This document shows, piece after piece, positions 1 through 64,000 of a DNA stretch of 64,000 nt. The notes beneath the pieces were generated by a model that worked only from the letters and a program-made list of their open reading frames with translations, was not told the origin of the DNA and made no database searches. This DNA comes from Candidatus Saccharimonadia bacterium. GTDB taxonomy: Bacteria; Patescibacteriota; Saccharimonadia; UBA4664. The position numbers and the translations under genes were made by a program. The stretch covers positions 7,020 through 71,019 of the forward strand of contig JBBRSS010000002.1 in NCBI GenBank assembly GCA_038245115.1. Direction: 5' to 3'. How positions within the stretch are numbered: the stretch's first letter is position 1; every line of letters starts with the position of its first letter.

Positions 1-850
1 AGCTACAACGTATGAAAACGCCATGAGTATGATCAGTTACGCCGGTAACCTTTATGTTGGGCTCGGCACTACCGCCAATGACGCCGAAGTCTGGAAATGG
101 AACGGCTCCACCTGGAGCCAAATCGGCGGCGACAGCCTCAATAGTGGTTGGGGAGCCGGATTCGAGGAAGTTTTTACCATGGCCACCTACAACGGCAAGC
201 TCGAGGTTGGCCTCGGCAACTCAGCCAACGACGCTGAAGTCTGGCAGTGGAACGCAACGGCGTGGACCAGAATCGGCGGTGACAGCATAAATTCCGGCTG
301 GACCGCTAACTACGAACGTGTCAGTTCATTGGCAGTCTATGGTGGCAACCTCTATGCCGGTCTCGGACTTACCGCCGGCGACGCTGAAGTCTGGAAGTGG
401 AATGGCACCGCCTGGAGCAAGGTAGGTGGCGACGGCCTCAACGCCAGCTGGAACCTCAACTACGAGCAAGTCGAATCTATGATTCCCTACAATGGTAAGC
501 TTTATGCCGGTTTGGGTAACAGCACCGGCGACGCTGAGCTGTGGGAATACGACGGTACCAGCTGGACCCAGATAGGTGGCGACGGACTGGCTTCCAGTTG
601 GGTTGACGGCCAGTACGAACAAGTCAAAAGTCTGGCCGTCTATAACGGGAAGCTCTATGCTGGCCTGGGCAACACAGCGGGCGACGGGGAAGTCTGGGAA
701 TACGACAACGGCGCCTGGGCAAAAGTGGCCGGCAACAGCCTAAATAGCAGCTGGGGTAACGCCATCGAAACCGTTCAGAGTTTTGCCGTCTACCATGGCA
801 AGCTCTATGCCGGCCTCGGCAACACCGCCAATGCCGATGCTCAGATTTGG
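1..850 (+). repeat. About 6 tandem ~141-bp (47-codon) coding repeats at the 5' end of the giant surface-protein gene
   Basis: The motif YxGxLYAGLGNxxxDAEVWxWxGxxWxxIGGDxLNxxW recurs in the translated frame. Confidence 0.6.
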
Positions 851-3800
851 TCCTATGGCGGTAACGGGTTCCTCCAATCCGCCACCGTCGGTCAAGACAC
901 CAATTGGCACCACATTGCCGCCACCTACGACGGTACTACTATGAAAGTCTATGTCGATGGCACCCTCGACGCCTCCAGCGCCGTCTCGCTCTCACTGCCC
1001 GACTCCGACCAACCGTTGCTCGTCGGTGCCACCTTTGGCGGATTCTCCTCCGAATCCGGCTGGGCCCAAGGCTACTTTGCCGGCCAGCTCGATGAAGTGC
1101 GCATTAGCAACATTGCCCGTTCTGGTGCCGGCTTCATCGACAAACCGTATTCTACCAACCAACTCCTCGTAAGCCCCTTAGGAGCCGTACTCTCAAGCGG
1201 CATTGCCAGCTGGAGCGCCTTTAGCGACAGTTCCACTTTAAACGGCGGCACTATTAACTACCGCCTCACCACCGACAACGGCGGAATTTGGAAATACTGG
1301 AACGGTAGCGCCTGGGTAGTCTCCGCCAGTATCGCCCAGTCCAACACCGCCAGTGTCATTAACAGCCATATCAGTACCTTCCCCGTCGTCCTCGGCGGCG
1401 GCATTAAATGGCAAGCCGGCGTTCAGGGCGATGGCACTCAGCGAGTTACCCTAGATTCTGTTACGGTCACCGGCATAGCCGATACCACCCCACCGGAAGT
1501 CAACGCTACGAATGTAGTCATGTCCAAAACTAATGGGGGACCAGCCGTCGCCTCAAACAACTGGACCAATGGCGCCTCACCGTACTTCAGCTGGACCGCC
1601 GGCACCGACGCCGGAGCGGGGATCTACGGCTACTGCCTCTACCTGGGCCAGACCGCCGCTTCCGACCCCATCAGCACCAAAGGCCAACTCGGCGCCTCAC
1701 CGCTCGACACCACCGGCACCCCGTGCTCGTTCATTGTACCCAGCACTAATGTCGACCTGGCCACCGCCGGGTACCTGGCTAGCCCCCTTGCCTCATCCAA
1801 TAGCCCCTATTACCTGTATGCCACCGCCATCGACCGCGCCGGTAACGCCGTCGCCAACACCACCACCGACTTCCAATTCCGTTTCGACAACACCGCCCCC
1901 TCCAATCCCGCCTTCATTACGGCCCCGTCAAACTTCATCTCCACCAAATCAGCCACTCTCACCTGGCAAACCTCCGGCGCCGACTCAGCCAGTGACGCCA
2001 ACGCCGGCCTCGCCGGCCTCCAGTACCGCATCGGCGCGTCCAGCCCCTGGTACGGCGTCAGCCATAATGGTGCCCAAGACGCCACCGACCTCCTCCCCAA
2101 CAATGGCAGCTACACCACCCAAAGCACCCCCGACTTCGCCAACCTCATCGAGGGCAACAACACCATCTACTTCCGTACTTGGGACGCGGCCGGCAATGTC
2201 AGTCCCGTGTACGTCACCACTGCCCTCAAAATCAACTCCAGCTCACCATCCTCACCCCAAAACCTCACCGCTACTCCCGCTTCTAACTCAACCAATTATT
2301 TCGGCTTCTCATGGGTGGCGCCAACCAGCTTTGCCGGCCAAGCCAGCAACATCACCTACTGCTACACCGTCAACACCACGCCTACAGTAGCCAACTGTAG
2401 CTATACCGCCGCCGGCGTTACCAACATTACCGCCGGCGCCTATGCCACCCAACCCGGTGATAACACCTTCTATACCGTCGCCAAAGACGAAGCCGGCAAC
2501 ATCAACTACGCCACTGCCGCCAGCACCATCTTTACCGCCAACACCTCCGCCCCGGGGGTACCCCTCAACCCCGACGTTGTCGACGCCAGTATCAAATCCA
2601 CCAGCACCTGGCGCCTCGCCCTCACCTGGAATCCCCCCGCCAGCCTCGGTGCCGGCATTGCCGCCTACCGCATCTATCGCTCCACCGACAACACCACTTT
2701 CTCCGTTGTGGCTACCACTTCCTCTACCAGCCTCGTCGACACCGGTCTCAGCCAAGTCACCTATTTCTACAAGATCAAAGCTTGCGACTCCACCAATAAT
2801 TGTGGTGCGTCTAGCCCAGCTGTTTCCAAGCTCCCCACCGGCCGCTTCAGCGAGTCTGCCAATTTGCTTAGCCAACCCGAAGTCAGTAACGTCACCACGC
2901 GTCGCGCCACCATTCAATGGGTCACCGATCGCACCAGTGACTCACGCATCGCCCTCGGTACCAAATCTGGCAGCTACTCCAGCGACGAAGTCTCCAACTC
3001 GGATCAAGTCACCGCCCACAGTATCAACCTCACAAATCTTGCCGCCGGCACAACCTATTTCGCCGAAGCTAAATGGACCGACGAAGACGGCAACCTTGGC
3101 TCCTCCGACGAATTTAGCTTCACCACTGCCCCAGCCCCCAGCGTAAAAGAAGTCTCCAATATCACCATCGGCCTCAATAGTACCTCCATCAAGTTCACCT
3201 CCAAGGGTGCTGTGAGTGTCAAAATCTACTTTGGCAAAACCGACAGCTTCGGCGGTACGCACGTGCTCAACACCTCGACCGCCGAATCTGCCTACACAAC
3301 CCAGCTCACCGGCCTCGACGACGGCACCAAATATTTTTACAAGGTCAACACCTTTGACGCTGACGGCAATGAATATGACTCCAGCGTCTTTAGCTTCACC
3401 ACGCCCTCACGCCCGCACATCTCCGATCTCCGCTTCCAGCCCGTGGCCGGCGAACCCACCAGTACCCAGCTCATATCCTGGACCACCAACGTACCAACCA
3501 CCTCCGGTATCCAATACGGGCCCCGCGGTACTAACCAGCAGGAAGTCAGCGACTCCAAACTCACAACCGATCACCAAATTACTATCTCCAACCTCACTGA
3601 CAATACCGATTATGTACTGGTTGCCACCTCACGCGACACCTCCGGGAATCAAGCTGTCAGCGACCAGCAATCCTTCCGCACCGCCCTCGACACTCGTCCG
3701 CCCAAAGTAAGCGCCGTTACTATTGAACCCAGTATCAAAGGCACTGGTTCTGATGCACACGGCCAAATTGTAATCTCCTGGAAAACCGACGAACCCGGTA

Positions 3801-4066
3801 CCAGCCAAGTCGAATTTGGCCCTGGCTCCTCCGGTAACACGTACGCTTCTAAGAGCGCCGAAGACCAAAACTACACCCGCGACCATGTCGTTATCGTCTC
3901 GGACCTGCCAACCTCTACCGTTTTCCACTTCCGCGCCGTCTCACATGACCGTGCCGCGAATCAAGCCACATCCGACGACCAATCAACCATCATCGGCCGC
4001 GCTACCGATAGCGTACTCAGCATTATCTTCAACGCCCTATCAAATATCTTTGGATTCCTCAAATAA
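1..4066 (+). CDS. Giant cell-surface protein, 5' partial (open in frame to base 2, no start in window). It has about 6 tandem 47-aa propeller/Kelch-like repeats, a LamG/ConA-like domain and multiple Fn3 / purple-acid-phosphatase-N-like domains.
   Basis: 1347-aa ORF 23..4066 with the frame open upstream to the window edge. Repeats read 'G(N/K)LY(A/V)GLG..A.DAEVW.WNG..W..IGGD.LN..W'. LamG-like 'HHIAATYDGTTMKVYVDG...LDEVRISN'. Repeated 'W..P......Y.Y' Fn3 modules. 'TTRRATIQWVTDRTSDSRIALGT' resembles the PAP N-terminal Fn3 domain. Confidence 0.8.
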   Translation, partial: ATTYENAMSMISYAGNLYVGLGTTANDAEVWKWNGSTWSQIGGDSLNSGWGAGFEEVFTMATYNGKLEVGLGNSANDAEVWQWNATAWTRIGGDSINSGWTANYERVSSLAVYGGNLYAGLGLTAGDAEVWKWNGTAWSKVGGDGLNASWNLNYEQVESMIPYNGKLYAGLGNSTGDAELWEYDGTSWTQIGGDGLASSWVDGQYEQVKSLAVYNGKLYAGLGNTAGDGEVWEYDNGAWAKVAGNSLNSSWGNAIETVQSFAVYHGKLYAGLGNTANADAQIWSYGGNGFLQSATVGQDTNWHHIAATYDGTTMKVYVDGTLDASSAVSLSLPDSDQPLLVGATFGGFSSESGWAQGYFAGQLDEVRISNIARSGAGFIDKPYSTNQLLVSPLGAVLSSGIASWSAFSDSSTLNGGTINYRLTTDNGGIWKYWNGSAWVVSASIAQSNTASVINSHISTFPVVLGGGIKWQAGVQGDGTQRVTLDSVTVTGIADTTPPEVNATNVVMSKTNGGPAVASNNWTNGASPYFSWTAGTDAGAGIYGYCLYLGQTAASDPISTKGQLGASPLDTTGTPCSFIVPSTNVDLATAGYLASPLASSNSPYYLYATAIDRAGNAVANTTTDFQFRFDNTAPSNPAFITAPSNFISTKSATLTWQTSGADSASDANAGLAGLQYRIGASSPWYGVSHNGAQDATDLLPNNGSYTTQSTPDFANLIEGNNTIYFRTWDAAGNVSPVYVTTALKINSSSPSSPQNLTATPASNSTNYFGFSWVAPTSFAGQASNITYCYTVNTTPTVANCSYTAAGVTNITAGAYATQPGDNTFYTVAKDEAGNINYATAASTIFTANTSAPGVPLNPDVVDASIKSTSTWRLALTWNPPASLGAGIAAYRIYRSTDNTTFSVVATTSSTSLVDTGLSQVTYFYKIKACDSTNNCGASSPAVSKLPTGRFSESANLLSQPEVSNVTTRRATIQWVTDRTSDSRIALGTKSGSYSSDEVSNSDQVTAHSINLTNLAAGTTYFAEAKWTDEDGNLGSSDEFSFTTAPAPSVKEVSNITIGLNSTSIKFTSKGAVSVKIYFGKTDSFGGTHVLNTSTAESAYTTQLTGLDDGTKYFYKVNTFDADGNEYDSSVFSFTTPSRPHISDLRFQPVAGEPTSTQLISWTTNVPTTSGIQYGPRGTNQQEVSDSKLTTDHQITISNLTDNTDYVLVATSRDTSGNQAVSDQQSFRTALDTRPPKVSAVTIEPSIKGTGSDAHGQIVISWKTDEPGTSQVEFGPGSSGNTYASKSAEDQNYTRDHVVIVSDLPTSTVFHFRAVSHDRAANQATSDDQSTIIGRATDSVLSIIFNALSNIFGFLK

Positions 4067-4863
4067 TGGCTACCCAACGCTCGTCAAAAGCCATTGTCAA
4101 AGTAACGGGACTCAGCAAGCAGTTCAAACTGGCCACCGAAACCGTCAGCGCCCTGACCGATATCAACTTCGAGATTAAACAAGGCTCGTTCACTATCATT
4201 TACGGCCCGTCCGGTTCCGGCAAATCAACCTTGCTCAATATCCTTGTGGGGCTTGAGCCGCCCACCAGTGGCACAGTTGAGCTCCTCGGCCAGAATCTGT
4301 ACGATCTGACGTCCGATGATCGTGCCCGCTTCCGCCAGCTCACCCTCGGCATGGTATTTCAAACCAATTACTGGGTTAACAGCTTGAGCGTGGTCGAAAA
4401 CGTGGCCTTCCCGCTCTACTTGGCCGGCTACGACGCCAAACAGGCCGCCGAACTCGCGCAACTCAGTCTGGAGGCCGTCGGTCTCAACGATGTCGTCAAG
4501 CATTATCCAACGCAACTCTCGGGCGGCCAACAGCAGCGGGTGTCCATGGCCCGCGCCCTCATTGCCAACCCTAGCCTTATCGTAGCCGATGAACCGACCG
4601 GCAATCTCGACTCTCACAACGGCGAGCTCATCATGAGCTTGCTCGACAGCAGCGTTAAGGACATGGGAAAAACCGTCATCCTCGTTACCCACAACCTCGA
4701 ATACCTCCGCTACAGCACTCAACAGCTCGAGATCAAAGACGGCGTCCTCACCGATACCACTCGCCAAGCTGCCGTCAAAACCATCCGCCCCGAAAAAGCG
4801 ATTAAGCCAGCCCAGACGATACCCGCCGTTGCCATCAAAACCAAAGGAGCACCCCGTGGCTAA
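4066..4863 (+). CDS. ABC transporter ATP-binding protein (MacB/LolD-like)
   Basis: Walker A '[12 protein letters not shown]', ABC signature '[15 protein letters not shown]', Walker B '[12 protein letters not shown]'. The ATG overlaps the upstream stop (TAATG). Confidence 0.9.
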
Positions 4864-6103
4864 ATCAATCAAATCCGGCGCCTATCTGGATCTCGAATCT
4901 CACTATGGCCAACACCACTTGCGGCTTCGCATCATCGCCTATATGGTCTACCGCAACCTGGTATCGCGCAAACTTCGCACATTTCTTACCGCCGCGGGTG
5001 TCCTCATTGGCATTGGCTCTATCACTTTCCTAGTTTCGCTCGGACTCGGGCTACAGAACCTAGTCTCAAAGCAAGTCATAGGCTCGAAATCCGTAACCGC
5101 TATCGACGTCACCCCACCCGCCTCGGGGATTGTCAAACTCGACTCCACTAATATCAGCAAGATCCACAGCATCGCCCATGTCAAAGATATCGCGAAAGAT
5201 TTCACGCAAGCCGGCAAAGCCACGCTCGGTGGCTCAAGCACCGATGTTGTTATCTACGGCGGCGATCAAAACTATCTCGACCTCAGCTCGCTCCACCTTG
5301 TGACCAGCGGGGGACTGACTCTCGGCCAAAACCAGATTCTTGTGAATGCCTCGCTCCTCAAGCTCATCGGCCTAGGCGACCCAGCCGGAGCTATCGGTAA
5401 AGCCCTCAAGCTAGACATACTTGTCACCAACCCCGACGGCACCAAACGCCACCTACCGGCCGACGTCACCATCAAAGGCGTAGTTGACACTGGTAGCGGC
5501 TCCGAAGTCTATATGGCCGACAGCTTTTTCAGCGCTGCCGGGCTCACCACATATGCCCAGCTCAAAGTGGTAGCCGACGATCGTGCCAACGTACCCGCCA
5601 TTCGTCAACATATCGAAGCCCTCGGCTTCAGTACAGCCTCGCCTCTAGATACCTTGGCCCAGATCGACCAAGTCTTTGTGTTCTTCAATTTCATCTTGGC
5701 CGGCTTTGGCGGCATTGGCATGCTCATTGCCGTGCTCGGTATGTTTAACACTCTCACCATTTCGCTCCTCGAACGAACTCGCGAAATCGCTCTTATGATC
5801 TCGCTTGGCGCTCGGAGGAAAGATATCCAGCGGCTATTTATCGCCGAGGCCATTGGCCTGGCTATTCTTGGCGGGGTGGCAGGACTGGTCGCATCATGGC
5901 TGCTCGGACTAGCCATCAACATTGCTCTCACCCAGCTGGCCCATGGCCGCGGCGTCAACGATACCGTTACCATCTTCAGCCTGCCCTGGTGGCTCGTGCT
6001 CGACACCCTTGGCCTTGTTATTGTGCTAGCGCTTATCGTGGTGGCATACCCGGCCTGGCGTGCTGTCCGCGTCAACCCGATTGACGCCCTGCGCCACGAA
6101 TAG
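4856..6103 (+). CDS. ABC transporter permease, FtsX/MacB family
   Basis: N-terminal TM, an extracytoplasmic domain, then 3 C-terminal TMs with an FtsX-like 'ERTREIALMISLGARRKDI' motif. AAAGGAG sits 8 nt upstream of GTG 4856; the ORF track starts at ATG 4829. Confidence 0.8.
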   Translation: MAKSIKSGAYLDLESHYGQHHLRLRIIAYMVYRNLVSRKLRTFLTAAGVLIGIGSITFLVSLGLGLQNLVSKQVIGSKSVTAIDVTPPASGIVKLDSTNISKIHSIAHVKDIAKDFTQAGKATLGGSSTDVVIYGGDQNYLDLSSLHLVTSGGLTLGQNQILVNASLLKLIGLGDPAGAIGKALKLDILVTNPDGTKRHLPADVTIKGVVDTGSGSEVYMADSFFSAAGLTTYAQLKVVADDRANVPAIRQHIEALGFSTASPLDTLAQIDQVFVFFNFILAGFGGIGMLIAVLGMFNTLTISLLERTREIALMISLGARRKDIQRLFIAEAIGLAILGGVAGLVASWLLGLAINIALTQLAHGRGVNDTVTIFSLPWWLVLDTLGLVIVLALIVVAYPAWRAVRVNPIDALRHE

Positions 6104-6232
6104 CCTAACTAGCTCCGAATCACCCTTGATGTCGCGATCATAGGTTTAGATGCCGATACAACGAACAACAAGATAAGGATATGAACGAGCCTTAACGATC
6201 GCATGATGCCTGCAAAGCCGAGGCTATATTCT

Positions 6233-8089
6233 TTATGCGACGGCTTCGCAAACCCCCATATACATAGTCGGCAGACGCAATGAGTCATTGCCGTTGGCGT
6301 CCAAAGGGTCGACACTGGTGCTGAACTCACGAACTTGTGCCAAAGGTACAACCACTCGTCCGGCCGAGGAGGTTTGAACGCGTTGCCGTAAAGTTGGTAA
6401 ATCCGGTGATGTATTATGCTCGACCCAATTTAGGTCGATGCCGCAATCTATCAAATACGTCTGCAGTATCGTTTCAGGATGATAATTCGCCGCGCGAAAC
6501 TCCGGCCACGTACCCATGTCTTTACCTTTGTACGCCAGCTGGACTTTAGTCAGTTCCGCGCGAGCAAGGTCCGCGAACTTCATCGGATTAGTATTGGAGT
6601 TACTATCGCGCTCAACGGTCGTAAACGACAGCGAACCGAGGCTGAACCTGGCATCATCTCCATCATGCTGGCTTAGGACGAGGTCTTCGGGTCGGGTCTG
6701 CCCCTCCACGCTTGCTAGAGAGGTATGTACTCGGTCCAGCCCGCCCCTTATAGCATCTGCCAGACCGATGGTGAATATACCCGGAAAATGCTCTATTTTC
6801 GGGTTATTCCGCAACGTGTGACCGGTATTGCCCCCGGTATGCGTCGCGTAGGTGCGGTAATCGAGGGCCTTCCCCGATGGAAGCTCGGCATAGGTCGTGA
6901 AGTGAATCTGATTACTAGCATCAAGATCATTAGTCGAAGTCAGGCCGTGGTCATACTTGGGTTTTAGACCGCCGTTTTTCATGACCTCAAGCGAGAACGG
7001 GGTTGTATGCTCGAGGACAATGTCACCGGCCAAGGTAGCACGGGCAAAATTCTCGTCACTCGCCTGCCCCAGTTCGGTTAACCGTCTTAACGAATGGGCT
7101 GACCACAAGGTTGCCCGGGTATCAGGTGTTCCCCGCGCTTGCAGCAACCACTTATAAGCTGCAATTAAGCTGGTATCTAAGCCGTGCTGTTTAATCTCAG
7201 TTCTTGCTCGATTGCCTGCCAGCGTAGCATCTGAATAGAGCCCGCTACTCAACCGCGCCACGGCTTCTGCAGTATCAAGGCTATCGGTCGGGCGCGGAAG
7301 TTGACTAATTATTTCGATCCGCAACTGTTGAGCACAAAATTCATAATCAATTTTATCAATACCACCGATTCGAAGCAGCTCATTAACGGCCTGACTGTGC
7401 GGCGTCACCAACCGCATCTCCTGGTCGATATCACCGTCAGCACTGATAAGCATATGGGCTAAACTACGCAGTGAAGAATGATTTTCGGCCGTAAAGTTAT
7501 CCTCATTTAAGGGTTTCTCGCCGCCGGCCAATAGCGCCTCATCTTCGGCTGCATCCAGGCGCTCAGCTAACTTGGCTTCAAGAAAAGCGAATTTAGTTTT
7601 ACTGCGGGCAATATTTGGAGTGCCGCTCACGATTTGCTTCGCCTGTGCCATGGCGGCCTTATCTCCGCCCCTGAGACCAACCAATATAGCCTTAGTACTA
7701 ATCGCCGTGTCATATGCACGTCGCGCGGCATCGCTACTAAAGATCTCGCCACCCAAATTACCGCTATCACTTTCGTGCCGAAGCCAGCTTATCGCCCCGT
7801 CAGTGAGCTCGCCGGCCAGCGTTTCGGCGGTAAGGTTACTTTGTTCAATCGTTCGCAAAGATCCCTCTGCCTCAGCAATCTGGCTCATTATTGCCTGCAT
7901 GTAATAATCAACACCTTGCTCAACTGTTTCCTTGTCGCGTTCCCCTAAACGATCTAGGTAGGTCTCAGGTGGTACGGGCGGCAGATCGGCGACATCTGGA
8001 GTCGACTGTAAATCAACGGCGGCTGGATGCCTCTCTTGAGATTCGGTTGGCCGTTCATTGCTTTCAGATTCAGGCATCATGGGTTTCAT
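6233..8089 (-). CDS. Hypothetical 618-aa protein with no recognisable domain and no signal peptide
   Basis: Long clean ORF with balanced composition, flanked by AT-rich non-coding DNA (6104-6232, 8090-8441). Confidence 0.6.
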   Translation of the reverse strand: MKPMMPESESNERPTESQERHPAAVDLQSTPDVADLPPVPPETYLDRLGERDKETVEQGVDYYMQAIMSQIAEAEGSLRTIEQSNLTAETLAGELTDGAISWLRHESDSGNLGGEIFSSDAARRAYDTAISTKAILVGLRGGDKAAMAQAKQIVSGTPNIARSKTKFAFLEAKLAERLDAAEDEALLAGGEKPLNEDNFTAENHSSLRSLAHMLISADGDIDQEMRLVTPHSQAVNELLRIGGIDKIDYEFCAQQLRIEIISQLPRPTDSLDTAEAVARLSSGLYSDATLAGNRARTEIKQHGLDTSLIAAYKWLLQARGTPDTRATLWSAHSLRRLTELGQASDENFARATLAGDIVLEHTTPFSLEVMKNGGLKPKYDHGLTSTNDLDASNQIHFTTYAELPSGKALDYRTYATHTGGNTGHTLRNNPKIEHFPGIFTIGLADAIRGGLDRVHTSLASVEGQTRPEDLVLSQHDGDDARFSLGSLSFTTVERDSNSNTNPMKFADLARAELTKVQLAYKGKDMGTWPEFRAANYHPETILQTYLIDCGIDLNWVEHNTSPDLPTLRQRVQTSSAGRVVVPLAQVREFSTSVDPLDANGNDSLRLPTMYMGVCEAVA

Positions 8090-8441
8090 TATTCAATCCT
8101 ACCAGATTGTATGCCCGTATTCTGAGGTCTAATCCAAAACGCAACACTTAGTAGTGGCGGCAGGCGATACAATATCTAAACTAGCTATGAACAATAATAC
8201 GTTTCAGTCTTAGTTAACAGCAACGAATCGAGCCAAGTCTATCAATTGTATTTCGTGCCAGCACACGTTGTACGGCCTGCTCTCTGACCTAAGTGTCACG
8301 GCTAAAACGCATACGTTTGTCGCCAAACATCGAGCAACTGGCAAATCTGTTCTTCGCCTACCACGCTCGCTCCGCAGAAATTGCGCTATTATACCGCATA
8401 TGGTTAACTTGATAAGATAATTGTGTTTAGAGGAGCCAACT

Positions 8442-10046
8442 ATGTCCTTCGGAGGTGGATCAGGAAGCGGCAGTATAGTTGGCAGCTCAGATGTTGTAAT
8501 AAACACGCCGGCGAATAATGAAGTGCTGGGTTACAACTCCGGTACCGCCAAGTGGCAAAATCAGGCTAAAACGACAGGTCCATGTATTACGTGCGATCCG
8601 CGGACGCTGAAGGCGGCCGTAACGATGTTCCCGGCCGCCAACTGCACCTACTACATGAGAGTGCAAGGTGAGGTGGTCGGGGCGACCGCTTACCGTATTT
8701 GGGTTGGCACGGCATCGGGTAACATCAGTATTGCCAACTACGCCAATACTGGCGTGGGGATTAACGCCGCACCAACTGGCGCTCCGAGGGGAGCCACAGG
8801 ATCCGTAGCTTGCCCGGCAACCGGTGCCCAGCTGGTCTTCGCCAGCGGTGGTGCCTTCAACGTCGCGGAAGGGGACTGGATCGGACTATCCTGCGATAAC
8901 GCAACGGCCTCGTTTGGTTCCGGTACGGATGGTGCTCCGACGGCGCTATATGCGGGAGTATGCGCGGCGAACGACGTTTTTCCGGCCGGGACTCCTAGTG
9001 CTCCCTACACGGCCACAACCCCATTCTTTTTAGCGGCCGAGGTTGCGGTGGCGGGCAGCGGCACCGCCCCCCTCTTCACCGCGGCGATACCACCCGACGG
9101 AACCGTGGGTGTGGCGTACTCCTACCAGTTCGCCGCGTCTGGCACTACCCCGATCGCATTCACTCTCAACAGTGGGACGATCCCGGCAGGGCTAACTCTG
9201 ACTTCGGCTGGTCTGCTGTCTGGGACCCCAACGACTGCGGCCACAAGCCTCTTCACCGTGCTCGCGTCCAACGGTGTGAGCCCAGACAGGGTAAGCACAG
9301 AAAAGACCGTCATCATAGCCGCATCCGGCGGTGGTGGTGGCGGCGGTGGCAACCCGCAGTGGCTGGGTGACTACCAGACTGGCGACTTCTCGCAATGGCC
9401 AGTGCAGGAGTTCAAGGACGGCGCGACCGGCGCTGACATGGCCCGGCAGCAACAGATAGTCACCAGCCCCGCCAGAGCCGGATACCCGTACACTGCGCAG
9501 TTCAACGTCATCTCTACCGACCAGACCAGCGGCGACCCCGATCGTAACCGCTCTGAGGTGACCGATTATTCCGATGTTGCCACGCTGAACGGCGGAACCT
9601 CATGGTGGGCATGGTCGATGTATCTCCCCACCGGGTTCCATGTCGATACGGATGTGGTATCCCCTGTGGGCAACGGGTGGGTAGTCTGCACCCAGTGGCA
9701 CGGCGTGAATGGCCTGCCCCTGGTTTTCGGACTCGACAAGTCTGCCGTCCCTCACGTCATTGTCAGCACACTAGACGCCGAATGGGTAACGCCCAGCGCG
9801 CTACCTCTAGGCCAGTGGAACGACTTTGTCGTGGGCGTCACATGGTCGAATACGGCGGGACGCCTGACGGTGAGAATCAACGGCACCACCTTCATCGACA
9901 ATGCCGCCACTTCCACTCTGGAGTCTGGAGCCGACGGGATCGCCTACTTCAAGCAGGGCATCTATCGTGCCCGCTCCAACCAGGACCAGAGCATTTACTA
10001 CACTGGGACCCGCCGCGGAGCAACTGAGGCCGACGTCGCTCTCTAG
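8442..10046 (+). CDS. Secreted/structural carbohydrate-active protein: He_PIG (putative Ig) domain, Gly8 linker, PL7/alginate-lyase-like (ConA-like) C-terminal domain
   Basis: GAGGAG 6 nt before ATG 8442. 'PDGTVGVAYSYQFAASGTTPIAFTL..IPAGLTL..GLLSGTP' fits He_PIG. 'GGGGGGGG' linker. PL7-like 'RSEV', 'TQWHG' and 'YFKQGIY' motifs. Confidence 0.55.
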   Translation: MSFGGGSGSGSIVGSSDVVINTPANNEVLGYNSGTAKWQNQAKTTGPCITCDPRTLKAAVTMFPAANCTYYMRVQGEVVGATAYRIWVGTASGNISIANYANTGVGINAAPTGAPRGATGSVACPATGAQLVFASGGAFNVAEGDWIGLSCDNATASFGSGTDGAPTALYAGVCAANDVFPAGTPSAPYTATTPFFLAAEVAVAGSGTAPLFTAAIPPDGTVGVAYSYQFAASGTTPIAFTLNSGTIPAGLTLTSAGLLSGTPTTAATSLFTVLASNGVSPDRVSTEKTVIIAASGGGGGGGGNPQWLGDYQTGDFSQWPVQEFKDGATGADMARQQQIVTSPARAGYPYTAQFNVISTDQTSGDPDRNRSEVTDYSDVATLNGGTSWWAWSMYLPTGFHVDTDVVSPVGNGWVVCTQWHGVNGLPLVFGLDKSAVPHVIVSTLDAEWVTPSALPLGQWNDFVVGVTWSNTAGRLTVRINGTTFIDNAATSTLESGADGIAYFKQGIYRARSNQDQSIYYTGTRRGATEADVAL

Positions 10047-10312
10047 CTGCAGTATCAAGCTAACAAACGCCGCTCACGTATGCGGTTTTTGTTACAATCA
10101 TCCCCATGCAGCTCCGCACTGAAATTATTGCAACTTTCTTGCCATATATTTTGCTGGGCATGTCCTTATCACTCGTTGCTCCATATAAAATGACGAAATA
10201 TTGTCACCGCTATTGAAAAATCATAAGGGTGATCAATAATAGGTGTGTGAACATTTCAAAATACCGCCAAAAATGACGGTTATACGCGAATTGCGAGTTT
10301 CCAGGAGGAAAC

Positions 10313-10810
10313 ATGGCGCTTTTCTTCGATTATGAAGGCAAAATACTCCACGATGGGCCACCGATCATCGTGCCGAGCACACCGCTGCAAGTTCCTTTCG
10401 AGCAGCATGTTGAGGCTGGCAACCTGACCCGCGTGGATCCAGTATTCCACGATCGCAGGGACGCCGGCAACTGGGACAATATAGGCACACACATCGGTGG
10501 CCCATACTGCCTCCTCACCATGCCCCACGACAAGTACTCCGAGGCTGGCGTGCTCGACCAACTGACCACGGAGGCAGGCCCCAGCTGGCGGCTTGAACTT
10601 TCCACCGCTGCTAGCCTGGTGCACTTCGCCCAGTATTGGAGATTCTCGCTCGGGCAGGTAGTTGCCTTTGGTTCATCCTTCCACGGGCCAAACAATTGCC
10701 TGTATAAGCCCTGCCTATGGGGCTACGGCAAGGAGCGCATACTGGGCACAACGTGGACCAAGCTGTGGAGCTGGGACAACCGGGTTCTATGCAACGTTGT
10801 TGAGATTTGA
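10313..10810 (+). CDS. Hypothetical protein (165 aa)
   Basis: AGGAGG 6 nt upstream of ATG; no recognisable motif. Confidence 0.5.
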   Translation: MALFFDYEGKILHDGPPIIVPSTPLQVPFEQHVEAGNLTRVDPVFHDRRDAGNWDNIGTHIGGPYCLLTMPHDKYSEAGVLDQLTTEAGPSWRLELSTAASLVHFAQYWRFSLGQVVAFGSSFHGPNNCLYKPCLWGYGKERILGTTWTKLWSWDNRVLCNVVEI

Positions 10811-10919
10811 CCCACCCTCACCCAAATACCCTCTCAGGTTGAGTAAACTACTCTTCCTAGGAGGGTAGTTTACGTATATTTGATGGTTTTGGCGGCCGCA
10901 GAGCTGTTACAGTACAATC

Positions 10920-11450
10920 ATGAAATCCCCATATTTTGCCATACCAGATCGCAACCCGCATTCCGTCAACGACGCCGTTGTGTACGATTCAAATCGCGGC
11001 CCTTGGCCTACCCGATCCGACGGTCTGTTGAGTGTAATGTTTGCTCTGGATCAAGATACTCTTACGCACATAATGCAGCCTGACCCGCACGAACTTAGCC
11101 TAGTCCCTAACCTCAGGCTAGGAGTTCGTATTTTTCATTTATCAAACTTGGCCCCAGGCCGCATTGGTGGCCAACACTTTCATCGGGTCAAAGAAGAAAT
11201 TATCGTGCTGACCGAAGGAAGTGTCGAGTATCTTCTCGAAGATGTTTACGGGGGGCAGCGCGTCGTATTAATGGACGGTTTAACGCGAGGGTTATATATC
11301 CCCTCATTTATCCGCCACACCTACACCGTTCGAGATTCAGCGAAACTACTCGGTGTATCCAATACCCTTTATGACCCCGAAGATAAATCAACCTACGACA
11401 CCTTTGGCGATGAAACCTTCCAGATGTTGCGACGCCATTACATCAAATGA
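10920..11450 (+). CDS. WxcM-like cupin domain protein (sugar 3,4-ketoisomerase FdtA/QdtA-like)
   Basis: 'D.RG' and 'RIGGQHFH' (RG.HaH-type) motifs plus a 'YDPED' C-terminal motif typical of WxcM/FdtA cupins. Confidence 0.5.
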   Translation: MKSPYFAIPDRNPHSVNDAVVYDSNRGPWPTRSDGLLSVMFALDQDTLTHIMQPDPHELSLVPNLRLGVRIFHLSNLAPGRIGGQHFHRVKEEIIVLTEGSVEYLLEDVYGGQRVVLMDGLTRGLYIPSFIRHTYTVRDSAKLLGVSNTLYDPEDKSTYDTFGDETFQMLRRHYIK

Positions 11451-11546
11451 ACATAATTGCATCCAGCTAATTGCATTTTTGGCAGCCTGTCCAAGCTATG
11501 TCGCCCCATTTTATCTATCATCAGCCCGGAAATTGGAGGGGTTGAT

Positions 11547-11597
11547 ATGGGCAGAATGGTGAACATCAAGCCGCAAGCGATAGATAATGAATTCTAG
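11547..11597 (+). CDS. Candidate 16-aa leader peptide (MGRMVNIKPQAIDNEF) upstream of the MFS pump
   Basis: Strong SD GGAGGGG 5 nt before the ATG. Hairpin-forming sequence lies between it and the MFS start. Confidence 0.25.
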   Translation: MGRMVNIKPQAIDNEF

Positions 11598-11713
11598 CGC
11601 CGCGACCATAAAAGTTCTGATGTTTTTCGGCTTTCTTTAGCAAATCTAACAATGCCCGGACAAACAATGCGGGCTTACAATTTCATTGTGCAAGAGCTAA
11701 GAAAGGGACGACG

Positions 11714-13312
11714 ATGAACAGGTGGCGAGCCGTAATTATCCTCTCATGTGCCCAATTTGTAATGCTACTAGATAGTTCGGTTATGAATGTATCGATCTCG
11801 AATATTGTGGCCGATCTCGGTACGACTGTCGCCGGTATCCAGCTAGCAATTACGTTATATACGCTCGTAATGGCTGCGCTTATGCTCACGGGCGGTAAAC
11901 TCGGTGATATCTGGGGGCGAAGGAAAACCTTTAAATATGGCCTGGTCATATACGGCATCGGATCATTAATTACCGCGTTTTCGCTTAACTTGCCGATGCT
12001 CTTGGTTGGCTGGTCAATTATTGAAGGCCTCGGAGCAGTATTGGTAATACCCGCCATTGCAGCCTTGATTGCGGCCAACTATAAAGGCAAAGACCGAGCT
12101 GTTGTCTATGGAATCCTTGGTGCCGTGTCGGGAGCAGCCGTTGCGCTAGGTCCGCTTATTGGTGGAGCAGTCACAACTTATGCCTCGTGGCGTTACGTTT
12201 TTGCCGCCGAAACCGTTGCAGTACTAGCAATATTCTTCTTCTTTGCCAATAAAATTACCGACATCGTAACTGCCAAAAACACCAAGCTCGATATGCCTAG
12301 TGTCGGCCTGTCGGCGCTAGGTCTATTTCTTGTAGTCTTGGCCATCTTACAGTCCAAAGTCTGGGGATGGGTCAAGCCGATGTCTGCGCCGGAAATTAAC
12401 GGCCAAGCCATCACCCCGTTTGGGTTTTCGATAGTTCCCTTCATGATTGCCCTGGGAGTACTCGTACTATGGTACTTTATTGGGCGGCAGCAAAAGCTCA
12501 AAAGCGTACATAAAGACCCCTTGCTAGATCCTGATTCTCTCAAAATTCCTCACATGCAATCTGGTTTATCAAACATTACTATTCAATACCTACTAACAGC
12601 AGGGCTGTTCTTTGTTCTGCCAATATATCTTCAGATGGTCCTAGGTCTGGATGCGCTCCAGACTGGGCTAAAAATTCTACCGCTATCTCTAGCGCTAGTG
12701 CTATTTTCGATTGTCGGATCACGAATGGTTAGCAGATTTCCGCCCAAGAAAATTATCGTCTGGGGCAAGTTCCTCATTGCCGCCGGGATGTTTATTATTC
12801 TCATTGCAATTGATCCTCAGCTCAGTAACTTCATGTTCATTATCGGCATGCTAACGGTTGGCGCCGGCGTTGGCTTAATGGCCTCGCAAATCGGAAATGT
12901 CATATTGTCGTCGGTCGACGATACCAGATCATCCGAAGCTGGCGGCCTCCAAGGAACTTTCCAGAATCTCGGGATGTCGGTTGGTACCGCACTCATAGGA
13001 TCCGTGTTAATTGCCTCGCTAACGACCAGCTTTGTAAATGCAGCATCTGGTCCATCGAGTACTTTGCCGGCTAGCGTGCAATCCTACATCACCGATAATT
13101 CGCAGGCGGGGATTGCCGTTGTTACCAACAAACAAGTCTACGATTATTCAATATCAAAGGGCTTAACCGCGTCGGAATCCAGCAGCATCTCCGACTATTA
13201 CCTTGATGCTCAAATGTCTTCTCTAAAAACTTCGATGTTAGCCCTAACTTTCCTCGCGCTTTTAGGATTGATGTTCTCAAAGCAACTACCAAATGAGCTA
13301 ATCAAGAATTAA
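11714..13312 (+). CDS. MFS transporter, DHA2 (EmrB/QacA) family, 14 TM
   Basis: 'GKLGDIWGRRKTF' motif A, 14 predicted TM helices. AAGGGA RBS. Confidence 0.85.
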   Translation: MNRWRAVIILSCAQFVMLLDSSVMNVSISNIVADLGTTVAGIQLAITLYTLVMAALMLTGGKLGDIWGRRKTFKYGLVIYGIGSLITAFSLNLPMLLVGWSIIEGLGAVLVIPAIAALIAANYKGKDRAVVYGILGAVSGAAVALGPLIGGAVTTYASWRYVFAAETVAVLAIFFFFANKITDIVTAKNTKLDMPSVGLSALGLFLVVLAILQSKVWGWVKPMSAPEINGQAITPFGFSIVPFMIALGVLVLWYFIGRQQKLKSVHKDPLLDPDSLKIPHMQSGLSNITIQYLLTAGLFFVLPIYLQMVLGLDALQTGLKILPLSLALVLFSIVGSRMVSRFPPKKIIVWGKFLIAAGMFIILIAIDPQLSNFMFIIGMLTVGAGVGLMASQIGNVILSSVDDTRSSEAGGLQGTFQNLGMSVGTALIGSVLIASLTTSFVNAASGPSSTLPASVQSYITDNSQAGIAVVTNKQVYDYSISKGLTASESSSISDYYLDAQMSSLKTSMLALTFLALLGLMFSKQLPNELIKN

Positions 13313-13511
13313 TTATTCAGTCGAAATTGAATAGTTCACGCCCGAATAGGCACTAAATTATTGTGACGACCATCAAAGAGGTTTGCATGATGTCAACTTT
13401 GAAAATATTTCTTGCCAAATTTCGATTAAATAAGAAAATTGCACGAATAATCCGACGAATCCTCTGCCAAAATGCTATAGTTTGTAAAACCTCTACTAGA
13501 AAGGGTGAATT

Positions 13512-14060
13512 GTGAAAATCAATGCTAAATCTGGCAGAATCCTAATATCCGGCCTGCTCGGCGTTATTGTTTTCGTAATTGGACTTGGCGGCTGGTTTGC
13601 CCTCAACAAATCTCATCCTGCCCCGACCCAAACCCCATCCTCAAACCAAACAGCCACGCCAATCCCCGGCCAAGTAAGCTTCAAGTTTACCGAGCTCGGC
13701 GTACAAATACCGGTACCAGATTCAATCAAGGACTTAACTTACTCCTTGAAATCTGGCAAAACGACCGAAGGCAAAACCATCCAATCCGTCAATCTATCTA
13801 CGCAGTCTCTGGCGCAATTAGACCCCAACTGCAGCAATGCCGGGCTCGGGACGCTTTCAAAAGTCGACGGTCAATATCCGCAAGATTCTAAAACCATCGC
13901 CAATGAAGCCGGCTTACTTTCGAAACAATTTCCAGCATTCTATATTAGCTACTCTATGCCACAGTCATATTGCTCGAAAAACCAAACTGCCATACTACTA
14001 TTTCGCGATCAATACACTGTGCTGGCTAACGCGCTTGATTCTATCCAACAAATCCAATAA
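13512..14060 (+). CDS. Hypothetical protein with an N-terminal TM anchor
   Basis: GTG start with AAAGGGTGA upstream; single N-terminal TM. An extended -10 (TGcTATAGT) lies at ~13474-13483. Confidence 0.45.
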   Translation: MKINAKSGRILISGLLGVIVFVIGLGGWFALNKSHPAPTQTPSSNQTATPIPGQVSFKFTELGVQIPVPDSIKDLTYSLKSGKTTEGKTIQSVNLSTQSLAQLDPNCSNAGLGTLSKVDGQYPQDSKTIANEAGLLSKQFPAFYISYSMPQSYCSKNQTAILLFRDQYTVLANALDSIQQIQ

Positions 14061-14163
14061 CCAACTTTTCTTTAACATTTTGCCAAATGCCAAATATTGC
14101 GACAGCCAGGCGACAATATTGCAGGCCGGAATATCCACTAGTGACCATAAACAATGACATTGC

Positions 14164-15672
14164 TTGTCGGACATGGTAAGGTCGCCTTCGATCAAACAAT
14201 ATATGTACAAAATCCCCGCCACAATTCAGCCCACCAAGATCACCGCCTTAGACGAGATACTAAAGGGCGGTATACCATATGGCTCCCTAGTATTAACCAC
14301 TGGTCCCGCTGGTGGCGGCAAGACAACCTTGGCCCAACAGTGGCTCTTCGAAGGCGCCAGACACCTAGAAGAAGTTGGTCTCTACATTTCGTTCACCGAA
14401 GAAATCGATAAAGCCATTCGTAATATCGAACAATTTGAATTTTTTGATAAATCCTACATAAAAACTGGCAAGATCTGCTTTATAGATGGCCGCACGCTAC
14501 TAATGGGCATGCCCTTTAAGCAAAAACCATCGTTTGATCTCATCGAAATGGACCAGCTACTGACCGTCATTATGAATTTGGTCGATCAAACTCAGGCCAA
14601 ACGCGTAGTGATAGATTCTATTACGGCCTTAATCTATAAGCTCGAAGGCGTCGACGCCGTCCGGAGCTTCATTTTTCGCCTTGGCTACGCTCTTTCCCGG
14701 CCCGGCGCCACCGTAATGCTCATTGGCGAGGCCGACCTCAACGCCGGCTATCAGTCGCCAGTAGAAGAGTATATTTCCGACGCCATCATCTATGTGGATA
14801 GTGGGTCTGGGCGCAACCAACAAATGCGCAAGCTCGAAGTCAAAAAAATGCGCGGCGTAAACTATCGCTCCGGCCCGGCCTATTTCGAAATCACCAATAA
14901 AGGTATCACCCTATACCCCAAAATTCCCACCTATGGACTAACCGCTTTAACCGACTTCAAAACCCGCCGCAAAACTGGCATCAAAAAGCTCGACGAAATG
15001 ATGGGCGGCGGGATCCCTCAAGGTCACATCCTACTAGTCGCTGGCAACACCGGCTCCGGCCGAACAACACTCGGCATGCACTTTCTGGAAGCCGGTATCC
15101 TTCAGGGTGAAGCCGGATTATTTGTATCTATCGACGAATCTATGACCCAAATCATCAAAACTGCCAAAGAACACGACTGGGACTTCGACAGGCACCTCAA
15201 AGATAAAATGCTGATCAACGTTCCCAGCGACCAAATTGATATTTATCCCGACAAGCTGCTTTATCAAATTGTCCGCGCTGTCGAAGACAACAACATCAAG
15301 CGAGTCGTAATAGACTCAATTTCCTCTATGGAGTCAAGCGAGTTTGCACGAGATTACGTGCGTGACTTCCTGCTGCAGTTAACAGCCTTCTTTAAAAGCC
15401 GCGGCATCAACTGCTTGGCAACCTACCTGACCACCGAGATGTTCGGCGCGCCCAACAAACAGTTGATGGGCGGCACCGTATCATCGGAACTGCAACTCAG
15501 CTCAATTGTCGACGGCATTATCCTCACTCGTTACGTGGAGCGCGACCAAGAAGTTCGCAAACTGGTCAGTATTCTCAAAATGCGCGGCTCAAACCACGAT
15601 AAGGGGATATATGAGTTCAGCATTGGTAAGGCGGGACTGATTTTGGGTAACCAGTTTAAAGATGACTTATGA
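14164..15672 (+). CDS. KaiC-like double RecA-fold ATPase
   Basis: Two RecA/KaiC modules. Walker A 'GPAGGGKTTLAQQ' in domain 1 and 'GNTGSGRTTLGMH' in domain 2 (K to R). The start is uncertain (TTG 14164, ATG 14173 or ATG 14203). Confidence 0.8.
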   Translation: MSDMVRSPSIKQYMYKIPATIQPTKITALDEILKGGIPYGSLVLTTGPAGGGKTTLAQQWLFEGARHLEEVGLYISFTEEIDKAIRNIEQFEFFDKSYIKTGKICFIDGRTLLMGMPFKQKPSFDLIEMDQLLTVIMNLVDQTQAKRVVIDSITALIYKLEGVDAVRSFIFRLGYALSRPGATVMLIGEADLNAGYQSPVEEYISDAIIYVDSGSGRNQQMRKLEVKKMRGVNYRSGPAYFEITNKGITLYPKIPTYGLTALTDFKTRRKTGIKKLDEMMGGGIPQGHILLVAGNTGSGRTTLGMHFLEAGILQGEAGLFVSIDESMTQIIKTAKEHDWDFDRHLKDKMLINVPSDQIDIYPDKLLYQIVRAVEDNNIKRVVIDSISSMESSEFARDYVRDFLLQLTAFFKSRGINCLATYLTTEMFGAPNKQLMGGTVSSELQLSSIVDGIILTRYVERDQEVRKLVSILKMRGSNHDKGIYEFSIGKAGLILGNQFKDDL

Positions 15673-16016
15673 GCATAAACCAGCCTCCAGAGCCCCCGAA
15701 GCAAGAAGATGATCAACTCGCAGTGATCCGCCGTGAAATCAATATTCGCAGTTACGGCATTATCAAAGGGATCATGGGCGGCCGCATTGTTGATTCGTTA
15801 CCACTCAGACTAAGGTGCGAATGCACTATGCCTATCTGTGAAGAAAACATTGAGGTTAGCCTAGCTAAGCGTCGCGAGCTGCGGCGAAATTATCCACACG
15901 GATTTATTGTTGTACCACTACACGCCAAATCCGCCCAAGATACTACGTTGTGCAAGACAAATGAATTCAAGGTAATAGAAAAACTAAATTTTACCGATGC
16001 GGTCACCGATCTGTAA
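15669..16016 (+). CDS. Hypothetical small protein, translationally coupled to the KaiC-like gene
   Basis: ATGA start/stop overlap with the upstream gene; contains 'CEC..C' cysteines. Confidence 0.45.
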   Translation: MSINQPPEPPKQEDDQLAVIRREINIRSYGIIKGIMGGRIVDSLPLRLRCECTMPICEENIEVSLAKRRELRRNYPHGFIVVPLHAKSAQDTTLCKTNEFKVIEKLNFTDAVTDL

Positions 16017-16097
16017 TCAATAATTGCATTTTCTCCACCGCCCCAGCCGAATAAACGGCCGAGGCGGTGGTGTTGTGACTACTCCGCGGGTATGTAC

Positions 16098-17075
16098 CTA
16101 GCAGGGCAGTCTGGACGGAAGCCGAACAGGGGTTACACCCGGGTAACGACGGCAAACCGTGCGATGCTGCACCGCCAATCCGTGTTGGGCTTGCCCCAGG
16201 AAAGTTGGGTTGAACCCATTCCAGCCCATGTGCATCAACACCGTGTCGCCTGCGCGCGCATACCTGAGTACGTAGGCGACAAGCTGAGCGGTTGTCTTGC
16301 CAAGATAGTCGCTAGTATCGACACTCGCGTCCCACTCCAGAATATGAGCTGCCGCGAATGCCCGCCGCGCGGTTGCGTTCATCTCCAGATAGGGCGGCCG
16401 GGCAAAGTTAGTTACTACGCCCGGAGCCCTAAGCTCGCGCAGAACCTGCGCATAAGTCAGCCGCGGGTAGTGAGGATGCGTGACCGAATGGTTGATCACG
16501 TACTGTCCGTGCGACCGGGCCAGAGCCGGCAAGTCGACGCCGTAGCGCGCCCTGAAACTGGTGATGCAGTTGCCCGTCGGCGCCAACACCATCCCGATGT
16601 TATGTGCTCTGGCGCTAACCAAAGCGCTCCTCAGGGACGTCAGCGACCTCGGGCAGTCGTCGTACGTGAAGATCACCCGGCTGGTGTAATTGGGCCCCTT
16701 GAGCCTGTTGTACCCGGAGGGGACAGGAGCGGCCGAGCCCCGAAGGCGCGACCATGTGAGGGCACCGATAATGCCATCGGCTACCAACACGCGAGACGCC
16801 TGGAAGCGCTTCGTCGCGGCCAGCGTGCCAGCTCCGTACTGGCCGTCTGCGCCAGCCGGACCAACACCAAAACCGTGAGCAATGAGCGCTCGTTGAGCCA
16901 CCGCCACGCAGCTACCCCTGTCACCGGGGCGAATCGTTGGCAACTTGGCCGTTGGCGTCGACACACTGCACGCCACGGTTGCCGCTTGGGCGGGAGTTGC
17001 TGCCAATGCTACTGGCGCGACCAGAGTTGCCGCAGTAGCAGATATCACCAACAAGCGTCGCATCATGATATTCAT
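16098..17075 (-). CDS. Secreted peptidoglycan-binding polysaccharide deacetylase (PG_binding_1 + NodB homology domain)
   Basis: Signal peptide 'MMRRLLVISATAATLVAPVALAATPAQA'. PG-binding 'GDRGSCVAVAQRALIAHGF..DGQYGAGTLAATKRFQ'. NodB 'VIFTYDDCP', 'DTVLMH'. Local GC is markedly higher than the neighbours. GGAAGG 6 nt before the ATG at 17075. Confidence 0.75.
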   Translation of the reverse strand: MNIMMRRLLVISATAATLVAPVALAATPAQAATVACSVSTPTAKLPTIRPGDRGSCVAVAQRALIAHGFGVGPAGADGQYGAGTLAATKRFQASRVLVADGIIGALTWSRLRGSAAPVPSGYNRLKGPNYTSRVIFTYDDCPRSLTSLRSALVSARAHNIGMVLAPTGNCITSFRARYGVDLPALARSHGQYVINHSVTHPHYPRLTYAQVLRELRAPGVVTNFARPPYLEMNATARRAFAAAHILEWDASVDTSDYLGKTTAQLVAYVLRYARAGDTVLMHMGWNGFNPTFLGQAQHGLAVQHRTVCRRYPGVTPVRLPSRLPC

Positions 17076-17229
17076 GAGCATCCTTCCGATCGTGGGCAAT
17101 TGTCTCTATACAAAAAACAATCGCCCGAAATATTGGACCACTCAAGTTTGTACCCTAGAAACAGCCGATTCATTGTAAGAACTTTCAAATATGACCGGAC
17201 TCAAAATAAAATGCTTTACATTGGCCTTT

Positions 17230-17412
17230 GAATATATATACTGCTATTACGTTAACAACTTGAGCCCCTCGTACTTGGAAGCCGGTGAGATACCGGCGCT
17301 GTGCCGCAACTGTAATGTTACCATTGAGTAATAAGCCAGGTCGTCGTACGAGATTAATCCCGAGCAGGAGTAATATTTACTTAATCGTCACCGGGTGACG
17401 ATTTTTTATCTT
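17230..17412 (+). ncRNA. Cobalamin (B12) riboswitch-like leader with terminator
   Basis: 'GGAAGCCGGUGAGAUACCGGCGCUGUGCCGCAACUGUAA' matches the conserved cobalamin-riboswitch core (GGAA..CCrGUG..A.yCyGG.GCUG..CCGCAACUGUAA). A partial B12-box 'AAGCCAGG' follows, then an intrinsic terminator immediately before the gene. Confidence 0.5.
17383..17408 (+). terminator. Intrinsic terminator (expression-platform hairpin)
   Basis: AAUCGUCAC-cgg-GUGACGAUU perfect 9-bp stem followed by UUUUUUAUC. Confidence 0.6.
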
Positions 17413-17440
17413 CAATCCTCGCTTGACCAGTGAGGATTTA

Positions 17441-18073
17441 TTGTTTAAAAGATTTGCCACATTTGTGAAGCAGCAAGTACGCCCATTCGGGATACTTGGT
17501 CTTGGGCTAATCCTGATCGGCACGATAAGTGCCCTTGGCGGAGTCTGGCAATATCGGACCAACCTTGCCCAGGTTTCAACCTCGTCCAGTCCAAAAGTCG
17601 CTGGCACGCCCACAAAATCATTCGGCCCCGCCCCCTCCGGCACCCCAGCGCCAAATCAGCCCCCACCCAGCGTAAACCTCGCCAACTCAAATATAAAAAC
17701 TTCAACCTCTAGCTCCAGTTCGATCGTGGCATCATCAACCCCGGCGCAAAGCGCCCCGCCCGCCCAAGCCCCAGTTATGGTTACCGTATCACTGCGCATC
17801 AACGGCACCAACAAAGGCAACGTAATACTACCCAGCACCAGCAAACAATGTGAAGTATTAACTCGGGCGCTTAATGACGGACTCATCAGCAGCCTTTTCA
17901 TGCCATATGACGCGGCGCAACACACCTATGGCGTCTACCAGATTAACGGCCTTGGCGACCCTACCATTGTGTGGTGGACATATACCGTCAACGGCAGCCC
18001 TCCGCCATTAGGGTGTAGTTATTTAACGGTTCACAACGGCGATTCAGTTAATTGGCAATATATAAAATCCTAA
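17441..18073 (+). CDS. DUF4430 (transcobalamin C-terminal beta-domain-like) protein with N-terminal TM anchor and Ser/Pro-rich linker
   Basis: 'LRINGTNKGNVILPS...EVLTRALNDG...YQINGLGDP....WWTYTVNG' fits the DUF4430 pattern. The start is chosen at TTG 17441 (GAGGA upstream); the track starts at TTG 17423. Confidence 0.65.
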   Translation: MFKRFATFVKQQVRPFGILGLGLILIGTISALGGVWQYRTNLAQVSTSSSPKVAGTPTKSFGPAPSGTPAPNQPPPSVNLANSNIKTSTSSSSSIVASSTPAQSAPPAQAPVMVTVSLRINGTNKGNVILPSTSKQCEVLTRALNDGLISSLFMPYDAAQHTYGVYQINGLGDPTIVWWTYTVNGSPPPLGCSYLTVHNGDSVNWQYIKS

Positions 18074-18084
18074 GGAGTATTCGG

Positions 18085-19404
18085 ATGTCTCGGTTTTCAG
18101 TTAAGCAAGCAATCTCAAGCACATTAGTCTCAGTTCTAATCCTGGCGCCCATACCGTCAATGGTATCGGCCGCCGCCAACACCGACCCGGCCACCGCCGC
18201 ACTCGCGGGCACCAAATATCTGGCCGCTAACCAAACCAGTACCGGCTCCATTGGCAGTAATCCGGGTGATACCGACTGGTCAATCATTGCCATCCAAGCA
18301 GCCGGCCAAAACGCCGCAACCTTCAAGACTGGCAGCGGCGCCTCAGCCTTAGACTTTATGGCCGCCGATACCCTCCCGTCCACCGCACCCGCCACATCGG
18401 TGGAACGCCGCATTCTGGCCATTGCTGCAGCCGGCCAAGACACCACCCAGTTCGGCGGGGTCGACTACAATACCCGCCTCAGAAGCCTCTACACTGCTAA
18501 TCAAATCGGCAGTGCGACTCTACTCAACGACGACATCTTTGGCCTCATTGCGATAAACGCTACGCACGATAGCACACTCAAGGTTATGGCTCAGGACAGC
18601 CTGAACTTCCTACTCGCACATCAGCAAGCCGACGGGGGATTTAGCTATACCGCCGACACCTGCGCCCTATACTGTGGCAGCGACAGTAATGATACTGCAG
18701 CGGCCATTATCGCCCTTGGTGCCGCCCAAGATATGTCGCTCACCAATGCCGGTCTGGCCACCGCCCAAACCAAAGCTCTGGCCTACCTACTAAGCACCCA
18801 GCAAACCGATGGAGGGTTTGGCTACGACGCCCTTAGCTCATCCGACGGCAGCTCAACTTCCTGGGGCTTAATGGCGCTCAATCTAGTCGGACCCACCGCC
18901 CAGGCCCAAGCCGGCTCTGCCCGCACTTGGCTGCTCAAAGACCAAAACACCGATGGAGGGTTCAGCTACGCCGCCTATGGCATGACCGCCAGTGACGCTT
19001 CAACTACCGCACCATCCGTTCTGGCTTTGCTAGGCACTACCTGGCTATTAACTCCCGCACCGCTTAAACCCGCGCCTACCCCAACAGCAACGCCAGCACC
19101 CACACCTTCGGCCGCTGTCACTCCAGCCACAACCCTAAACTCAGCAGCCTCGTCCCGGTCAGCGGCTGTAACAAAAGTTGCGACATCTGGCATTCAGCCC
19201 CAGGCGGACTTAATCGCCGCAGCCGCCATCCCAACCGCAGCCCCCACCGGATCGGTCCAGGGAGCCTCGCAAACCAAACCGACCCAGGTCCAAGACACAG
19301 CCGCGGACTCAACCCCCAATTTACCCCTCTATGGAGCCATCTCTCTGCTAGCTATAGCCGCAATCTGGTACGTGATACAATCAATCCTAAGAAAGAAGGT
19401 TTAA
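18085..19404 (+). CDS. Prenyltransferase/squalene-oxidase-repeat (alpha/alpha toroid) surface protein with signal peptide and C-terminal TM anchor
   Basis: Repeated 'Q(A/T)DGGF(S/G)Y' prenyltransferase-beta-type repeats. N-terminal signal 'LVSVLILAPIPSMVSAAA'. Thr/Pro-rich linker and a C-terminal TM. AAGGAG 7 nt before the ATG. Confidence 0.7.
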   Translation: MSRFSVKQAISSTLVSVLILAPIPSMVSAAANTDPATAALAGTKYLAANQTSTGSIGSNPGDTDWSIIAIQAAGQNAATFKTGSGASALDFMAADTLPSTAPATSVERRILAIAAAGQDTTQFGGVDYNTRLRSLYTANQIGSATLLNDDIFGLIAINATHDSTLKVMAQDSLNFLLAHQQADGGFSYTADTCALYCGSDSNDTAAAIIALGAAQDMSLTNAGLATAQTKALAYLLSTQQTDGGFGYDALSSSDGSSTSWGLMALNLVGPTAQAQAGSARTWLLKDQNTDGGFSYAAYGMTASDASTTAPSVLALLGTTWLLTPAPLKPAPTPTATPAPTPSAAVTPATTLNSAASSRSAAVTKVATSGIQPQADLIAAAAIPTAAPTGSVQGASQTKPTQVQDTAADSTPNLPLYGAISLLAIAAIWYVIQSILRKKV

Positions 19405-19405
19405 T

Positions 19406-20014
19406 ATGTCGGTTACTCGCAAACAAAGCGCCATTATGGTTGGTACAGTAATAATCAGCGCCATCATCATGCGTCTCGTCCCTCATATTCCCAACTTTGC
19501 TCCAATAACCGCGGCCGCTCTATTTGCCGCTGCTTATTTGCCCAAAAAATACGCCCTACTTGTGCCGCTAGCTGCCATCGCGGTCAGCGATTATCTACTG
19601 CTGTATATCAGTCCGTTTAGTGCCCAGGTTTTCAACTTCAGCCGCATTCAGCCTTTAAGCGCCATCGTCAACGACACCACGCTCTGGGTCTGGGGTAGCT
19701 TCATGATCAGTGGCTTGCTCGGGTTAGTCTTACGCCGCCGCCGCAGCGCCATTCGGGTAGGCGCCATCACCATTGCAGCCTCCCTACAGTTCTTCGTTAT
19801 CACCAACTTTGGCGTCTGGGCCGCCGGTGCCTACGCCCGCGACCTGTCCGGCCTGGCGACTAGCTACATTGCCGGCCTGCCCTTCCTCCGCGCCACTTTA
19901 CTCGGCGATTTATTCTACGCCGCCAGTTTCTTCGGTATCTACGCCCTAGCTACTCACTCGGCCAAATCCGAAGCCAAAAAACCGAATAATCTGCCCTCTA
20001 CGGCCACACTTTAG
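19406..20014 (+). CDS. Small polytopic membrane protein, ECF-transporter S-component-like (CbrT-like candidate)
   Basis: 202 aa with ~5-6 TM helices; ATG 2 nt after the upstream stop; in operon with the DUF4430 and toroid genes. Confidence 0.45.
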   Translation: MSVTRKQSAIMVGTVIISAIIMRLVPHIPNFAPITAAALFAAAYLPKKYALLVPLAAIAVSDYLLLYISPFSAQVFNFSRIQPLSAIVNDTTLWVWGSFMISGLLGLVLRRRRSAIRVGAITIAASLQFFVITNFGVWAAGAYARDLSGLATSYIAGLPFLRATLLGDLFYAASFFGIYALATHSAKSEAKKPNNLPSTATL

Positions 20015-20031
20015 CCAAATAACTGCCTCAG

Positions 20032-20053
20032 GGCTCGACAGCCTTGGTATAAT
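20032..20053 (+). promoter_or_regulatory. Candidate promoter with extended -10 (TGgTATAAT) for otsAB
   Basis: 'TTGGTATAAT' lies 40 nt upstream of the TTG start; GGAGG RBS at 20083-20087. Confidence 0.35.
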
Positions 20054-20092
20054 AGACGTTGGTTATAATTAGCTATCGCTACGGAGGAAAGT

Positions 20093-22291
20093 TTGGTTGC
20101 CCCTAGCCTCATCGTTGTTTCGAACAGGCTGCCTATTAGCGTGTCCAAAGATAATGGCAAACTTGTTTACAAGTCGAGCCAGGGCGGGCTAGCTACCGCT
20201 ATGTCTTCTCTCGGTAAATCACAGGAGTATATCTGGATCGGCTGGCCCGGCATCGCCTCCGATCAGCTCACGGTCGAAGACAAAAAGAATATTCGCAAAG
20301 AGCTCACCAAACACAAATGCTACCCCGTATTTCTATCCGCGAAACAGATCGAAAATTTCTATAATGGCTACTCCAACGGCACTATCTGGCCGTTATTTCA
20401 TTATTTCCAATCCCTCACCCAACATCGAGCCGAGTATTGGGAAGAATACAAGAAAGTAAATAAGCTCTACGAAGCGGTCGTCTTAAAGTACGCCACCAAT
20501 AAGTCGACCATCTGGATCCACGATTATCATCTGATGGTGCTGCCGCAGATGTTGCGTACCGAATTGCCCGAAAGCTCCATTGGCTTCTTCCTACACACAC
20601 CGTTTCCGTCCTACGAAATTTACCGGCTCTTGCCCGACCGCAAAGAAGTTGTCGAGGGACTCATCGGCGCAGATCTGGTAGGGTTCCATACCTACGACTA
20701 CGCCCGCCATTTTCTCAGCGGCGTTTTGCGCACCCTAGGCTATGACAACAAAATGTCGTCAATTATTGTGGGTGATCGTTTAGTGCGGGCCGATGTTTTT
20801 CCGATCGGCATAGATTATGAGAAATTTGCACTTGCAGCCAAATCAGCCCCGGTTAAAACCGAAATTGCTGCCCTCAAGAAGCACTTTAACGACCAAAAGA
20901 TTGTGCTATCAGTCGACCGCTTGGATTATTCCAAGGGTATTCTTGAGCGTCTCGAGGCTTTTGACGCTTTCCTGGAGAAAAATCCCCGCTGGCACAAAAA
21001 AATTGTGCTCGTAGTTGTTGCCGTGCCGTCGCGAATTACCGTTGGCGCCTATCAGCAAATGCGCGAAGACATTGAGCGCGCCGTCAGCCGGGTCAATGGC
21101 AAGTACGCTACCGTCGACTGGTCGCCCATCTCATACCAATACAAAAACCTGCCCTTCGATGAACTAATGGCGCTCTACAGCCGGTCCGATGTCGCCCTGG
21201 TGACGCCTCTGCGCGACGGCATGAATTTAGTTGCCAAGGAATATATCGCCAGCAAACAAGGCCGCAATGGGGTACTAATTATTAGCGAAATGGCCGGCGT
21301 CGCCGATGAACTGCCCGAAGCCACCAAAGTCAACCCAAATGACCGCGCAGGAATTGTACGGGCGCTCGAAAACGCGCTCAAAATGACCCCCACCGAACAG
21401 AGGCGACGCCTGGTTGCGATGCAGAATCGGCTGTCGATGTACACCGTGGAACGCTGGGCCGAAGATTTTATCGAACAACTCACTCTGGCCAAAGCACAAC
21501 GCGCAGCCCACGACCTCAACTTCCTAACCTCTCCGGTTATGGACGAAATTGTAAAAAAATATCAGCAGGCCAAAAAACGCTTACTAATGCTCGATTACGA
21601 TGGCACCCTAACCAAATTTGTCTCCGACATCCGACCCATTTCTTCCAAACCCACCAGCAAACTTATGCGTATACTCAAGAAACTAAGTCATACTCAGGGC
21701 AACGAAGTCATGATCGTAAGCGGTCGCCCCAAGCGGGCGCTTGAGTCTTGGTTTAGCAAGCTACCGGTAGCCCTAGTTGCCGAGCATGGCGCCTGGATCA
21801 AAGATCATGGCAAATGGGTCGCACGGTCGAACTTTCCCGCCGACTGGAAAGATCCGGTATTACCGCTTCTCGAAGCCATTACTGAGCGCACTCCCGGCGC
21901 AATAATTGAAAATAAAAACTTTTCACTAGTCTGGCACTACCGCAATGTCGGTCCCGAGCTAGCCTATGTTCGCAAAGCCAACCTAAAGCATGACGTCGAG
22001 AAAAAGCTTCGTGATTCCGATATTGAAGTCTTCCAGGGCAATAAGATTCTCGAATTTAAGCCTCGGTTTATCACTAAAGGCGCCATGGTAAAACAAAAAT
22101 TATCCGAAGGCGCCTATGACTTTATCCTGGCAATCGGCGACGACTATACCGACGAAGATATGTTCGCCGCCCTGCCTGTCGGCGCCTACACCATCAAAGT
22201 TGGCATCGGCAGCTCAATTGCGCGCTACCACCTCAGCTCGGTCGAACAGGTCCACGCCTTTATTGCCAGGCTAGCCGCCTCCATTGAATAG
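20093..22291 (+). CDS. otsAB: Bifunctional trehalose-6-phosphate synthase / trehalose-6-phosphate phosphatase (OtsA-OtsB fusion)
   Basis: GT20 'HDYHLMVLPQMLR' and 'VGFHTYDYARHF'. C-terminal HAD motifs 'LLMLDYDGTLT' and 'AIGDDYTDEDMF'. Confidence 0.9.
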   Translation: MVAPSLIVVSNRLPISVSKDNGKLVYKSSQGGLATAMSSLGKSQEYIWIGWPGIASDQLTVEDKKNIRKELTKHKCYPVFLSAKQIENFYNGYSNGTIWPLFHYFQSLTQHRAEYWEEYKKVNKLYEAVVLKYATNKSTIWIHDYHLMVLPQMLRTELPESSIGFFLHTPFPSYEIYRLLPDRKEVVEGLIGADLVGFHTYDYARHFLSGVLRTLGYDNKMSSIIVGDRLVRADVFPIGIDYEKFALAAKSAPVKTEIAALKKHFNDQKIVLSVDRLDYSKGILERLEAFDAFLEKNPRWHKKIVLVVVAVPSRITVGAYQQMREDIERAVSRVNGKYATVDWSPISYQYKNLPFDELMALYSRSDVALVTPLRDGMNLVAKEYIASKQGRNGVLIISEMAGVADELPEATKVNPNDRAGIVRALENALKMTPTEQRRRLVAMQNRLSMYTVERWAEDFIEQLTLAKAQRAAHDLNFLTSPVMDEIVKKYQQAKKRLLMLDYDGTLTKFVSDIRPISSKPTSKLMRILKKLSHTQGNEVMIVSGRPKRALESWFSKLPVALVAEHGAWIKDHGKWVARSNFPADWKDPVLPLLEAITERTPGAIIENKNFSLVWHYRNVGPELAYVRKANLKHDVEKKLRDSDIEVFQGNKILEFKPRFITKGAMVKQKLSEGAYDFILAIGDDYTDEDMFAALPVGAYTIKVGIGSSIARYHLSSVEQVHAFIARLAASIE

Positions 22292-22320
22292 GAGAGATCA
22301 AGTCCGAGCCAATCCAATGG

Positions 22321-23247
22321 CTACTGCCGTTGGCGCCGATACAGCCAGTACAGCGCCACAACCATAAAGGCCAGCGTGCTGATTGTGATAAACGCGAACG
22401 CATGTGAACTCTGCTGGTCGGGTATGGGAACGTTGATTCCAAACAAGCTAAATATAATGGTTGGTATGGTCAACACGACAGTCAAGGAAGTTAGCAGCTC
22501 AACTCGCCGGTTCAAGTTGTTGGTCATTATGTTGGAATACGCTTCACGAATATTCATGGCCGTACGCAAGCTCGATTGGCTCGTTTCACTAAGCTGCCGC
22601 GTAGCCTGCACCAAGTCTTCAATAAGATCGCGGTCTTCCTCGTGAAAGCTCAGACCGTGCCGCCCGCCGAGCAGACTCGACAGTAGCAGGTTTGCCGGGA
22701 TTAATTCTGCCAAAAATGAACTCAAAGCATCTTCGATCACCACGAACTGCACGAAGTCCCGGTTATTAATATTCGACACGTTTAATCTCGCCCGCACGCC
22801 CCGAATCTGACGATCCAGATAATTAATGTTAACCTCGTAACTCAACACTAGGTGACGCAGCAGCAATAATAATAACTTAGCGCGTTGAGTTGTATACAGC
22901 GTCGCGATGTTCATCAATCTATCGAGCCCGGAAAGCGGTTGTCGGGAAATAGTTGCCACAAAATTTGGGCCCACCACTAGCAGCACCGGATCGGTGTCCA
23001 CCACTTCGCCTTTGCGGAATGAGTAGCGCATATACACGTACAGATTGCCTTCGTCTTCATCAATTCGCGGAATTTCATCTGGATCCAGCGCATCCGCGAG
23101 CAAGCCGGGATCCAGCCGATATTTTGTCTCAAGGAGCTTAAGCTCGTCCGCAGTTGGTGCCTCAACCACTATCAGGGAACCCGTCTTAAAAGCCTCAGCT
23201 TCTGTCGCCTTCCCATCCCGAAGGCTGCGATACAAATATTTGATCAT
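22321..23247 (-). CDS. CorA-family divalent cation transporter (GIN variant of the GMN motif)
   Basis: Cytoplasmic N-terminal domain plus two C-terminal TM helices; 'LFGINVP' sits in the GMN position. Confidence 0.7.
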   Translation of the reverse strand: MIKYLYRSLRDGKATEAEAFKTGSLIVVEAPTADELKLLETKYRLDPGLLADALDPDEIPRIDEDEGNLYVYMRYSFRKGEVVDTDPVLLVVGPNFVATISRQPLSGLDRLMNIATLYTTQRAKLLLLLLRHLVLSYEVNINYLDRQIRGVRARLNVSNINNRDFVQFVVIEDALSSFLAELIPANLLLSSLLGGRHGLSFHEEDRDLIEDLVQATRQLSETSQSSLRTAMNIREAYSNIMTNNLNRRVELLTSLTVVLTIPTIIFSLFGINVPIPDQQSSHAFAFITISTLAFMVVALYWLYRRQRQ

Positions 23248-23345
23248 GACGTTTTTCCTTTGAGTTATTTTCCGCTAGATCAAGTGATCCCGGAAGCCGC
23301 TAGGTGTATTATAGATCGAAAGAGTAAACATAAGGAGAGTTGCCC

Positions 23346-24314
23346 ATGTCAATAGCCGAGATTCCTCTACGCCATATTCTCTCTGCCGATCAATTCGATA
23401 CCGAATTAATCGGCCGTATTTTTGAATACGCCGACCGAGCATCAGTCGCCGTCGAGGACCAGCGCCGCTATCATCAATTGGGCAACCGGTTGTCTGGTCA
23501 TATTTTATACAGACTTTTCTACAAAGAGTCAACTCGTACCTATGAATCATTCGGCTTTGCAGCGACCCATATGGGCATGGCCGTACTTGGCACCCAGAGC
23601 GTTCAATTCTCCTCGGTCGCCAAAGGTGAAACCCTCGAGGATACCATTCGCACCATTTGCAGCTATCGTCCGAGCATGATTGTTTTGCGCAGCGCCAAAG
23701 ACGGCGAGGCTGCCCAGGCCGCCGCCGTTTCATCCGTGCCCATCATTAATGCCGGCGACGGCAGCGGCGAACACCCGACCCAGGCCCTGCTCGACCTCTA
23801 CACCATCCAGCGCGAGCTGGGTCGCACCAGCGGCCTGCATATCGTCATGGGTGGCGACCTGGCCAACGGCCGCACCACGCGCAGCCTCGTCAAACTCGCC
23901 GCCAAGTTCCCCAACAACACTTTTACCTTTATTGCCCCGCCCACCTTCGAGATGAAAGACGACATCCTCGCCGAACTACGGGCCAACAAGATTACCTACA
24001 ACGAAACCGCCGAGGTCAAACCAGCCCTGGCCGCCGCCGATATCGTATATTGGACACGCATCCAGAAAGAGCGCATTAACGCCGCTCAGTCCGAATACCT
24101 CGATGCTCACCCGACCACCGGCACCGACTACAGCCTGGGCCTAGCCGAAGTCTCTCTTATGCCGGCTCACTCCAGGCTCATGCACCCGCTGCCGCGAGTA
24201 GGGGAGATCAAACCCGAAGTCGATTCCGACCCCAGGGCGATCTATTTCAAGCAAATGCACTACGGTCTGCTTATCCGCATGGGGCTCATTGAATGGGCAC
24301 TAGGGTATTTATAA
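23346..24314 (+). CDS. pyrB: Aspartate carbamoyltransferase catalytic subunit
   Basis: 'KESTRTYESF' (STRTR), 'HPTQALLD' and 'HPLPR' motifs. AAGGAG 8 nt upstream of ATG 23346. Confidence 0.8.
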   Translation: MSIAEIPLRHILSADQFDTELIGRIFEYADRASVAVEDQRRYHQLGNRLSGHILYRLFYKESTRTYESFGFAATHMGMAVLGTQSVQFSSVAKGETLEDTIRTICSYRPSMIVLRSAKDGEAAQAAAVSSVPIINAGDGSGEHPTQALLDLYTIQRELGRTSGLHIVMGGDLANGRTTRSLVKLAAKFPNNTFTFIAPPTFEMKDDILAELRANKITYNETAEVKPALAAADIVYWTRIQKERINAAQSEYLDAHPTTGTDYSLGLAEVSLMPAHSRLMHPLPRVGEIKPEVDSDPRAIYFKQMHYGLLIRMGLIEWALGYL

Positions 24315-24949
24315 TGATGGCCGGTAAACTTATCCTCTCAAGACACGGCGAATCCGAATTTAACGCCAAAAGCCTCTGGACGGGAATTTGGGATATTCCG
24401 CTAACCGATAAGGGCCGACATGAAGCCACGCTAATGGGCGAAGCTCTGGCAGATCTAAAGCCCGACATAGCCTACACCTCCGCACTCATTCGAGCGCAAG
24501 ATACGCTTCGCATAATCCTGCGAACCAATAGCTGGGACATTCCGGTTCACCAAGTTCATCAACTCAACGAGCGCGACTATGGTGAGCTCACTGGCCTCAA
24601 CAAATGGGAGGTCCAGGAAAAATACGGCGATGACCAATTTACCCTCTGGCGACGCGGCTGGGACGAGCCGGTTCCCGGAGGCGAAACCCTCAAAGACGTA
24701 TACGCCCGTTCCACAACCTATTTTAATGAACATATTCTGCATCAACTGACAGGCGGAAAAACAGTTCTAGTAACCGCCCATGGCAATACCCTGCGGGCAC
24801 TCATCAAATATCTCGACCATCTCGATGACAAAGCGGTCGAAAGTTTAGAAATGCCGTTTGGGCAGCTCATTATTTATGAATTTGACGATAATGGAATCGT
24901 AAAATCAAAAGTAATTCGCAAAATCGACACCACCCCGCCCCCAGCCTAG
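24314..24949 (+). CDS. gpmA: 2,3-bisphosphoglycerate-dependent phosphoglycerate mutase
   Basis: 'LSRHGESEFN' histidine-phosphatase motif. Start overlaps the pyrB stop (TAATGATG). Confidence 0.8.
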   Translation: MMAGKLILSRHGESEFNAKSLWTGIWDIPLTDKGRHEATLMGEALADLKPDIAYTSALIRAQDTLRIILRTNSWDIPVHQVHQLNERDYGELTGLNKWEVQEKYGDDQFTLWRRGWDEPVPGGETLKDVYARSTTYFNEHILHQLTGGKTVLVTAHGNTLRALIKYLDHLDDKAVESLEMPFGQLIIYEFDDNGIVKSKVIRKIDTTPPPA

Positions 24950-25128
24950 CTATACCCCTGGTATTTCCTAGCGTAATGTGCTATACTGAGCACAATCTTG
25001 AAGCAGGCCTAGCCTGTCGGTTTTAGTAGAGCGGTTTCGACCGCAATCACGCGAATCTTATTCCGGAGCAAAATATTAAGGGCTCGCGGAATTTTCAAAC
25101 CTCCCGCATTCCCAAGGAGATCATATTA

Positions 25129-25410
25129 ATGCCTGCTAATAAACTTTTTGTCGGCTCCCTGTCGTTCAACACCACAGACGAAGCTCTGGCTGAGGCTTTT
25201 GCCCAAGCCGGTACCGTCGTTAGTGCTAAGGTCATCATGGACCGCGACTCCGGCCGCTCGAAGGGCTTCGGCTTTGTCGAGATGAGCTCGGACGAAGAAG
25301 CACAGAACGCTATCCGCCTCTTGGGTGACCAAGAGCTAGATGGCCGCCGCCTCACGGTCAACATCGCCAAGCCGATGCCTGAGCGTGCCCCTCGCCCGAA
25401 CCGCTACTAA
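25129..25410 (+). CDS. RRM-type RNA-binding protein
   Basis: RNP-2 'KLFVGSL' and RNP-1 'KGFGFVEM'. AAGGAG RBS. Confidence 0.85.
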   Translation: MPANKLFVGSLSFNTTDEALAEAFAQAGTVVSAKVIMDRDSGRSKGFGFVEMSSDEEAQNAIRLLGDQELDGRRLTVNIAKPMPERAPRPNRY

Positions 25411-25441
25411 TCCTTCTGGATTAACTAGCCAAACATAAAAA

Positions 25442-25487
25442 ATACGCCCCTGAGCAATCTCGGGCGTATTTTTTTGTGTGTTTTTTT
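25442..25487 (+). terminator. Rho-independent terminator after the RRM gene
   Basis: AUACGCCC...GGGCGUAU 8-bp stem followed by a U-rich tract (UUUUUUUGUGUGUUUUUUU). Confidence 0.75.
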
Positions 25488-25766
25488 AGGACTCACATCA
25501 GGAAACTGCCAGAAAAGCATAGACGTATAACGCCATAATCTAGAATAATGTCCATACTATAGCCCTCATGCCTATGACAATATAGGAACGTACCGTACAG
25601 CGCCCGCGGGCCTTAGCATCATCACGAGAACCTGGCCAAAGTGATAGAGAGCTTGGATAAGAGAATACAGGTCGGTTTTGGGACTACAGAGAGCCCAAAG
25701 CCGACTGTGATACTCAAGAAACCCGACGTTGTCGCGGTTTTTTGTTTTGGGACAACAACTCGGCCG

Positions 25767-27029
25767 CTAGATACGATCCAGTACCACGAGCGATTCCAGA
25801 TGCAGTGTTCCCGGGTACAGATCGTAACCAGTAACTCCAGCGGTTCTATAGGCGTCTTTGAGCAACAACACGTCCCGGGCCTGAGTGGCCGGATTACACG
25901 ACAAATAGATAATCTTGGCCGGGGCTGCGGCAATAAGGGTTTTTACGACCTGTAGCTCAAGACCGGCCCGCGGAGGGTCCACCACCACACAATCCACGCC
26001 GGCGAGTAGCTCCGGGCTCAACCTCTGCGCCATCGTCGCCAGCGACCGGTAATTAGTTAGCCCCGCGGCCTCAGCGTTAAGTTTAGCCAATTCTACGCTC
26101 GATGCGTTAATCTCTACCCCCAGCACATCCTTCGAAAACTTTGCCGCCGCCAAGCCAATCGTCCCGACTCCACCGTACAAATCCACGATCCGGGCATTGC
26201 GCGGCATTGCCGCCAGTATAGACTGCAGCACCACTTCAAACATCTCCACATTAGTCTGAAAAAATGCATTGAACGGATAAGTAAGCTTAACGCCACCAAG
26301 GGTGTCCGTCAGCTGAGTCTCGCCGGTGTTCCAAATAAGTTCATGATCAACCCGGCGGCGCACCCTCGACACTACCACCCCGGCCAGTCCCGGAACTGCC
26401 AGATCGCTCCAATCGCGCTTCGGCACCTGATGCAGCGCAATATGGCCAAGAATCCGCCCCGTATCCATACTCTGACGCACCGTCAACGTCTCCATGTATC
26501 CGTCGAGCTTTAGTTTATGCGCCCGATCAATGAGCTCCACGGCCGCCTCATTCATAGCCTCGGAACCGAGTTTGCACCCGTGAGGCAGCGCCACCAAGCC
26601 CTCGTAACTTCCGCGCTCGTGAAATGCCAAATCCAGGCGGTTATCGCCCGGCTTTACCGAAAACTCCAGTTTATTGCGGTAGCCGAAGCGATTTTTGGCG
26701 CCAATCATATCAGCCACAGGCACTTCAAGGCCGGGGCGCGCGAACGCATCAGCCAGCACAACTTTCTTAAGCTCAAGTTGGTAGGCGTACTCAACCCCTT
26801 GCCAGGGTGAGCACGACAAATAATGATCCTCGGCTGGCTGATTGCGCTGCGGTGCTGGGGTAATAATTTTGGCCACGCTCGCTTCAACGAAGCTAGGCTT
26901 ATCCTTAATAATTACCACTTCTGCCGTTTCACCCGGCAACGCCCCCGCCGCAAAGCACGGCCGACCGTCCAAATATCCCAAAGCCTTACCGCCGCCAACT
27001 ATTTTTTCGAATGTAATTGTGTGTGTCAT
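25767..27029 (-). CDS. rlmD: 23S rRNA (uracil-C5)-methyltransferase RlmD/RumA family (TRAM + SAM MTase)
   Basis: N-terminal TRAM domain, 'VVDLYGGVGTIGLAAA' SAM motif and 'DPPRAGL'. Confidence 0.8.
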   Translation of the reverse strand: MTHTITFEKIVGGGKALGYLDGRPCFAAGALPGETAEVVIIKDKPSFVEASVAKIITPAPQRNQPAEDHYLSCSPWQGVEYAYQLELKKVVLADAFARPGLEVPVADMIGAKNRFGYRNKLEFSVKPGDNRLDLAFHERGSYEGLVALPHGCKLGSEAMNEAAVELIDRAHKLKLDGYMETLTVRQSMDTGRILGHIALHQVPKRDWSDLAVPGLAGVVVSRVRRRVDHELIWNTGETQLTDTLGGVKLTYPFNAFFQTNVEMFEVVLQSILAAMPRNARIVDLYGGVGTIGLAAAKFSKDVLGVEINASSVELAKLNAEAAGLTNYRSLATMAQRLSPELLAGVDCVVVDPPRAGLELQVVKTLIAAAPAKIIYLSCNPATQARDVLLLKDAYRTAGVTGYDLYPGTLHLESLVVLDRI

Positions 27030-27104
27030 CAGATCACAGTATACCTTGTCCGGTGCGCAATGTTGCTAATCGTGTATGATAATGGCAACAAAGAGGTAAT
27101 GCTG

Positions 27105-28013
27105 ATGCGAATCGGGTTCGTTGGTCTAGGGAAAATGGGCGCTCAAATAGTCACCAAGCTACTGGCGGACGGTCATGAAGTGGTTGTCACAGATATTAAT
27201 GCAGCGGCGGTCGCCTCAATGGCCGATGCCGGTGCCACACCCGCCAAGGACCGCGCCGAGCTAGTTTCGCTCCTGCCTGCTCCGGCCATCATCTGGCTAA
27301 TGATCCCCGCGGATTACGTTGGCGCCGAGCTGGATAGCTTTGCCGAACTGTTGCCGGCAGGATCAATCCTGATTGACGGTGGCAATTCAGATTTTCGCCT
27401 CACCCAGGAACGCAGCCACAAGCTCACGCCCAAGAACATTACGCTCGTCGATGTCGGCACCTCGGGCGGAATTCTCGGTCTTGCCAATGGCTTTTCGATG
27501 ATGGTCGGGGGCCCCGACGAGCAAACCGAGTTAATCGTACCTATTCTGGACACCTTAGCCGCTCCCCGTGGAGCCCATCATCATTTTGGATCCACCGGCG
27601 CCGGACACTACGTCAAAATGGTCCACAACGGCATCGAATACAGCCTAATGCAGGCCTACGCCGAGGGCTATCAGCTGCTTGCCGAAGGTCCCATCGAATC
27701 GCTCGATTTAGCCGCCGTGGCGAACGTTTGGCAACACGGCAGCATCATTGCCTCGGGCTTAAATGAGCTAATCGCCGGAATTTATGCCAAAAATCCAAAG
27801 TTTGACGGCATCGAAGGCTACGTAGCCCAATCTGGCGAGGGGCTATGGACCAGCCAGGTCGCCGCCGCCGCCAAAGTTCCCATGCCGGCCCTCGACGTCG
27901 CCCTCAAAGCCCGCGCCGCCAGCGAAGCCGGCCATATCAGCCACGCCACCAAACTGCTCGCCGCTATGCGCAATGCGTTTGGCGGGCACAACCTCAACCG
28001 GGGCTCAAAATGA
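27105..28013 (+). CDS. gnd: 6-phosphogluconate dehydrogenase (decarboxylating), short form
   Basis: 'MRIGFVGLGKMGAQIV' NAD(P)-binding motif. AAGAGG 8 nt upstream of ATG 27105; the track ORF 26823 is an upstream read-through. Confidence 0.8.
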   Translation: MRIGFVGLGKMGAQIVTKLLADGHEVVVTDINAAAVASMADAGATPAKDRAELVSLLPAPAIIWLMIPADYVGAELDSFAELLPAGSILIDGGNSDFRLTQERSHKLTPKNITLVDVGTSGGILGLANGFSMMVGGPDEQTELIVPILDTLAAPRGAHHHFGSTGAGHYVKMVHNGIEYSLMQAYAEGYQLLAEGPIESLDLAAVANVWQHGSIIASGLNELIAGIYAKNPKFDGIEGYVAQSGEGLWTSQVAAAAKVPMPALDVALKARAASEAGHISHATKLLAAMRNAFGGHNLNRGSK

Positions 28014-29485
28014 CCCGAACACCCACCCAACCCGCCGCGCTAGTCATCTTCGGCGTCACTGGGGACTTGGCTCAACACATGCTGCTACCGGCGCTATATC
28101 ATCTGGAAAGCGAAGGCCTACTCCCGGAAAAACTCGCCATTGTCGGCATTTTTCGGCGCGAACCCGATGTCACCGAGATCATCCAGGAAGCCGAAATCCA
28201 GCTCCTACGATCCCATTCGGAGGTAGACCTCGATGTTCTAGCCAAACTCAAATCCAGAATTCATACCGTCAAAATGGACAGCACCAACCCCGATCATTTC
28301 AATCTTCTCGTTGCAAAACTACGTGAGCTCGACAAATCAGCCGGCGTCAAACTAAACCATCTATTTTATCTGGCCATCCCGCCGAACATATTTAAGAAAG
28401 TTATTGGTAATTTAGCCGCCTCCGGTCTCAACCGCTCCAAAGATGGCGAACGCGAAAGCCGCATTCTCGTTGAGAAGCCTTTCGGCGACGATTACGACTC
28501 CGCCAAAGAACTCATCGCGTTCATGTCGGAGCGCTTCGACGAAAAGCAGATCTTTCGTATCGATCATTATCTTGCCAAAGAAACCGCCCAAAATATTCTC
28601 ACCTTTCGTTTCAACAATCCGCTCATCGAAGGCATGTGGAGCCGTCAGTTTATCGACCATATCCAGATCACCGCTATAGAGAAGATCGGAATTCAGGGAC
28701 GGACTGCCTTCTACGAAAACATCGGTGCCCTACGCGACTTTGTCCAAAGCCACTTAATGCAGTTAATGGCCCTCGTGATGATGGAATACCCCGAAAATCT
28801 CACCTCAGACGCCATCCACAAAGAAAAACTCTTACTCCTCGAAAGTATCGAGCAAATTGCCGCCAAGCATGTCGAAGATATTGCCGTTCGTGGCCAATAC
28901 GCTGACTATACCGATGAAGTCGAAAACCCAGACTCCACTGTCGAAACCTTTACCGCTCTCAAGCTCGAGGTTGCCAACTCACGCTGGGGCGGCGTACCTG
29001 TGCTGCTGCGAACCGGCAAATCTACGGCCAACAAAGCCACCGAGATCGTGATCGCCTTCAAGGACCGCACCCGCCGCTCAATTTCCGACAATTTGCTAAT
29101 TATTCGAATTCAACCCAACGAAGGCATAGCGCTCAAGCTGCTGGCCAAAAAACCCGGTTTTACCGCTGAGGTTCAACCGGTCGATATGGAATTTTGTTAC
29201 TCTGGCACCTTCGACGGCCACCAACCTGATGCCTACCAGCGTGTCCTTGTCGATGCCCTGCGCGGCGATCAATCGTTATTTGCCACCAGTGACGAGGTTT
29301 TGGCCAGCTGGCGGCTCCTGCAGCCGGTACTGGACGCCTGGAAGGCCAGTGATGTTCCTCCCGAACGCTATGATGTGGGCAGCTGGGGCCCAGACGGTGC
29401 CGACAAACTTGCCCAAAATTTTGGAACCACCTGGGTCAACGAAAATCAGCACGTTTGCCCCAAACACCCAGCCCCCGAAAAATAG
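28010..29485 (+). CDS. zwf: Glucose-6-phosphate 1-dehydrogenase
   Basis: 'RIDHYLAKE' G6PD signature, N-terminal 'VIFGVTGDLA'. ATGA overlap with the gnd stop. Confidence 0.9.
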   Translation: MTRTPTQPAALVIFGVTGDLAQHMLLPALYHLESEGLLPEKLAIVGIFRREPDVTEIIQEAEIQLLRSHSEVDLDVLAKLKSRIHTVKMDSTNPDHFNLLVAKLRELDKSAGVKLNHLFYLAIPPNIFKKVIGNLAASGLNRSKDGERESRILVEKPFGDDYDSAKELIAFMSERFDEKQIFRIDHYLAKETAQNILTFRFNNPLIEGMWSRQFIDHIQITAIEKIGIQGRTAFYENIGALRDFVQSHLMQLMALVMMEYPENLTSDAIHKEKLLLLESIEQIAAKHVEDIAVRGQYADYTDEVENPDSTVETFTALKLEVANSRWGGVPVLLRTGKSTANKATEIVIAFKDRTRRSISDNLLIIRIQPNEGIALKLLAKKPGFTAEVQPVDMEFCYSGTFDGHQPDAYQRVLVDALRGDQSLFATSDEVLASWRLLQPVLDAWKASDVPPERYDVGSWGPDGADKLAQNFGTTWVNENQHVCPKHPAPEK

Positions 29486-29504
29486 TTTCCGCCGCGCCAA
29501 GTCG

Positions 29505-30080
29505 CTAGCGTACTAACCGAGCTACGCGCTCCAAGATCACATCCAGCCACCACAAGCTCACGCGGTAAGTAGTCGCCAATTCCACTAGCACTGCGTTTAC
29601 TGCCGCGTACTGGTCACCCAACCGCGCCCCGGACTCAAGCTCCGGCATCAATCCCATTCCCGCCAAGGCGCGCTCGGAGTAGTCATTCCACACCCCATAT
29701 TGCCTCGGATATGTTACCAGTAGCAGGGGAGTCAGCTTAGCTTTGCCCAGATGCGGCACCGCCAGCTCACCGCGACCGGGCTCTAGCTCATTCAGCCTAT
29801 CTGCAATCGGTCGGGTTTCATCAATCAACACCAACAAAGCCGCCCGCAGCCGCTCCATATCCACCGTCACATCATCGCGGCTAATCTCGCGCCAGCGTTT
29901 ATTTTGCTTATAGCTCAAAAACCCCGTCATATCCTGCTTAGTGAGGCTAGCGATACCCTTGGGCGAAAATATCACGCCCCAATACTGCGTAACTTCCAGC
30001 TCTTGCAGCCTTAAAGCCATTACGCTCGGCGTAGAATCACGAAAAACTGCAATCTGGGTGGTAGGAATGAGTGCGCTCAT
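29505..30080 (-). CDS. Hypothetical protein (191 aa)
   Basis: Clean ORF convergent with zwf; no motif recognised. Confidence 0.45.
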   Translation of the reverse strand: MSALIPTTQIAVFRDSTPSVMALRLQELEVTQYWGVIFSPKGIASLTKQDMTGFLSYKQNKRWREISRDDVTVDMERLRAALLVLIDETRPIADRLNELEPGRGELAVPHLGKAKLTPLLLVTYPRQYGVWNDYSERALAGMGLMPELESGARLGDQYAAVNAVLVELATTYRVSLWWLDVILERVARLVR

Positions 30081-30089
30081 CGAGCAATC

Positions 30090-30428
30090 TTACTTGCTAC
30101 TTATCATACTGGCGAGCCCTATCTGGACAATCATCAGACCCCACAAGCCCCAATACACTCTTTGGGGTAGCGATTTCTTTCGAAACGCTTCGAATAGCCC
30201 CAAAATAGCAGCGGCCAACACAATCTTCAGTACCGTCCGCCACAAGTACAAATCGTGATAATCAAGCGCTACAAGCACAAATCCGGTCAAAAACTGCGCC
30301 CGCGCGCCCATCACGGCCCAGCGCGTCGCTGTTCGCAGCTTTGAGCGCAACTGAGTCACCAGCCCCCATACAATCGCCGCCACACCCAACAAGTGCAATC
30401 CCAGAATCACTGCTCCAAATACTTCCAT
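30090..30428 (-). CDS. Hypothetical small membrane protein (3-4 TM)
   Basis: Hydrophobic helices; sits 9 nt downstream of the previous minus-strand gene. Confidence 0.4.
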   Translation of the reverse strand: MEVFGAVILGLHLLGVAAIVWGLVTQLRSKLRTATRWAVMGARAQFLTGFVLVALDYHDLYLWRTVLKIVLAAAILGLFEAFRKKSLPQRVYWGLWGLMIVQIGLASMISSK

Positions 30429-30478
30429 CTCTGTCTCCTGCTATAGATTGAATATACCGCTCATGCTAACATTTGACC

Positions 30479-30832
30479 ATGAAACAACGCCGACAGCGCC
30501 TCACGATCTGGATTGAAATCTTCATGGCCAGCCTTGTCGCCGTCAGTATGACATTCTTAGCCATCGACATCTTCGGCCATCCCAGCCCCGTTGAGAGCTT
30601 CTGGATGGAACACATCGACCTCGCAATTGCCTGCATTTTCCTGACTGAATTTATTATCCGCTTTGCCACAGCTCGCAAACCGCTCTATTTCCTCAAGGAC
30701 AACTGGTATTTATTAGTAGCCTCTATCCCGATTGCCATACCGGGGACGGAAATTTTTCGATTACTCAGGTTAGAACGCGCGCTCCGGATAATTCGCGTTT
30801 TCGATCACGCCGCCGAAGTTAGTCGCCGCTGA
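30479..30832 (+). CDS. Stand-alone voltage-sensor-domain (S1-S4) membrane protein
   Basis: Four helices. The S4-like 'RLLRLERALRIIRVF' has Arg at every third position; S2 carries an acidic 'EF' and S3 an Asp. No pore domain. ATG 30479; the track begins at TTG 30473. Confidence 0.55.
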   Translation: MKQRRQRLTIWIEIFMASLVAVSMTFLAIDIFGHPSPVESFWMEHIDLAIACIFLTEFIIRFATARKPLYFLKDNWYLLVASIPIAIPGTEIFRLLRLERALRIIRVFDHAAEVSRR

Positions 30833-32191
<1,359 letters not shown>

Positions 32192-32276
32192 TCACTGTTT
32201 GACAGTGCGCCACAATATGAATAGTATGAATGGTATGCAAGATCAAACGCATTCTTCAAGCATAGACAAGTGCTCC

Positions 32277-32483
32277 ATGGATATCGTCACCGTCGGTGAA
32301 CGTGGCCAGGTCGTAATTCCTGCTGCCATTCGGGACAGTATTGGCGTCAAATCTGGCGATAAGCTAATGGCCTTTACTAAGCACGACGAGATCATCTGTC
32401 TTGCCCCCGCCACCAGCATGCGTAAACTCGTCAGCATCCTCACCGAACAGCTTGCCGATATCGAATCATCCGAACAAAATTAA
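32277..32483 (+). CDS. AbrB/MazE/SpoVT-family DNA-binding protein
   Basis: 'VGERGQVVIPAAIRDSIGVKSGDKL' swapped-hairpin motif. Start uncertain; the track ORF starts at TTG 32199. Confidence 0.45.
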   Translation: MDIVTVGERGQVVIPAAIRDSIGVKSGDKLMAFTKHDEIICLAPATSMRKLVSILTEQLADIESSEQN

Positions 32484-32503
32484 TAAATTCAGAGGGTCAA
32501 TAA

Positions 32504-34090
32504 ATGCTCCATCATCTTAGCGGCCGCGCCAAGGCCGGTATCCTTATTAGTGTCATCGCGGGTATGCTGCTCTCGGCATTGGATCAAACCATTGTCTCCA
32601 CCGCCATGCCCAAAATCTTAACCGACCTCAAAGGCTTCACCGAACTTAGCTGGGTCGTTGCAGCGTATCTTATCGCCCAAGCCGTTGCCGTACCTATTAC
32701 CTCAAAACTGTCCGACATCTACGGCCGCAAAGTTCTATTCTTCTTTAATGTCATCATTTTCCTCATTGGCTCCGTTCTCTGCGGCATCTCGCCCAGCATG
32801 ACCTGGCTCATAGCTGCCCGCGCCCTTCAGGGCGTCGGGGGAGGAGGCCTAGCCGCCGGTGCCTTTACCATCATTGCCGACATCTTCCCGCCCCGTGAGC
32901 GCGGCAAGTGGACCGGCCTCATTGCCGCCACTTTCGGTCTCGCCTCGGTCATCGGGCCGCTCCTCGGCGGCTACCTCACCGACAACCTTAGCTGGCGCTG
33001 GGTCTTCTTCGTTAACATTCCGGTAGGTATGCTTGCTCTCACCATTGCCTGGTTCGCCCTACCCAACATCAAACAGGACGCTCGAGGAGTGATCGACTGG
33101 CTGGGCTCGTTCACTATGGCCGGCACGGTTATTCCGTTCCTGCTCGCGCTCATCTGGGGCGGCACCAAATACGCCTGGAATTCGCCACAGATAATAACCT
33201 TCTTCGCCATCGCAGCCGTCATGCTAGTAGCCTTCATTGCCGTTGAGCGCCACGCCGCCGACCCTATCCTGCCCCTGAGACTCTTCAAAGTTCCCGGGTT
33301 TGCCCTGGTTAACTTAGTGATCGTCCTGTCTGCTGCCTTGCTATTCGGCGGCATCGTTTATATTCCGGTCTTCATGCAAACCGTGCTCGGCAAGAGCGCC
33401 ACCAACTCGGGCCTCCTGCTTCTGCCTCTCATGGCAGGTATCGTCATTGCCAGTATTGTTTCGGGCCAGCTCACCTCCCGCACCGGTAAAACCCGCATCA
33501 TAGGGATTGTTGGACTGTCCATCGCCACAATTGCTCTCTACCTCCTCTCCAGGCTTACCGCCGATACCTCCAGCACCACCATTAGCTGGGAAATGGTCCT
33601 GCTCGGTCTGGGCATCGGACCTAGCCTCCCGTTGATGCCCTTGATTGCTCAGAACCTCTTCAGCCCGGTCGATATCGGCGTAGTCACGGGTGCTACCACC
33701 TTCTTCCGCACCGTCGGAGGCGCCATCGGCACCGCTATTCTCGGGACTATCTTCAACAACCACCTTTCGGCCAGTCTGGGTAATTTGCCGACTTTTCAGC
33801 TCCCCCCACAGCTCGTCGCCACCCTGTCTGATCCCAATATCATCGCTTCAAATACCGCCACCGCCAACGTACTTAGCCACATTCCGCCGGCCGCCCTCCC
33901 GGCACTTCAGCCCCAAATAAATGCCTTCCTGCTTCTCACCAAAAGCTCCATTGCTAGCAGTATCGCCATTGTGTTTACCGCCTGCATGGCCCTCGCCGGT
34001 GTCTCGCTCGTGCTGTTCTACCTCATTGAAGAAAAAGAACTCCGCACCTCAAATGCCCCGGTCCATAATGCCGCCGATCCGGCTCTATAA
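32504..34090 (+). CDS. MFS transporter, DHA2 family (14 TM)
   Basis: '[11 protein letters not shown]' and '[10 protein letters not shown]' motifs. Confidence 0.85.
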
Positions 34091-34477
34091 AGCTGCTTGA
34101 GCCTGCGCCAAATCGTCGAGAATAATCTTCGCCTCAACCTCATCTATCGGAGTTAGATCTCGGCGTTGCGCCAGCACAATATCATCTTCGCGAATCAAAT
34201 AGTGTTTAAAGTAATCACCCTCGTCGATATTCGCTGTAATCTCTATGAGCCACTCAAATGGCGGCCTCGCCCCCGGAGCCGTCTTGGCTACCCGCATCCG
34301 GCCATCCGGCCATTTCACCTCGAATTCTCTGGTCATCACCGGGTCACCGTCGAGTTCCATCGCAAAATCACTCGCGCGTACATCACGATGCTTCTTGGCG
34401 GTTGCCATAAACTTTTCGGCCGCCGTCACAATTTGGTCATAACGCGTTCTATCGACTCCTGGTCCGATTTCTCTCAT
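34085..34477 (-). CDS. Hypothetical protein (130 aa)
   Basis: Clean ORF; no motif. Confidence 0.45.
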
Positions 34478-34482
34478 ACTAC

Positions 34483-34872
34483 CTATTTCCTCTTAGCCAA
34501 ACTATCGCGAATCTGTTCCAACACTTCCAATTGGGGGTCCATCGGCGTCGGCTCCTTTTCCTTGCCGCTATGCATCCGTACCATCAGCGCATTCAGCGGT
34601 TTTACCACAAAGAAGAACACTACCGCGGAAATAATCACAAACGAAATTAATGCGTTCAAAAATGAGCCGTACATAATTTTACTGTGGTTAATATTAAAAA
34701 ATAGCCCACTGAAATCCGGCGTACCGCCAATCGCCGCAATCAGGGGAGTAATCAAATCTTTCACCATCGAAGTCACCACCGACCCAAAAGCCGCCCCAAT
34801 CACCACGGCCACAGCCAAATCAACCACATTTCCGCGGAGTAAAAACGCTTTAAAATCGTTTAACATGGCCAC
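34483..34872 (-). CDS. mscL: Large-conductance mechanosensitive channel
   Basis: 'FKAFLLRGNVVDLAVAVVIGAAFG'. AAGGAA RBS. Confidence 0.85.
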   Translation of the reverse strand: MAMLNDFKAFLLRGNVVDLAVAVVIGAAFGSVVTSMVKDLITPLIAAIGGTPDFSGLFFNINHSKIMYGSFLNALISFVIISAVVFFFVVKPLNALMVRMHSGKEKEPTPMDPQLEVLEQIRDSLAKRK

Positions 34873-34955
34873 GTTCCTTCTTTAATAGTTCATGTTAACA
34901 TATCGCAGGAAATAAATTTGCTCCGACCCTGCGATTGTGCGAGTATAGATACCGT

Positions 34956-35552
34956 ATGGAAACCGAACTGAAGCCCAAAACTCATTCCCGCCGACGGCGT
35001 CGGCGCATCACCGTCACCAGCCTCGCAACTCTGATTATTGCCACAATCGGCTTTTTTCAGCTGGCGCCCGCACCCGTTAAGCAAACTGTTCTCGCCGTTC
35101 AACCCGGACTCTGGCATGTCACCAGAGTCGTCGACGGTGACACCATTAATGTCACGCTTGGCGACCAAAAAGAAACCGTGCGCCTCCTCGGCCTCGATAC
35201 CCCCGAAACCCATGATCCCCGCAAACCCGTACAATGTTTCGGCCAGGCAGCATCCGACCACACCAAGGCGCTGCTCGAGGGCAAAGACGTTCGGCTCGAG
35301 CCCGATCCTATCAATTCCGACCGCGATAAATACCACCGCCTCCTGCGCTATATCTATCTGCCCGACGGCACGTTAGTAAACGCCGAGCTCATCCGCGACG
35401 GCTACGCCTTTGCCTACGTCATTTTCCCCCTTACCAAACTCGACGAATTTCGCGCCCTCGAAGCCGACGCCCGCAACAACAACCGTGGCCTCTGGGCGGG
35501 CTGCAACATCAATGAATCCACCGACATCAAACAAACCGCCGGCAACAAATAA
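34956..35552 (+). CDS. Thermonuclease (staphylococcal nuclease homologue) with N-terminal TM anchor
   Basis: 'VVDGDTINVTLGDQKETVRLLGLDTPE' and 'RLLRYIYL' SNase motifs. Confidence 0.8.
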   Translation: METELKPKTHSRRRRRRITVTSLATLIIATIGFFQLAPAPVKQTVLAVQPGLWHVTRVVDGDTINVTLGDQKETVRLLGLDTPETHDPRKPVQCFGQAASDHTKALLEGKDVRLEPDPINSDRDKYHRLLRYIYLPDGTLVNAELIRDGYAFAYVIFPLTKLDEFRALEADARNNNRGLWAGCNINESTDIKQTAGNK

Positions 35553-35617
35553 TTCCGCATTAAACGAAGAACGCTCCGCCAACCTCATGTCAGCGAAACG
35601 TTAATCGCCATATGATG

Positions 35618-36256
35618 TCAGCGGAGCGGCGTTGATTGACCAACGCCCGGGAGGTCCTGAACGGACTCGTCCCCGACTACGCCTGAGTTCCTTCGGCGCA
35701 ACATGGCAACCATCTCTGCCTGCTTGCGAGCTTCTTCTTGACGCTCCCGCAGCCGATCTAGCTGGTAGCCCCTTTCATACCCAGCCAACCAGCAGGCGAG
35801 AAACAACAAGATCAGCACAACAGTTGCACAGGACTGGAAAGCCCCCACCCCCGAAGGCATCGGCGGACTCGACCCGGAATATCCTCTGTCGACATCACCC
35901 TCGACCCAGAATTCCCCTTCTCGTGAGCGCCAAACATCCGTTGATGGCCGTACGCTGTCTTGCTGGTACATGACAACGTGAATTGTCGGGGCCGACTCGT
36001 ACTTGATTCCGACCTCGCGCGCAGGATCGCCGGAGCGTCCTAGACCGAACAGGTTCCCCCGTTCAATGATCGGCGCAACCGTCGGCCGCCCCCATGTCTG
36101 GAGGTACAGCTGATCGCTGCTTCGTTCGATGTTTGACAGTAAGGAAGGGTAGACAGCAACGAAGAGGAAAGTCGCCAACACAAGGCCGACAATCATGCCG
36201 CATATCCCACCCCGAAACGCCCTAGTAGTCCTGGGTAGTGCTATCTGCTCTGACAT
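35618..36256 (-). CDS. Hypothetical membrane protein (2 TM)
   Basis: GGAAGG 8 nt before ATG 36256. Confidence 0.45.
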   Translation of the reverse strand: MSEQIALPRTTRAFRGGICGMIVGLVLATFLFVAVYPSLLSNIERSSDQLYLQTWGRPTVAPIIERGNLFGLGRSGDPAREVGIKYESAPTIHVVMYQQDSVRPSTDVWRSREGEFWVEGDVDRGYSGSSPPMPSGVGAFQSCATVVLILLFLACWLAGYERGYQLDRLRERQEEARKQAEMVAMLRRRNSGVVGDESVQDLPGVGQSTPLR

Positions 36257-36433
36257 CAGTCTCACCTTCCGAAAATTTGACGGTACACCCTAGCGTGTAA
36301 CGCCTATTGGGAATATATAGAGTAACATAATACACCAGATATGGCAAACTAAAAAGCCGCCGTACCTTATCTACAAAAAAGTAGACGAGAGCAGCTACGC
36401 TCTACGCCTACTTACTATCACTATCTAAATTAC

Positions 36434-36829
36434 TTAGTTTGCGACTTCTTTACCCAACTTCGCGCTCACCACCACCTGCAGCGTTTCACCATCCGGCGTC
36501 GTCAGCTGAGTTTCGTTGGTCTCAGAAAAGTACGTCACCAAGTGATGGCTCATGATCTCCTGCAGATCCTTGTACTTAAACTTCAGCTCTTCTAGCTCCG
36601 AGTTCACTACCTGGTAGTCTTTGTCAGCTTCTAGCAATTTCTTAGCCGTAGCGCGCTTTTCGGACACCTCCTTAAGCTCCTCCTGGAGGTTGCGATACTC
36701 CTCGTTTTGCTCAGCAATATCCTTAAGATCGTCCTTGATGGTCTTCATTTTGCCGCGAGTCTCCGCCAACTCGAGCATCAAGCGTCCGACCGCTTCCAAC
36801 GTTGTTCTATCTTCTTCAACTGCTGCCAT
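36434..36829 (-). CDS. Hypothetical coiled-coil protein (131 aa)
   Basis: Highly charged, heptad-like 'KDDLKDIAEQNEEYRNLQEELKEVSEK'. Confidence 0.45.
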   Translation of the reverse strand: MAAVEEDRTTLEAVGRLMLELAETRGKMKTIKDDLKDIAEQNEEYRNLQEELKEVSEKRATAKKLLEADKDYQVVNSELEELKFKYKDLQEIMSHHLVTYFSETNETQLTTPDGETLQVVVSAKLGKEVAN

Positions 36830-36944
36830 GGTGTTCCTATCTGATTAAACGTTAGCGATATCATAGCTAGATGAAGCACAAATGTCACCCCAAAAATTGC
36901 ACCGTGTATACTTTAGTTATAATAACGGTTAAAGAAGCCCAAAA

Positions 36945-37361
36945 ATGGTCCCTTACACCAAAGACTTAAGTCTCATCAAAGCGGTCGGAATTGCTGTCTC
37001 ACTGATAGGCGTAATACTTTTGATGCTCACTCTTACCTCAGCTGTTTTGGCATTATTGACCGTCAAACCTACGCTAACGCCTACCTCGACTGCAACACCG
37101 GCCTATCTCGGGATAGTCCAGTTTATTCTAGCTTTTGGGATGTCGTTTAGCATGATTGCCTGTGGGGCAGAATTATCACACCCGGAGCCGCTCATCAGCG
37201 GCGGACTGGAGACCTTGCGCTTAAACTGGGCAGCCCTGTTTGGGTTTATGATTGCCGGTTGGCTATTGGGCTTTTGGCTGCAGCCAATCCTTGGCGGACT
37301 ATCAATCGTAATCATTCTCTTGTTGCTACTAATTCGTCCCGCAGTTATCCGCCTGTCGTAG
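36945..37361 (+). CDS. Hypothetical membrane protein
   Basis: 3-4 TM helices; extended -10 TGtATACT upstream. Confidence 0.4.
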   Translation: MVPYTKDLSLIKAVGIAVSLIGVILLMLTLTSAVLALLTVKPTLTPTSTATPAYLGIVQFILAFGMSFSMIACGAELSHPEPLISGGLETLRLNWAALFGFMIAGWLLGFWLQPILGGLSIVIILLLLLIRPAVIRLS

Positions 37362-37362
37362 G

Positions 37363-38556
37363 CTATTCGGCGGGGAGGGGGTTGGGGCCAATCACAGTCA
37401 GCTGCAATTCTGCTCGTGTAACGGCCGTATATAGCCAACGGCGCCAATCGGCCTCACTCGACTTCGCAAACCGTTCCTCAAACACTAACACGCTCTGCGC
37501 CTGCGACCCCTGGGCTTTGTGAACCGTCAGTGCATAGCCAAAGTCCCACAGGTCGCCCCTCTGCCCGTCCGGCGCCAACGGCACGTCCTTATTCGTCGTC
37601 GCAGCCCCAAACTGATCGCGCAAAATATACCCCGTGTAGGCATAATCCTCGCCATCGAGCTCAATTTCCGCCTCGTACCAGGCGCTGCCGTCGTCGCCAA
37701 TAGTCTCCGCCACGCGCCCAATACGCCCCAGCATGCCGTTAAAAATCCGCTTGGACCGATTATTGCGCAAACACACCACCCGGTCGCCCGACTGCGGCGC
37801 CGGGCTGGTCATGTCGCGCAGTTCGCGAATCGCCTGATTGAGCTTAATCCTTGTCGCATTGTAGCCGCACAAAATCAGCAAATCCTCGCGCCAATTCGAC
37901 AGCAATTCCTCAACTACCAGCCCGGTTTCCGGCAGCGCCCGGTCTAGTTTGCGTACCCCCGGGCCAAACTCCTGCACCGGCAGCACCCCCGTCTCGCGGG
38001 CCAGCGTTGCCACTTCAATAATCGCAGAGCCCTCTTCCTGGCGAAAAATCCGCTCCAACCGCAGTTGCGGAACCGCCATCAGATTAAAATCGGATCCCAC
38101 CGGCGGCAACTGCCCATGATCGCCCACGGCCAATATCGGAATCTCGAAGCTCAACAAATCCTGCCAAATCGCCTCGTCTACCATACTGGCCTCATCGACG
38201 ATGATCAGGCTCCGCTCCAGCGCGTCCTTACGAATCCAATTTGGCGTCCCTCCGGCCGAATCTTCGGTCGTATAAATAAGACTATGAATAGTCGACACGC
38301 TGTCACCTCGCCGCATGGCCCGGCGTTCCTGCAGTTTTTCCTGCAATACCCGCGTCGCCTTACCGGTATAAGCGCAAAATCCCACCGTCGCGTCCTCATC
38401 CAATTGCGCCAGAGCCTGCCGCAAATAAGCGATCAAAGTAGTCTTGCCCGTGCCGGCATACCCGCCCAACGTCAAATAGGGCGCAGTTCTCCCTCGGTAC
38501 CAGACACCGATCTGCTTAAGCGCCACCGCTTGATCTTGGCTCAACACATAACTCAT
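37363..38556 (-). CDS. RecD/TraA-family (AAA_30 + UvrD_C_2) DNA helicase
   Basis: Walker A 'GGYAGTGKTT', 'LIIVDEASMVD', C-terminal 'ALTVHKAQGSQ'. Confidence 0.8.
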   Translation of the reverse strand: MSYVLSQDQAVALKQIGVWYRGRTAPYLTLGGYAGTGKTTLIAYLRQALAQLDEDATVGFCAYTGKATRVLQEKLQERRAMRRGDSVSTIHSLIYTTEDSAGGTPNWIRKDALERSLIIVDEASMVDEAIWQDLLSFEIPILAVGDHGQLPPVGSDFNLMAVPQLRLERIFRQEEGSAIIEVATLARETGVLPVQEFGPGVRKLDRALPETGLVVEELLSNWREDLLILCGYNATRIKLNQAIRELRDMTSPAPQSGDRVVCLRNNRSKRIFNGMLGRIGRVAETIGDDGSAWYEAEIELDGEDYAYTGYILRDQFGAATTNKDVPLAPDGQRGDLWDFGYALTVHKAQGSQAQSVLVFEERFAKSSEADWRRWLYTAVTRAELQLTVIGPNPLPAE

Positions 38557-38680
38557 GTCTCAACATTATGACCGCACAAAAGGTCTCTGCCAAATCGACC
38601 CTGCGATTGTGTAAACCACCAATGCTTAGAACAAGCCTTCACCGTATGCTGATGTTCAAGTTAAATTGGAGGTGTAAGAA

Positions 38681-38905
38681 ATGAGTAGCCGCGACTACAT
38701 TCATCAGGAGCAGCGTCTCGATGAGATCCTATTCTCAAATATCGACTCGCTCAGCAAGGTTCAACACATCATTAATCTGGGGTTCGATCCGGAAGTGGCC
38801 GACGAAATAGTCGAACGTCACCAAACCGGCTCCAGGGAAGCTGTTTACTATGAGCGCCTCGACTTCGCCGATCTCGACGACGAACCGGATGATTTGCGCA
38901 AATAA
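38681..38905 (+). CDS. Hypothetical small acidic protein (74 aa)
   Basis: GGAGGTG RBS. Confidence 0.4.
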   Translation: MSSRDYIHQEQRLDEILFSNIDSLSKVQHIINLGFDPEVADEIVERHQTGSREAVYYERLDFADLDDEPDDLRK

Positions 38906-38929
38906 GCCGCTTCGGTTATGCTGGCTCTA

Positions 38930-39084
38930 CAATTCAATAGTCATATCAAGAGTGCAGTTAGGGATCTAGCCCGTTAACCTGCCGGCAACCCCATCCAAGG
39001 ATGGTAGGTGCTACTTCTAGCCCGCAAGGGAAGATATGTAGGCAAACCGCCTTTCTTCACTTAGCCGGGAGAAAGGTTTTTTTA
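38930..39084 (+). ncRNA. SAM-I (S-box) riboswitch with terminator, controlling metK
   Basis: 'AUAUCAAGAGUGCAGUUAGGGAUCUAGCCCGUUAACCUGCCGGCAACC...GGUGCUACUUCUAGCCCGCAAGGGAAGAU' matches the S-box core (AUCAAGAG..AGGGA..GCCC..AA.C..GCAACC). A CCUUUCU/AGAAAGG hairpin plus U7 sits immediately before the metK ATG. Confidence 0.75.
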
Positions 39085-40212
39085 ATGTCCGAATCACTAT
39101 TTACTTCCGAATCTGTCTGCGCCGGTCACCCCGATAAGGTCTGCGACCAAATCTCCGACTCCATCCTAGATGCCATCCTGGAGGACGACCCCACCGGTCG
39201 CGTGGCGGTGGAAACCGCGGTTACCAAGGACCGCATCATATTACTAGGCGAAGTCACGACGACCGCCCAGGTCGATTACAAAGAAATCGCCCGTGAGGTC
39301 GCCCGCAAACTCGGCTACACCGACCCCGCCTGGGGTTTCTCGGATCTGTCCGAAGTCCAAATGTATCTGTCGACCCAATCTCCCGAAATTGCCGCGGGAG
39401 TAGACTTGGACGGTGCCGGCGATCAAGGCATGATGTTTGGTTACGCTTGCCGCGAAACCCCGGAGCTAATGCCCTTACCAATTACGCTCGCCCACGCCCT
39501 CACCAGAGCGCTCGACGAAGCCGCCATTAGCACTTTGCCGTATCTGCGGCCAGACGGCAAAGCCCAGGTCACCGTCCGCTACCAAGACGGCCAGCCAGTC
39601 GGCGTCGAACACGTCACCATCGCCAAGCCTCATTCGCCTAAAGTTGAGCTAGATCAAGTCAAACGCGACATCATAAAACACGTTGTCATTCCAGTCCTCG
39701 CCAAATACGATTTTTCAATTGATCCCAGCAAGGTAGTAGTCAACGGCACCGGTGTCTGGCACACCCCCGGCCCGTCGATGGATGCGGGCCTCACTGGACG
39801 CAAGATTATCGTCGACAGTTACGGCGGCTATGCCAGAGTCGGTGGGGGAGCCTTCAGCGGCAAAGACCCGACCAAAGTCGACCGCTCCGGAGCCTACGCT
39901 GCCCGCTACATCGCCAAGAATATCGTTGCTGCCGGGCTTGCCGACCGCGCCGAAGTCAGCCTGGCCTACTTCATTGGCGCCAAGCAGCCCGTCATGAAAC
40001 ATATCGAGACGTTCTCAACTTCAGCCGTTTCAGACCTTAAGCTGAGTAACTTCACCAACGAGCTTATCGACACCAGCGTCAAAGGTATCGTTGAGACACT
40101 CGACCTACGCCGCCCGATTTTTGCTCGTACCGCCGCTTACGGTCATTTCGGACAGCCCGGCTACAGCTGGGAGCAAACAATTCGCGTTCCGGCCGCAGTC
40201 AGTACGAACTAG
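39085..40212 (+). CDS. metK: S-adenosylmethionine synthetase
   Basis: 'FTSESVCAGHPDKVCDQISD', 'GAGDQGMMFGYA' and 'GGGAFSGKD' motifs. Confidence 0.95.
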   Translation: MSESLFTSESVCAGHPDKVCDQISDSILDAILEDDPTGRVAVETAVTKDRIILLGEVTTTAQVDYKEIAREVARKLGYTDPAWGFSDLSEVQMYLSTQSPEIAAGVDLDGAGDQGMMFGYACRETPELMPLPITLAHALTRALDEAAISTLPYLRPDGKAQVTVRYQDGQPVGVEHVTIAKPHSPKVELDQVKRDIIKHVVIPVLAKYDFSIDPSKVVVNGTGVWHTPGPSMDAGLTGRKIIVDSYGGYARVGGGAFSGKDPTKVDRSGAYAARYIAKNIVAAGLADRAEVSLAYFIGAKQPVMKHIETFSTSAVSDLKLSNFTNELIDTSVKGIVETLDLRRPIFARTAAYGHFGQPGYSWEQTIRVPAAVSTN

Positions 40213-40645
40213 ATTCATTAGGAGTTTCGAGGATAGATTTGAGGCGCAGCAAATCAGCCCGAAAACGAGCTTCACTCACTTCCCGCAAGGCAACTTCGGC
40301 ATCACGATACAGCGCCTGGGTGTGAGTATGGTTCCAAAATTTTACTCTCGTACCCTCCGGAATTTCGAGCAGATGATAGCCTGACTCAAATCGCACCAAG
40401 CCGCTTCGGCTGCGGGCTTTAATTACTGAGCTGCCATTGTTTTGGATGATTTCCATCTCGACATTCAAGTTTGAGCCCATCCTATCGGATGTCATATGAA
40501 TCTGACTGCCTTCGTGCAACCCGTTTGACACACTCACGCTCAATATGCCGGACTGCCACCGAGGAATGTTCTTAATCCGGGTAATGAATTCCCAAACCTG
40601 CTGTCTCGGTGCATAAATATCAATTTGTAACTCCGAAGTTACCAT
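40199..40645 (-). CDS. SRPBCC (Bet v1/polyketide-cyclase-like) domain protein
   Basis: 148-aa pattern typical of Polyketide_cyc2; convergent with metK and overlapping it by 14 nt. Confidence 0.5.
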   Translation of the reverse strand: MVTSELQIDIYAPRQQVWEFITRIKNIPRWQSGILSVSVSNGLHEGSQIHMTSDRMGSNLNVEMEIIQNNGSSVIKARSRSGLVRFESGYHLLEIPEGTRVKFWNHTHTQALYRDAEVALREVSEARFRADLLRLKSILETPNESSSY

Positions 40646-40736
40646 CTTCTAAGCCCCCGCCTTCAGGACACTAAACGATACTCCGCGCCAAACCGACCCG
40701 GCAGGTGCATCGCTCCAAATGCCGCGCCTATAATTG

Positions 40737-41510
40737 CTACTGAGTATAGTTACTAGCAAAATAACCAGATTTGCCCCCATATTTCCCGTGCCACCAAAAC
40801 GCTCCCACAGCATCGACACTGACCGAACCGCCGTAAGGAATCCAACCGATAATATTGAGCTTATTACTACTATTGGCGCTGCTGCGCAGCCATAAGCCGC
40901 TCTTGGACTTCACCGTCACAGCCTGAGGGTGATCGGTCGTCGGTACCGCGGCTGGGGCCGTCACGTTTACTGCAACTGGAATTGGCGTTGGCGTGGGACT
41001 CGGGGTCACTGCCGGCGTCGGCGACGACGTCGGTTCGGGAGAAGGCGTTGGAGTGGGGGAGGGCGCTGCGCTAGGAGTTGGCGTTGCTACGGCCACCGGG
41101 GGCTTATTGTTTGACTGGGTAAATAACAGGTAACCCCCGCCGCCAAGAACTATTAACGCCGCTGCTGCGCTTACCAACCACACTTTGTTGCCCGACTTTG
41201 CTACCGGCACAGGCACTTGCGCAGCGCCGGACAGCACCGCCGGTGCACCTTCTTTGGGTATCAGTAAATTAAACACCGGCGTCCCAAATTCGCTCCGGCC
41301 ATCCATTGACACACCAGCCCCCTCGGCCACCACGGACTGCGCACCACCAGTGGCCCCCGCCTCAGCAACCGATACATTAGGGCTTATCGTTTCCGCCACC
41401 GACACCACTCCGTCCACCTCAGCGGCCGTGCGATTAATAATCCCGGGATCCGCGGCAATTTTATCCATCAGATTGCCGGCTGGGATTGGCTTAGGTGATT
41501 CTGGTTCCAT
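40737..41510 (-). CDS. Membrane-anchored protein with Pro/Thr-rich linker and C-terminal bacterial SH3 (SH3b) domain
   Basis: TM helix 'VWLVSAAAALIVLGGGGYLLF', (PTPS)n linker, SH3b-like 'GLWLRSSANSS.KLNIIGWIPYGGSVSV'. Confidence 0.6.
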   Translation of the reverse strand: MEPESPKPIPAGNLMDKIAADPGIINRTAAEVDGVVSVAETISPNVSVAEAGATGGAQSVVAEGAGVSMDGRSEFGTPVFNLLIPKEGAPAVLSGAAQVPVPVAKSGNKVWLVSAAAALIVLGGGGYLLFTQSNNKPPVAVATPTPSAAPSPTPTPSPEPTSSPTPAVTPSPTPTPIPVAVNVTAPAAVPTTDHPQAVTVKSKSGLWLRSSANSSNKLNIIGWIPYGGSVSVDAVGAFWWHGKYGGKSGYFASNYTQ

Positions 41511-41577
41511 GCCCCAAGTATACCGTTTACGCTTAAGCCCGCCAAGTTAGGCGAATATTTCACGGTTTGGCGCTATT

Positions 41578-43371
41578 ATGAGAACAATGAAAACCAAGCT
41601 TATCCTCATCCTCACGTTCTCACTAGCCGTTATCTCCGTGGCGTTTTTGCCGCATCTCGCTCGCGCCGGGGTTAATAACTTCACCTTCACAACTTTCGAG
41701 GGCGATTACTACCTGTCGCGCGACGCCAATCACGTTTCCCACCTGCGAGTCCACGAACACTTAGTGGCGCAGTTCCCCGATAGCGATCAAAATCACGGCA
41801 TTCTGCGAGCCATACCTCGGGCCTATGGCAAACACGACATCAATCTGCGTGTTCAATCTGTTACCAACAATGCCGGCGGCACCCTTAACTACACCTCCAG
41901 CACCCAAAACAACAACCTGGTGCTCAAAATTGGCGATGCCAACACCTACGTTCATGGCCAGCAAACCTATAATATCGACTACACCCTCGACAATGCCACT
42001 GTAACAAACGCCGGCTACGACGGCCTCTTCTGGGACATTAACGGCGACCAATGGAGTCAACCCTTTGATAGCGTCATCGCCCGCTTCCACCTAGCCGGTG
42101 ACCTCGCTTCCACGATCAATCCCACCGGCACACGCTGCTTTACCGGTGGTGCCGGCTCGCAAACTCAAAACTGCCTCTCATCCACTACCGCCGCCGATAG
42201 TCCCGAAACTCAAATAACCTTCGCCACCACCCGCGGCCTCGAGGCCAACGAGACCCTCACCACTGAACTACGCTTCGCTGCCGGTACCTTCGCTGCCTAC
42301 AAAATGCCGGCCGCTGAGCTCATTAAGCTCCTGGCCGCCATCTTGTTCTTGTACATTCTGCCCGCTATTGCGAGCCTATGGTTCGTAGTTCGTAGATGGC
42401 GCAAATCCGGCCGCGATGCCAAGGGCAGTCCGGTTATTATTGCCCAATATCTCCCGCCCAAAGACCTCAGCGTTTTGGGCTGCAGCGGCCTTTTGCACGA
42501 AAAATTCGACCCCAAAGCCATTTCTGCCCAAATTGTCGACCTAGCCGTACGCCATTACTTCAAGATCTACGAAACCACCAAAAAAGTTCTGTTCATCGAA
42601 AACTCCAGCTATGAAGTAGAGCTCATCCGCGACACTACCGACCTGCGTGCCGAGGAAAAAGCCGTGGTAACCATGCTTTTTGGCGTCAACTCACCCCTCA
42701 ATCAACGCGTCAATCTCGACAGTCTCAAAAACAAGCTCTACACCGAAGCCACCACCCTGGGCGAACAAATAATGCAGCGGCTTACCAAAGCCAGCTACTT
42801 CCGCGGTAACCCCGTAATGGCCGAAACTCCCTTTGCCATCAGTGGCATAATTTTTGTAGCCGTACTCCTCGGGATAATATACGTCGCCCATCTGTCCTGG
42901 TACTTCGCCGGAGCCGCCATAATACCCAGCCTTATACTGCTCATCGGGGCACTCATTATGCCCGCCCGCACTCAGATCGGCGTCGACACCCGTGACTACC
43001 TTCTCGGCCTCAAGCTGTACATGAAAATGGCCGAAGCCGACCGCATCAAGATGCTCCAAAGCCCTCATGGTGAGCTAACGGAAAAAGTCGATGTCAATGA
43101 TACCACCCATCTCGTCAAACTCTACGAACGCCTCCTGCCCTACGCCATGCTGTTTGGCATCGAAAAAGACTGGGCCAAAGAATTTGCTGGACTCTACCAG
43201 CAACCTCCCGATTGGTATTCTGGCTCAGCCGCTTTCAACGCCGGCTACTTTGCCGGTGCCATTTCGGGTTTTTCCGCCCAATCCAACTCCAGCTTCACCC
43301 CACCATCCAGCTCATCCGGCGGCGGTTTCGCCGGCGGCGGTGGGGGCGGCGGCGGGGGCGGCGGCTGGTAG
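41578..43371 (+). CDS. DUF2207 family membrane protein
   Basis: Signal peptide, beta-rich ectodomain, TM segments, and the characteristic Gly-rich tail 'SSSGGGFAGGGGGGGGGGGW'. Confidence 0.7.
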   Translation: MRTMKTKLILILTFSLAVISVAFLPHLARAGVNNFTFTTFEGDYYLSRDANHVSHLRVHEHLVAQFPDSDQNHGILRAIPRAYGKHDINLRVQSVTNNAGGTLNYTSSTQNNNLVLKIGDANTYVHGQQTYNIDYTLDNATVTNAGYDGLFWDINGDQWSQPFDSVIARFHLAGDLASTINPTGTRCFTGGAGSQTQNCLSSTTAADSPETQITFATTRGLEANETLTTELRFAAGTFAAYKMPAAELIKLLAAILFLYILPAIASLWFVVRRWRKSGRDAKGSPVIIAQYLPPKDLSVLGCSGLLHEKFDPKAISAQIVDLAVRHYFKIYETTKKVLFIENSSYEVELIRDTTDLRAEEKAVVTMLFGVNSPLNQRVNLDSLKNKLYTEATTLGEQIMQRLTKASYFRGNPVMAETPFAISGIIFVAVLLGIIYVAHLSWYFAGAAIIPSLILLIGALIMPARTQIGVDTRDYLLGLKLYMKMAEADRIKMLQSPHGELTEKVDVNDTTHLVKLYERLLPYAMLFGIEKDWAKEFAGLYQQPPDWYSGSAAFNAGYFAGAISGFSAQSNSSFTPPSSSSGGGFAGGGGGGGGGGGW

Positions 43372-43757
43372 TCACCCGGATAAGCTCAAGCATCATCCAA
43401 CATTTCCCCCAATAACAAACCAAAAGTTAGGAACATTGCCATTCCCAACCACGCACAAATCCCATAGTATTATGCTTGTGCTTCTCGCCAAATATGTTCA
43501 TGTTCCGACCGTTATTTAGCTTACTGATGCGTCAAAACCGCACCAACCGCTAGCACCTTCGCTCTAAATTCTTTTTGCGAGGGGCACAACAACAAAACTT
43601 AACGCGGCTGCCTTCTGCGGCCGCGTTCGCGTTGGCGTACCTGTCACCAATCCCTTGCCAAGCCCATCGACAAATGCTACAACCAGATCAGGTAGTTGTG
43701 AGCGTGGAGCCTATTTTGAGTACAGCAGGTATCATTAGGTGCGAACACTATCGAACA

Positions 43758-43782
43758 AACGGGCCTCTGGGCCCGTTTTTCT
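43758..43782 (+). terminator. Intrinsic terminator in the non-coding region downstream of the DUF2207 gene
   Basis: AACGGGCC-ucug-GGCCCGUU 8-bp stem followed by UUUUUC. Confidence 0.55.
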
Positions 43783-43919
43783 GATTATTATCCTCGACAA
43801 AACCTCCCTCGCTACCAGATATGCCGATGTGCTAATATTTACTCCTGTCAACCTACGTAATTGGTAGCTCTTCGCAGTGCAATATCTTCCCCGGACCAGC
43901 TAGCGAATTGGAGATTTCA

Positions 43920-44489
43920 ATGTACCTGCCTCCAAGCCCACGCCCCACCCAAGTTCTTGCCATGGAAATCTACCGCGCATGCGACTTTAGCACCGCGCAG
44001 ATCGAATCACACTTCGACCTGGAAGATGCGGTCATCACGCAAATTGCCGGCCGCACCAACGCCTTTCTGTGCCAGCTCGCAGAGGCTTACACCGGCAAGC
44101 ATCTGTTCCCGGGCCCCTCCGTTCGGGACTACTCCGACTGGATTCAGGGCATCATGGCCCAGATCCTGATCACGGAAATGCGTCACATCATCGGGACCGC
44201 ACCCAGATACGGCAAGCTTTATTCGAGCCCGGCATGGGTATTCCTGGGCGGCGACCTGCGTCACCCCACGGACTGTTCCTTCCCCAACTCGAGATCGGAT
44301 CCAAAGTCGCGCGACTATGTCGAGTACTGGGGACGCTGCGATGACACCGAAGTCGTAGTGGTCTACGGCCCCGCCAAGTACAACATCATCCCTTGTCACG
44401 TCACCGACGACCACCCCGGCATTCACGCTGTTGAAGCATTTCGGCGCCTCCACCAAGTGTGGAATCTCGCCACCGCCCGCACTACCTAG
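43920..44489 (+). CDS. Hypothetical protein (190 aa)
   Basis: TGGAGA 5 nt before the ATG; no motif. Confidence 0.4.
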   Translation: MYLPPSPRPTQVLAMEIYRACDFSTAQIESHFDLEDAVITQIAGRTNAFLCQLAEAYTGKHLFPGPSVRDYSDWIQGIMAQILITEMRHIIGTAPRYGKLYSSPAWVFLGGDLRHPTDCSFPNSRSDPKSRDYVEYWGRCDDTEVVVVYGPAKYNIIPCHVTDDHPGIHAVEAFRRLHQVWNLATARTT

Positions 44490-44505
44490 CCGCTCGGAGA
44501 ACAAA

Positions 44506-44815
44506 CATGACACACAAGAAGACTAAAGCCGGTGTTATTGCGGTTACTGGCTCGCTCGTCCTCCTGGCCGTCTGGAAGACCGACGAGAAATTCAACAAGT
44601 CGAAAGGTGGCGCCTGGTTCATCGACGAGCTCATTCAGTTCAAAACCGTCAACACCGAGGTCGCCAAGAAATGGCTGCGTCGCACTCCCTTAGTGGAGCA
44701 GCCGGAAGACGCCGACAAACAGATCGACGAAGTAGTCGAGGAAGGCATCGAACGGGGACTCCTGCGCCGCATCAAGCGTATCCGGTCCAGGCAACCTCCC
44801 GCCCCTCCGGCGTAA
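44506..44815 (+). CDS. Hypothetical protein (103 aa) with N-terminal TM
   Basis: GGAGAA RBS. Confidence 0.4.
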
Positions 44816-44829
44816 AGCCATTTTCACTT

Positions 44830-44860
44830 CGGTACCGCGCCCATCCCGGGCGCGGTACCG
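44830..44860. repeat. Perfect 13-bp GC-rich inverted repeat (CGGTACCGCGCCC/GGGCGCGGTACCG), likely a bidirectional terminator or protein-binding palindrome
   Basis: Seen directly; lies between the convergent genes 44506..44815 (+) and 45001..45465 (-). Confidence 0.4.
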
Positions 44861-45000
44861 AGCCGAAACTGAATGCTCAAACCCGCTTGAGCCATCAGCA
44901 TCGGTAACAACGTCAAAACATGACGAAGCCCCCGTCGCGCACAAAATTTGCACGCGTACGGGGGCATTTCGCCAGATCGTTTAGGCGGGAAAGTCGGGAC

Positions 45001-45465
45001 TCAGACGGTGTAAAGCCGGCGACGAATAAGCTCAGAGGGTTCCTTACCGGGAGCACAAATCCGCGCAATTGCGGCTTCAATTACCCCGTGCAGGCGAGCG
45101 ACGTTATGAGAATGAGCCCCTAAATAATTCTTAGGGCTTGGCGCCAGCTGGTAGAACACCACACCCGTCAGGACCGTCATCGAAACAATGGTCTTGACGA
45201 GTATGAGTTTTTCCGCCAACTTCTCAAGTGCCGTCACCATTTCCGGCGTGAAGCTCTCACCCACAGGTGCTAAGCTCCCGCATGGCGGTTCGCCGTGACC
45301 AGACGCCAAAATCTTGTGTTCAAGGCGATCCACCTTCTTCTTCTTCGGTTCGGTGCCGACATTCTCGGCAACCACCGCGGCATCTGCGGTCGCGACGGTC
45401 GCGACCTCCCGCGGAGCAGCACCCCGTCGGCGGGACGGGGAAACCAATAGTTCTGTTGCAGTCAT
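45001..45465 (-). CDS. Hypothetical protein (154 aa)
   Basis: AAGGAGG 6 nt upstream of the ATG; GC-rich. Confidence 0.5.
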   Translation of the reverse strand: MTATELLVSPSRRRGAAPREVATVATADAAVVAENVGTEPKKKKVDRLEHKILASGHGEPPCGSLAPVGESFTPEMVTALEKLAEKLILVKTIVSMTVLTGVVFYQLAPSPKNYLGAHSHNVARLHGVIEAAIARICAPGKEPSELIRRRLYTV

Positions 45466-45776
45466 CCTGCCTCCTTGTCAAAGTGCCGTCAAACGATCTG
45501 ACGGTGCCGGTAATGTTACTCTACCAACGCCTCATTATACCGCTAGTGGTTGTTTTAGTCAAGATTCGATTAAGGACGCTGTTGACATAATTACTAAACA
45601 TAAACTCGCTTGATATTGACAAAACCAAGCACAAGGACTACAATAGCGGATCGTCGCCAAGCGATGATCCTTGAAACAGTGAGATAGCCTAACCGGATTC
45701 CGTGCCCGCAAGCAAACTTGTTGACACAAAACCCGGTTAGGGATCAGCCCCGACCCCAAGCGCTGGGAGGCGCAAA

Positions 45777-46133
45777 ATGTCAATTTCAGATGTCACGCGC
45801 GATGTCACACCAAGCAGCACTCGGACCAACACCAAGGAGCTTGCGGCCAGTTCGGACTCCCGCCCGGAGGGTGACCTCATCACGCTTCTCCCCGAGCTGA
45901 TCGCGCGCCTGAATGAGCTCAAGGCCAATGGCATTCCGTATTGGAATGCCGGTATCCCTGGCACTGTGGCCTTCAGGTTTGGGTCGTGGCCACACCACCT
46001 GCTGGTCCAGGTTCTCCAACCCGGCGCCACCAACCGTGGAGCTCTGGCCGAATACGTGAGCTATGCGCCAACACCTGCCGGCAAGAACTGGCTGGAAGCC
46101 AGTTACCAGGTGGGGTGCTCGATCGCCGTGTAA
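45777..46133 (+). CDS. Hypothetical protein (118 aa)
   Basis: GGGAGG RBS. Confidence 0.4.
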   Translation: MSISDVTRDVTPSSTRTNTKELAASSDSRPEGDLITLLPELIARLNELKANGIPYWNAGIPGTVAFRFGSWPHHLLVQVLQPGATNRGALAEYVSYAPTPAGKNWLEASYQVGCSIAV

Positions 46134-46478
46134 GGCACACCCCGTCTGAGCTCACATTGTATCCGGCGGACAGACCGCAGGGTCACGTCCGCCGGATACA
46201 CCTCCAAATCCATCTCACTGTTTCTACTTCAGCCCCATCTACGAGCAATACCGACGATGGGGTTTTTGCTTACCTATTTGAGCGATAATATCGATTCAAT
46301 ACTTGGAAAACGGACAACCAAACCGGCACTTAAGCCGGTCCGGTTGTCTATATTGCCACCGTTCGTTCAGATCCCAAGAGGGGGAGCCGAAGCCAGAGTA
46401 AGACATTCGAGTAAATCAACCCAGCAAGCTTACTATTTACAAATAACCATAACCTGTTATAGTACATACATTATGAAT

Positions 46479-46583
46479 CGATATTACCCGAGTCAAATCA
46501 CGACCTCGACCAGCCGCCTGTATACCGGCGGAGTTGTTATTGCTGGGTTTTCTATGCGAAAGACCAGCTCGGGCGTATCGGAT
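46479..46583. repeat. Direct repeat copy A (upstream of the MFS gene); it contains a ~51-bp insertion relative to copy B at 48599..48650
   Basis: 'TCGATATTACCCGAGTCAAATCACGACCTCGACCAG..CTCGGGCGTATCGGA' versus 'TCGATATTACCCGAACCAAATCACGACTTCAACCAACTCGGGCGTATCGATG'. Confidence 0.5.
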
Positions 46584-46741
46584 CTACTTATCTAACTAAC
46601 GATAAAATTTTAGGTCATGGTGCGTCTCCTATACGGAGGCGTTTTTCGTACAACGTACTTCGTATATGAGCCGTACCGGGGCTTTGGAATATTTCCAAGT
46701 ACCCATAGGTTGTCATATCAATTAATGGAAAGGGACCAGAC

Positions 46742-47914
46742 ATGGATAAGCACGTGGATAACGCCAAGTGGCTGATCTGCTTCGCGCCGTTTCGGGCGCT
46801 GTCGATCAGCGCGGCCTACCTAACGCCATTCTTTTTGCAAAAAGGCCTCAGCCTGTCCGAGATATTTCTATTGCAATCGATCTTTTCCCTGGCAGTTTTG
46901 CTCTGGGAGATCCCTAGCGGATATATCGCCGATAGGATTGGCCGGGCTTTTAGCATTAAGATCAGCGCGCCAGTTGCCGCTGCAGCTATGATTGCCTACG
47001 GTCTTAGTGGGCAGTTCTGGCAGTTCATAATCTGCGAGCTGGTACTGGCGCTGGCCTACGGTCTGTATAGCGGCATCGATAAGGCGCTGTTATACGACTC
47101 GCTGTTGGCCCAGAACCGCGAAGACGACTACACGAAGCTGCTTCAGCGCATGAAGTCAGCGGAGTTTGCCAGTACCGCCGTGGGCGTGCCGCTAGCGATT
47201 GCACTAGTGTACTTTGTGAGTATCAGCGCCACGCTGGTGGCCGACGGTCTGCTCACTTTGGTAGGTATGATCTTCGCGCTTAAGCTGGTGGAAGCGCCCC
47301 GCTCCAATGGCAGTACTGAAGCCATGCGGTTAAGTGCCTGGCATGCTGTTCGGCAGCTGGGAGGCAATGCCCATGCAAGGTGGCTGATAGTACTCTTCGC
47401 CTCGCTCAATACTGCGACCTACATCGCGGCTTGGCTCTCGGCGCCGTACTACTCAGATATGGGTATTCCGGTTGTGCTGTTTAGTGCGATCCTGGCTATC
47501 CGCAGTCTATGGAAGGCCTGGTTGTCGCATAAGTATCACCAGACTCGGCGTATCCAGCGCAATATGATGATGTATGCCGCGTTGGCTGGGCTTGTGTATG
47601 TAGGCATGTCCACCGGGCAACTCTGGTTGGCGTGGGTGGTGTTGGGCCACGACATGGTCCAAGCCTTGCAGGAAGCGCCGATAATGGCGCAGCTCAACAG
47701 TTACATCGAGCACGAGTACCGGGCCACTATCAACAGCGTGTTCAATCTGGTTAATCGGCTAGCGTTCATGATCGCCGGCCCGCTAGTCGGGTTGGTGGTG
47801 GACCGCGGCGGACTCAAGATGGGTTTGGTCAGCACGGGACTAGTTTGCAGCTCACTGGCCTTCGTGGCCGTGGCACGCCTCCACAGCATGCGCACCTTCG
47901 AGGATAAAATATGA
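46742..47914 (+). CDS. MFS transporter (12 TM)
   Basis: 'GYIADRIGRAF' motif-A-like; 12 predicted TM helices. AAAGGGA RBS. Confidence 0.75.
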   Translation: MDKHVDNAKWLICFAPFRALSISAAYLTPFFLQKGLSLSEIFLLQSIFSLAVLLWEIPSGYIADRIGRAFSIKISAPVAAAAMIAYGLSGQFWQFIICELVLALAYGLYSGIDKALLYDSLLAQNREDDYTKLLQRMKSAEFASTAVGVPLAIALVYFVSISATLVADGLLTLVGMIFALKLVEAPRSNGSTEAMRLSAWHAVRQLGGNAHARWLIVLFASLNTATYIAAWLSAPYYSDMGIPVVLFSAILAIRSLWKAWLSHKYHQTRRIQRNMMMYAALAGLVYVGMSTGQLWLAWVVLGHDMVQALQEAPIMAQLNSYIEHEYRATINSVFNLVNRLAFMIAGPLVGLVVDRGGLKMGLVSTGLVCSSLAFVAVARLHSMRTFEDKI

Positions 47915-47964
47915 CAGCCGCCCCAGGGATAATAATTATCTCTGGGGCATCCTCGTGTTGCCTC

Positions 47965-48525
47965 CTATAGCGCTTCCAACTGGCCAACCAAATCGGCGAG
48001 CTCAATAACTAACTTATTATCGGGAATCTTTTCCTCCATCAGCGCCAGTGAAGCGCGGTACCACCATTTTTGCTCGTCTTTACCGGCGTTGAAGCGACCC
48101 CACAAACTATCACCGATTTCTTGATGATCAGCCAAGGTTGATCTGAGGTTATGAATTTTGTCGGCCGCACACACAATAAATGCTGCCAGATTGTCGGCGC
48201 TTTTGAGGTTTTTCAGATAAGCTTCGTTGCGTTTGCGCCAATCGGAAATTGTTTCATCCTTCGACACGGCGCTGACTATGGCTGTGACTTCAGGGCCGAA
48301 ATCGCCCGTCATTTCCAGCTCGCCGTACAGATCGGTATCGCCGTCTTCCAGCACGTCGTGCAGCAGGCAGGCGCAGAGCGTATCTTCGTCTTGCGTGACC
48401 TCGCCGGCAATGAGCATTACCGAAACCGGGTGCACAATGCAGGGAATCGCCGTTCCCTTGCGCTTTTGCGATAAATGGGTGGCTACAGCCACTTCTAGGG
48501 CTAACTCGAGTTTGGTCTTGTACAT
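47965..48525 (-). CDS. HD-domain (p)ppGpp hydrolase, small alarmone hydrolase (RelA/SpoT HD domain only)
   Basis: 'HLSQKRKGTAIPCIVHPVSVMLIAGE...DEDTLCACLLHDVLEDG' matches the RelA/SpoT hydrolase HD motif. AAGGAAGGAA RBS. Confidence 0.65.
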   Translation of the reverse strand: MYKTKLELALEVAVATHLSQKRKGTAIPCIVHPVSVMLIAGEVTQDEDTLCACLLHDVLEDGDTDLYGELEMTGDFGPEVTAIVSAVSKDETISDWRKRNEAYLKNLKSADNLAAFIVCAADKIHNLRSTLADHQEIGDSLWGRFNAGKDEQKWWYRASLALMEEKIPDNKLVIELADLVGQLEAL

Positions 48526-48598
48526 AAAATTCCTTCCTTGGGCATAAATATGGCGGCCAACTCTTTATGTAATAGCCGCATCGGTATTCATATATACG

Positions 48599-48650
48599 TC
48601 GATATTACCCGAACCAAATCACGACTTCAACCAACTCGGGCGTATCGATG
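48599..48650. repeat. Direct repeat copy B (downstream of the HD-hydrolase gene)
   Basis: See copy A; ~85% identity over ~52 nt. Confidence 0.5.
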
Positions 48651-48800
48651 TCGAGCCGTTGTTTGCCCGGCTCACCTGGCTAACCGTTCTATTCCTAAAA
48701 CCTCAAACTGATATTTGAAAACTTGGGACTAGCTCGGAATCCGCGCGAGCGCAGATTCCGAGAGGCAGCAAGGTGCTGCCGTTTGGTTTGATCGAGACCC

Positions 48801-49523
48801 CTAGGCGTCGCTCTTTACGGACTGGCGCTGATACTGCAGTTCGACCTTACCCGTAGTACCGTCGGGCTGCCAGACCGAGACAATCCGCTTCTCAGCCACA
48901 AGCTGTTGCAGAGCCTTGTAGAGATCGGCGGAATGCAGGGCAATGTCGGGCCACCCCAGCACATGGATAAGCTCATTGCCCGAGATCGGCTTTGTGCTTG
49001 ACGAACTCAGTACCACTTTGCACACGCGCTCCTTGAAGCCCTTGTTGACGGGGCGAACCGCCGCCTCGGGGAACTTGCTTGCCAGCAAATCTTGCTGCCA
49101 GTCGGCACTGCGCGGGTCGCAATGACGGCGAAGTCGTACCGGTGCGTCGCACCTAGGGTGAAATTCCCGGATGACAGCGACAATCTTCGGTAGCAAAAAC
49201 TGCCACTCGAACATCGACGCCACCTCCACCGAGAAGTAGTCTGGACGAACGTCCACGCTGACCACGCCCGGGATTGCGAGAACCCGAGAAATGATATTCG
49301 TACCGATCCTGGTGAGCCCCTTGCAGCTTGAGCTGGGTGGATTCAGCGACAAGGGGTAGGCGCCGGGGAGCATGAGCTCTATGTCCGAAAGATGAAACCA
49401 TAGAGTCTCGCTGCTCCCACCCGTTGAGCGGACCGATATCGCACCCTCCGATCGACGTTCCTCGATAAGTAGACGTACAAAGATAAGTAGACGCACAATG
49501 AATCCAAACGGCTGACGAGCCAT
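48801..49523 (-). CDS. Hypothetical protein (240 aa), possibly with a C-terminal winged-helix region
   Basis: GGAGGGG 5 nt upstream of ATG 49523; the track ORF extends to 49604. Confidence 0.45.
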   Translation of the reverse strand: MARQPFGFIVRLLIFVRLLIEERRSEGAISVRSTGGSSETLWFHLSDIELMLPGAYPLSLNPPSSSCKGLTRIGTNIISRVLAIPGVVSVDVRPDYFSVEVASMFEWQFLLPKIVAVIREFHPRCDAPVRLRRHCDPRSADWQQDLLASKFPEAAVRPVNKGFKERVCKVVLSSSSTKPISGNELIHVLGWPDIALHSADLYKALQQLVAEKRIVSVWQPDGTTGKVELQYQRQSVKSDA

Positions 49524-49688
49524 GGTTTCCCCTCCATTGATGAGCTCACATATTTCAAAGTCCGATTTTGGTATTATAATGCTAAACAAACCTTTTGTCA
49601 ACATTTGCAGGTCGGTGAATTTATGTCAAAAGATGCTGTGCCGCCCCGAAAAACCGGAGCGGCACATGTGCACGAAGCGAACGGTGAG

Positions 49689-50171
49689 TCAATCGATCAT
49701 CACCTCTGCAATAACTTCGACCGTGACCCGAAACTCCATACCCCTCGCCTCAATGATGTAACTGCCATCAGGCAAGATCTGGATTGGGCCCTCGCCCTCG
49801 AAGAAGATGTTGTACGCCACGATCCCGACAGAGGAAGCAGCGTTGGTAATGTAGCGCGGACTATCCTCAAACACAACGCGGATGTCTTCGCATTCATTCT
49901 CAATAACGTCGCCCACGTTGACTCGGGCTCCGTTAAGCAGGTCCACAAACGGCCACATCGCGCGAACAGGCGGGAACGGACTGTGCACCTGCATATTGCG
50001 GATGTTAATGACATACAGGACGTCAATCACCTCGGTCATATCAACTCCAATGTTCGCTTCGGGCTGATCCCAAAGACCGACACGATAGTCCCACATCTGC
50101 GCGGTGATTACACTCGTCATTAATCCAATCGACAAATAATTACTGCGTCGCCCCTCAGTCTGCATGATCAT
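49689..50171 (-). CDS. Hypothetical protein (~160 aa)
   Basis: Balanced composition, in contrast to the His/Arg-rich antisense ORF 49605..50123. The start is uncertain and lies divergent and adjacent to the DUF2779 gene start. Confidence 0.35.
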   Translation of the reverse strand: MIMQTEGRRSNYLSIGLMTSVITAQMWDYRVGLWDQPEANIGVDMTEVIDVLYVINIRNMQVHSPFPPVRAMWPFVDLLNGARVNVGDVIENECEDIRVVFEDSPRYITNAASSVGIVAYNIFFEGEGPIQILPDGSYIIEARGMEFRVTVEVIAEVMID

Positions 50172-50179
50172 CGAGTACA

Positions 50180-51661
50180 ATGGAATATATGGCAAAGTGG
50201 CTTACCAAATCCGATTACCTGAAGTTTCTGATTCATTCCGCCTATCTGTGGCTGGCTAAGTATGCCAAAGACGAGCTGCCGGAGTTTAACGAAGTGGCGC
50301 AGGCTAATGTTGACCAGGGCAATGCCGTAGAGGCGGTGGCCATAGGCTTGTGGCCGCACGGGCATCTTATCGACGTGTCGATGTTTGACGGCCCCGACGA
50401 AAGCGCCCGCCAAATGCGCCCTGGCGGCCCCGAAGTACTGTTTCAACCCAGCGTCCTGACCGACCGCCGCCTGTATGTGCGCTCGGACGTAATGATTCGG
50501 CGCGGTACGAGCTGGGATTTGTACGAAATTAAAGGCGCTGCTTCGGCCAAAACCGCGCATCTGCTCGATCTGGCTTTTCAGCGCTATGTCTGGGAGGAAG
50601 CCGGCGTTACAATTGGTCGCAGCTTCGTGGTTCACATTAACGCCCAGTATGTGCGCGATGGCGCCATTGATCCCGAGCAACTATTTACCACCGTGGAGGT
50701 CACCGACCAGATCCAGCCGCTGGCCGCCAGCACCGCCGACAAGGTAGCTGAGGCCATGGCAGTAATGAAGCTGCCCGACGCCCCGAACGATGCGCCCGAG
50801 CTGGCGGGGGATTGGTTTGGCTACCGCGATATCTACCGCCACCTGCATACCGATATTCCCGCCGGCAGCGTGCTCAACCTCACCCGGTTGAATCTGGGCC
50901 AGATCAAGGCTCTGGCCCAGCAGGGGATTACCGCCATCGGCGACATCCCGGATGATCTTGACCTCAAACCGCAGCAACAAGCCCAAATAGAAGTAGTTCG
51001 CAGTGGCGTGCCCCACATCCATCACGAGAAAATCAAACACTCCCTCAGCGAATTAGTCTACCCCCTGTACTTTCTAGACTACGAGACCTTTGCCAGCGCC
51101 ATTCCGCTCTACAACGGCGTTCGCCCCTACCAACAATTGCCGTTTCAATATTCGCTGCACATCGTCGAGACCGCCGGCGGACCACTGTTACACAAGGAGT
51201 TTTTGGCGCGGGGAGAGGATTATCCCGTACCCGAGCTCCTGGCTCACATGCAGGCCGATTTTGGCCCCGCCGGCAGCGTAATCGTCTGGAACAAGAGCTT
51301 CGAAATGGGCTGCAACGATGCCATGGCCGCCCTACACCCCGAATTTGCCGATTTTTTGGCCGACGTCAACACTCGCGTCTATGACCTCATGGAGATTTTT
51401 GCCAACGGTTGGTACGCCGACCCTGGTTTTATGGGCAGCGCCAGCATCAAAAAAGTTTTGCCCGTGCTTGTGCCGGAGCTGTCATATAAAGACCTGGGCA
51501 TCGGCGAGGGTATGACCGCCCAAATTCGCTGGATGCGCGCCGCCCGCGGCGAGCTAACAGCCGAAAAAACCCAACAAGTCTATGACGATCTGGTTGAGTA
51601 TTGCGGCCAAGATACCCTGGCGATGGTGAAAATCTACGAGGTTATTCAAGAAGTTATATAG
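50180..51661 (+). CDS. DUF2779-family nuclease (N-terminal PD-(D/E)XK-like + C-terminal DEDD 3'-5' exonuclease-like domain)
   Basis: 'DLYEIKGA' PD-(D/E)XK-like motif. 'YPLYFLDYETF' (DxE) and 'YCGQDTLAMVKIY' (Y..D) exonuclease motifs. Confidence 0.65.
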   Translation: MEYMAKWLTKSDYLKFLIHSAYLWLAKYAKDELPEFNEVAQANVDQGNAVEAVAIGLWPHGHLIDVSMFDGPDESARQMRPGGPEVLFQPSVLTDRRLYVRSDVMIRRGTSWDLYEIKGAASAKTAHLLDLAFQRYVWEEAGVTIGRSFVVHINAQYVRDGAIDPEQLFTTVEVTDQIQPLAASTADKVAEAMAVMKLPDAPNDAPELAGDWFGYRDIYRHLHTDIPAGSVLNLTRLNLGQIKALAQQGITAIGDIPDDLDLKPQQQAQIEVVRSGVPHIHHEKIKHSLSELVYPLYFLDYETFASAIPLYNGVRPYQQLPFQYSLHIVETAGGPLLHKEFLARGEDYPVPELLAHMQADFGPAGSVIVWNKSFEMGCNDAMAALHPEFADFLADVNTRVYDLMEIFANGWYADPGFMGSASIKKVLPVLVPELSYKDLGIGEGMTAQIRWMRAARGELTAEKTQQVYDDLVEYCGQDTLAMVKIYEVIQEVI

Positions 51662-51724
51662 GCGATAAAGACTATCTATGGCAGAATGTTCTTATGCTTA
51701 TAAACTTCTGGCCATCTAGGTAGT

Positions 51725-53161
51725 ATGCAGCCAAACGGCGAACGCAAACTTATTATCAGTTTCCGCCTCGAACACCTGCTGGGGTGGGGGATTACTATTG
51801 CGCTGTGTCTCGTCCCGGCCATAATGTGGGCTCAAATCCACCCTCTCAACCAAATTCGCGGCTTTTCCGGCGTCATGCTCAGCCTCGGTCGGGTCACCGG
51901 CTTGGTCGGACTTGTCCTATACGCCCTGAATCTGGTGTATTCCACCAGGCTACGCTTTCTCGAACCCTTATTTGGCGGCCTCAACCGCGTCTACATCGCT
52001 CACCACATCCTGGGCGGCCTCGCCCTCATTTTGTTGTCATTTCACCCTGTCCTATTATCCCTGCGCTATATCACCAAAATATCCCTATCTTCGCCCTATA
52101 TTGCCGGCTCATTCCATCAGGCCGCCCTGGTTCTATTGCCCAACGGCCTTACGCCCGTTAATGCCCTATTTAACACTCACCTCGACAACCACGCGATTGT
52201 CCTCGAACAATGGGCCCTGCTCTTTGGCATTATCGCCTTCTGGGGCATGGTTGTTCTGTTATTAGTGACGTTCTTCATCAAAATTCCTTACCGCATCTGG
52301 ATAGTGACTCACCGCTTTTTGGGAGCTGCCTTCTTTTTTGCCGGCCTTCACGTACTATTTATTACCAGCGACGTCAGCACCCACCCGGGGCTCAAATACT
52401 ACATTCTTGGCTTTACCGCCATCGGCCTGCTGGCATTTACCTACAAAACGTTATCCGGCAAAATTCTCATCCGTAAACACCGCTACGTCGTTAAGTCCGT
52501 CCAGGTCAACGGCGGCAATGTCACCCAGATAACCATGTCGCCCGAAAACCGCCCCATGATGTACAAAAGCGGCCAATTTATTTTCATTCACTTCCTTAAC
52601 GCCCACGCCCTAGGTATTAGTTCCGAGTGGCACCCGTTCTCGATTTCGTCAGGCTCAAACGATGCTAACCTCCAGGTCAGCATTAAGGGGCTCGGGGACT
52701 TTACCAACAAGTTGGGTGCGCTCAAACCGGGCATTATTGCCGAAGTTGAAGGCGCTTATGGCAAATTTACTTACTCCAACTATCATAATCTCAACCAAAT
52801 CTGGATCGCCGGCGGCATCGGGATTGCCCCGTTCGTCTCGATGGCTCGCAGCCTACCGGCCAGCGGATTTCGGATTGACCTCTATTATTCGGTCAAAACC
52901 ACCAGCGAGATTATCGACTGGCAGACCCTGGTTGATGTCGCCACCGCCACCAAGGGCTACTTTCGAGTCATTCCCTACATTGCCGACCAACAACAAGGCT
53001 ACCTGACCGCCGACTTCATCGAGGCGACAAGCCATGGCCTCACCGGCAAAGATATTTTCATTTGCGGACCGCCCGCAATGATGAAGTCGATGCACAATCA
53101 AATGCGGGCCAAAGCCATCCCTGGAACCAGCATTCATACCGAAGAGTTTGCAATGTCATGA
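51725..53161 (+). CDS. NOX/ferric-reductase (FRE)-type transmembrane flavocytochrome (6 TM bis-heme domain + FAD- and NAD(P)H-binding FNR-like domain)
   Basis: His pairs spaced 13 apart in two helices ('AHHILGGLALILLSFH', 'HRFLGAAFFFAGLH'). 'HPFSISS' FAD motif, 'GGIGIAPF' NAD(P)H motif, C-terminal 'ICGPPAMM'. Confidence 0.8.
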   Translation: MQPNGERKLIISFRLEHLLGWGITIALCLVPAIMWAQIHPLNQIRGFSGVMLSLGRVTGLVGLVLYALNLVYSTRLRFLEPLFGGLNRVYIAHHILGGLALILLSFHPVLLSLRYITKISLSSPYIAGSFHQAALVLLPNGLTPVNALFNTHLDNHAIVLEQWALLFGIIAFWGMVVLLLVTFFIKIPYRIWIVTHRFLGAAFFFAGLHVLFITSDVSTHPGLKYYILGFTAIGLLAFTYKTLSGKILIRKHRYVVKSVQVNGGNVTQITMSPENRPMMYKSGQFIFIHFLNAHALGISSEWHPFSISSGSNDANLQVSIKGLGDFTNKLGALKPGIIAEVEGAYGKFTYSNYHNLNQIWIAGGIGIAPFVSMARSLPASGFRIDLYYSVKTTSEIIDWQTLVDVATATKGYFRVIPYIADQQQGYLTADFIEATSHGLTGKDIFICGPPAMMKSMHNQMRAKAIPGTSIHTEEFAMS

Positions 53162-53176
53162 CTTACGAGGTGATAT

Positions 53177-53935
53177 ATGTGGCTTAAGAAAAGTGTTGGC
53201 TTCGCAATGATTATTACCTGCGTTCTGCTAAACACGCTGGTGCTAATGGGCATATTTATTCCCGATAAGCTGCCGCCCGCCATTGCGCTACCGATTGAGG
53301 CCCCCGTAGCCGTAGTGGTCCCGCCCCCGACGGTAAACCTAGTTGCCACCCCGAGCAGCATCACGGCGGGCGGCTACAGTGCCCTCAGTTGGACGACTGG
53401 CGGCAACGTCTCCGGTTGCACCGCCTCGGGAAATTGGACCGGCTCCAAAACCGCCTTCGGCACCGAAAGCACCGGCCGCATTTCCAAAGCGGGTAACTAT
53501 ACCTACACAATGGAATGCCTCAACAGCGGCGGATCGGTCAAAACCTCAGCCGTTGTTACTGTGGGTAACGCTATTGCTCCGCCCAAAGCTGCCCCCATCA
53601 CGGTTTCAACCGGCGGGACAGTCTATTGCGGCGGCCGCACCCCATGCTACAGCCCCAGAGAAGTCGCCACTCACACTTCCTCCAGCAATTGTTGGGGCTG
53701 GAACCTCGACCGCGTTATTAATCTGTCCGGGTTTGATTCCGGCTTCCACGTTGTTAAAAGTGGCATCAGCTCGATTGCTATTAGTTCGATCTGCGGCAAG
53801 GACCTTTCTTCGTCACTATCCGGTCAGGTGGCTGCCGAAGGCCAAACCCGCAATCACAATGCCACCACCAAGCAAAATGCCGATAACAACATGCGCCCGT
53901 ATTTTGTCGGCTACCTCGACGCCGCTAAACCCTAA
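53177..53935 (+). CDS. TM-anchored surface protein: one Ig-like Cys-pair repeat + degenerate cytochrome b5-like C-terminal domain (paralogue of 55038..57470)
   Basis: N-terminal TM, then a 'SALSWTTGGNVSGCTASGNWTG...YTYTMECLN' repeat. The C-terminal 'NCWGWNLDRVINLSGF' aligns to the b5-like domain of the paralogue, but HPGG is replaced. Confidence 0.55.
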   Translation: MWLKKSVGFAMIITCVLLNTLVLMGIFIPDKLPPAIALPIEAPVAVVVPPPTVNLVATPSSITAGGYSALSWTTGGNVSGCTASGNWTGSKTAFGTESTGRISKAGNYTYTMECLNSGGSVKTSAVVTVGNAIAPPKAAPITVSTGGTVYCGGRTPCYSPREVATHTSSSNCWGWNLDRVINLSGFDSGFHVVKSGISSIAISSICGKDLSSSLSGQVAAEGQTRNHNATTKQNADNNMRPYFVGYLDAAKP

Positions 53936-53947
53936 TCAGGAATCAAC

Positions 53948-54466
53948 ATGAAATTTCCTAAGTTCACCCCCCGCAACCGCCCCGCCGCCACCTATACGGC
54001 CGGCCTGATTATGCTTGGCTTGGCCGCGATCCTGCTGACGCTCACGCTCTTTACTCAACACCAAAACCGCCGAACCAGCCCACCCCAAACCGCCTATGCC
54101 AACGGCCAACTCGTCGCAATGGGCAGTGCTGCCGTCAAAATCAACCGAGTGACCTATAGCGAGGGCAAGGCGACCTTCCCGATTCCGCCGGGCCAACACT
54201 ACGTCATTGTCGACCTATCCGTCGCCAACACCAGCGACAAACCCATCAACATCTTGCCGGCCAGCGATATCTACCTCAAGACCGCTACTGGTGAAGTATC
54301 CTATTTGACCCCCTACGAACTCAACCAACCGTTCCGCGCCGGAGAGCTCTTGCCGGGTGAAACCATTCGCGGACAAATTAGCTATGCCGCGTCAAAAACT
54401 GCCCCAACCAAACTTTACGTCGACGGAATCTGGAGCGGGGGAGTTATTCCGTTCTCGCTGCGTTGA
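53948..54466 (+). CDS. DUF4352-like TM-anchored extracytoplasmic protein
   Basis: N-terminal TM followed by a beta-rich domain ('HYVIVDLSVANTSDKPINILP...YL.TATGE.Y'); paralogous to 54530..55030 and 57485..58045. Confidence 0.55.
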   Translation: MKFPKFTPRNRPAATYTAGLIMLGLAAILLTLTLFTQHQNRRTSPPQTAYANGQLVAMGSAAVKINRVTYSEGKATFPIPPGQHYVIVDLSVANTSDKPINILPASDIYLKTATGEVSYLTPYELNQPFRAGELLPGETIRGQISYAASKTAPTKLYVDGIWSGGVIPFSLR

Positions 54467-54529
54467 ACACCTATACCAGTTATGCTAAAATCCTATCAAT
54501 ATCCGTCATAAGAGTGAAGAAATAATCCG

Positions 54530-55030
54530 ATGACCTTGGCCAAACACGATCATCTCTACAAAGCAGCGCACATCAGTGTCGCCTCATCGGTTGGTGTATT
54601 AATTGTAGCTACTATCATGCTCAATTCGTTTACTACGCCGCACCACGGCAACGTGCTAAGTCAAACAACAGCCGCCAATCGAACGGCTCGCACCGCCGCC
54701 TATGCTCTGACCATTAAGGACGTCACCCAGGCCCCGACCGACTCGGTATCTGGCCTCAAACGCGTTACCGTAGCCTTAAACATCGATAATTTAACCTCGG
54801 ATATCATCCAGATCTCCCCCGGACTCCAGATGTTCCTGCGCACCAGCACCGGCCAACAATATAATCTGACCGCCAAATACCTTGCCCCCGGTATCGACAT
54901 TGGCGGCCCCGTGGCAGCCGGAGCCCAAACATCGCTCAACGTCGACTTTGACCTCCCAGCTAGCTCAACACCTACGACGTTTATATACCAACCAGATGCC
55001 GGCAGCACGCCGAGCCAAATCAAACTCTAG
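54530..55030 (+). CDS. DUF4352-like TM-anchored extracytoplasmic protein
   Basis: Same architecture ('VTVALNIDNLTSDIIQISPGLQMFLRTSTGQQY'). Confidence 0.5.
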   Translation: MTLAKHDHLYKAAHISVASSVGVLIVATIMLNSFTTPHHGNVLSQTTAANRTARTAAYALTIKDVTQAPTDSVSGLKRVTVALNIDNLTSDIIQISPGLQMFLRTSTGQQYNLTAKYLAPGIDIGGPVAAGAQTSLNVDFDLPASSTPTTFIYQPDAGSTPSQIKL

Positions 55031-55037
55031 GATCGTT

Positions 55038-57470
55038 ATGGACCCCGTTGTTATTACCCTCAATGAACCAAGCTCACCGATACCTCTGCCTGGGCCGCCA
55101 AAACTGGGGCCCAAGGGAACGAAATTTTTGCTCGGAATATCTACGGTCATAATTAGCCTCACAATTTTGGCTTTTAGCGTCTACACAGTTCTCGTTAACA
55201 ACCAGAAATTTCGACAATCCACTGGCCTGGCTGTACCCACCCCCATTCAAACTACCGGCAATACCAAAAGCTCGGCCAGCCTACCTGGCGGTGGTATTGC
55301 CGTGGGCACCGGCGGCAATACCGGCACCAATAGTCCTGTTATCACCCTCACGTCTAACCCGGCCTCAGTTGTCGCCGGCGGCAAAGCCACCCTCACCTGG
55401 AGCGTTACCAATAATCCAACCTCATGCACGGCCAGCGATGACTGGTCCGGCACTAAGCCGACCAAAGGCTCCGAACCCACTCCATCGTTGACAATCGTTC
55501 AGACCTACTTGTTTACTCTGACATGCAAAAACGCCACCGGCACCGGATTTGCCACCGTCGGAGTTGGCGCAACAGATCAAGGCGGTAGCGGTACGGCTTC
55601 GCGGCCAATAGTTAGCCTAGCCGCCACCCCTACCTCGCTCTACACCGGCGATAGTTCAACTCTGAGCTGGAGTGTCACCAATAACCCCAGCTCCTGCACC
55701 GCTTCCGGCAACTGGAGCGGCATCAAATCCGGCACCGGCACGGCTAGCACCGGAGCCCTGACCGCCGCCAAAACTTATACCTACACCCTGTCTTGTAGCA
55801 ATTCCGGCGGCAACGGCTATGCTACCGCCACCGTTGCGGTGGTCGACCCGCCGCCCAACTTGCCGATTGTGTCGCTCTCCAGCAACCCGGTAGGACCGGT
55901 CACCCCCGGCACGGCTGTTACCCTCACCTGGGCAGTCACCAATACCCCCAGTTCCTGTATCGCTACGGGCGACTGGACAGGCGCCAAAGCCACCGGCGGC
56001 GGGTCGCAGGCCATGGGCGCTCTGAACACCATCAAGTCCTACACCTACACAATAAGTTGCAGCAACAGCACCGGCAGCACCATAGACACGGCGGTTATCC
56101 AAGTATTACCTAACGCACCCGTAGTCTCACTCTCGGTTAGTCCGAATTCTATATTTGTTGGCGGCACCGCCATTGTCACCTGGAGCGCCACCAATACCCC
56201 CACCTCTTGTACCGCTAGCGGCGATTGGACCGGCGCCAAAGCGGCCAGCGGCAGCGCCGGCACCGGCGCTCTTAATACCGCAAAAACCTACCTGTATAGC
56301 TTATCCTGCACCAACGCTGGCGGTACGGGCTTTGCCAACAACGTCGCCCTCAGCGTCACTGTCCCGCCCGCACCCGTAGTATCACTCTCGGCTAATCCAA
56401 TTTCTATTACTACTGGCGGCAGCTCAACGCTCACCTGGAGCGCCACCAATAACCCCACCTCTTGTACCGCTAGCGGCGATTGGACGGGCGCCAAATCGGC
56501 CAGCGGCACGCAAAACACCGGGGCACTGACTACGGTCAAAACTTATAGCTACTCCCTAGTTTGTAGCAATGCCGGCGGCAGCAATACCGCCAATACCACC
56601 GTAAACGTAGCTTCCGGGACCGCCCCTGCCGTCACGCCGATAGTTACCATCTCGGTATCTCCCGCTAGCATCGGCACCGGCAGCAGTGCCACCTTAAGCT
56701 GGAGCGCCACCAACAACCCCAGCTCGTGTACGGCCTCCGGATCCTGGAGCGGGGCCAAGGCCGGCAGCGGCAGCACCAATACCGGCGCCATGCCAACGGC
56801 TGGGACTTTCACCTATACGCTGGCCTGTAGCAATACCGCCGGGACCAATACAAAATCAGCCGTTCTCACCGTACTTGCCGTACCTGTGGTCAGCATCTCG
56901 GTAGCGCCCGCCTCTATCAACACCGGCAGCGCCGCCACGGTCACCTGGAGCGCCACGGCCAGTCCCACCAGCTGCACCGCCAGCGGTTCGTGGAGCGGTT
57001 CAAAAGCTGCTTCCGGCAGCGTTAGCACCGGAGCCATTGCGAGTGCCGGATCTTACACCTACACATTATCTTGCACCAATACCGGCGGCTCCGGCTCCAA
57101 CTCAGCTACCCTAACCGCCACCAACCCAGCCCCCGTGTACTGTGGCGGCAATACCCCTTGTTACGGCGTCACCGACGTGGCCGGTCATGCATCAGTCGGC
57201 AACTGCTGGGGCTGGAATCTCAACCGAGTCATCAATATCACCGGTTTCCGGCCTAAGCACCCTGGCGGCCAGCAAACCGGATCGCTCGAAAGTGCCACCT
57301 CCAGCTGCAACCGTGACCTTCACGCCATCCTCGTCGGCAGTGCCGCCATTACCGGCTACAAAGACAGCGGCGGCTCGACCACCCACAACCACACCAAGGG
57401 CGGCGCCAACAATACTGCAAGCTCGATTCTTTCCTACCTAGTCGGGTACTGGGACGCAACCAAACCGTAA
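55038..57470 (+). CDS. TM-anchored surface protein with 7 tandem Ig-like Cys-pair repeats and a C-terminal cytochrome b5-like heme-binding domain
   Basis: ATG 55038 follows the upstream stop; the track ORF 54882 is a read-through. N-terminal TM 'FLLGISTVIISLTILAFSVYTVLV'. Seven ~85-aa repeats of the form 'TL(T/S)WS.TN.P(T/S)SCTASG.W(T/S)G.K...YTY(T/S)L.C(T/S)N'. C-terminal 'VTDVAGHASVGNCWGWNLNRVINITGFRPKHPGG...CNRDLHAIL' matches the cyt b5 fold, including HPGG and a second His. Confidence 0.7.
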   Translation: MDPVVITLNEPSSPIPLPGPPKLGPKGTKFLLGISTVIISLTILAFSVYTVLVNNQKFRQSTGLAVPTPIQTTGNTKSSASLPGGGIAVGTGGNTGTNSPVITLTSNPASVVAGGKATLTWSVTNNPTSCTASDDWSGTKPTKGSEPTPSLTIVQTYLFTLTCKNATGTGFATVGVGATDQGGSGTASRPIVSLAATPTSLYTGDSSTLSWSVTNNPSSCTASGNWSGIKSGTGTASTGALTAAKTYTYTLSCSNSGGNGYATATVAVVDPPPNLPIVSLSSNPVGPVTPGTAVTLTWAVTNTPSSCIATGDWTGAKATGGGSQAMGALNTIKSYTYTISCSNSTGSTIDTAVIQVLPNAPVVSLSVSPNSIFVGGTAIVTWSATNTPTSCTASGDWTGAKAASGSAGTGALNTAKTYLYSLSCTNAGGTGFANNVALSVTVPPAPVVSLSANPISITTGGSSTLTWSATNNPTSCTASGDWTGAKSASGTQNTGALTTVKTYSYSLVCSNAGGSNTANTTVNVASGTAPAVTPIVTISVSPASIGTGSSATLSWSATNNPSSCTASGSWSGAKAGSGSTNTGAMPTAGTFTYTLACSNTAGTNTKSAVLTVLAVPVVSISVAPASINTGSAATVTWSATASPTSCTASGSWSGSKAASGSVSTGAIASAGSYTYTLSCTNTGGSGSNSATLTATNPAPVYCGGNTPCYGVTDVAGHASVGNCWGWNLNRVINITGFRPKHPGGQQTGSLESATSSCNRDLHAILVGSAAITGYKDSGGSTTHNHTKGGANNTASSILSYLVGYWDATKP
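55332..57135 (+). repeat. Seven tandem ~255-bp coding repeats (Ig-like modules)
   Basis: Periodic protein repeats with two conserved Cys each; the DNA period is ~255 bp. Confidence 0.7.
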
Positions 57471-57484
57471 TTTAAGGACATATT

Positions 57485-58045
57485 ATGAACAAAATCCACC
57501 ATCGACACTTCCAAATACGAGACCATTTTATGAGCTGGGCCGGAGTGCTTACCGCCTTAATAGTTCTGCTCATTATCAACGCCACCTACATTTCAAGCCG
57601 CATCACACACGACAATCCGCTGCCCACACCACGCATAATTCCAAACTCAAATTATATACTGACCTCACTTCAGACTGACGAAACCAAGGCATATTCACTC
57701 AGCGTTAGCAACGTCACCGAGAATTCCAATTTCGACCCCGCCTTCACAATCGATCCCACCCACACCATGCTGATCATGGATGTTTCAATCACCAACCATT
57801 CGGCCGGCAAACAAGATCTCACTCCGACAACGCAATTCTACGTCCGAGACCGCGAAGGTGACACCTTCGTAATGCACCCTTCGATCCGAATAACGAACCC
57901 GCTTGCGGCAACATCCATTGGGGCTGGCCAAACGGTTAAGGGGCAAATCTCCTTCGACGTTCCCAAAAAACTAGCCCACCCGCTGCTTTACGTTGATTTT
58001 GGCTGGAACGATCTAGCTCCCACCGTTATCGACGTCCTGAAATAG
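57485..58045 (+). CDS. DUF4352-like TM-anchored extracytoplasmic protein
   Basis: 'HTMLIMDVSITNHSAGKQDLTPTTQFYVRDREGDTF'; third paralogue. Confidence 0.5.
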   Translation: MNKIHHRHFQIRDHFMSWAGVLTALIVLLIINATYISSRITHDNPLPTPRIIPNSNYILTSLQTDETKAYSLSVSNVTENSNFDPAFTIDPTHTMLIMDVSITNHSAGKQDLTPTTQFYVRDREGDTFVMHPSIRITNPLAATSIGAGQTVKGQISFDVPKKLAHPLLYVDFGWNDLAPTVIDVLK

Positions 58046-58863
58046 TGACTACTCCCTCGTCATCGACAACCGCCAAGCTAACTGCCCTCCTCGACGAGTT
58101 TAACGGGGACGTTGAGGCCGCCGAACAAGCCTTGCGCGACCTCAACAAATTCAATCAACGAGCACAAACTCCCGACATCGACCGATCCGGCGCCGCTGTC
58201 GTTGTGGCCCTCAAAAATGTCAATCGGGTATACAAACTGGGCCACAATAAAGTGGGGGCGATAAATGATGCCACTCTCGAAATCCGCCAAGGGGAGTTCG
58301 TGGCTATCACCGGCCCCAGCGGTTCCGGCAAAAGCACCCTGCTCAATCTTATCGGCGGACTCGACAAGCCCGACAGCGGATCGGTCCAAGTCGATAACCA
58401 CGACCTCGCCAAACTCAGCGACCGCAAACTATCCGTCTTCCGCAACACTACCGTCGGTTTTGTCTTCCAGTTTTTCTACCTTCAGCCGTTTTTAAGCGTC
58501 CGGACCAACCTGGCCGTACCGGGGATGTTTTCGCACCTACCGCGTGCCCAGCGAGACACTCGCATAACCGAGCTTGCCGAAGCCGTTGGCCTCACCGACC
58601 GCCTGGATCACTTGCCCAAAGAACTCTCCGGCGGCCAAATGCAGCGCGCCGCCATAGCCCGCGCCCTGCTCAATCGGCCCAAGATAATTCTGGCCGACGA
58701 ACCCACCGGCAATGTCGACCGGGCCAACGCCCGAGCCATTATCGACCTCTTCTCCAAGGTCCGTGACACCTACGACACCACTGTCATCATCGTTACGCAT
58801 GATCCGGAAGTCGCCTCGCAGGCCGACCGCACTATCGCACTAAGAGACGGGAAAATTATCTAA
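58045..58863 (+). CDS. ABC transporter ATP-binding protein (MacB/LolD-like) with ~55-aa N-terminal extension
   Basis: '[12 protein letters not shown]', '[15 protein letters not shown]', '[11 protein letters not shown]'. GTG start overlaps the upstream stop. Confidence 0.85.
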
Positions 58864-60770
58864 TGCTGGGCTTCAAAGACAACCTCACTCTATCCGTCAC
58901 CAAACTTCGCTCACGCCGAATCCGATTAATCGTGACACTCGTGGTCTCGGGGCTGCTATTCACCGTTCTAGTAACAGGCTCATTGGTGGCTCGCGGCACC
59001 TTAGCTAGCCTGACATCCTTTACCAAAGATGGCTTTTCGAGCCGATTTATTGTCACCATCTATGGTAGTCCAACGACCAACTACCTCAATAATCCCGCCA
59101 TCATCAAACGGGCAGAGGCCATCCAGAAGGAAACTGTGGCCAAAAAGACTGCCGAGGCGAAGCGACTTGGCATCCCATATGACCCAACCACCGAACCCAA
59201 ACTCACTAGCGAAGGGGGACCGGATGGCCCCAAACAACTCAATCTCGATCTGAGTCAAACCGCCTCCAGGCAGGCAGTCCGTGAGCTGGCACCACAGACG
59301 AGCCTCATCGACACCATAACGCCTGTGGCCAAGCCCTACGGCCTCAAAGCTATCTACTCGGGCAGCCGACTGGCAGATTACAACAACAATTCCTTCGAAC
59401 TCACCCCGATCGTGAGCGGTAAAGAAATCAAGAGGCCTCAAAGCAATAGTCCCACTCCAGATCCGCTCGATTCTTTTGGCGCCAATACCCAAACGCTAGA
59501 TAATTCGCTGCTGGAACCGTTTTTGCTCGAAGGTTCCACTTTGGTCGCGGCTCCCGGCGACCCTACTCCCGTTTTAGCCCCGGTCGATGCCGTCGAAAAA
59601 TTGCTTGGGCTTAAAGCCCTTAGCCATAATGCCACCTCACAAGAAAAACTGACTCGCCTCAAAGACTTGCGTCGCCAGGCCCGCAACCTGACATTTGATG
59701 TCTGCTACCGTAACCAAGAAGCAATCGACCTACGCAACCTGGTGAAGCAACAAGCCGACGAGATTGCCGCCGGTAAGGGCAAAACCGACTATGTTGCGCC
59801 AGCGGTCCAATACGCCTCCGGCTCAACCGTCTGCTCACCGACGACTATCAGCAAAGACACTCGCTCCGCCGAAGACAAAGCCCAGGCCGCCAAAATGGAC
59901 CAGTTTAAGACTACTTTCGGTGCTGTTGCACCCCAGACTGCCATCGTTAAATTCCGCATCGTCGGTATCCTACCCCAACTAAGCTTCGGCTCATCTGCTT
60001 TCGATATTGGAGATATGATATCCAGTCTGGTAACTTCCACACTCGGAACTGGCTGGTTCATCTCCAACCAAGCCGCCTCCAACCAACCCATCCTCGGCAA
60101 ACTCCTTGGCTCTCAGTCCCAAAATAGCCCCAACAGCGAGTTGGTCTATGCAGAATTCAACGGACGTACCGAACAAAAACGATTTTTGGATGAACGTATG
60201 TGCCAGCCCCAAGCCGGAATAACCACCAACTCAACCGACCCCACGGCCGGCTGCGGCAAAGACCATAAGTTTTTCCTGACGCCTTTTGGCAACCCACTGG
60301 CCGCCCTCTATGACTCCAAGGCTGGCTTCCTGAACTTTCTCAGCTGGGTACTTCTTGTAATCGCCGCCATCTCCGCCATCATCATGATGGGCACCGTCGG
60401 CAAAATTATTGCCGATTCCCGGAAAGAAACCAGCGTATTTCGAGCCGTGGGCGCCAAACGTCTGGATATCGCCCAAATCTACCTCCTTTACGCCGGCCTA
60501 CTGGCCTCGCTGGCCTTCCTGATATCGTTAGTCATCGGAATGGGGATCGCCATCCTAATCAACTCCAAACTCAGCCCGACCTTATCGATCCAAGCGGTTC
60601 TGGCCTTCAATAGCCCTAACGCCGATAAAACCTTCCATCTGTTCGGGCTCAACCTGCTCGATCTCCTGGGTATTTACGTCTTTGCCGTCGTCACCGGCCT
60701 TGCGAGCGCCATCCTGCCTCTGCTCACCAATCTTCGCCGCAACCCCATCAAGGACATGCGCGAGGAATAG
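58863..60770 (+). CDS. ABC transporter permease, FtsX/MacB family, with a large (~400-aa) extracytoplasmic domain
   Basis: TAATG overlap with the ATPase gene. One N-terminal TM, a large ectodomain, then 3 C-terminal TMs with 'ETSVFRAVGAKRLDI'. Confidence 0.8.
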   Translation: MLGFKDNLTLSVTKLRSRRIRLIVTLVVSGLLFTVLVTGSLVARGTLASLTSFTKDGFSSRFIVTIYGSPTTNYLNNPAIIKRAEAIQKETVAKKTAEAKRLGIPYDPTTEPKLTSEGGPDGPKQLNLDLSQTASRQAVRELAPQTSLIDTITPVAKPYGLKAIYSGSRLADYNNNSFELTPIVSGKEIKRPQSNSPTPDPLDSFGANTQTLDNSLLEPFLLEGSTLVAAPGDPTPVLAPVDAVEKLLGLKALSHNATSQEKLTRLKDLRRQARNLTFDVCYRNQEAIDLRNLVKQQADEIAAGKGKTDYVAPAVQYASGSTVCSPTTISKDTRSAEDKAQAAKMDQFKTTFGAVAPQTAIVKFRIVGILPQLSFGSSAFDIGDMISSLVTSTLGTGWFISNQAASNQPILGKLLGSQSQNSPNSELVYAEFNGRTEQKRFLDERMCQPQAGITTNSTDPTAGCGKDHKFFLTPFGNPLAALYDSKAGFLNFLSWVLLVIAAISAIIMMGTVGKIIADSRKETSVFRAVGAKRLDIAQIYLLYAGLLASLAFLISLVIGMGIAILINSKLSPTLSIQAVLAFNSPNADKTFHLFGLNLLDLLGIYVFAVVTGLASAILPLLTNLRRNPIKDMREE

Positions 60771-60773
60771 CAC

Positions 60774-62294
60774 CTACCGCGCCACCTCTACATCGTCGCC
60801 AAAATGCTTCTTAAGCCGTGCCGAAATTGAACCCGGTTGACGCCCCAGCGCCGTACTGATGTCGGCCAGCCCGCTCCCGCCCTCAAATAATGTCTTCAAT
60901 TTATCGTCATCGGCCACCGGCCAGGGCTTAAACGCATTGGGATAAGTCGCCCGCATACCTTCGAGTTTACTGGCCCAATTTGAGGTCTTGGCGGGCTTTT
61001 CGGGCGCCAATTTGCGCTTGGCCGCCGCTTCGGCCAGATACCCAAACCGCTGCGCATCCGCCTCACCTTTGACCCCCAACACCCCGTCCATCGCCAGCGC
61101 CTCGGGTGAAACCTTCAGCGCCATCTTGTTAATTCCCACCAAACTCAGCGCCGCCAAGCTGCGCACCCGCGATAGCGCCACGTAACCCATCCCCGGCACA
61201 AACGCCCGACGCAGATCAATCCGCGCCGCGTCCAACGTCATACCCTGGCTCTTATGCACCGTAATGGCCCAGGCCAGCCGCAGCGGCAACTGCGTCAGCG
61301 AAGCCCGCTTTTTGTCACCGTCGCGCAGCTCCCACGAATCCGGCAACATCGTTATAGTCCGCCCGTTGCGCAGCTCCACCGTCGGATATCCGGTGAGCGT
61401 TTCAAAATCTGTCACCACCCCCAGAGAACCATTCACGTATTTCTTGTCCTGGGCGTTTTTAATGCACATCACCAAGGCGCCAATTTTCAAGGTTAGAACC
61501 TCCGGCGCCAGGCACGAACGCTTCAACGAATCCACGTAATTCGCCTTGCCCGTCGTCGTCATCTGATAGCTCTGTTCCTCACCCTCAATCGTTGCCAGCT
61601 GCGCCTCGTTTATCCGATCTACATCTACATTCGTCGTATGCAGCTCGGTTACCGCCCCTTCCAACGGTGCGTCCATCCGATCGAGCAAGGTCTGAGCGTG
61701 GCCGCGACGAATATCGCCCCCGCGCAGCGCGTTGAGTACGGTCAAAAACTCCTCGTCATCCTGCCTATGTTGTTCGCTTAGCCTGCAAATCACTGGATCC
61801 AACGCTTTCCAAGCATGAGAATCTACCACAAATCCGCCATTACGCTGATCGCCCCGGCTCACCGGCGGCAGCTGAAAAAAGTCGCCGCACAAAATCACCT
61901 GAATGCCACCAAACGGCTCGGCACTTTTGCGCACCAACCGCGCCGCCTCATCCACCATATCCAGCCGATAATCGTGCAGCATCGAAATTTCATCAATAAT
62001 CAACACATCAGTTTTTACCATAATATCGTGCCGCGCTTTCGACAAATTACGCACGAAATCCACCGGCAGCTCATCGGCAATCCCGATCCCGCTCCACGAA
62101 TGAATCGTCGAGCCACTCAAATGGCTAGCTGCCAGCCCCGTAGTTGCAGTCACCGCCACCGACTTACCATCGCGTTTGGCCAACTTAATATATTCCGCCA
62201 ACACGTACGTTTTACCCGAGCCGGCTGGCCCCGTCAGCAGCACGCTTTCGCCCGCCATCATTATTTCGAGCGCTAGTGCTTGATCCATAGACAT
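60774..62294 (-). CDS. PIF1/RecD-like DNA helicase with C-terminal HTH-like tail
   Basis: 'LLTGPAGSGKTYVL', 'VLIIDEISML', 'AITVHKSQGMTLD'. Confidence 0.8.
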   Translation of the reverse strand: MSMDQALALEIMMAGESVLLTGPAGSGKTYVLAEYIKLAKRDGKSVAVTATTGLAASHLSGSTIHSWSGIGIADELPVDFVRNLSKARHDIMVKTDVLIIDEISMLHDYRLDMVDEAARLVRKSAEPFGGIQVILCGDFFQLPPVSRGDQRNGGFVVDSHAWKALDPVICRLSEQHRQDDEEFLTVLNALRGGDIRRGHAQTLLDRMDAPLEGAVTELHTTNVDVDRINEAQLATIEGEEQSYQMTTTGKANYVDSLKRSCLAPEVLTLKIGALVMCIKNAQDKKYVNGSLGVVTDFETLTGYPTVELRNGRTITMLPDSWELRDGDKKRASLTQLPLRLAWAITVHKSQGMTLDAARIDLRRAFVPGMGYVALSRVRSLAALSLVGINKMALKVSPEALAMDGVLGVKGEADAQRFGYLAEAAAKRKLAPEKPAKTSNWASKLEGMRATYPNAFKPWPVADDDKLKTLFEGGSGLADISTALGRQPGSISARLKKHFGDDVEVAR

Positions 62295-62376
62295 CTAGCA
62301 TACATGGCTTCTATAAAAAATAATTGCATTAATGACTCCTCACCGGGGCAGCGTGCTGCCCCGGTGAGTCAGTGAA

Positions 62377-62910
62377 TCAGCCAACCTCAACAGAGTCGCC
62401 GGCCTCCTCCGAAATCTCAGAATCGGTGAAGTGGGCAAGAGCCACAAAGCTCTCTGCGATTGCGATCGAAAAGGCCACCATACTCCCGACCCTGGAATTC
62501 AGCTCAACGGCCGCATCACCATAGGCCTCAATCTCCTCGGCGCCGGCAACCAATGCCTCGTACGCCACTAAAGCCACACTCGGCTGCACCATGAGCGAAG
62601 AGTTATAGCCCGCCAGATGATACATCAAGCTCGCGAGCATGATCCAGTTCATCCGGCTGCAGGCCATGGGGTTCGAGCTGTAGTTGCCGGCCACCATGGA
62701 TTTACTCCTGGTCTTGGTGCTTCCCGCAGCCGGAATTCGAGCCAGACTGGACTGAAGGTTCTCTACGTAACACTCGACGTTATCCGATATCTGCTCCGAA
62801 TGTGCGCTGAGAGTTATTCCCACTACACGGGCGGCATCCCAGTGCATACTGTAAGACATGTTCACCAACGCCGAGTCGAAATCAGAGGAGGAATATGGTA
62901 TTCCGAGCAT
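62377..62910 (-). CDS. Hypothetical protein (~178 aa)
   Basis: ORF only; start uncertain. Confidence 0.3.
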   Translation of the reverse strand: MLGIPYSSSDFDSALVNMSYSMHWDAARVVGITLSAHSEQISDNVECYVENLQSSLARIPAAGSTKTRSKSMVAGNYSSNPMACSRMNWIMLASLMYHLAGYNSSLMVQPSVALVAYEALVAGAEEIEAYGDAAVELNSRVGSMVAFSIAIAESFVALAHFTDSEISEEAGDSVEVG

Positions 62911-63044
62911 TACAATACACATCCTTAGATCGAGAACACCGAGAGTACATAGACGATAAGGACTTTACTATAAAATCGAGCATTTTGCTATTTACCGGTT
63001 TTACGGCAGGGTTACAGATCTGTAGCTCAAGCGTTACAATGATA

Positions 63045-64000
63045 TGGTGCCTATCGACTATCTCACTCACAGCTTTCAGCAATTCTTCGCCCCGCTCGCA
63101 CCCAATTGGGGCGAGTTTCATATAATTTTGAGCTTCGGGGTCGCGCTACTGATGGCGTACTTCTTCAACAAAATTATGGCCCGCATGGCGCCTGCTCTGG
63201 CCGCCAGCATCACCAAAAGCATGGAGTCCACCCCCGCCAGCGAGCGCTTCCTGCGCACCCGCCGACTCGAAACATTTCTGAGTCTTGGCGTCGCCATTGG
63301 CCGGGTTGTCGTGGTTATCGGCGCCCTAGTTGCGGCCTGGAAACTCTCCAACCCCACCACCGCCCCGATCGCCATCGTGGGCGCCAGTACCGTCTTTGTC
63401 CTCCTCGGCGGGGCAACACTCGTGCCGCTGCTCAAGGACGTCACCTACGGTTTCGTGATGATTGCCGAACATTGGTTCAACGTCGGCGATCACGTTGTTA
63501 TCGAGCCGTTTCCGCATCTCGGCGGTGTTGTCGAACAAGTCACTTTGCGTGCCACTAAGCTGCGCAGCATGAACGGCGAAGTCATCTGGGTCCACAATCA
63601 ACACATTCAAGCCGTCCGTGTCTCGGCCGCCGCCTCGCACACGATGGCCATCGAAACCTTCGTGAGCGATCCCGAACTCGGCGAACAGATCATCCGCAAA
63701 GCCTTCAAGGTCATTCCCTCTAGCCCCATCACCATCCCTAAGCCCTTAACTATTTCCGAAATCAAGCAAATCGACGACGACATCTGGCGCATCACCGCTA
63801 TTTGCGAGGTCACACCGTACCGCGAATGGATTATCGAACGTTTCGCTATCGAGGCCATCATCACTACGGATAAGCGCACCGGCCGCGAGCCGGTTATCGT
63901 CCATGGACCCGTGGCCTTCTACGCCGATGCCACGGCCGAACGCCGCTACCGCCGGTCCGTCCATGGGCATACCCGACGCTCGACCGCTGCCCCGCGCCCG
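63045..64000 (+). CDS. mscS: Small-conductance mechanosensitive channel (MscS family), 3' partial (runs off the window; absent from the ORF track because there is no stop in the window)
   Basis: My translation from ATG ~63045 gives TM helices followed by the MscS beta-domain 'VGDHVVIEPFPHLGGVVEQVTLRATKLRSMNGEVIWVHNQHI'. It is open to base 64000. Coordinates are +/-1 (see the rejected note). Confidence 0.7.

Follow-up and report, generated by a model that had tools for sequence, protein, structure and literature searches.

How does a bacterium that lives on others come to carry a single GC-rich gene for what appears to be an exported cell-wall enzyme, and what would this enzyme do there? The locus lies in a 64,000-nucleotide stretch of contig JBBRSS010000002.1, which was analysed as a whole and is referred to here as the window. 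The window belongs to a Saccharibacterium: its named enolase matches at 72–82% are all Saccharimonadia, Saccharibacteria or Patescibacteria. In all co-cultures cited here, Saccharibacteria live as obligate epibionts on Actinobacteria (PMC8406219; doi 10.1101/2025.01.22.634366). An earlier note on this DNA described the gene as a high-GC island, likely acquired horizontally, that encodes a secreted peptidoglycan-binding NodB deacetylase. The coordinates of the relevant features are collected in Table 1.

Table 1. Features of the deacetylase locus, in coordinates of the window.
Feature	Position	Strand	Basis or remark
Spacer between convergent stop codons, 81 bp	16017..16097		GC-rich hairpin, arms 16035–16049 / 16056–16070
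Segment present here and absent at the L082 syntenic site, ~1.2 kb	16017..17211		Collinearity and junction alignments
Segment deleted in L092, ~870 bp	16047..16916		blastn, translation, three-way junction alignment
Antisense ORF, 379 aa, not a gene	16092..17231	+	Frame complementary codon-for-codon to the deacetylase
PG_binding_1 + CE4/NodB deacetylase CDS, 325 aa, secreted (predicted)	16098..17075	-	Stop codon 16098–16100; ORF list, gene caller, Pfam, homologues
CE4/NodB catalytic domain, residues about 127–325	16101..16697	-	Pfam PF01522, profile against PDB, AF2 and Foldseek
PG_binding_1 domain, residues about 54–111	16743..16916	-	Pfam PF01471; conserved Cys36 and Cys56 precede the domain
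Signal peptide, residues 1–31	16983..17075	-	MNIMMRR / hydrophobic core / AQA|A; read from the translation by inspection
AT-rich 5' region of the deacetylase gene	17076..17211	-	L084 and L092 have a homologous region, L082 does not; sequence and alignments
Conserved unit adjoining the insert, ahead of the DUF4430 operon	17215..17403	+	Bounds the insert; promoter/terminator scan, Rfam, alignments

The gene caller also picked ATG 17075 and a product of 325 amino acids. A Shine–Dalgarno sequence, GGAAGGA, is found at 17081–17087, 5 nt upstream of this ATG. TTG 17099 was considered as an alternative start and dropped, as ATG 17075 has the Shine–Dalgarno sequence and fits the N-termini of the homologues, 57 of which span the NodB region. 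Beyond the AT-rich 5' region lies a unit that is ∼95% conserved with the relatives L082, L084 and L092. It contains a promoter-like TTTACA-16-TATACT picked up by a promoter scan, an AdoCbl riboswitch at 17268–17352 (Rfam RF01482, 51.2 bits) and a terminator hairpin at 17383–17403 found by a terminator scan, all three lying ahead of the DUF4430 operon. The hairpin in the spacer on the 3' side of the gene is not followed by a T-tract on the deacetylase strand and was not called by the terminator scan. Glycan-related genes, one of them for a polysaccharide lyase, are located nearby in the window. The long open reading frame on the opposite strand had been taken for an artefact, and this is correct: it has no Pfam match, runs in the complementary frame and stays open because the sense gene is without TTA, CTA and TCA codons (none observed, against about ten expected from host usage).

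The pair of domains that had been proposed, PG_binding_1 and polysaccharide deacetylase, is borne out by Pfam, by profile matching against the PDB and by the AF2 model together with Foldseek. PG_binding_1 (PF01471) scores 38.3 bits, where 23 would suffice. The AF2 model places helices at residues 55–66, 82–94 and 105–113, in agreement with the three-helix domain model. This region matches endolysin wall-binding modules in PHROGs (E 1.6e-17), and its matches in the PDB are endolysin and PG-binding domains. Other members of the family carry LysM, SH3 or lipoprotein anchors in its place. As a single sequence the catalytic domain matches Polysacc_deac_1 (PF01522) weakly, its 24.7 bits lying just above the threshold of 23.1. 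The family profile matches over 30 solved CE4 chains in the PDB, the best being 2cc0 (E 1.2e-23), and SpPgdA, PdaC and Bc1960 are also among them. The AF2 model has a pLDDT of 89.5 and is confident across the catalytic domain, for which Foldseek returns 2cc0, 4l1g, 6h8l and 7fbw with a probability of 1.00 and target-normalised TM scores of 0.66–0.77; 2cc0 is again the best match (TM 0.77 on the target). The predicted fold is thus the distorted β/α barrel typical of NodB.

All five NodB motifs are intact. In CE4 enzymes, motif 1 (TFDD) supplies the catalytic base and a metal-ligand Asp, motif 2 (H(S/T)xxH) two histidines that bind the metal, and motifs 3–5 read RxPY, DxxD(W/Y) and LxH, the histidine of the last being the catalytic acid. 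Motif 1 reads TYDDCP and contains Asp139 and Asp140, which align with the DD pair of 2cc0; Asp140 is at least 90% conserved. Motif 2 is NHSVTH (HSVTH at 196–200), with His196 and His200 invariant, and motif 3 is RPPY (226–229), in which Arg226, Pro227 and Pro228 are invariant. Motif 4 corresponds to DTSDY (253–257) and motif 5 to LMH (280–282), with invariant Leu280 and His282. Asp139, His196, His200, Arg226, Leu280 and His282 are invariant across 34 homologues and all are kept here. The catalytic domain further contains the conserved cysteines 141, 170, 308 and 325, so that, with the two that precede PG_binding_1, all six conserved cysteines of the protein are present.

The leader quoted in the earlier note, MMRRLLVISATAATLVAPVALAATPAQAAT, is found in the translation. 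By inspection it has a Sec-type layout, MNIMMRR / LLVISATAATLVAPVALAA / TPAQA|A, and this arrangement of n-region, core and cleavage site is shared by the homologues. In the AF2 model the first 30 residues have a pLDDT of 51–59 and are followed by the folded domain. The note had compared the leader with both Tat and Sec signals. A secretion signal is indeed apparent, but the Tat alternative seems less likely: twin arginine is found here in RRLLV, while the closest orthologue has KR and others have SR, SW, RY or GK. A Sec-type cleavage site, AQA|A, fits better, and Sec export is what we infer. A lipoprotein reading of TVAC36 was rejected, since the cysteine in question is the one conserved in the domain and the consensus of the family around it, …VR[ST]CS…, is not a lipobox.

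In its NodB fold, its five motifs, its predicted export and its predicted wall attachment, the protein resembles PgdA (2c1g), Bc1960 (4l1g) and PdaC (6h8l). De-N-acetylation of GlcNAc or MurNAc by these enzymes of S. pneumoniae, B. cereus and B. subtilis, respectively, alters sensitivity to lysozyme-type enzymes. The protein differs from them in that it shares 18–21% identity in structural alignments, has PG_binding_1 as its accessory domain and shows the hallmarks of its own family, which are DDCP instead of DDGP, the four catalytic-domain cysteines and a C-terminal LPC. A literature search found no biochemical data for any member of this family. Judged from the sequence and the AF2 model, the most likely function is extracellular de-N-acetylation of peptidoglycan. 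The Sec-type signal peptide would be removed upon export of the two-domain enzyme, the PG_binding_1 module would tether it to peptidoglycan and the metal-dependent CE4/NodB domain would strip acetyl groups from GlcNAc or MurNAc of the glycan strands. We lean slightly towards the wall of the epibiont itself, which would be protected from muramidases, rather than that of the host at the contact zone.

The alternative choice of wall leads to a possible, if unlikely, reading, in which the enzyme is a host-derived tool turned on the actinobacterial host and members of its family have passed repeatedly from hosts to Saccharibacteria and back. PG_binding_1, having evolved on actinobacterial walls, would then, where the two cells touch, anchor the enzyme on the sacculus of the host, and local de-N-acetylation would either mark or soften the host wall for hydrolases of the epibiont or block host autolysins. 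A precedent for marking is provided by Bdellovibrio bacteriovorus, a bacterium that likewise lives off another and has the CE4 enzymes Bd3279 (PDB entry 5jp6) and Bd0468, the first of which is a structural match of our protein. By deacetylating prey peptidoglycan, Bdellovibrio labels it as a target of a lysozyme specific for the deacetylated form (PMC4876506, PMC7511926). The two cases differ: identity is 19%, and the Bdellovibrio enzyme acts inside the prey periplasm, while access of the present one to a host wall is only proposed. Exchange in both directions leans on at least two or three low-GC clades and on the reverse GC contrast at one locus, L094, which are discussed below.

An esterase acting on another acetylated polymer, such as acetylxylan, chitin or chito-oligosaccharides, or an exopolysaccharide like PNAG, is unlikely. 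The top match in sequence as well as in structure is admittedly SlCE4, the acetylxylan esterase of Streptomyces lividans (2cc0, 27% identity), which is likewise actinobacterial; in addition, no NCBIfam equivalog scores above its cut-off for the deacetylase, and the glycan-related genes nearby would be in agreement with such a role. However, SlCE4 in 2cc0 consists of the catalytic domain alone (192–195 residues), while a PG-binding module is added here, and the substrate probably differs. Fusion to PG_binding_1, a wall-binding module of endolysins and autolysins, argues for peptidoglycan, as do the LysM, SH3 and lipoprotein anchors of other members, which are tethers to the wall or envelope. 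The close structural matches also include the proven peptidoglycan deacetylases Bc1960, PdaC, SpPgdA and Bd3279.

The GC contrast that first drew attention to the gene is real. With a GC content of 0.620 it is the highest among the 55 ORFs of the window (mean 0.540, s.d. 0.040, z = 2.0). The 1-kb interval 16001–17000 likewise has a GC content of 0.620, compared with 0.482 and 0.496 in the flanking intervals and 0.540 in the whole window, and in 200-bp steps the value changes abruptly near 16050 and 17050. Only 0.95% of the other 978-bp intervals reach the value of the gene, all of them inside the lyase gene at 8.5–9.7 kb. The contrast is, however, exaggerated by the left neighbours (10.9–16 kb), which are unusually GC-poor at 0.46–0.49. 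Codon positions 1 and 2 supply ∼69% of the GC excess, which hence reflects amino-acid composition; GC1 (0.61) and GC2 (0.555) are the same as in the actinobacterial homologues. The CG-rich codons mentioned in the earlier note are not the signal. GC3 is 0.693 and matches that of the host (0.619 ± 0.067, z = 1.1), while most actinobacterial homologues have values of 0.83–0.98, and in a synonymous-codon likelihood test within the window the gene is not an outlier. The complete lack of TTA, CTA and TCA is the one exception. The comparison of GC content and codon usage that had been suggested therefore yields a deviation in total GC and nothing remarkable in GC3 or codon likelihood. A sharp GC island of this kind can long outlast the transfer that brought it, as its first and second codon positions preserve the contrast through amino-acid composition even when the silent sites have equilibrated.

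Among 185,579 species genomes, 132 loci of the family were confirmed. The best 80 of these comprise 78 from Actinomycetota (Micrococcales, Propionibacteriales and Kineosporia, often with two copies per genome) and two from Saccharibacteria MAGs. The deacetylase is 55–58% identical to the actinobacterial copies, compared with 54–61% within Saccharibacteria. Its best match (59%) comes from its own lineage, where copies are very scarce, and speaks only nominally against acquisition from elsewhere. In neighbour-joining trees (Kimura distances, unrooted) the three full-length Saccharibacterial copies form one clade (bootstrap 77%) that is nested within the actinobacterial radiation (nodes of 68% and 77%); key nodes of 68–77% represent modest support and, the trees being unrooted, their topology alone gives no direction of transfer. 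Around the actinobacterial copies, gene order is conserved at the level of the genus only, and no functional partner emerged. Phage and plasmid collections contained no full-length homologue and no vector, the matches being at the level of domains (endolysin wall-binding modules and generic deacetylases).

The site itself has a history among the relatives of the window host. The deacetylase is the sole gene of the segment that is missing at the syntenic site of L082. This segment contains no integrase, transposase or tRNA target and does not qualify as a mobile island, nor is it flanked by convincing repeats; one perfect pair of 12-mers within the neighbouring coding regions is probably due to chance. 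The NCBI contig of 88.9 kb and a Logan assembly show the same gene arrangement, and so does L084, which stems from another sample. In L084 the gene occupies the same site, points the same way and is preceded by a homologous 5' region, and its neighbours are 57–62% identical at the amino-acid level, compared with 60% for the deacetylase. An identical site with equally diverged neighbours implies that the acquisition is old and not recent. The closest relative, L092 (KaiC 97.7% identical at the amino-acid level), has retained a 63-residue N-terminal stump of the deacetylase, and a CCCC microhomology is present at both break points of the deletion. In L082 and L093 the gene is wholly absent from the site. 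The state of L082, as read from the alignments, may represent loss and not the condition before insertion; the identities between any two of the three relatives differ little and so do not set the polarity of gain and loss for L082. L085, L086 and L088 have the KaiC module elsewhere in the genome and are uninformative on the site. A metagenome scan anchored on the KaiC neighbour gave 62 pattern matches, of which none was confirmed. The core of the riboswitch beside the insert had no exact match in a collection that evidently does not contain the relevant samples.

Horizontal acquisition, as the earlier note had it, is thus supported by the Saccharibacterial flanks, by the 78 actinobacterial loci among the best 80 and by the absence of the gene from the syntenic site in relatives. 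Could the gene instead be an old, native Saccharibacterial one that was frequently lost, the actinobacterial copies being transfers from epibionts into their hosts? At least three clades of the family are found in low-GC contigs (S3, the L063/L089 lipoprotein clade and the P0008/P0009 group; the taxonomy of L002 and L063 is that of MAG binning, and the low-GC carriers L090 and L091 gave no match when compared with the other loci), so that one transfer would be too few to explain how long the family has existed in genomes that are not rich in GC. At locus L094, P0027, the closest relative of the Saccharibacterial P0002 (68%), shows a GC content of 0.54 and a GC3 of 0.60 next to a gene with values of 0.67 and 0.82, which resembles transfer into a high-GC genome, and the unrooted trees are compatible with this direction. 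Nevertheless, a native origin is improbable. It would have to account for the spread of the best loci over several actinobacterial orders, often in two copies per genome, for a single orthologue cluster (P0002) in the protein database against about two dozen enolase relatives at ≥80% identity, and for a syntenic site that is empty or decayed in three relatives. Wherever the family gene lies in a low- or mid-GC carrier, moreover, it is richer in GC than its surroundings (seven of seven cases), and its GC3 exceeds the mean of its neighbours in six of the six low- or mid-GC loci compared; in the window, too, the GC3 of the deacetylase gene lies above the mean of the ORFs. The direction that we infer is from Actinomycetota to Saccharibacteria.

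The deacetylase deviates at ten of 56 highly conserved family positions, where the family median is one, and among the substitutions are atypical residues beside the motifs: G225A and G230L flank motif 3, and W250A precedes motif 4. Such a pattern could reflect relaxed constraint on the sequence. Together with a long branch in both trees, the deletion already seen in L092 and the existence of CE4 pseudoenzymes (BA3943), it might suggest a decaying passenger without current function, or a pseudoenzyme. We find this quite improbable for a frame that is intact over 325 codons, that has lost none of its catalytic or metal-binding residues and none of the six conserved cysteines, that is preceded by a good Shine–Dalgarno sequence and that yields an AF2 model which is confident throughout the domain. 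An actinobacterial fragment wrongly joined into a Saccharibacterial contig during assembly or binning is practically out of the question despite the sharp GC edges at both gene ends and the metagenomic source of the contig, as the junctions are identical in the separately built Logan assembly, L084 and L092, which come from other samples, have diverged versions of them, a GC3 of 0.69 is not actinobacterial, and the AT-rich 5' region with its ribosome-binding site is common to the Saccharibacterial loci.

We consider it likely that the gene encodes an actinobacterial-type exported CE4 wall deacetylase that was acquired horizontally, has been kept vertically and is now lost in some lineages. The home of the family would be the Actinomycetota, the phylum that hosts Saccharibacteria. 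One copy would have been gained by a forebear of a few Saccharibacterial lineages, and this copy would have become fixed between the KaiC-like module and the B12-riboswitch operon and been inherited vertically from then on. Its silent sites would have drifted to host composition, leaving a protein rich in Ala, Arg, Gly and Pro as what keeps the gene a GC island, and some lineages would now be losing it again.

The CE4 enzyme class and gene transfer into CPR bacteria are both already known. Acquisitions discussed for Saccharibacteria and CPR include the arginine deiminase system (PMC8764695) and a monoderm-type T4SS (doi 10.1101/2025.01.22.634366). Like these, the deacetylase is a gene of episymbiotic Patescibacteria whose phylogeny points to other bacteria, possibly hosts; unlike these, it is a single cell-wall enzyme gene for which presence, remnant and absence form a series at one locus. 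A literature search found no paper linking Saccharibacteria with a peptidoglycan deacetylase. As a gene that is kept in some epibionts and dropped in close relatives, it is a candidate for envelope protection or host-wall remodelling, and its phylogeny is a possible pointer to host lineages. If the enzyme is indeed a tool taken from the host and used against it, this phylogeny would point to the hosts of environmental Saccharibacteria, among lineages like Kineosporia, Intrasporangiaceae, Micrococcaceae and Propionibacteriaceae.

The enolase encoded in the window has named matches exclusively in Saccharimonadia, Saccharibacteria or Patescibacteria (72–82% identity), while the best actinobacterial enolase among the compared loci reaches 58%, and the window is therefore part of a Saccharibacterium (TM7) genome. 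The deacetylase has a different distribution. Scanning 185,579 species genomes, one per species, confirmed 132 loci of its family, and the best 80 of these comprise 78 from Actinomycetota and two from Saccharibacteria MAGs. The former belong to Kineosporia, Propionibacteriaceae, Intrasporangiaceae (Knoellia, Ornithinibacter, Tetrasphaera and Fodinibacter) and Micrococcaceae (Arthrobacter, Paeniglutamicibacter and Glutamicibacter). The window protein is 55–58% identical to the actinobacterial copies versus 54–61% to the two other full-length Saccharibacterial copies. A search of 5.8 billion proteins returned a single orthologue cluster (P0002); for the organism's enolase there are some two dozen relatives with an identity of at least 80%. 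In unrooted neighbour-joining trees the three Saccharibacterial PG_binding_1–NodB proteins form one clade (77% bootstrap, 282 columns) between a Kineosporia-like clade and the Micrococcaceae and LysM clades (nodes of 68% and 77%). Actinobacteria carry Saccharibacteria as epibionts (PMC8406219; doi 10.1101/2025.01.22.634366), so that the probable donor phylum is the host phylum. One LysM-type member, P0029, bears the NCBI name Lysobacter korlensis, a gammaproteobacterium; another transfer could account for this, as could contamination or mislabelling of the assembly.

Features of the window and of other carriers (window coordinates unless a locus is named)
Feature	Coordinates	Strand	Remarks
He_PIG and polysaccharide-lyase gene	8421-10046	+	secreted-looking product
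KaiC-like double-domain ATPase and overlapping 115-aa ORF	14164-16016	+	115-aa ORF of no known family
Antisense ORF	16092-17231	+	379 codons, no family match
Deacetylase ORF	16098-17075	-	325 codons, ORF list
B12 leader and operon	17215-20014	+	promoter-like site, AdoCbl riboswitch, terminator hairpin, then three genes
AdoCbl riboswitch	17268-17352		51.2 bits, gathering score 50
Terminator hairpin	17383-17403		ahead of DUF4430
CorA-type Mg2+ transporter gene	22321-23247	-	absent from L082
Small ORF pair	30090-30832		one with Ion_trans match; absent from L082
Enolase	30908-32191		
SAM (S-box) riboswitch and metK	38940-40212	+	50.6 bits; directly 5' of the S-adenosylmethionine synthetase gene
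Second-clade gene, L063	1861-2706		contig of ~48–50% GC
Second-clade gene, L089	6001-6822		contig of ~48–50% GC
P0027 gene, L094	217-987		Logan SRR13106740

The ATG of the deacetylase, preceded by a Shine–Dalgarno sequence (GGAAGGA) ending 5 nt upstream, was also picked when genes were called independently on another assembly of the locus, built separately; the 333-residue version begins at an upstream TTG. Both proposed Pfam domains are present: PG_binding_1 scores 38.3 bits and Polysacc_deac_1 24.7 bits, barely over its cut-off of 23.1. The low NodB score marks a divergent subfamily rather than a false match, because both a profile and an AlphaFold model match CE4 enzymes. The profile draws on 34 homologues and picks up over 30 solved structures, led by Streptomyces lividans acetylxylan esterase (PDB entry 2cc0, E = 1.2e-23) and followed by SpPgdA, PdaC and Bc1960. 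The model, based on the same alignment, is confident (mean pLDDT 89.5) and superposes on the same enzymes with target-normalised TM scores of up to 0.77. All five NodB motifs (Asp139-Asp140, His196/His200, Arg226-Pro-Pro-Tyr, Asp253..Asp256 and Leu280-x-His282) occupy invariant or near-invariant family columns. Ten of the 56 highly conserved family positions are altered, against a family median of one, which fits a changed role or relaxed constraint alike. The N-terminus (MNIMMRR, a hydrophobic core and AQA|A) has a putative Sec-type layout common to the homologues; the Arg-Arg pair is not conserved, the closest orthologue having Lys-Arg, so that the Tat reading is not supported. Six cysteines conserved across the family suit an extracytoplasmic protein.

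The GC island is real. GC content is 0.620 at 16001–17000 versus 0.482 and 0.496 alongside, with sharp edges near 16050 and 17050. Among the 55 window ORFs the gene ranks first in GC (z = 2.0), and its value is reached by only 0.95% of equal-sized windows elsewhere, all inside the polysaccharide-lyase gene at 8.5–9.7 kb. That gene forms the window's second GC peak (0.608 over the whole gene, 1-kb maximum 0.634 at 8751) and is possibly another acquired gene. What the contrast means has to be corrected. The excess over the host mean is +0.047 at codon position 1 (z = 0.86), +0.118 at position 2 (z = 1.81) and +0.074 at position 3 (z = 1.11), so that positions 1 and 2 supply about 69% of it, and this share is amino-acid composition. 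GC1 and GC2 equal those of the actinobacterial homologues (GC2 0.52–0.59); GC3 (0.693) lies inside the host spread of 0.62±0.07 and far below the 0.83–0.98 of most actinobacterial homologues. Across 85 carriers gene GC follows that of the surroundings only with a slope of 0.43; for a family member whose genome has 54% GC, an equilibrium value of about 60% is therefore expected. The one remaining codon-level footprint is the absence of TTA, CTA and TCA codons (about ten expected from host usage). Because these are missing the complementary frame stays open, and the antisense ORF is indeed an artefact. Over positions 1–64000 the plus strand is C-rich nearly throughout, with a cumulative GC skew of −9.15, and holds the majority of the long ORFs.

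The site was compared in several relatives. In L084 (a JGI sample) the gene lies at the same place and in the same orientation beside the same operon (riboswitch, DUF4430, prenyltransferase-like/SCO2321-family protein and DUF6580), with a homologous 5' region; the deacetylases are 60% identical and the neighbours 57%, 62% and 86%. The closest relative, L092 (ENA; KaiC 97.7% and 115-residue ORF 92% identical at the amino-acid level), retains only a 63-residue stump consisting of the signal peptide and some 20 further residues, in which Tyr replaces Cys36; a deletion of ∼870 bp between CCCC microhomologies has taken out the equivalent of about 16047–16916. L082, collinear over 16 kb, has no counterpart of 16017–17211, and the operon promoter follows within about 10 bp of the stop codon of the 115-residue ORF. 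L093 (ENA) is without the deacetylase and the entire B12 operon. The ancestor shared by the lineages of the window, L092 and L084 therefore already had the gene, which has since diverged at the pace of its neighbours and is disappearing from some genomes. With the three relatives almost equidistant, L082 may show either the site before insertion or a precise loss of the gene. No integrase, tRNA or convincing repeat was found at the insert, and no counterpart in the phages or plasmids searched. The observation in the earlier note is confirmed and its interpretation supported in substance; corrections concern the age of the acquisition, what lies behind the GC signal, and the Tat suggestion.

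Two further window segments, those of the CorA-type transporter and the small ORF pair, lack a counterpart in L082, and indels of single genes seem to be frequent among these genomes. The flanking operon resembles one for uptake or binding under B12 regulation; relatives with ∼68% identity in their coding regions share ∼95% of its leader. The KaiC-like pair on the other side is GC-poor for the genome (0.46–0.49) and lies at other genomic positions in the more distant L085, L086 and L088 (NCBI, ENA and JGI), being duplicated in L088. Outside the lineage, named homologues come only from archaea (Diapherotrites, Thermoplasmata, MSBL1 and Nanoarchaeota; 43–47% identity) and one Deltaproteobacteria MAG (41%).

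Carriers also occur outside high-GC genomes. A second clade (100% bootstrap; L063, L089 and proteins P0036, P0037 and P0040) has a lipobox (..GC, a lipoprotein signal) in place of PG_binding_1, and one contig is labelled as a Saccharibacteria MAG, with L089 syntenic to it. In L090 (P0008) and L091 (P0009), contigs of 41–50% GC, the deacetylase is clearly GC-richer than its neighbours, GC3 included. P0027, the closest relative of P0002 outside its clade (68% identity), has a gene GC of 0.54 and a GC3 of 0.60 beside an alpha/beta-hydrolase-like gene of 0.67 and 0.82. This mirrors the contrast in the window and suggests that a mid-GC donor may have passed the gene to a high-GC genome. Given these carriers, exchange between Saccharibacteria and Actinobacteria may have occurred more than once, perhaps in both directions, which we consider a lead and not a result. 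Neither the CE4 class nor transfer of genes to CPR bacteria is new; for the family itself, its confinement to hosts and epibionts, and the series of gain, retention and decay, no report was found in the literature searched.

The window protein is predicted to be a CE4 enzyme that is exported and tethered to the wall, and its active site is intact. Its substrate is probably peptidoglycan, because of the PG_binding_1 fusion, the alternative anchors within the family (LysM, SH3 or lipoprotein) and the proven peptidoglycan deacetylases among the structural neighbours of the model. The loss in L092 shows that under at least some conditions the gene is not needed. A possible target is the epibiont's own wall, which would be protected against muramidases, including its own. 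Alternatively, it may be the wall of the host where the epibiont attaches. Bdellovibrio provides a precedent, as it deacetylates prey peptidoglycan and thereby marks it for attack by a dedicated lysozyme (PMC4876506, PMC7511926); Bd3279 from this predator is one of the structural matches of the window deacetylase.

Follow-up and report, generated by a model that had tools for sequence, protein, structure and literature searches.

A cobalamin-riboswitch-associated operon of DUF4430, alpha/alpha-toroid and DUF6580 proteins in a Candidatus Saccharimonadales bacterium as a predicted corrinoid-scavenging system

Most bacteria need vitamin B12 and cannot make it, and auxotrophy is extreme in CPR bacteria such as Saccharibacteria. 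Which protein imports B12 through the inner membrane is still unknown for many lineages (PMC6072759). The concept of a split, transcobalamin-like scavenging system is not new. Burroughs, Balaji, Iyer and Aravind (2007) predicted that transcobalamin-like SLBB proteins are B12 scavengers that cooperate with toroids (PMC1796856), and in Pfam the C-terminal domain of TCN proteins falls within the family DUF4430 (PMC4350170). In L. sakei, the Lsa1836-1840 operon encodes an exported beta-like protein (Lsa1839) and an alpha-like protein (Lsa1840) together with an S-component-type membrane protein, and Verplaetse et al. assigned it to heme uptake from uptake experiments (bioRxiv 10.1101/864751).

The locus described here lies in a 64,000-nucleotide stretch of DNA (the window) from a Candidatus Saccharimonadales (CPR) bacterium, where three tightly packed genes encoding a DUF4430 protein, a toroid protein and a DUF6580 protein follow directly after a leader. 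Like the window's proteins, the SLBB proteins of Burroughs et al. are secreted or anchored, often occur with alpha/alpha toroids and are found in B12 non-producers; unlike them, they are described there as fusions, come mostly from Firmicutes and share operons with CbiO/CbiQ-type (ECF) genes, and CPR, a DUF6580 partner and riboswitch control are absent from that description (PMC1796856). The L. sakei operon resembles the window in gene content and in its proposed mechanism, extracellular capture followed by hand-over; however, it has its own ECF ATPases and T component, whereas the window operon has no ECF genes nearby. Its S component is called structurally homologous to ECF S-components by its authors; the window operon uses DUF6580. 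The searched text of that source mentions no cobalamin riboswitch, in contrast to the riboswitch-controlled window operon. The novelty claimed in an earlier sequence-only reading of the window, which knew of no experimentally characterized bacterial system of this form, was overstated in the light of Burroughs et al. (PMC1796856) and the L. sakei pair (bioRxiv 10.1101/864751). What appears undescribed in the searchable literature is the pairing with DUF6580 and the link of DUF6580 to B12.

The leader was analyzed with Rfam cmscan at the gathering threshold. A cobalamin riboswitch aptamer of the short class-II/variant type was located at 17268-17352 (+), with RF01482 (AdoCbl) scoring 51.2 bits against a gathering score of 50 (E 1.8e-6 on the whole 64 kb window and 1.1e-8 on a 400-nt region) and two lower-scoring overlapping matches from the same clan suppressed beneath it; a member of clan CL00101 is thus found at or above its curated gathering threshold. 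The sequence-only reading is borne out in recognizing a cobalamin-riboswitch leader here and right about the clan, but the best family is RF01482, not the RF00174 that it had named. The outer helix is CUCGUAC/GUACGAG, and the core, GGAAGCCGGUGAGAUACCGGCGCUGUGCCGCAACUGU, occupies 17277-17315, its end corrected from 17316. A promoter-like site (TTTACA-16 nt-TATACT, 17215-17242, +), which is a pattern match only (10/12 matches in a consensus scan), lies approximately 25 nt 5' of the aptamer. A covariance model made in this analysis, R1, was built mainly from relatives of the window aptamer and scores the latter at 49.3 bits (E 8.5e-13, 17260-17350). The leaders of relatives carry RF01689 (36.6-53.7 bits) or RF00174 above threshold at the same position, and compared with their aptamers the window aptamer has an atypical, small extra P6 hairpin. 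Across the aptamers of 38 related loci, in an alignment that had been fitted to the model before covariation was scored, 93.7% of cells pair and 14 of 17 pairs show compensatory double changes; none of 500 shuffles was as good, and slid controls reached 28-43%.

Directly 3' of the aptamer, RNAfold gives a hairpin, AUUA-UCC(CGAGCA)GGA-UAAU (17353-17374, +), whose CC(C/U)-CGAGCA-(A/G)GG motif is present in 15/15 leaders inspected, each time just beyond the 3' end of the aptamer. Within the expression platform, this hairpin is probably the P13/kissing-loop element, with a putative kissing-loop role. It is followed by an intrinsic terminator (17383-17407, +; dG -10.3 kcal/mol, z -3.08), in which the 9-bp stem-loop AAUCGUCAC-CGG-GUGACGAUU spans 17383-17403 and is followed by a U run up to 17407, not to 17408 as first read. 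Next comes a 10-bp hairpin (17414-17438, +; dG -12.7 kcal/mol, z -3.93) that buries the ribosome-binding site (RBS): its 3' arm holds the Shine-Dalgarno sequence GAGGA (17432-36), 4 nt before a TTG start. The hairpins at 17353-17374 and 17414-17438 had escaped the sequence-only reading. The output of the window leader appears to be the terminator plus the RBS hairpin, with switching itself predicted, and by our reading antiterminator pairing is weak.

The genomic setting of DUF6580 was surveyed in a census of 83 loci from many phyla. Linkage to B12 riboswitches, on which the sequence-only reading had staked its proposal beforehand, is conserved across genomes: a same-strand cobalamin riboswitch is present in at least 48 of the 83 loci. 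The approximately 35 loci without one are an upper bound, because R1 detects class-I aptamers less well and part of the contigs are incomplete. R1 matches at E<=1 fall on the DUF6580 strand in 59 of 61 cases. When R1 matches at E<=0.01 and Rfam-only matches were analyzed together (59 matches), the first gene 3' of the riboswitch was most often DUF4430 (22), followed by a TonB-dependent receptor (9) and DUF6580 itself (7). The neighbors of DUF6580 in the 83 loci include DUF4430 (37), nrdJ, encoding class II ribonucleotide reductase (28), PduO-type adenosyltransferase (25), TonB-dependent receptors (21) and BtuR/CobA (8). The conserved operon runs riboswitch, DUF4430, (toroid), DUF6580, (pduO), often beside nrdR-nrdJ; nrdJ, pduO and btuR were not found in the 64 kb window. 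The DUF4430-toroid-DUF6580 cassette recurs with differing flanking genes (L002, L004-L007, L010, L013, L014 and L021) and in permuted form (L045 and L027), and every cassette locus having upstream sequence carries a same-strand cobalamin riboswitch there. In diderm phyla (Bacteroidota, Ignavibacteriota and Omnitrophota), many DUF6580 members lie beside TonB-dependent receptors.

The protein classes named in the sequence-only reading were recovered for all three genes, with PF14478 on ORF1, PF00432 on ORF2 and six transmembrane (TM) helices in ORF3. ORF1 (17441-18073, +; 210 aa) begins with a signal-anchor TM helix, continues through a linker rich in S, T and P, and ends in a DUF4430 domain (SLBB, the transcobalamin beta-domain family) with two cysteines that are invariant in an alignment of 14 homologues. 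Its PF14478 match (E 1.6e-8, 35.3 bits) exceeds the Pfam gathering score of 23.8 and covers profile positions 26-71 of 72; L068, a small paralogue, reaches 73.9 bits (positions 1-71). The start is most likely the TTG at 17441, downstream of GAGGA, since this fits the N-termini of the homologues and a 210-aa database entry. Full-length ORF1 gave a weak single-sequence match to haptocorrin, in its beta domain (4kki residues 310-429; E 0.29), and searches of the PDB with the ORF1-family profile and the isolated domain found no transcobalamin chain.

ORF2 (18085-19404, +; 439 aa; ATG start at 18085) has a signal peptide (..VSA|AAN), a toroid (residues ~30-330) modeled as a 12-helix (alpha/alpha)6 fold, a disordered stalk rich in P, T and A, and a TM anchor at its C-terminus (413-438). 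An extracellular location is assigned to ORF1 and ORF2 on the basis of their signal or anchor sequences and conserved cysteines. With its three Q-x-DGGF repeats, ORF2 gives a PF00432 Prenyltrans match (E 5e-11); its Pfam matches at E<=0.1 are Prenyltrans, SQHop_cyclase_C/N and TED_complement only, with no match to PF01122 Cobalamin_bind. Class II terpene cyclases are nearer to the toroid than transcobalamin is, by both sequence and structure, and LLNDDIFG, nearly invariant in the toroid family at the start of an inner helix, recalls the cyclase DxDD motif with Asn replacing the first Asp. Assignment of ORF2 as a class II terpene cyclase or prenyltransferase beta protein was nevertheless rejected: NCBIfam cyclase/prenyltransferase models score 17-55 bits against cutoffs of 300-851, DxDD is not intact, and the protein is exported and membrane-anchored.

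It is their fold class that suggests a transcobalamin-like trap built from ORF1 and ORF2. A competing explanation, unlikely but the strongest of those weighed, keeps B12 uptake and dispenses with the toroid-DUF4430 sandwich: DUF4430 alone would be the corrinoid-binding partner of DUF6580, and the toroid would be a lineage-specific accessory, for example a second, independent binder, a wall-spanning scaffold or a corrinoid/envelope enzyme. Consistent with this, 24 related CPR loci carry riboswitch-DUF4430-DUF6580(-pduO) without a toroid, which makes the toroid an accessory rather than a core part; the DxDD-like motif is near-invariant; and no DUF4430-toroid fusion occurs among the matches listed for ORF2 (120 of 223 homologues) or the 14 ORF1 homologues. 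However, the toroid gene adjoins the DUF4430 gene behind the same riboswitch in all toroid loci examined, and fused SLBB-toroid proteins are known in other bacteria and in animals (PMC1796856). An enzymatic role in particular is at odds with the Asn in place of the first DxDD Asp and with an extracellular position on a flexible stalk like that of ORF1, an odd site for a terpene cyclase.

ORF3 (19406-20014, +; 202 aa), the putative corrinoid translocator, starts 1 nt past the ORF2 stop and is a membrane protein with six TM helices. Its only Pfam match is PF20221 DUF6580 (E 1.5e-46, 159 bits against a gathering score of 27, residues 7-185), and no NCBIfam model matched. The sequence-only reading had taken it for an ECF S-component-like permease; the predicted structure does adopt the six-helix S-component fold, but by sequence ORF3 belongs neither to CbrT nor to a recognized S-component family. 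As a single sequence or a 59-sequence profile it matched no PDB chain, the BtuM chains 6ffv and 8ovv giving nothing at E<=10. Conserved DUF6580 residues comprise a P-H-x-P-N-F-x-P loop-1 motif, D62, N134 and W138; ORF3 contains no cysteine, nor do the conserved columns of the family. Clustered at 50% identity, the DUF6580 family forms at least 4,158 clusters, and it is represented in CPR, Bacteroidota, Ignavibacteriota, Omnitrophota, Acidobacteriota, Chloroflexota and Planctomycetota.

Such a protein might instead be a conventional group-II ECF S-component that uses an EcfAA'T module encoded elsewhere, rather than a solitary transporter like BtuM. Two distant DUF6580 members do show sub-threshold Pfam matches (E 0.002-0.003) to ECF_trnsprt and ECF-ribofla_trS, and group-II S-component genes are normally unlinked to the ECF module (PMC5997447). 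We regard this as rather improbable: no ABC ATPase gene of any type, ECF or otherwise, occurs within approximately 6 kb of DUF6580 in any of 84 loci, which makes a BtuM-like solitary mode no less likely than an ECF mode; no EcfT/CbiQ-type gene is found among the large neighbor clusters annotated; and a position beside TonB-dependent receptors is the niche of BtuM in Proteobacteria lacking ECF modules (PMC6072759).

The cargo could also be another tetrapyrrole or a corrinoid precursor (heme or cobinamide) instead of cobalamin itself. There is precedent for both, in that the split alpha/beta pair and ECF transporter of L. sakei were tied experimentally to heme uptake (bioRxiv 10.1101/864751), and cobinamide is handled by ECF-CbrT and BtuM as well (PMC5997447, PMC6072759). 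Yet a cobalamin riboswitch is in control, and relatives co-transcribe a cobalamin adenosyltransferase and adjoin the B12-dependent nrdJ, a context that points to a corrinoid ending up as AdoCbl and renders a different cargo quite implausible. Remodeling of cobinamide is not known from CPR bacteria. Finally, although RF01482 clears its threshold by just 1.2 bits over model positions 19-102 of 149, the notion of a chance riboswitch match in front of an unrelated three-gene envelope operon is close to negligible and effectively refuted already, given the whole-window E-value, the R1 score, the downstream-gene results and orthologous cassettes whose aptamers all sit in the same position and covary strongly.

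We therefore consider it likely that the window operon is a cobalamin-repressed corrinoid-scavenging system combining repression, capture and import by DUF6580. When B12 is plentiful, it would bind the aptamer, and the bound leader would fold into the terminator and the RBS-hiding hairpin, so that expression is off; when B12 is scarce, the three genes would be made. ORF1 and ORF2, on long flexible stalks outside the membrane, would capture corrinoid, possibly sandwiched between them, and hand it over to ORF3, which would move it through the membrane, probably with no ECF ATPase module of its own, in the manner of BtuM. In this scheme, we infer B12 binding by ORF1, ORF2 or ORF3, the direction of the switch and its exact helix rearrangement, and the energy source. 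A wider proposal is tentative, and we hold it at somewhat less than even confidence: that DUF6580 proteins are unrecognized, very widespread B12 importers with an S-component fold and no ECF module, that surface-tethered DUF4430 feeds them in monoderm-like CPR, and that the toroid was added in Saccharimonadia and some other lineages, yielding a non-covalent two-chain counterpart of transcobalamin.

As relatives place a B12-dependent ribonucleotide reductase beside the operon, this uptake route may be critical for DNA synthesis. Confirmation of DUF6580 as a B12 transporter would assign a function to a large DUF family found in many phyla, would supply a second solitary S-component-like vitamin transporter, unrelated in sequence to the first, and would make B12 dependence between episymbionts and their hosts approachable. 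For the origin of the two-domain transcobalamin trap, the split alpha/beta pair on the cell surface would offer a tractable model in bacteria. The assays established for BtuM and ECF-CbrT suit the questions raised by DUF6580.

Compared with known systems, the window riboswitch shares with the class-II/variant riboswitches (RF01689; env8-type) a short aptamer that lacks the large P6 extension and is followed by a conserved hairpin; it differs from the RF01689 class in its extra small P6 hairpin and its best score with RF01482, and from the class-II/variant type in its apparent output through a terminator and an RBS hairpin, not through RBS occlusion in the kissing loop alone. Relative to animal transcobalamin, intrinsic factor and haptocorrin (2bb6, 2pmv, 4kkj), the window splits the two domains onto separate, membrane-anchored, long-stalked chains, its toroid is without PF01122, and association and B12 binding are predicted only. 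ORF3 is predicted to be shaped like BtuM of Thiobacillus denitrificans (6FFV/8OVV; PMC6072759), with 16% identity in the structural alignment and no HMM-level similarity; the essential cobalt ligand of BtuM, Cys80 in loop 3, has no counterpart in ORF3, and BtuM has no known extracellular partner proteins. In Lactobacillus delbrueckii, the S-component of ECF-CbrT is specific for B12, and its gene belongs to an nrdJ-cbrS-cbrT-pduO cluster (PMC5997447). CbrT needs a shared ECF module and is unrelated to DUF6580 in sequence, and the window copy of the operon, unlike that cluster, is without nrdJ and pduO; in CPR, however, the order nrdJ, DUF4430, DUF6580, pduO mirrors nrdJ-cbrS-cbrT-pduO of L. delbrueckii (PMC5997447).

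The leader of the three-gene cassette (ORF1, a DUF4430 protein; ORF2, an (alpha/alpha)6 toroid; ORF3, a DUF6580 membrane protein) spans 17215-17440 on the forward strand and consists of five elements: a promoter-like site identified by its sequence pattern (TTTACA-16-TATACT, 17215-17242), a cobalamin-clan aptamer (17268-17352), a small hairpin with a CGAGCA loop directly 3' of it (17353-17374), a terminator made of a 9-bp stem, a CGG loop and a U run (17383-17407; dG -10.3 kcal/mol, z -3.1), and a 10-bp hairpin with the Shine-Dalgarno sequence GAGGA in its 3' arm (17414-17438; dG -12.7 kcal/mol, z -3.9). The sequence-only reading had proposed a cobalamin riboswitch here, and Rfam places the aptamer above threshold in family RF01482 (51.2 bits, gathering score 50; E-value 1.8e-6 over the whole window and 1.1e-8 in a local search). 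Model positions 19-102 of 149 are spanned by the match, the aptamer has an extra P6 hairpin, and two further clan members match the same site at lower scores. The riboswitch core string and the terminator quoted in that reading are both real, with coordinates correct to within one base.

A genome-collection scan seeded with 14 DUF6580 sequences gave 80 loci (L004-L083); these loci span Patescibacteria/CPR, Bacteroidota, Ignavibacteriota, Omnitrophota, Acidobacteriota, Chloroflexota, and Planctomycetota. Riboswitches were mapped using Rfam at the gathering threshold together with R1, a covariance model that we built from 12 of these aptamers. A cobalamin riboswitch was found in at least 48 of 83 DUF6580 loci, and 59 of the 61 R1 matches (E ≤ 1) have the same orientation as DUF6580. 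A riboswitch is present at every cassette locus that has upstream sequence, and the linkage to B12 riboswitches holds across genomes. Of the 59 matches analysed for their downstream genes, 22 are followed first by a DUF4430 gene, 9 by one for a TonB-dependent receptor, and 7 by DUF6580. In a set of 38 aptamers, 93.7% of cells are paired and compensatory changes appear at 14 of 17 pairs, figures that are somewhat flattered by the model-fitted alignment; no shuffle equalled the real alignment, and slid controls reached 28-43%. On the basis of the R1 matches, the covariation, and the downstream-gene census, we rejected a chance match.

Just 3' of each class-II-type aptamer in the clade lies an invariant hairpin motif, CC(C/U)-CGAGCA-(A/G)GG, seen in the window and in the leaders of L002, L005, L006, L007, L010, L013, L014, L016, L018-L021, L024, and L045; the Rfam RF01689 model does not include it. 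The 5' half of this hairpin could pair with the terminator in several relatives (CCCGAG/CUCGGG), a sign that their leaders may share a conserved antiterminator/terminator switch. In such a switch, the CCCGAG half of the CC-CGAGCA-GG hairpin that follows the aptamer would alternatively pair, as an antiterminator, with the CUCGGG inside the downstream U-tailed hairpin, and folding of the ligand-stabilised aptamer together with the hairpin would free the terminator. In the window leader, reading of the leader sequences and folds gave only about 4 bp of this type of alternative pairing; by analogy, we infer an OFF direction for this switch.

ORF1 (forward strand) most likely starts at TTG 17441, the position at which its homologues and the database entry of 210 aa start. 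The protein opens with a signal-anchor helix, followed by an S/T/P-rich linker and a C-terminal DUF4430 domain (PF14478, E 1.6e-8) in which two cysteines are invariant in the homologue alignment. Neither the family profile nor the isolated domain matched solved transcobalamins, and the full-length sequence gave a weak match to a solved transcobalamin-type protein (E 0.29). ORF2 (18085-19404, +) matches PF00432 and PF13243, and its signal peptide contains an A-x-A site. The Pfam matches to PF14478 and PF00432 confirm the DUF4430 and toroid identities first assigned to these genes. In the AF2 model of ORF2 (residues ~30-330 at pLDDT >95), a 12-helix (alpha/alpha)6 barrel precedes a disordered P/T/A stalk and then a C-terminal TM helix, which is a plain anchor with no conserved LPXTG signal. 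The barrel is a generic (alpha/alpha)6 toroid, and as modelled its likeness to the transcobalamin alpha domain is one of fold class, not a specific one. No DUF4430-toroid fusion was found among 14 ORF1 homologues or among the matches listed for ORF2 (120 of 223). ORF2 was also considered as an active terpene cyclase and rejected, as it is exported, has NDD in place of DxDD, and scores far under the family cutoffs.

ORF3 (19406-20014, +) starts 1 nt past the ORF2 stop and is the sole polytopic membrane protein of the operon. It matches PF20221 (DUF6580, 159 bits), a family of 4,158 clusters at 50% identity in an exhaustive HMMER search (E ≤ 1e-3), and its relatives are labelled "DUF6580 family putative transport protein" by NCBI. 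Judged by the names of the relatives, the source belongs to Candidatus Saccharimonadales. Its structure was predicted with a pLDDT of 94.4 and a pTM of 0.87. DUF6580 gave no match to the known B12 transporters BtuM and CbrT or to other S-components by single sequence or by a 59-sequence profile; two distant members have sub-threshold Pfam matches to ECF S-component families. An ABC ATPase (Walker A plus LSGGQ) was found within about 6 kb in none of 84 loci. The proposal of an ECF S-component-like permease is supported as to the S-component fold; for the ECF part, no linked ABC ATPase and no above-threshold sequence match were found, and the label should better read "S-component-fold, BtuM-like, ECF module not evident". 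Conserved DUF6580 positions are the loop-1 motif P-H-x-P-N-F-x-P, D62, N134, W138, Y143, G149, and Y154, and loop 1 is predicted to face outward from the positive-inside pattern and the model. None of ten over-long DUF6580 proteins is a DUF4430-DUF6580 fusion. The outward-facing loop 3 (ORF3 residues 63-94) is long in 18 CPR loci including the window, with a ~21-residue insertion, LLYIxPFSxxxxNFSxxxPxxA; in most other members the loop is short and bears a conserved G-F-H/Y motif. The insertion occurs in 10 of 14 toroid loci versus 8 of 68 others, an association confounded by phylogeny and truncated contigs and given no weight as evidence here; the long loop may be a docking surface.

The DUF4430-toroid-DUF6580 cassette recurs with varied flanking genes in L002, L004-L007, L010, L013, L014, and L021; the order in L045 is DUF6580-DUF4430-toroid, and in L027 the surface-protein pair is encoded on the opposite strand. 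A further 24 CPR loci lack the toroid and have a small DUF4430 gene directly 5' of DUF6580 (Pfam E 1.4e-20 in one example). The conserved core of the module is therefore DUF4430 plus DUF6580, to which Saccharimonadia and certain other CPR lineages add the toroid. Recurrent, B12-specific neighbours of DUF6580 are class II (B12-dependent) ribonucleotide reductase (28 loci), PduO-type cobalamin adenosyltransferase (25), TonB-dependent receptors (21), NrdR (19), and BtuR/CobA (8), counts that, like the others on these loci, come from a crude ORF caller, self-built HMMs, and a locus set biased to relatives of the window protein. In the window itself, there were no HMM matches for nrdJ, pduO, nrdR, or btuR, and Pfam scans of 20 other large ORFs gave no B12-dependent enzyme, pduO, or btuR. 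Collectively, the results support a B12-repressed corrinoid uptake operon, and a function in B12 uptake, strongly supported by context, is probable.

Several loci have further riboswitches. L027 has two in series 5' of one gene (4118-4201 and 4260-4358), and L045 (5830-5914 and 6479-6561) and L031 and L035 (about 5740-5895 and 6540-6740) have one for each successive gene. In the Saccharibacteria relative L004, the sole riboswitch found (2187-2284, 42.4 bits) precedes the gene (2358-3959) of a 533-aa protein with no Pfam match, located 5' of the cassette; this arrangement points to a B12-controlled operon of four genes. Proteins of 390-560 aa that form a loosely related family, with no Pfam match and no window homologue, are each encoded directly behind a cobalamin riboswitch of their own (L013:7359-9041, L014:7177-8820, L027:4411-5925, L028:7185-8588, L030:5990-7288, L057:4778-6124, L065:6687-7940, and L073:6546-7928). 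These genes adjoin the CPR nrdJ / DUF4430-DUF6580-pduO cluster, and the L057 member has a CxxC...CxxC zinc ribbon at its C-terminal end; the genes would be B12-repressed, and their products may supply a backup activity independent of B12 or handle corrinoids in some other way.

The taxon labels or binning of some records look unreliable. Many MAG records (L011, L012, L014, L018, L021, L026, L028, L029, L032, L036, L039, L057, L061, L062, L068, and L073) are titled "uncultured Gammaproteobacteria", and the loci examined among them carry genes typical of CPR, such as nrdR-nrdJ, DUF4430, and a type IV coupling protein. The title of L031 is "Synechococcus sp. UW140", and its gene context, a TonB receptor with DUF5074, is that of L035 and L041 from Bacteroidota.

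Elsewhere in the window, a SAM riboswitch (38940-39040, +; RF00162, 50.6 bits vs 44.4) precedes metK, encoding S-adenosylmethionine synthetase (39001-40212, +), whose true start is probably further downstream because the listed ATG at 39001 falls within the Rfam match. A gene with peptidoglycan-binding and polysaccharide deacetylase domains (16098-17099, -) looks horizontally acquired; its GC content is 59-65% versus ~44-50% in the flanks, and a long antisense ORF overlaps it. The B12 cassette has ~56% GC. A double-domain KaiC-family ATPase (14164-15672, +; PF06745, E 1e-92) appears unrelated to the B12 operon; the small ORF after it (15669-16016) matches no family.

As for mechanism, ORF1 and ORF2 are both predicted to sit outside the membrane, each on a long flexible stalk. 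Transcobalamin structures and natural fusions (PMC1796856) of toroids with SLBB domains, the family that includes the transcobalamin beta domain, make it plausible that B12 is bound in a sandwich between the two proteins and then handed over to ORF3. A split-transcobalamin complex as such is a tentative proposal, to which we give slightly less than even weight. The sequence-only reading was sound in what it observed and is supported in part in what it made of it. For the transport step, we favour a solitary DUF6580, similar to BtuM, over one that relies on a distant ECF module, because no ABC genes are linked and BtuB-type neighbours are frequent in diderm phyla; the distant module is a less likely alternative.

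In outline the idea is not new, its core having been published in 2007 and 2019. A transcobalamin-like SLBB clade in bacteria, with alpha/alpha toroid fusions, signal peptides, and operons with CbiO/CbiQ genes, was delineated by Burroughs et al. (2007), who predicted that it scavenges B12 and that animal transcobalamin is of bacterial origin (PMC1796856). Verplaetse et al. described an L. sakei ECF operon with separate exported beta-like and alpha-like proteins, modelled as a heterodimer, and tied the locus experimentally to heme uptake (bioRxiv 10.1101/864751). The literature searched contained nothing relevant on DUF6580, PF20221, PF14478, or IPR027954 in a B12 context and no account of B12 uptake in CPR (Patescibacteria, Saccharibacteria). 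New here are DUF6580, a family with the S-component fold, in the role of membrane partner; the strong link that this family shows, over several phyla, to cobalamin riboswitches and to genes of B12 salvage; and the riboswitch-DUF4430-(toroid)-DUF6580 module in CPR. Together they give a large DUF family a specific hypothesis open to established assays. BtuM ligates cobalt through Cys80, whereas ORF3 has no cysteine, and therefore this type of ligation cannot apply. The assignment of CbrT was prompted by the nrdJ-cbrS-cbrT-pduO cluster (PMC5997447); the usual CPR order, nrdR-nrdJ and then riboswitch-DUF4430-(toroid)-DUF6580-pduO, resembles it.

Follow-up and report, generated by a model that had tools for sequence, protein, structure and literature searches.

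A gene for a pore-less voltage-sensor domain protein upstream of enolase in a Saccharimonadia genome, and its family in related bacteria

Within the window, by which we mean the whole 64-kb stretch of DNA that was analysed, a short plus-strand gene encodes a protein that consists of the four helices of a voltage-sensor domain (VSD) and ends soon after the last of them. The gene and the parts of its product are located as follows.

30479..30832, plus strand: pore-less VSD gene, complete with stop, 117 aa, S1–S4 only
30503..30574, plus strand: S1 helix, residues 9–32 (helix 2–32 in the AF2 model)
30587..30670, plus strand: S2 helix, residues 37–64 (helix 37–64 in the AF2 model)
30701..30742, plus strand: S3 helix, residues 75–88, with the family motif N-W-Y-L-L-V-A-S-I-P
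30749..30802, plus strand: S4 helix, residues 91–108, with R94, R97, R100, R103 and R106
30803..30817, plus strand: post-S4 cytoplasmic motif D109-H110-x-x-E113, family consensus G-[E/D]-H-x-x-[Y/F]

The reading frame opens with an ATG at 30479 and closes with a TGA that ends at 30832, giving 117 codons, and in an independently made assembly of this organism a gene caller chose the same ATG. The original prediction had placed an ORF of 119 amino acids here; the position is correct, but that length would require a TTG start at 30473. It had also described an S4 helix with arginine at every third residue, and the string 'RLLRLERALRIIRVF' is indeed present and supplies R94, R97, R100, R103 and R106. 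The S4 helix as delimited here is FRLLRLERALRIIRVF, and tryptophan is absent from it. The stop was said to lie 15 codons beyond S4, but the actual distance from '...RVF' is 9 codons. The tail of the protein amounts to 9 residues beyond S4, or 11 when counted from the last S4 arginine; the median for the clade, counted from the last S4 charge position, is 15 residues. The topology is one of four helices with both the N- and the C-terminus cytoplasmic.

The gene occupies a variable slot in a syntenic block that runs through 6PGD, G6PD, a 191-aa minus-strand gene, the slot itself, eno, a MazE-like gene, MFS and MscL. In the window the slot holds a gene for a 112-aa membrane protein together with the sensor gene, and at locus L001 it holds the sensor gene and two small ORFs. 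At L018 (enolase 86% identical) it contains an unrelated 98-aa 2-TM protein, and at L020 and L021 (enolase 82% identical) it is empty. Because the content of the slot varies among relatives in this way, the sensor gene is accessory at that position. A small, divergently arranged membrane-protein neighbour and eno downstream had been noted earlier; this arrangement is as described, but it does not extend to a linkage, as the neighbouring gene is found only in this strain. The 112-aa gene is absent at the orthologous locus L001 and at every other locus, and being strain-specific it was ruled out as a functional partner of the sensor; its Pfam matches are sub-threshold and it has none in NCBIfam or PADLOC. 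A role in a defence system was rejected in the absence of a PADLOC match, and horizontal acquisition was rejected on composition, since the GC and GC3 of the VSD gene are those of the neighbouring genes.

The identification of the protein as a voltage sensor is argued from sequence and fold combined. Pfam Ion_trans (PF00520) matches it with 40.8 bits (cut-off 25, E=1.9e-10), and the match spans positions 3–112 of the 241 in the profile, which correspond to the S1–S4 half alone. A phmmer search of the PDB returned the sensors of NavCt, NavRh and NaChBac, and a profile of 42 family members gave the KvAP sensor as its top match (E=1.7e-10). The AlphaFold (AF2) model calculated with 42 sequences has four helices, with a pLDDT of 86.4 and a pTM of 0.73 (the pLDDT was 71 with six sequences). 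When this fold was compared with the PDB using Foldseek, the top 50 matches were all VSDs, led by the isolated KvAP VSD (probability 0.97–0.98), the Ci-VSP sensor (0.93–0.97) and NavAb; the individual E-values are weak, at 0.1–2, a level to be expected of a helical bundle as small as 117 residues. The concern that a remote-homology or fold search might lead to an unrelated 4-TM family has been answered in favour of the original assignment, as all assignments are to the VSD of voltage-gated channels, and such a family is ruled out by the Pfam, PDB sequence, family-profile and fold matches together. The window protein belongs to the VSD superfamily and comes nearest to the KvAP-type sensors.

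The residues expected of a sensor can be followed through the helices. S1 carries Glu13 at its inner end, Ser23 in mid-membrane and Asp30 at its outer end. In group A, the window's stand-alone clade of 53 sequences, position 13 is occupied in 45 and is glutamate in 43 of these, whilst across 99 stand-alone proteins position 23 is serine in 88% and position 30 is aspartate or glutamate in 85%. Alignment to human Hv1 with hhalign sets Ser23 opposite Asp112. In S2, where the string 'FLTEFIIRF' that had been singled out for its countercharge is present, Asp47 corresponds in the profile alignment to KvAP D62, the outer S2 countercharge; Phe54 pairs in the hhalign alignment with Hv1 F150, the aromatic residue of the charge-transfer centre; Glu57 is equivalent to KvAP D72 and Hv1 E153, the inner S2 countercharge; and Arg61 to KvAP R76 and Hv1 K157. 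A further countercharge had been proposed at D74, within 'FLKDNWY', but the equivalent residue is glycine, glycine and histidine in three of five aligned orthologues, and a position this variable is not a conserved countercharge. No acidic residue is present anywhere in the S3 helix of the window protein. Leu78 lies opposite KvAP E93 (the Shaker D316 position), the canonical inner S3 countercharge, the roles of which have been reviewed (PMC7059764), and in the HMMER alignments the S3 aspartate of BacNav falls within inserted residues that have no counterpart in the window protein. As an S3 acid is a common but not an absolute feature of VSDs, membership of the superfamily stands despite Leu78. 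Finally, Glu91 is positioned in the S3–S4 turn and is conserved in the window's clade.

The absence of a pore was established both for the polypeptide and for the DNA around it. The S4–S5 linker, S5, P-loop and S6 are all missing from the VSD polypeptide, and with enolase (Pfam E=1e-127) beginning at 30908, only 75 bp past the VSD stop, a pore would have no space. When 28 pore modules taken from related six-transmembrane (6TM) channels were used as tblastn queries, none of the frames of the 64-kb window gave a pore match (best E=0.08), and neither did 10 other stand-alone loci (L001–L008, L013 and L014), with positive controls at six loci scoring 1e-27 to 1e-32. The K+ filter motif (T-V-G-Y-G) is likewise absent from the six frames of the window. 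Five orthologues of 102–122 aa, sharing 59–89% identity, terminate at the same residue. Comparison with the orthologue at L001 yields a pN of 0.13 and a pS of 0.75, corresponding to a dN/dS of ~0.03 with dS saturated. The VSD gene is under purifying selection. The claim that this is a stand-alone S1–S4 protein is therefore upheld: the gene is complete, homology and fold identify a VSD, and a pore is absent in any frame. The caveat that it might be the front part of a frameshifted channel was also followed up. Adjacent frames contain no pore domain, and a frameshifted or truncated channel is ruled out by the missing pore, the shared stop and the dN/dS of ~0.03. The VSD protein is a complete membrane protein made of a voltage-sensor domain alone, and we regard it as functional.

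The window protein is not an isolated case. A HMMER search of 1.84 billion cluster representatives gave 471 matches at E≤1e-3. Among the best 150 of these 471, about two thirds are 100–165 aa in length with nothing beyond S4, and the remainder are mostly 6TM K+ channels of 205–290 aa with a TVGYGD filter; exhaustive HMMER searching identified ~90 distinct stand-alone clusters of 100–165 aa. Existing annotations of the short members read 'hypothetical protein' or 'voltage-gated potassium channel', a 221-aa 6TM relative is labelled 'ion transporter', and in related bacterial proteins of ~260 aa the same sensor is joined to a C-terminal domain that is not a pore. Genes were also read at the DNA level, by scanning GTDB genomes and JGI metagenomes for an S3 pattern and by context look-ups. 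This yielded 28 complete stand-alone genes, a count that includes the window and L001, encoding proteins of 113–147 aa with in-frame stops inside contigs, and the same scans recovered 9 full 6TM channels. All named source genomes are Candidatus Saccharibacteria, Saccharimonadia or Saccharimonadales, the others being unclassified MAGs; both collection scans rest on one S3 peptide pattern that favours Saccharibacteria-like sequences, so this taxonomic picture is biased. The window's own enolase shares 72–82% identity with enolases filed under these names, which makes the window part of a Saccharibacteria (TM7, Patescibacteria) genome. When the sensor region was analysed by neighbour joining, the stand-alone proteins fell into large pure clades, with 48 and 21 representatives, although over the ~130 columns available the window's own five-member clade is not reliably placed with respect to the main stand-alone clade. 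The closest relatives of the stand-alone family are the S1–S4 regions of the clade's own KvAP-like 6TM K+ channels.

A family alignment of 99 stand-alone proteins and 44 6TM relatives allows the two groups to be compared position by position. The S2 residues are shared by both, with an acid at position 47 in 96% of stand-alone proteins versus 100% of 6TM relatives, phenylalanine at 54 in 89% versus 100%, and an acid at 57 in 99% versus 98%. The S4 arginines are kept in 92% (R94), 96% (R97), 65% (R100), 88% (R103) and 69% (R106) of the stand-alone members, and the mean number of basic residues at these five positions is 4.2 in the window's clade, 4.7 in the second stand-alone clade and 4.1 in the 6TM channels. 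The stand-alone family thus keeps the sensing machinery at least as well as real channels do. In the window's clade the third arginine position (R3) is glycine in 12 of 53 sequences and serine in 4 of 53 (~30% together). The inner face of the bundle is where the groups part. Position 78 is acidic in 19% of stand-alone proteins versus 70% of the 6TM relatives (Fisher p=8e-9), and is never acidic in the window's clade. Histidine occupies position 110 in 55% of stand-alone proteins versus 5% of 6TM relatives (2 of 44; p=2e-9), making this the most discriminating column between the two (JS 0.74); in the window's clade 51 sequences have a residue in this column, histidine in 48 of them, and the aromatic residue three positions further on is also conserved. 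The family has therefore lost the inner acid of S3 and gained an inner-face set comprising Glu13, His110 and the aromatic at His+3, and the post-S4 motif is the feature by which stand-alone sensors can be told from those carried by channels.

Across the 28 loci the stand-alone VSD genes have no universal neighbour. Clustering of the neighbours at 20 loci, together with seven context look-ups, revealed a NADPH-oxidase-like (NOX) cluster at three loci as the recurrent association, and a pore-only channel gene at one. At L002, L005 and L023 the sensor gene comes next after genes for NOX-like, cytochrome-b5-like and DUF4352 proteins; at L002 these three and the VSD gene abut or overlap, whilst the gap between the cluster and the VSD gene is 106 nt at L005 and 123 nt at L023. 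The VSDs of the three loci are 50–59% identical, and as the loci are related they may stand for just one or two events. No such adjacency is seen at L004, L006 or L007, which belong to the same sub-clade. A cluster of the same composition is present in the window, 21 kb from the sensor gene (51725..54466).

51725..53161, plus strand: NOX-like transmembrane NAD(P)H oxidoreductase (Ferric_reduct, FAD_binding_8 and NAD_binding_1)
53177..53935, plus strand: membrane-anchored cytochrome-b5-like protein
53948..54466, plus strand: DUF4352 protein (Pfam DUF4352)

The NOX-like protein of the window is 43–52% identical to those of the L002 and L005 clusters, and the window cluster is a candidate functional partner of the sensor. 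The pore-only gene is found at L042, where a typical family member lies tail-to-tail with, and 2 bp from, a gene for a 105-aa K+ channel that has a TVGYGD filter (PF07885) and shares 33–47% identity with the pore modules found in 6TM channels of the family. L042 apart, no pore gene is found near the sensor, either in the 64-kb window or within ~6 kb of the other loci.

What might such a protein do? That S4 moves with the membrane potential is very probable. The output of this movement is a more tentative matter, and our preferred reading, put forward without great confidence, is that it would be the sensor's own gating pore, acting as a pathway for protons or small cations. Depolarisation would open a proton or small-cation route through the S1–S4 bundle, as in Hv1, HCNL1 and the isolated Shaker sensor, with His110 and Glu13 forming the inner mouth, and the role of this route would be to dissipate the charge and acid arising from electrogenic electron export via the NOX-like oxidoreductase. 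The loss of the S3 acid together with the conservation of His110 and Glu13 points to a remodelled inner face, and the glycine or serine found at R3 in ~30% of the window's clade is of a type that creates omega currents in NavAb (PMC13095418). It is also relevant that isolated sensors can conduct ions without being mutated, as observed for those of Shaker, CatSper3 and sNHE (PMC10651576, PMC12332018), and that adjacency to a NOX cluster parallels the pairing of Hv1 with NOX2. Several observations count against conduction, however. The selectivity aspartate of Hv1 is replaced by Ser23 and the S4 tryptophan is absent; the window protein itself has an unbroken run of five arginines, and in canonical sensors such a run seals the gating pore (PMC10651576). 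Furthermore, NOX adjacency is limited to three of 28 loci that are themselves related, the window cluster is 21 kb away, and the gene is dispensable at its slot in relatives whose enolases are 82–86% identical.

The next possibility, which we consider unlikely but worth weighing, is that the protein works as a sensor subunit in trans, sitting on a separate 2TM K+ pore or other membrane protein and conferring voltage dependence on it, the stand-alone family having arisen by fission of a 6TM K+ channel. The sensor and pore-only gene pair at L042 fits this, as does the close kinship of the family to the 6TM K+ channels of its own clade. In addition, KCNH channels cut between S4 and S5 keep their voltage gating (PMC4389246), and VSD-only and pore-only proteins co-assemble (bioRxiv 10.64898/2026.08.07.743441). 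Against it, a nearby pore gene is found at one of 28 loci and none lies in the 64-kb window, a tail of 9 residues past S4 lacks the S4–S5 linker, and neither the loss of the S3 acid nor the gain of His110 is explained.

A little less probable again is a sensor that does not conduct at all, in which S4 moves and the output is protein–protein signalling through the [E/D]-H-x-x-[Y/F] tail or a lipid-facing surface. The effector would act in trans, in the manner of TMEM266 or the sensor of the voltage-sensing phosphatase, and the target could be the NOX-like enzyme. The conserved gating charges and charge-transfer centre, the conserved new cytoplasmic motif, and the full R1–R5 run of the window protein, which argues for a sealed gating pore, are all as this reading would have them; adjacency to the NOX cluster at three loci fits regulation just as well as charge compensation, and the ~260-aa relatives fuse the sensor to a non-pore domain. 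Most loci, however, have no conserved neighbour, no partner gene was found, and 9 residues make a very small signalling surface. A decaying remnant, that is the functionless N-terminal piece of a 6TM channel whose pore was lost by deletion or frameshift, is highly improbable: the nearest relatives are indeed full 6TM K+ channels and close relatives lack the gene at the same slot, but the dN/dS, the stop shared among orthologues, the dozens of diverged stand-alone clusters in large pure clades, the family-specific motif past S4 and the absence of pore remains from every frame of the window all oppose it, as do the 28 loci read in DNA where an assembly or gene-calling artefact is concerned. Our order of preference is accordingly gating-pore conduction, then a sensor subunit in trans, then a non-conducting sensor and, far behind these, a remnant.

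Pore-less sensors are familiar from eukaryotes in the form of Hv1, VSP and TMEM266. Reviews from 2013, 2023 and 2024 treat pore-less VSDs as not known in bacteria (PMC3607825, PMC10377628, PMC13095418), Hv channels are stated to be absent from bacteria and archaea (PMC10377628, PMC13095418), and a search for bacterial relatives of Hv1 found distant similarity to TolQ/MotA only (PMC6768053). In the openly accessible full-text literature we found no description of a bacterial pore-less VSD family. The existence of such a family contradicts the literature searched, though the sequences were already in the databases under automatic labels. The absence of pore-less sensors from prokaryotes has been taken as fact and built upon, and a bacterial family of ~120 aa changes that premise.

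If gating-pore conduction and the NOX link both hold, these would be the first natural pore-less sensors of bacteria and would provide, unaided, a voltage-gated path for protons or cations that offsets the charge moved by a transmembrane electron exporter of the NOX family, a combination that we rate as doubtful. With similar reserve, the system might be an independent, bacterial counterpart of Hv1–NOX, built on a Kv-type sensor and with a histidine-based inner mouth in place of the aspartate filter of Hv1. The use of a VSD-only protein to balance the charge of transmembrane electron transfer would then have evolved twice. The family also bears on the origin of voltage-gated channels. Stand-alone sensors could preserve, or recreate, the independent module whose fusion with 2TM pores is postulated as the origin of 6TM channels, and on that reading the sensor and pore pair at L042 could show the two-gene state surviving today; the question of modular origin now has real sequences for placement in trees. 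For structural and biophysical work the protein offers a very small natural voltage sensor, possibly of use in the design of voltage indicators. The family also suggests that TM7, which are ultra-small episymbiotic bacteria, have an unrecognised means of reading or managing their membrane potential.

The known systems that most resemble the window protein also differ from it. The KvAP-type 6TM channels of Saccharibacteria (220–233 aa; L009–L012, L015 and L016) have an S1–S4 region homologous to the stand-alone sensors, sharing the S3 motif NW[YW]xLLA[SA]IP, the phenylalanine and acids of S2 and the arginine repeat of S4. Compared with these, the window protein has no pore module, has lost the inner acid of S3 and has a conserved histidine past S4; with the pore absent, it is not a Kv channel. 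Split KCNH channels (Kv10.1 and Kv11.1) have sensor and pore as separate polypeptides and are still gated by voltage (PMC4389246), and L042 has a natural gene pair of this kind. The KCNH constructs are artificial, and no pore gene lies within 64 kb in the window.

Hv1/VSOP is likewise a pore-less S1–S4 protein, with F150, E153 and K157 aligning to Phe54, Glu57 and Arg61, and its partnership with NOX2 is echoed by the possible NOX link of the stand-alone sensors (PMC10377628). The original prediction had suggested an Hv1-like identity, and this is not supported at the level of sequence. The S4 signature of Hv1 is R-x-W-R-x-x-R, with the tryptophan required (PMC10377628), whereas S4 of the window protein has five arginines to the three of Hv1 and no tryptophan; serine takes the place of Asp112, no C-terminal coiled-coil dimerisation domain is present, and sequence similarity is weak (hhalign probability 13%). 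The S1 aspartate, the S4 tryptophan and the coiled coil being absent, the protein is not an Hv1 family member. It may nonetheless work like Hv1 or the isolated Shaker sensor, and this would be a functional analogy rather than membership. TMEM266 (HVRP1, C15orf27) is another pore-less VSD protein, and Musset et al. in 2011 are said to have noted that it is non-acidic at the Hv1 selectivity position. It has been cited as a functional voltage sensor (PMC13095418). By its description TMEM266 is set apart from the window protein, being eukaryotic, of the Hv1/VSP branch and equipped with a long cytoplasmic C-terminus.

A further parallel is with experimentally isolated sensors such as the Shaker iVSD, the KvAP VSD and those of CatSper3 and sNHE, which comprise S1–S4 alone, are cut soon past S4 and in several cases conduct unmutated. 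These are laboratory truncations, whereas the window protein is the product of a natural gene under selection, with a conserved C-terminal motif of its own.

Genes for small membrane proteins have a hot spot in the slot that separates a conserved 191-aa gene from eno. The window strain and the syntenic relative L018 carry unrelated proteins there, and in the syntenic loci L020 and L021 the slot (5900-6000) is empty. The 191-aa gene itself adjoins G6PD in all the syntenic relatives (the window, L001, which carries an orthologue of the sensor gene, L018 and L020/L021), and it is kept there both with and without the sensor gene. Its product gave only sub-threshold matches in Pfam and no match in NCBIfam or PADLOC. 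On the 3′ side of eno, the block running from the MazE/AbrB-like gene through the MFS and 130-aa genes to MscL is likewise kept in all syntenic relatives.

Genes around eno (window coordinates unless a locus is named; strand where recorded)
29505-30080 (-): 191-aa protein
30090-30428 (-): 112-aa 4-TM protein in the slot, window strain
L018 5477-5773: 98-aa 2-TM protein in the slot, unrelated to the 112-aa protein
32277-32483: MazE/AbrB-like small protein, downstream of eno
32504-34090: DHA2-family MFS efflux permease
34085-34477 (-): 130-aa protein
34483-34872 (-): MscL

Elsewhere in the window, a run of genes at 51725-58045, followed by ABC/FtsX genes, looks like a redox or extracellular electron-transfer module of this TM7 genome.

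NOX-like gene cluster and the genes after it (window coordinates)
51725-53161: NOX-like transmembrane oxidoreductase
53177-53935: b5-like membrane protein
53948-54466: DUF4352 protein
54530-55030: second DUF4352 protein
54882-57470: 862-aa protein with repeated Ig-like modules and, C-terminally, a second b5-like domain
57485-58045: further DUF4352 protein
58045-60770: ABC/FtsX genes

Two riboswitches, AdoCbl (17268-17352) and SAM-I (38940-39040), scored above the Rfam gathering threshold, which is noteworthy for a reduced Patescibacteria genome. The window also encodes a KaiC homologue (14164-15672; E=1e-92) and a trehalose-6-phosphate synthase/phosphatase fusion (20093-22291), both of them, to our knowledge, atypical for TM7 genomes of the smallest size.

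The HMMER family search recovered other sensor-bearing proteins. Eight bacterial proteins of ~260 aa (P0059, P0103, P0111, P0112, P0121, P0131, P0134 and P0152) begin with an S1-S4 sensor and continue into a helical C-terminal domain that is not a pore; a Pfam scan of that domain in P0059, P0103, P0112, P0121 and P0152 returned two weak sub-threshold matches, neither convincing. These proteins may constitute a further class of bacterial sensor-coupled proteins lacking a pore. The stand-alone sensors also include a second clade, with members of 127-163 aa (P0027, P0048, P0058, P0063, P0074 and 16 others), in which the S3 motif is NWLNxxSSIP with asparagine at the countercharge position, the S4 arginine run is nearly full (4.7/5) and the histidine after S4 is absent.

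At 254-954 of the related locus L042, a stand-alone sensor gene and the gene for a 105-aa pore-only K+ channel, with a TVGYGD filter, converge 2 bp apart; the pair is a natural two-gene sensor/pore arrangement, with the genes on opposite strands. P0009 (468 aa), a close relative of the stand-alone sensors (E=3e-23), carries the complete 6TM K+ channel repeat twice in tandem on one polypeptide chain, with two sensors and two TVGYGD pores.
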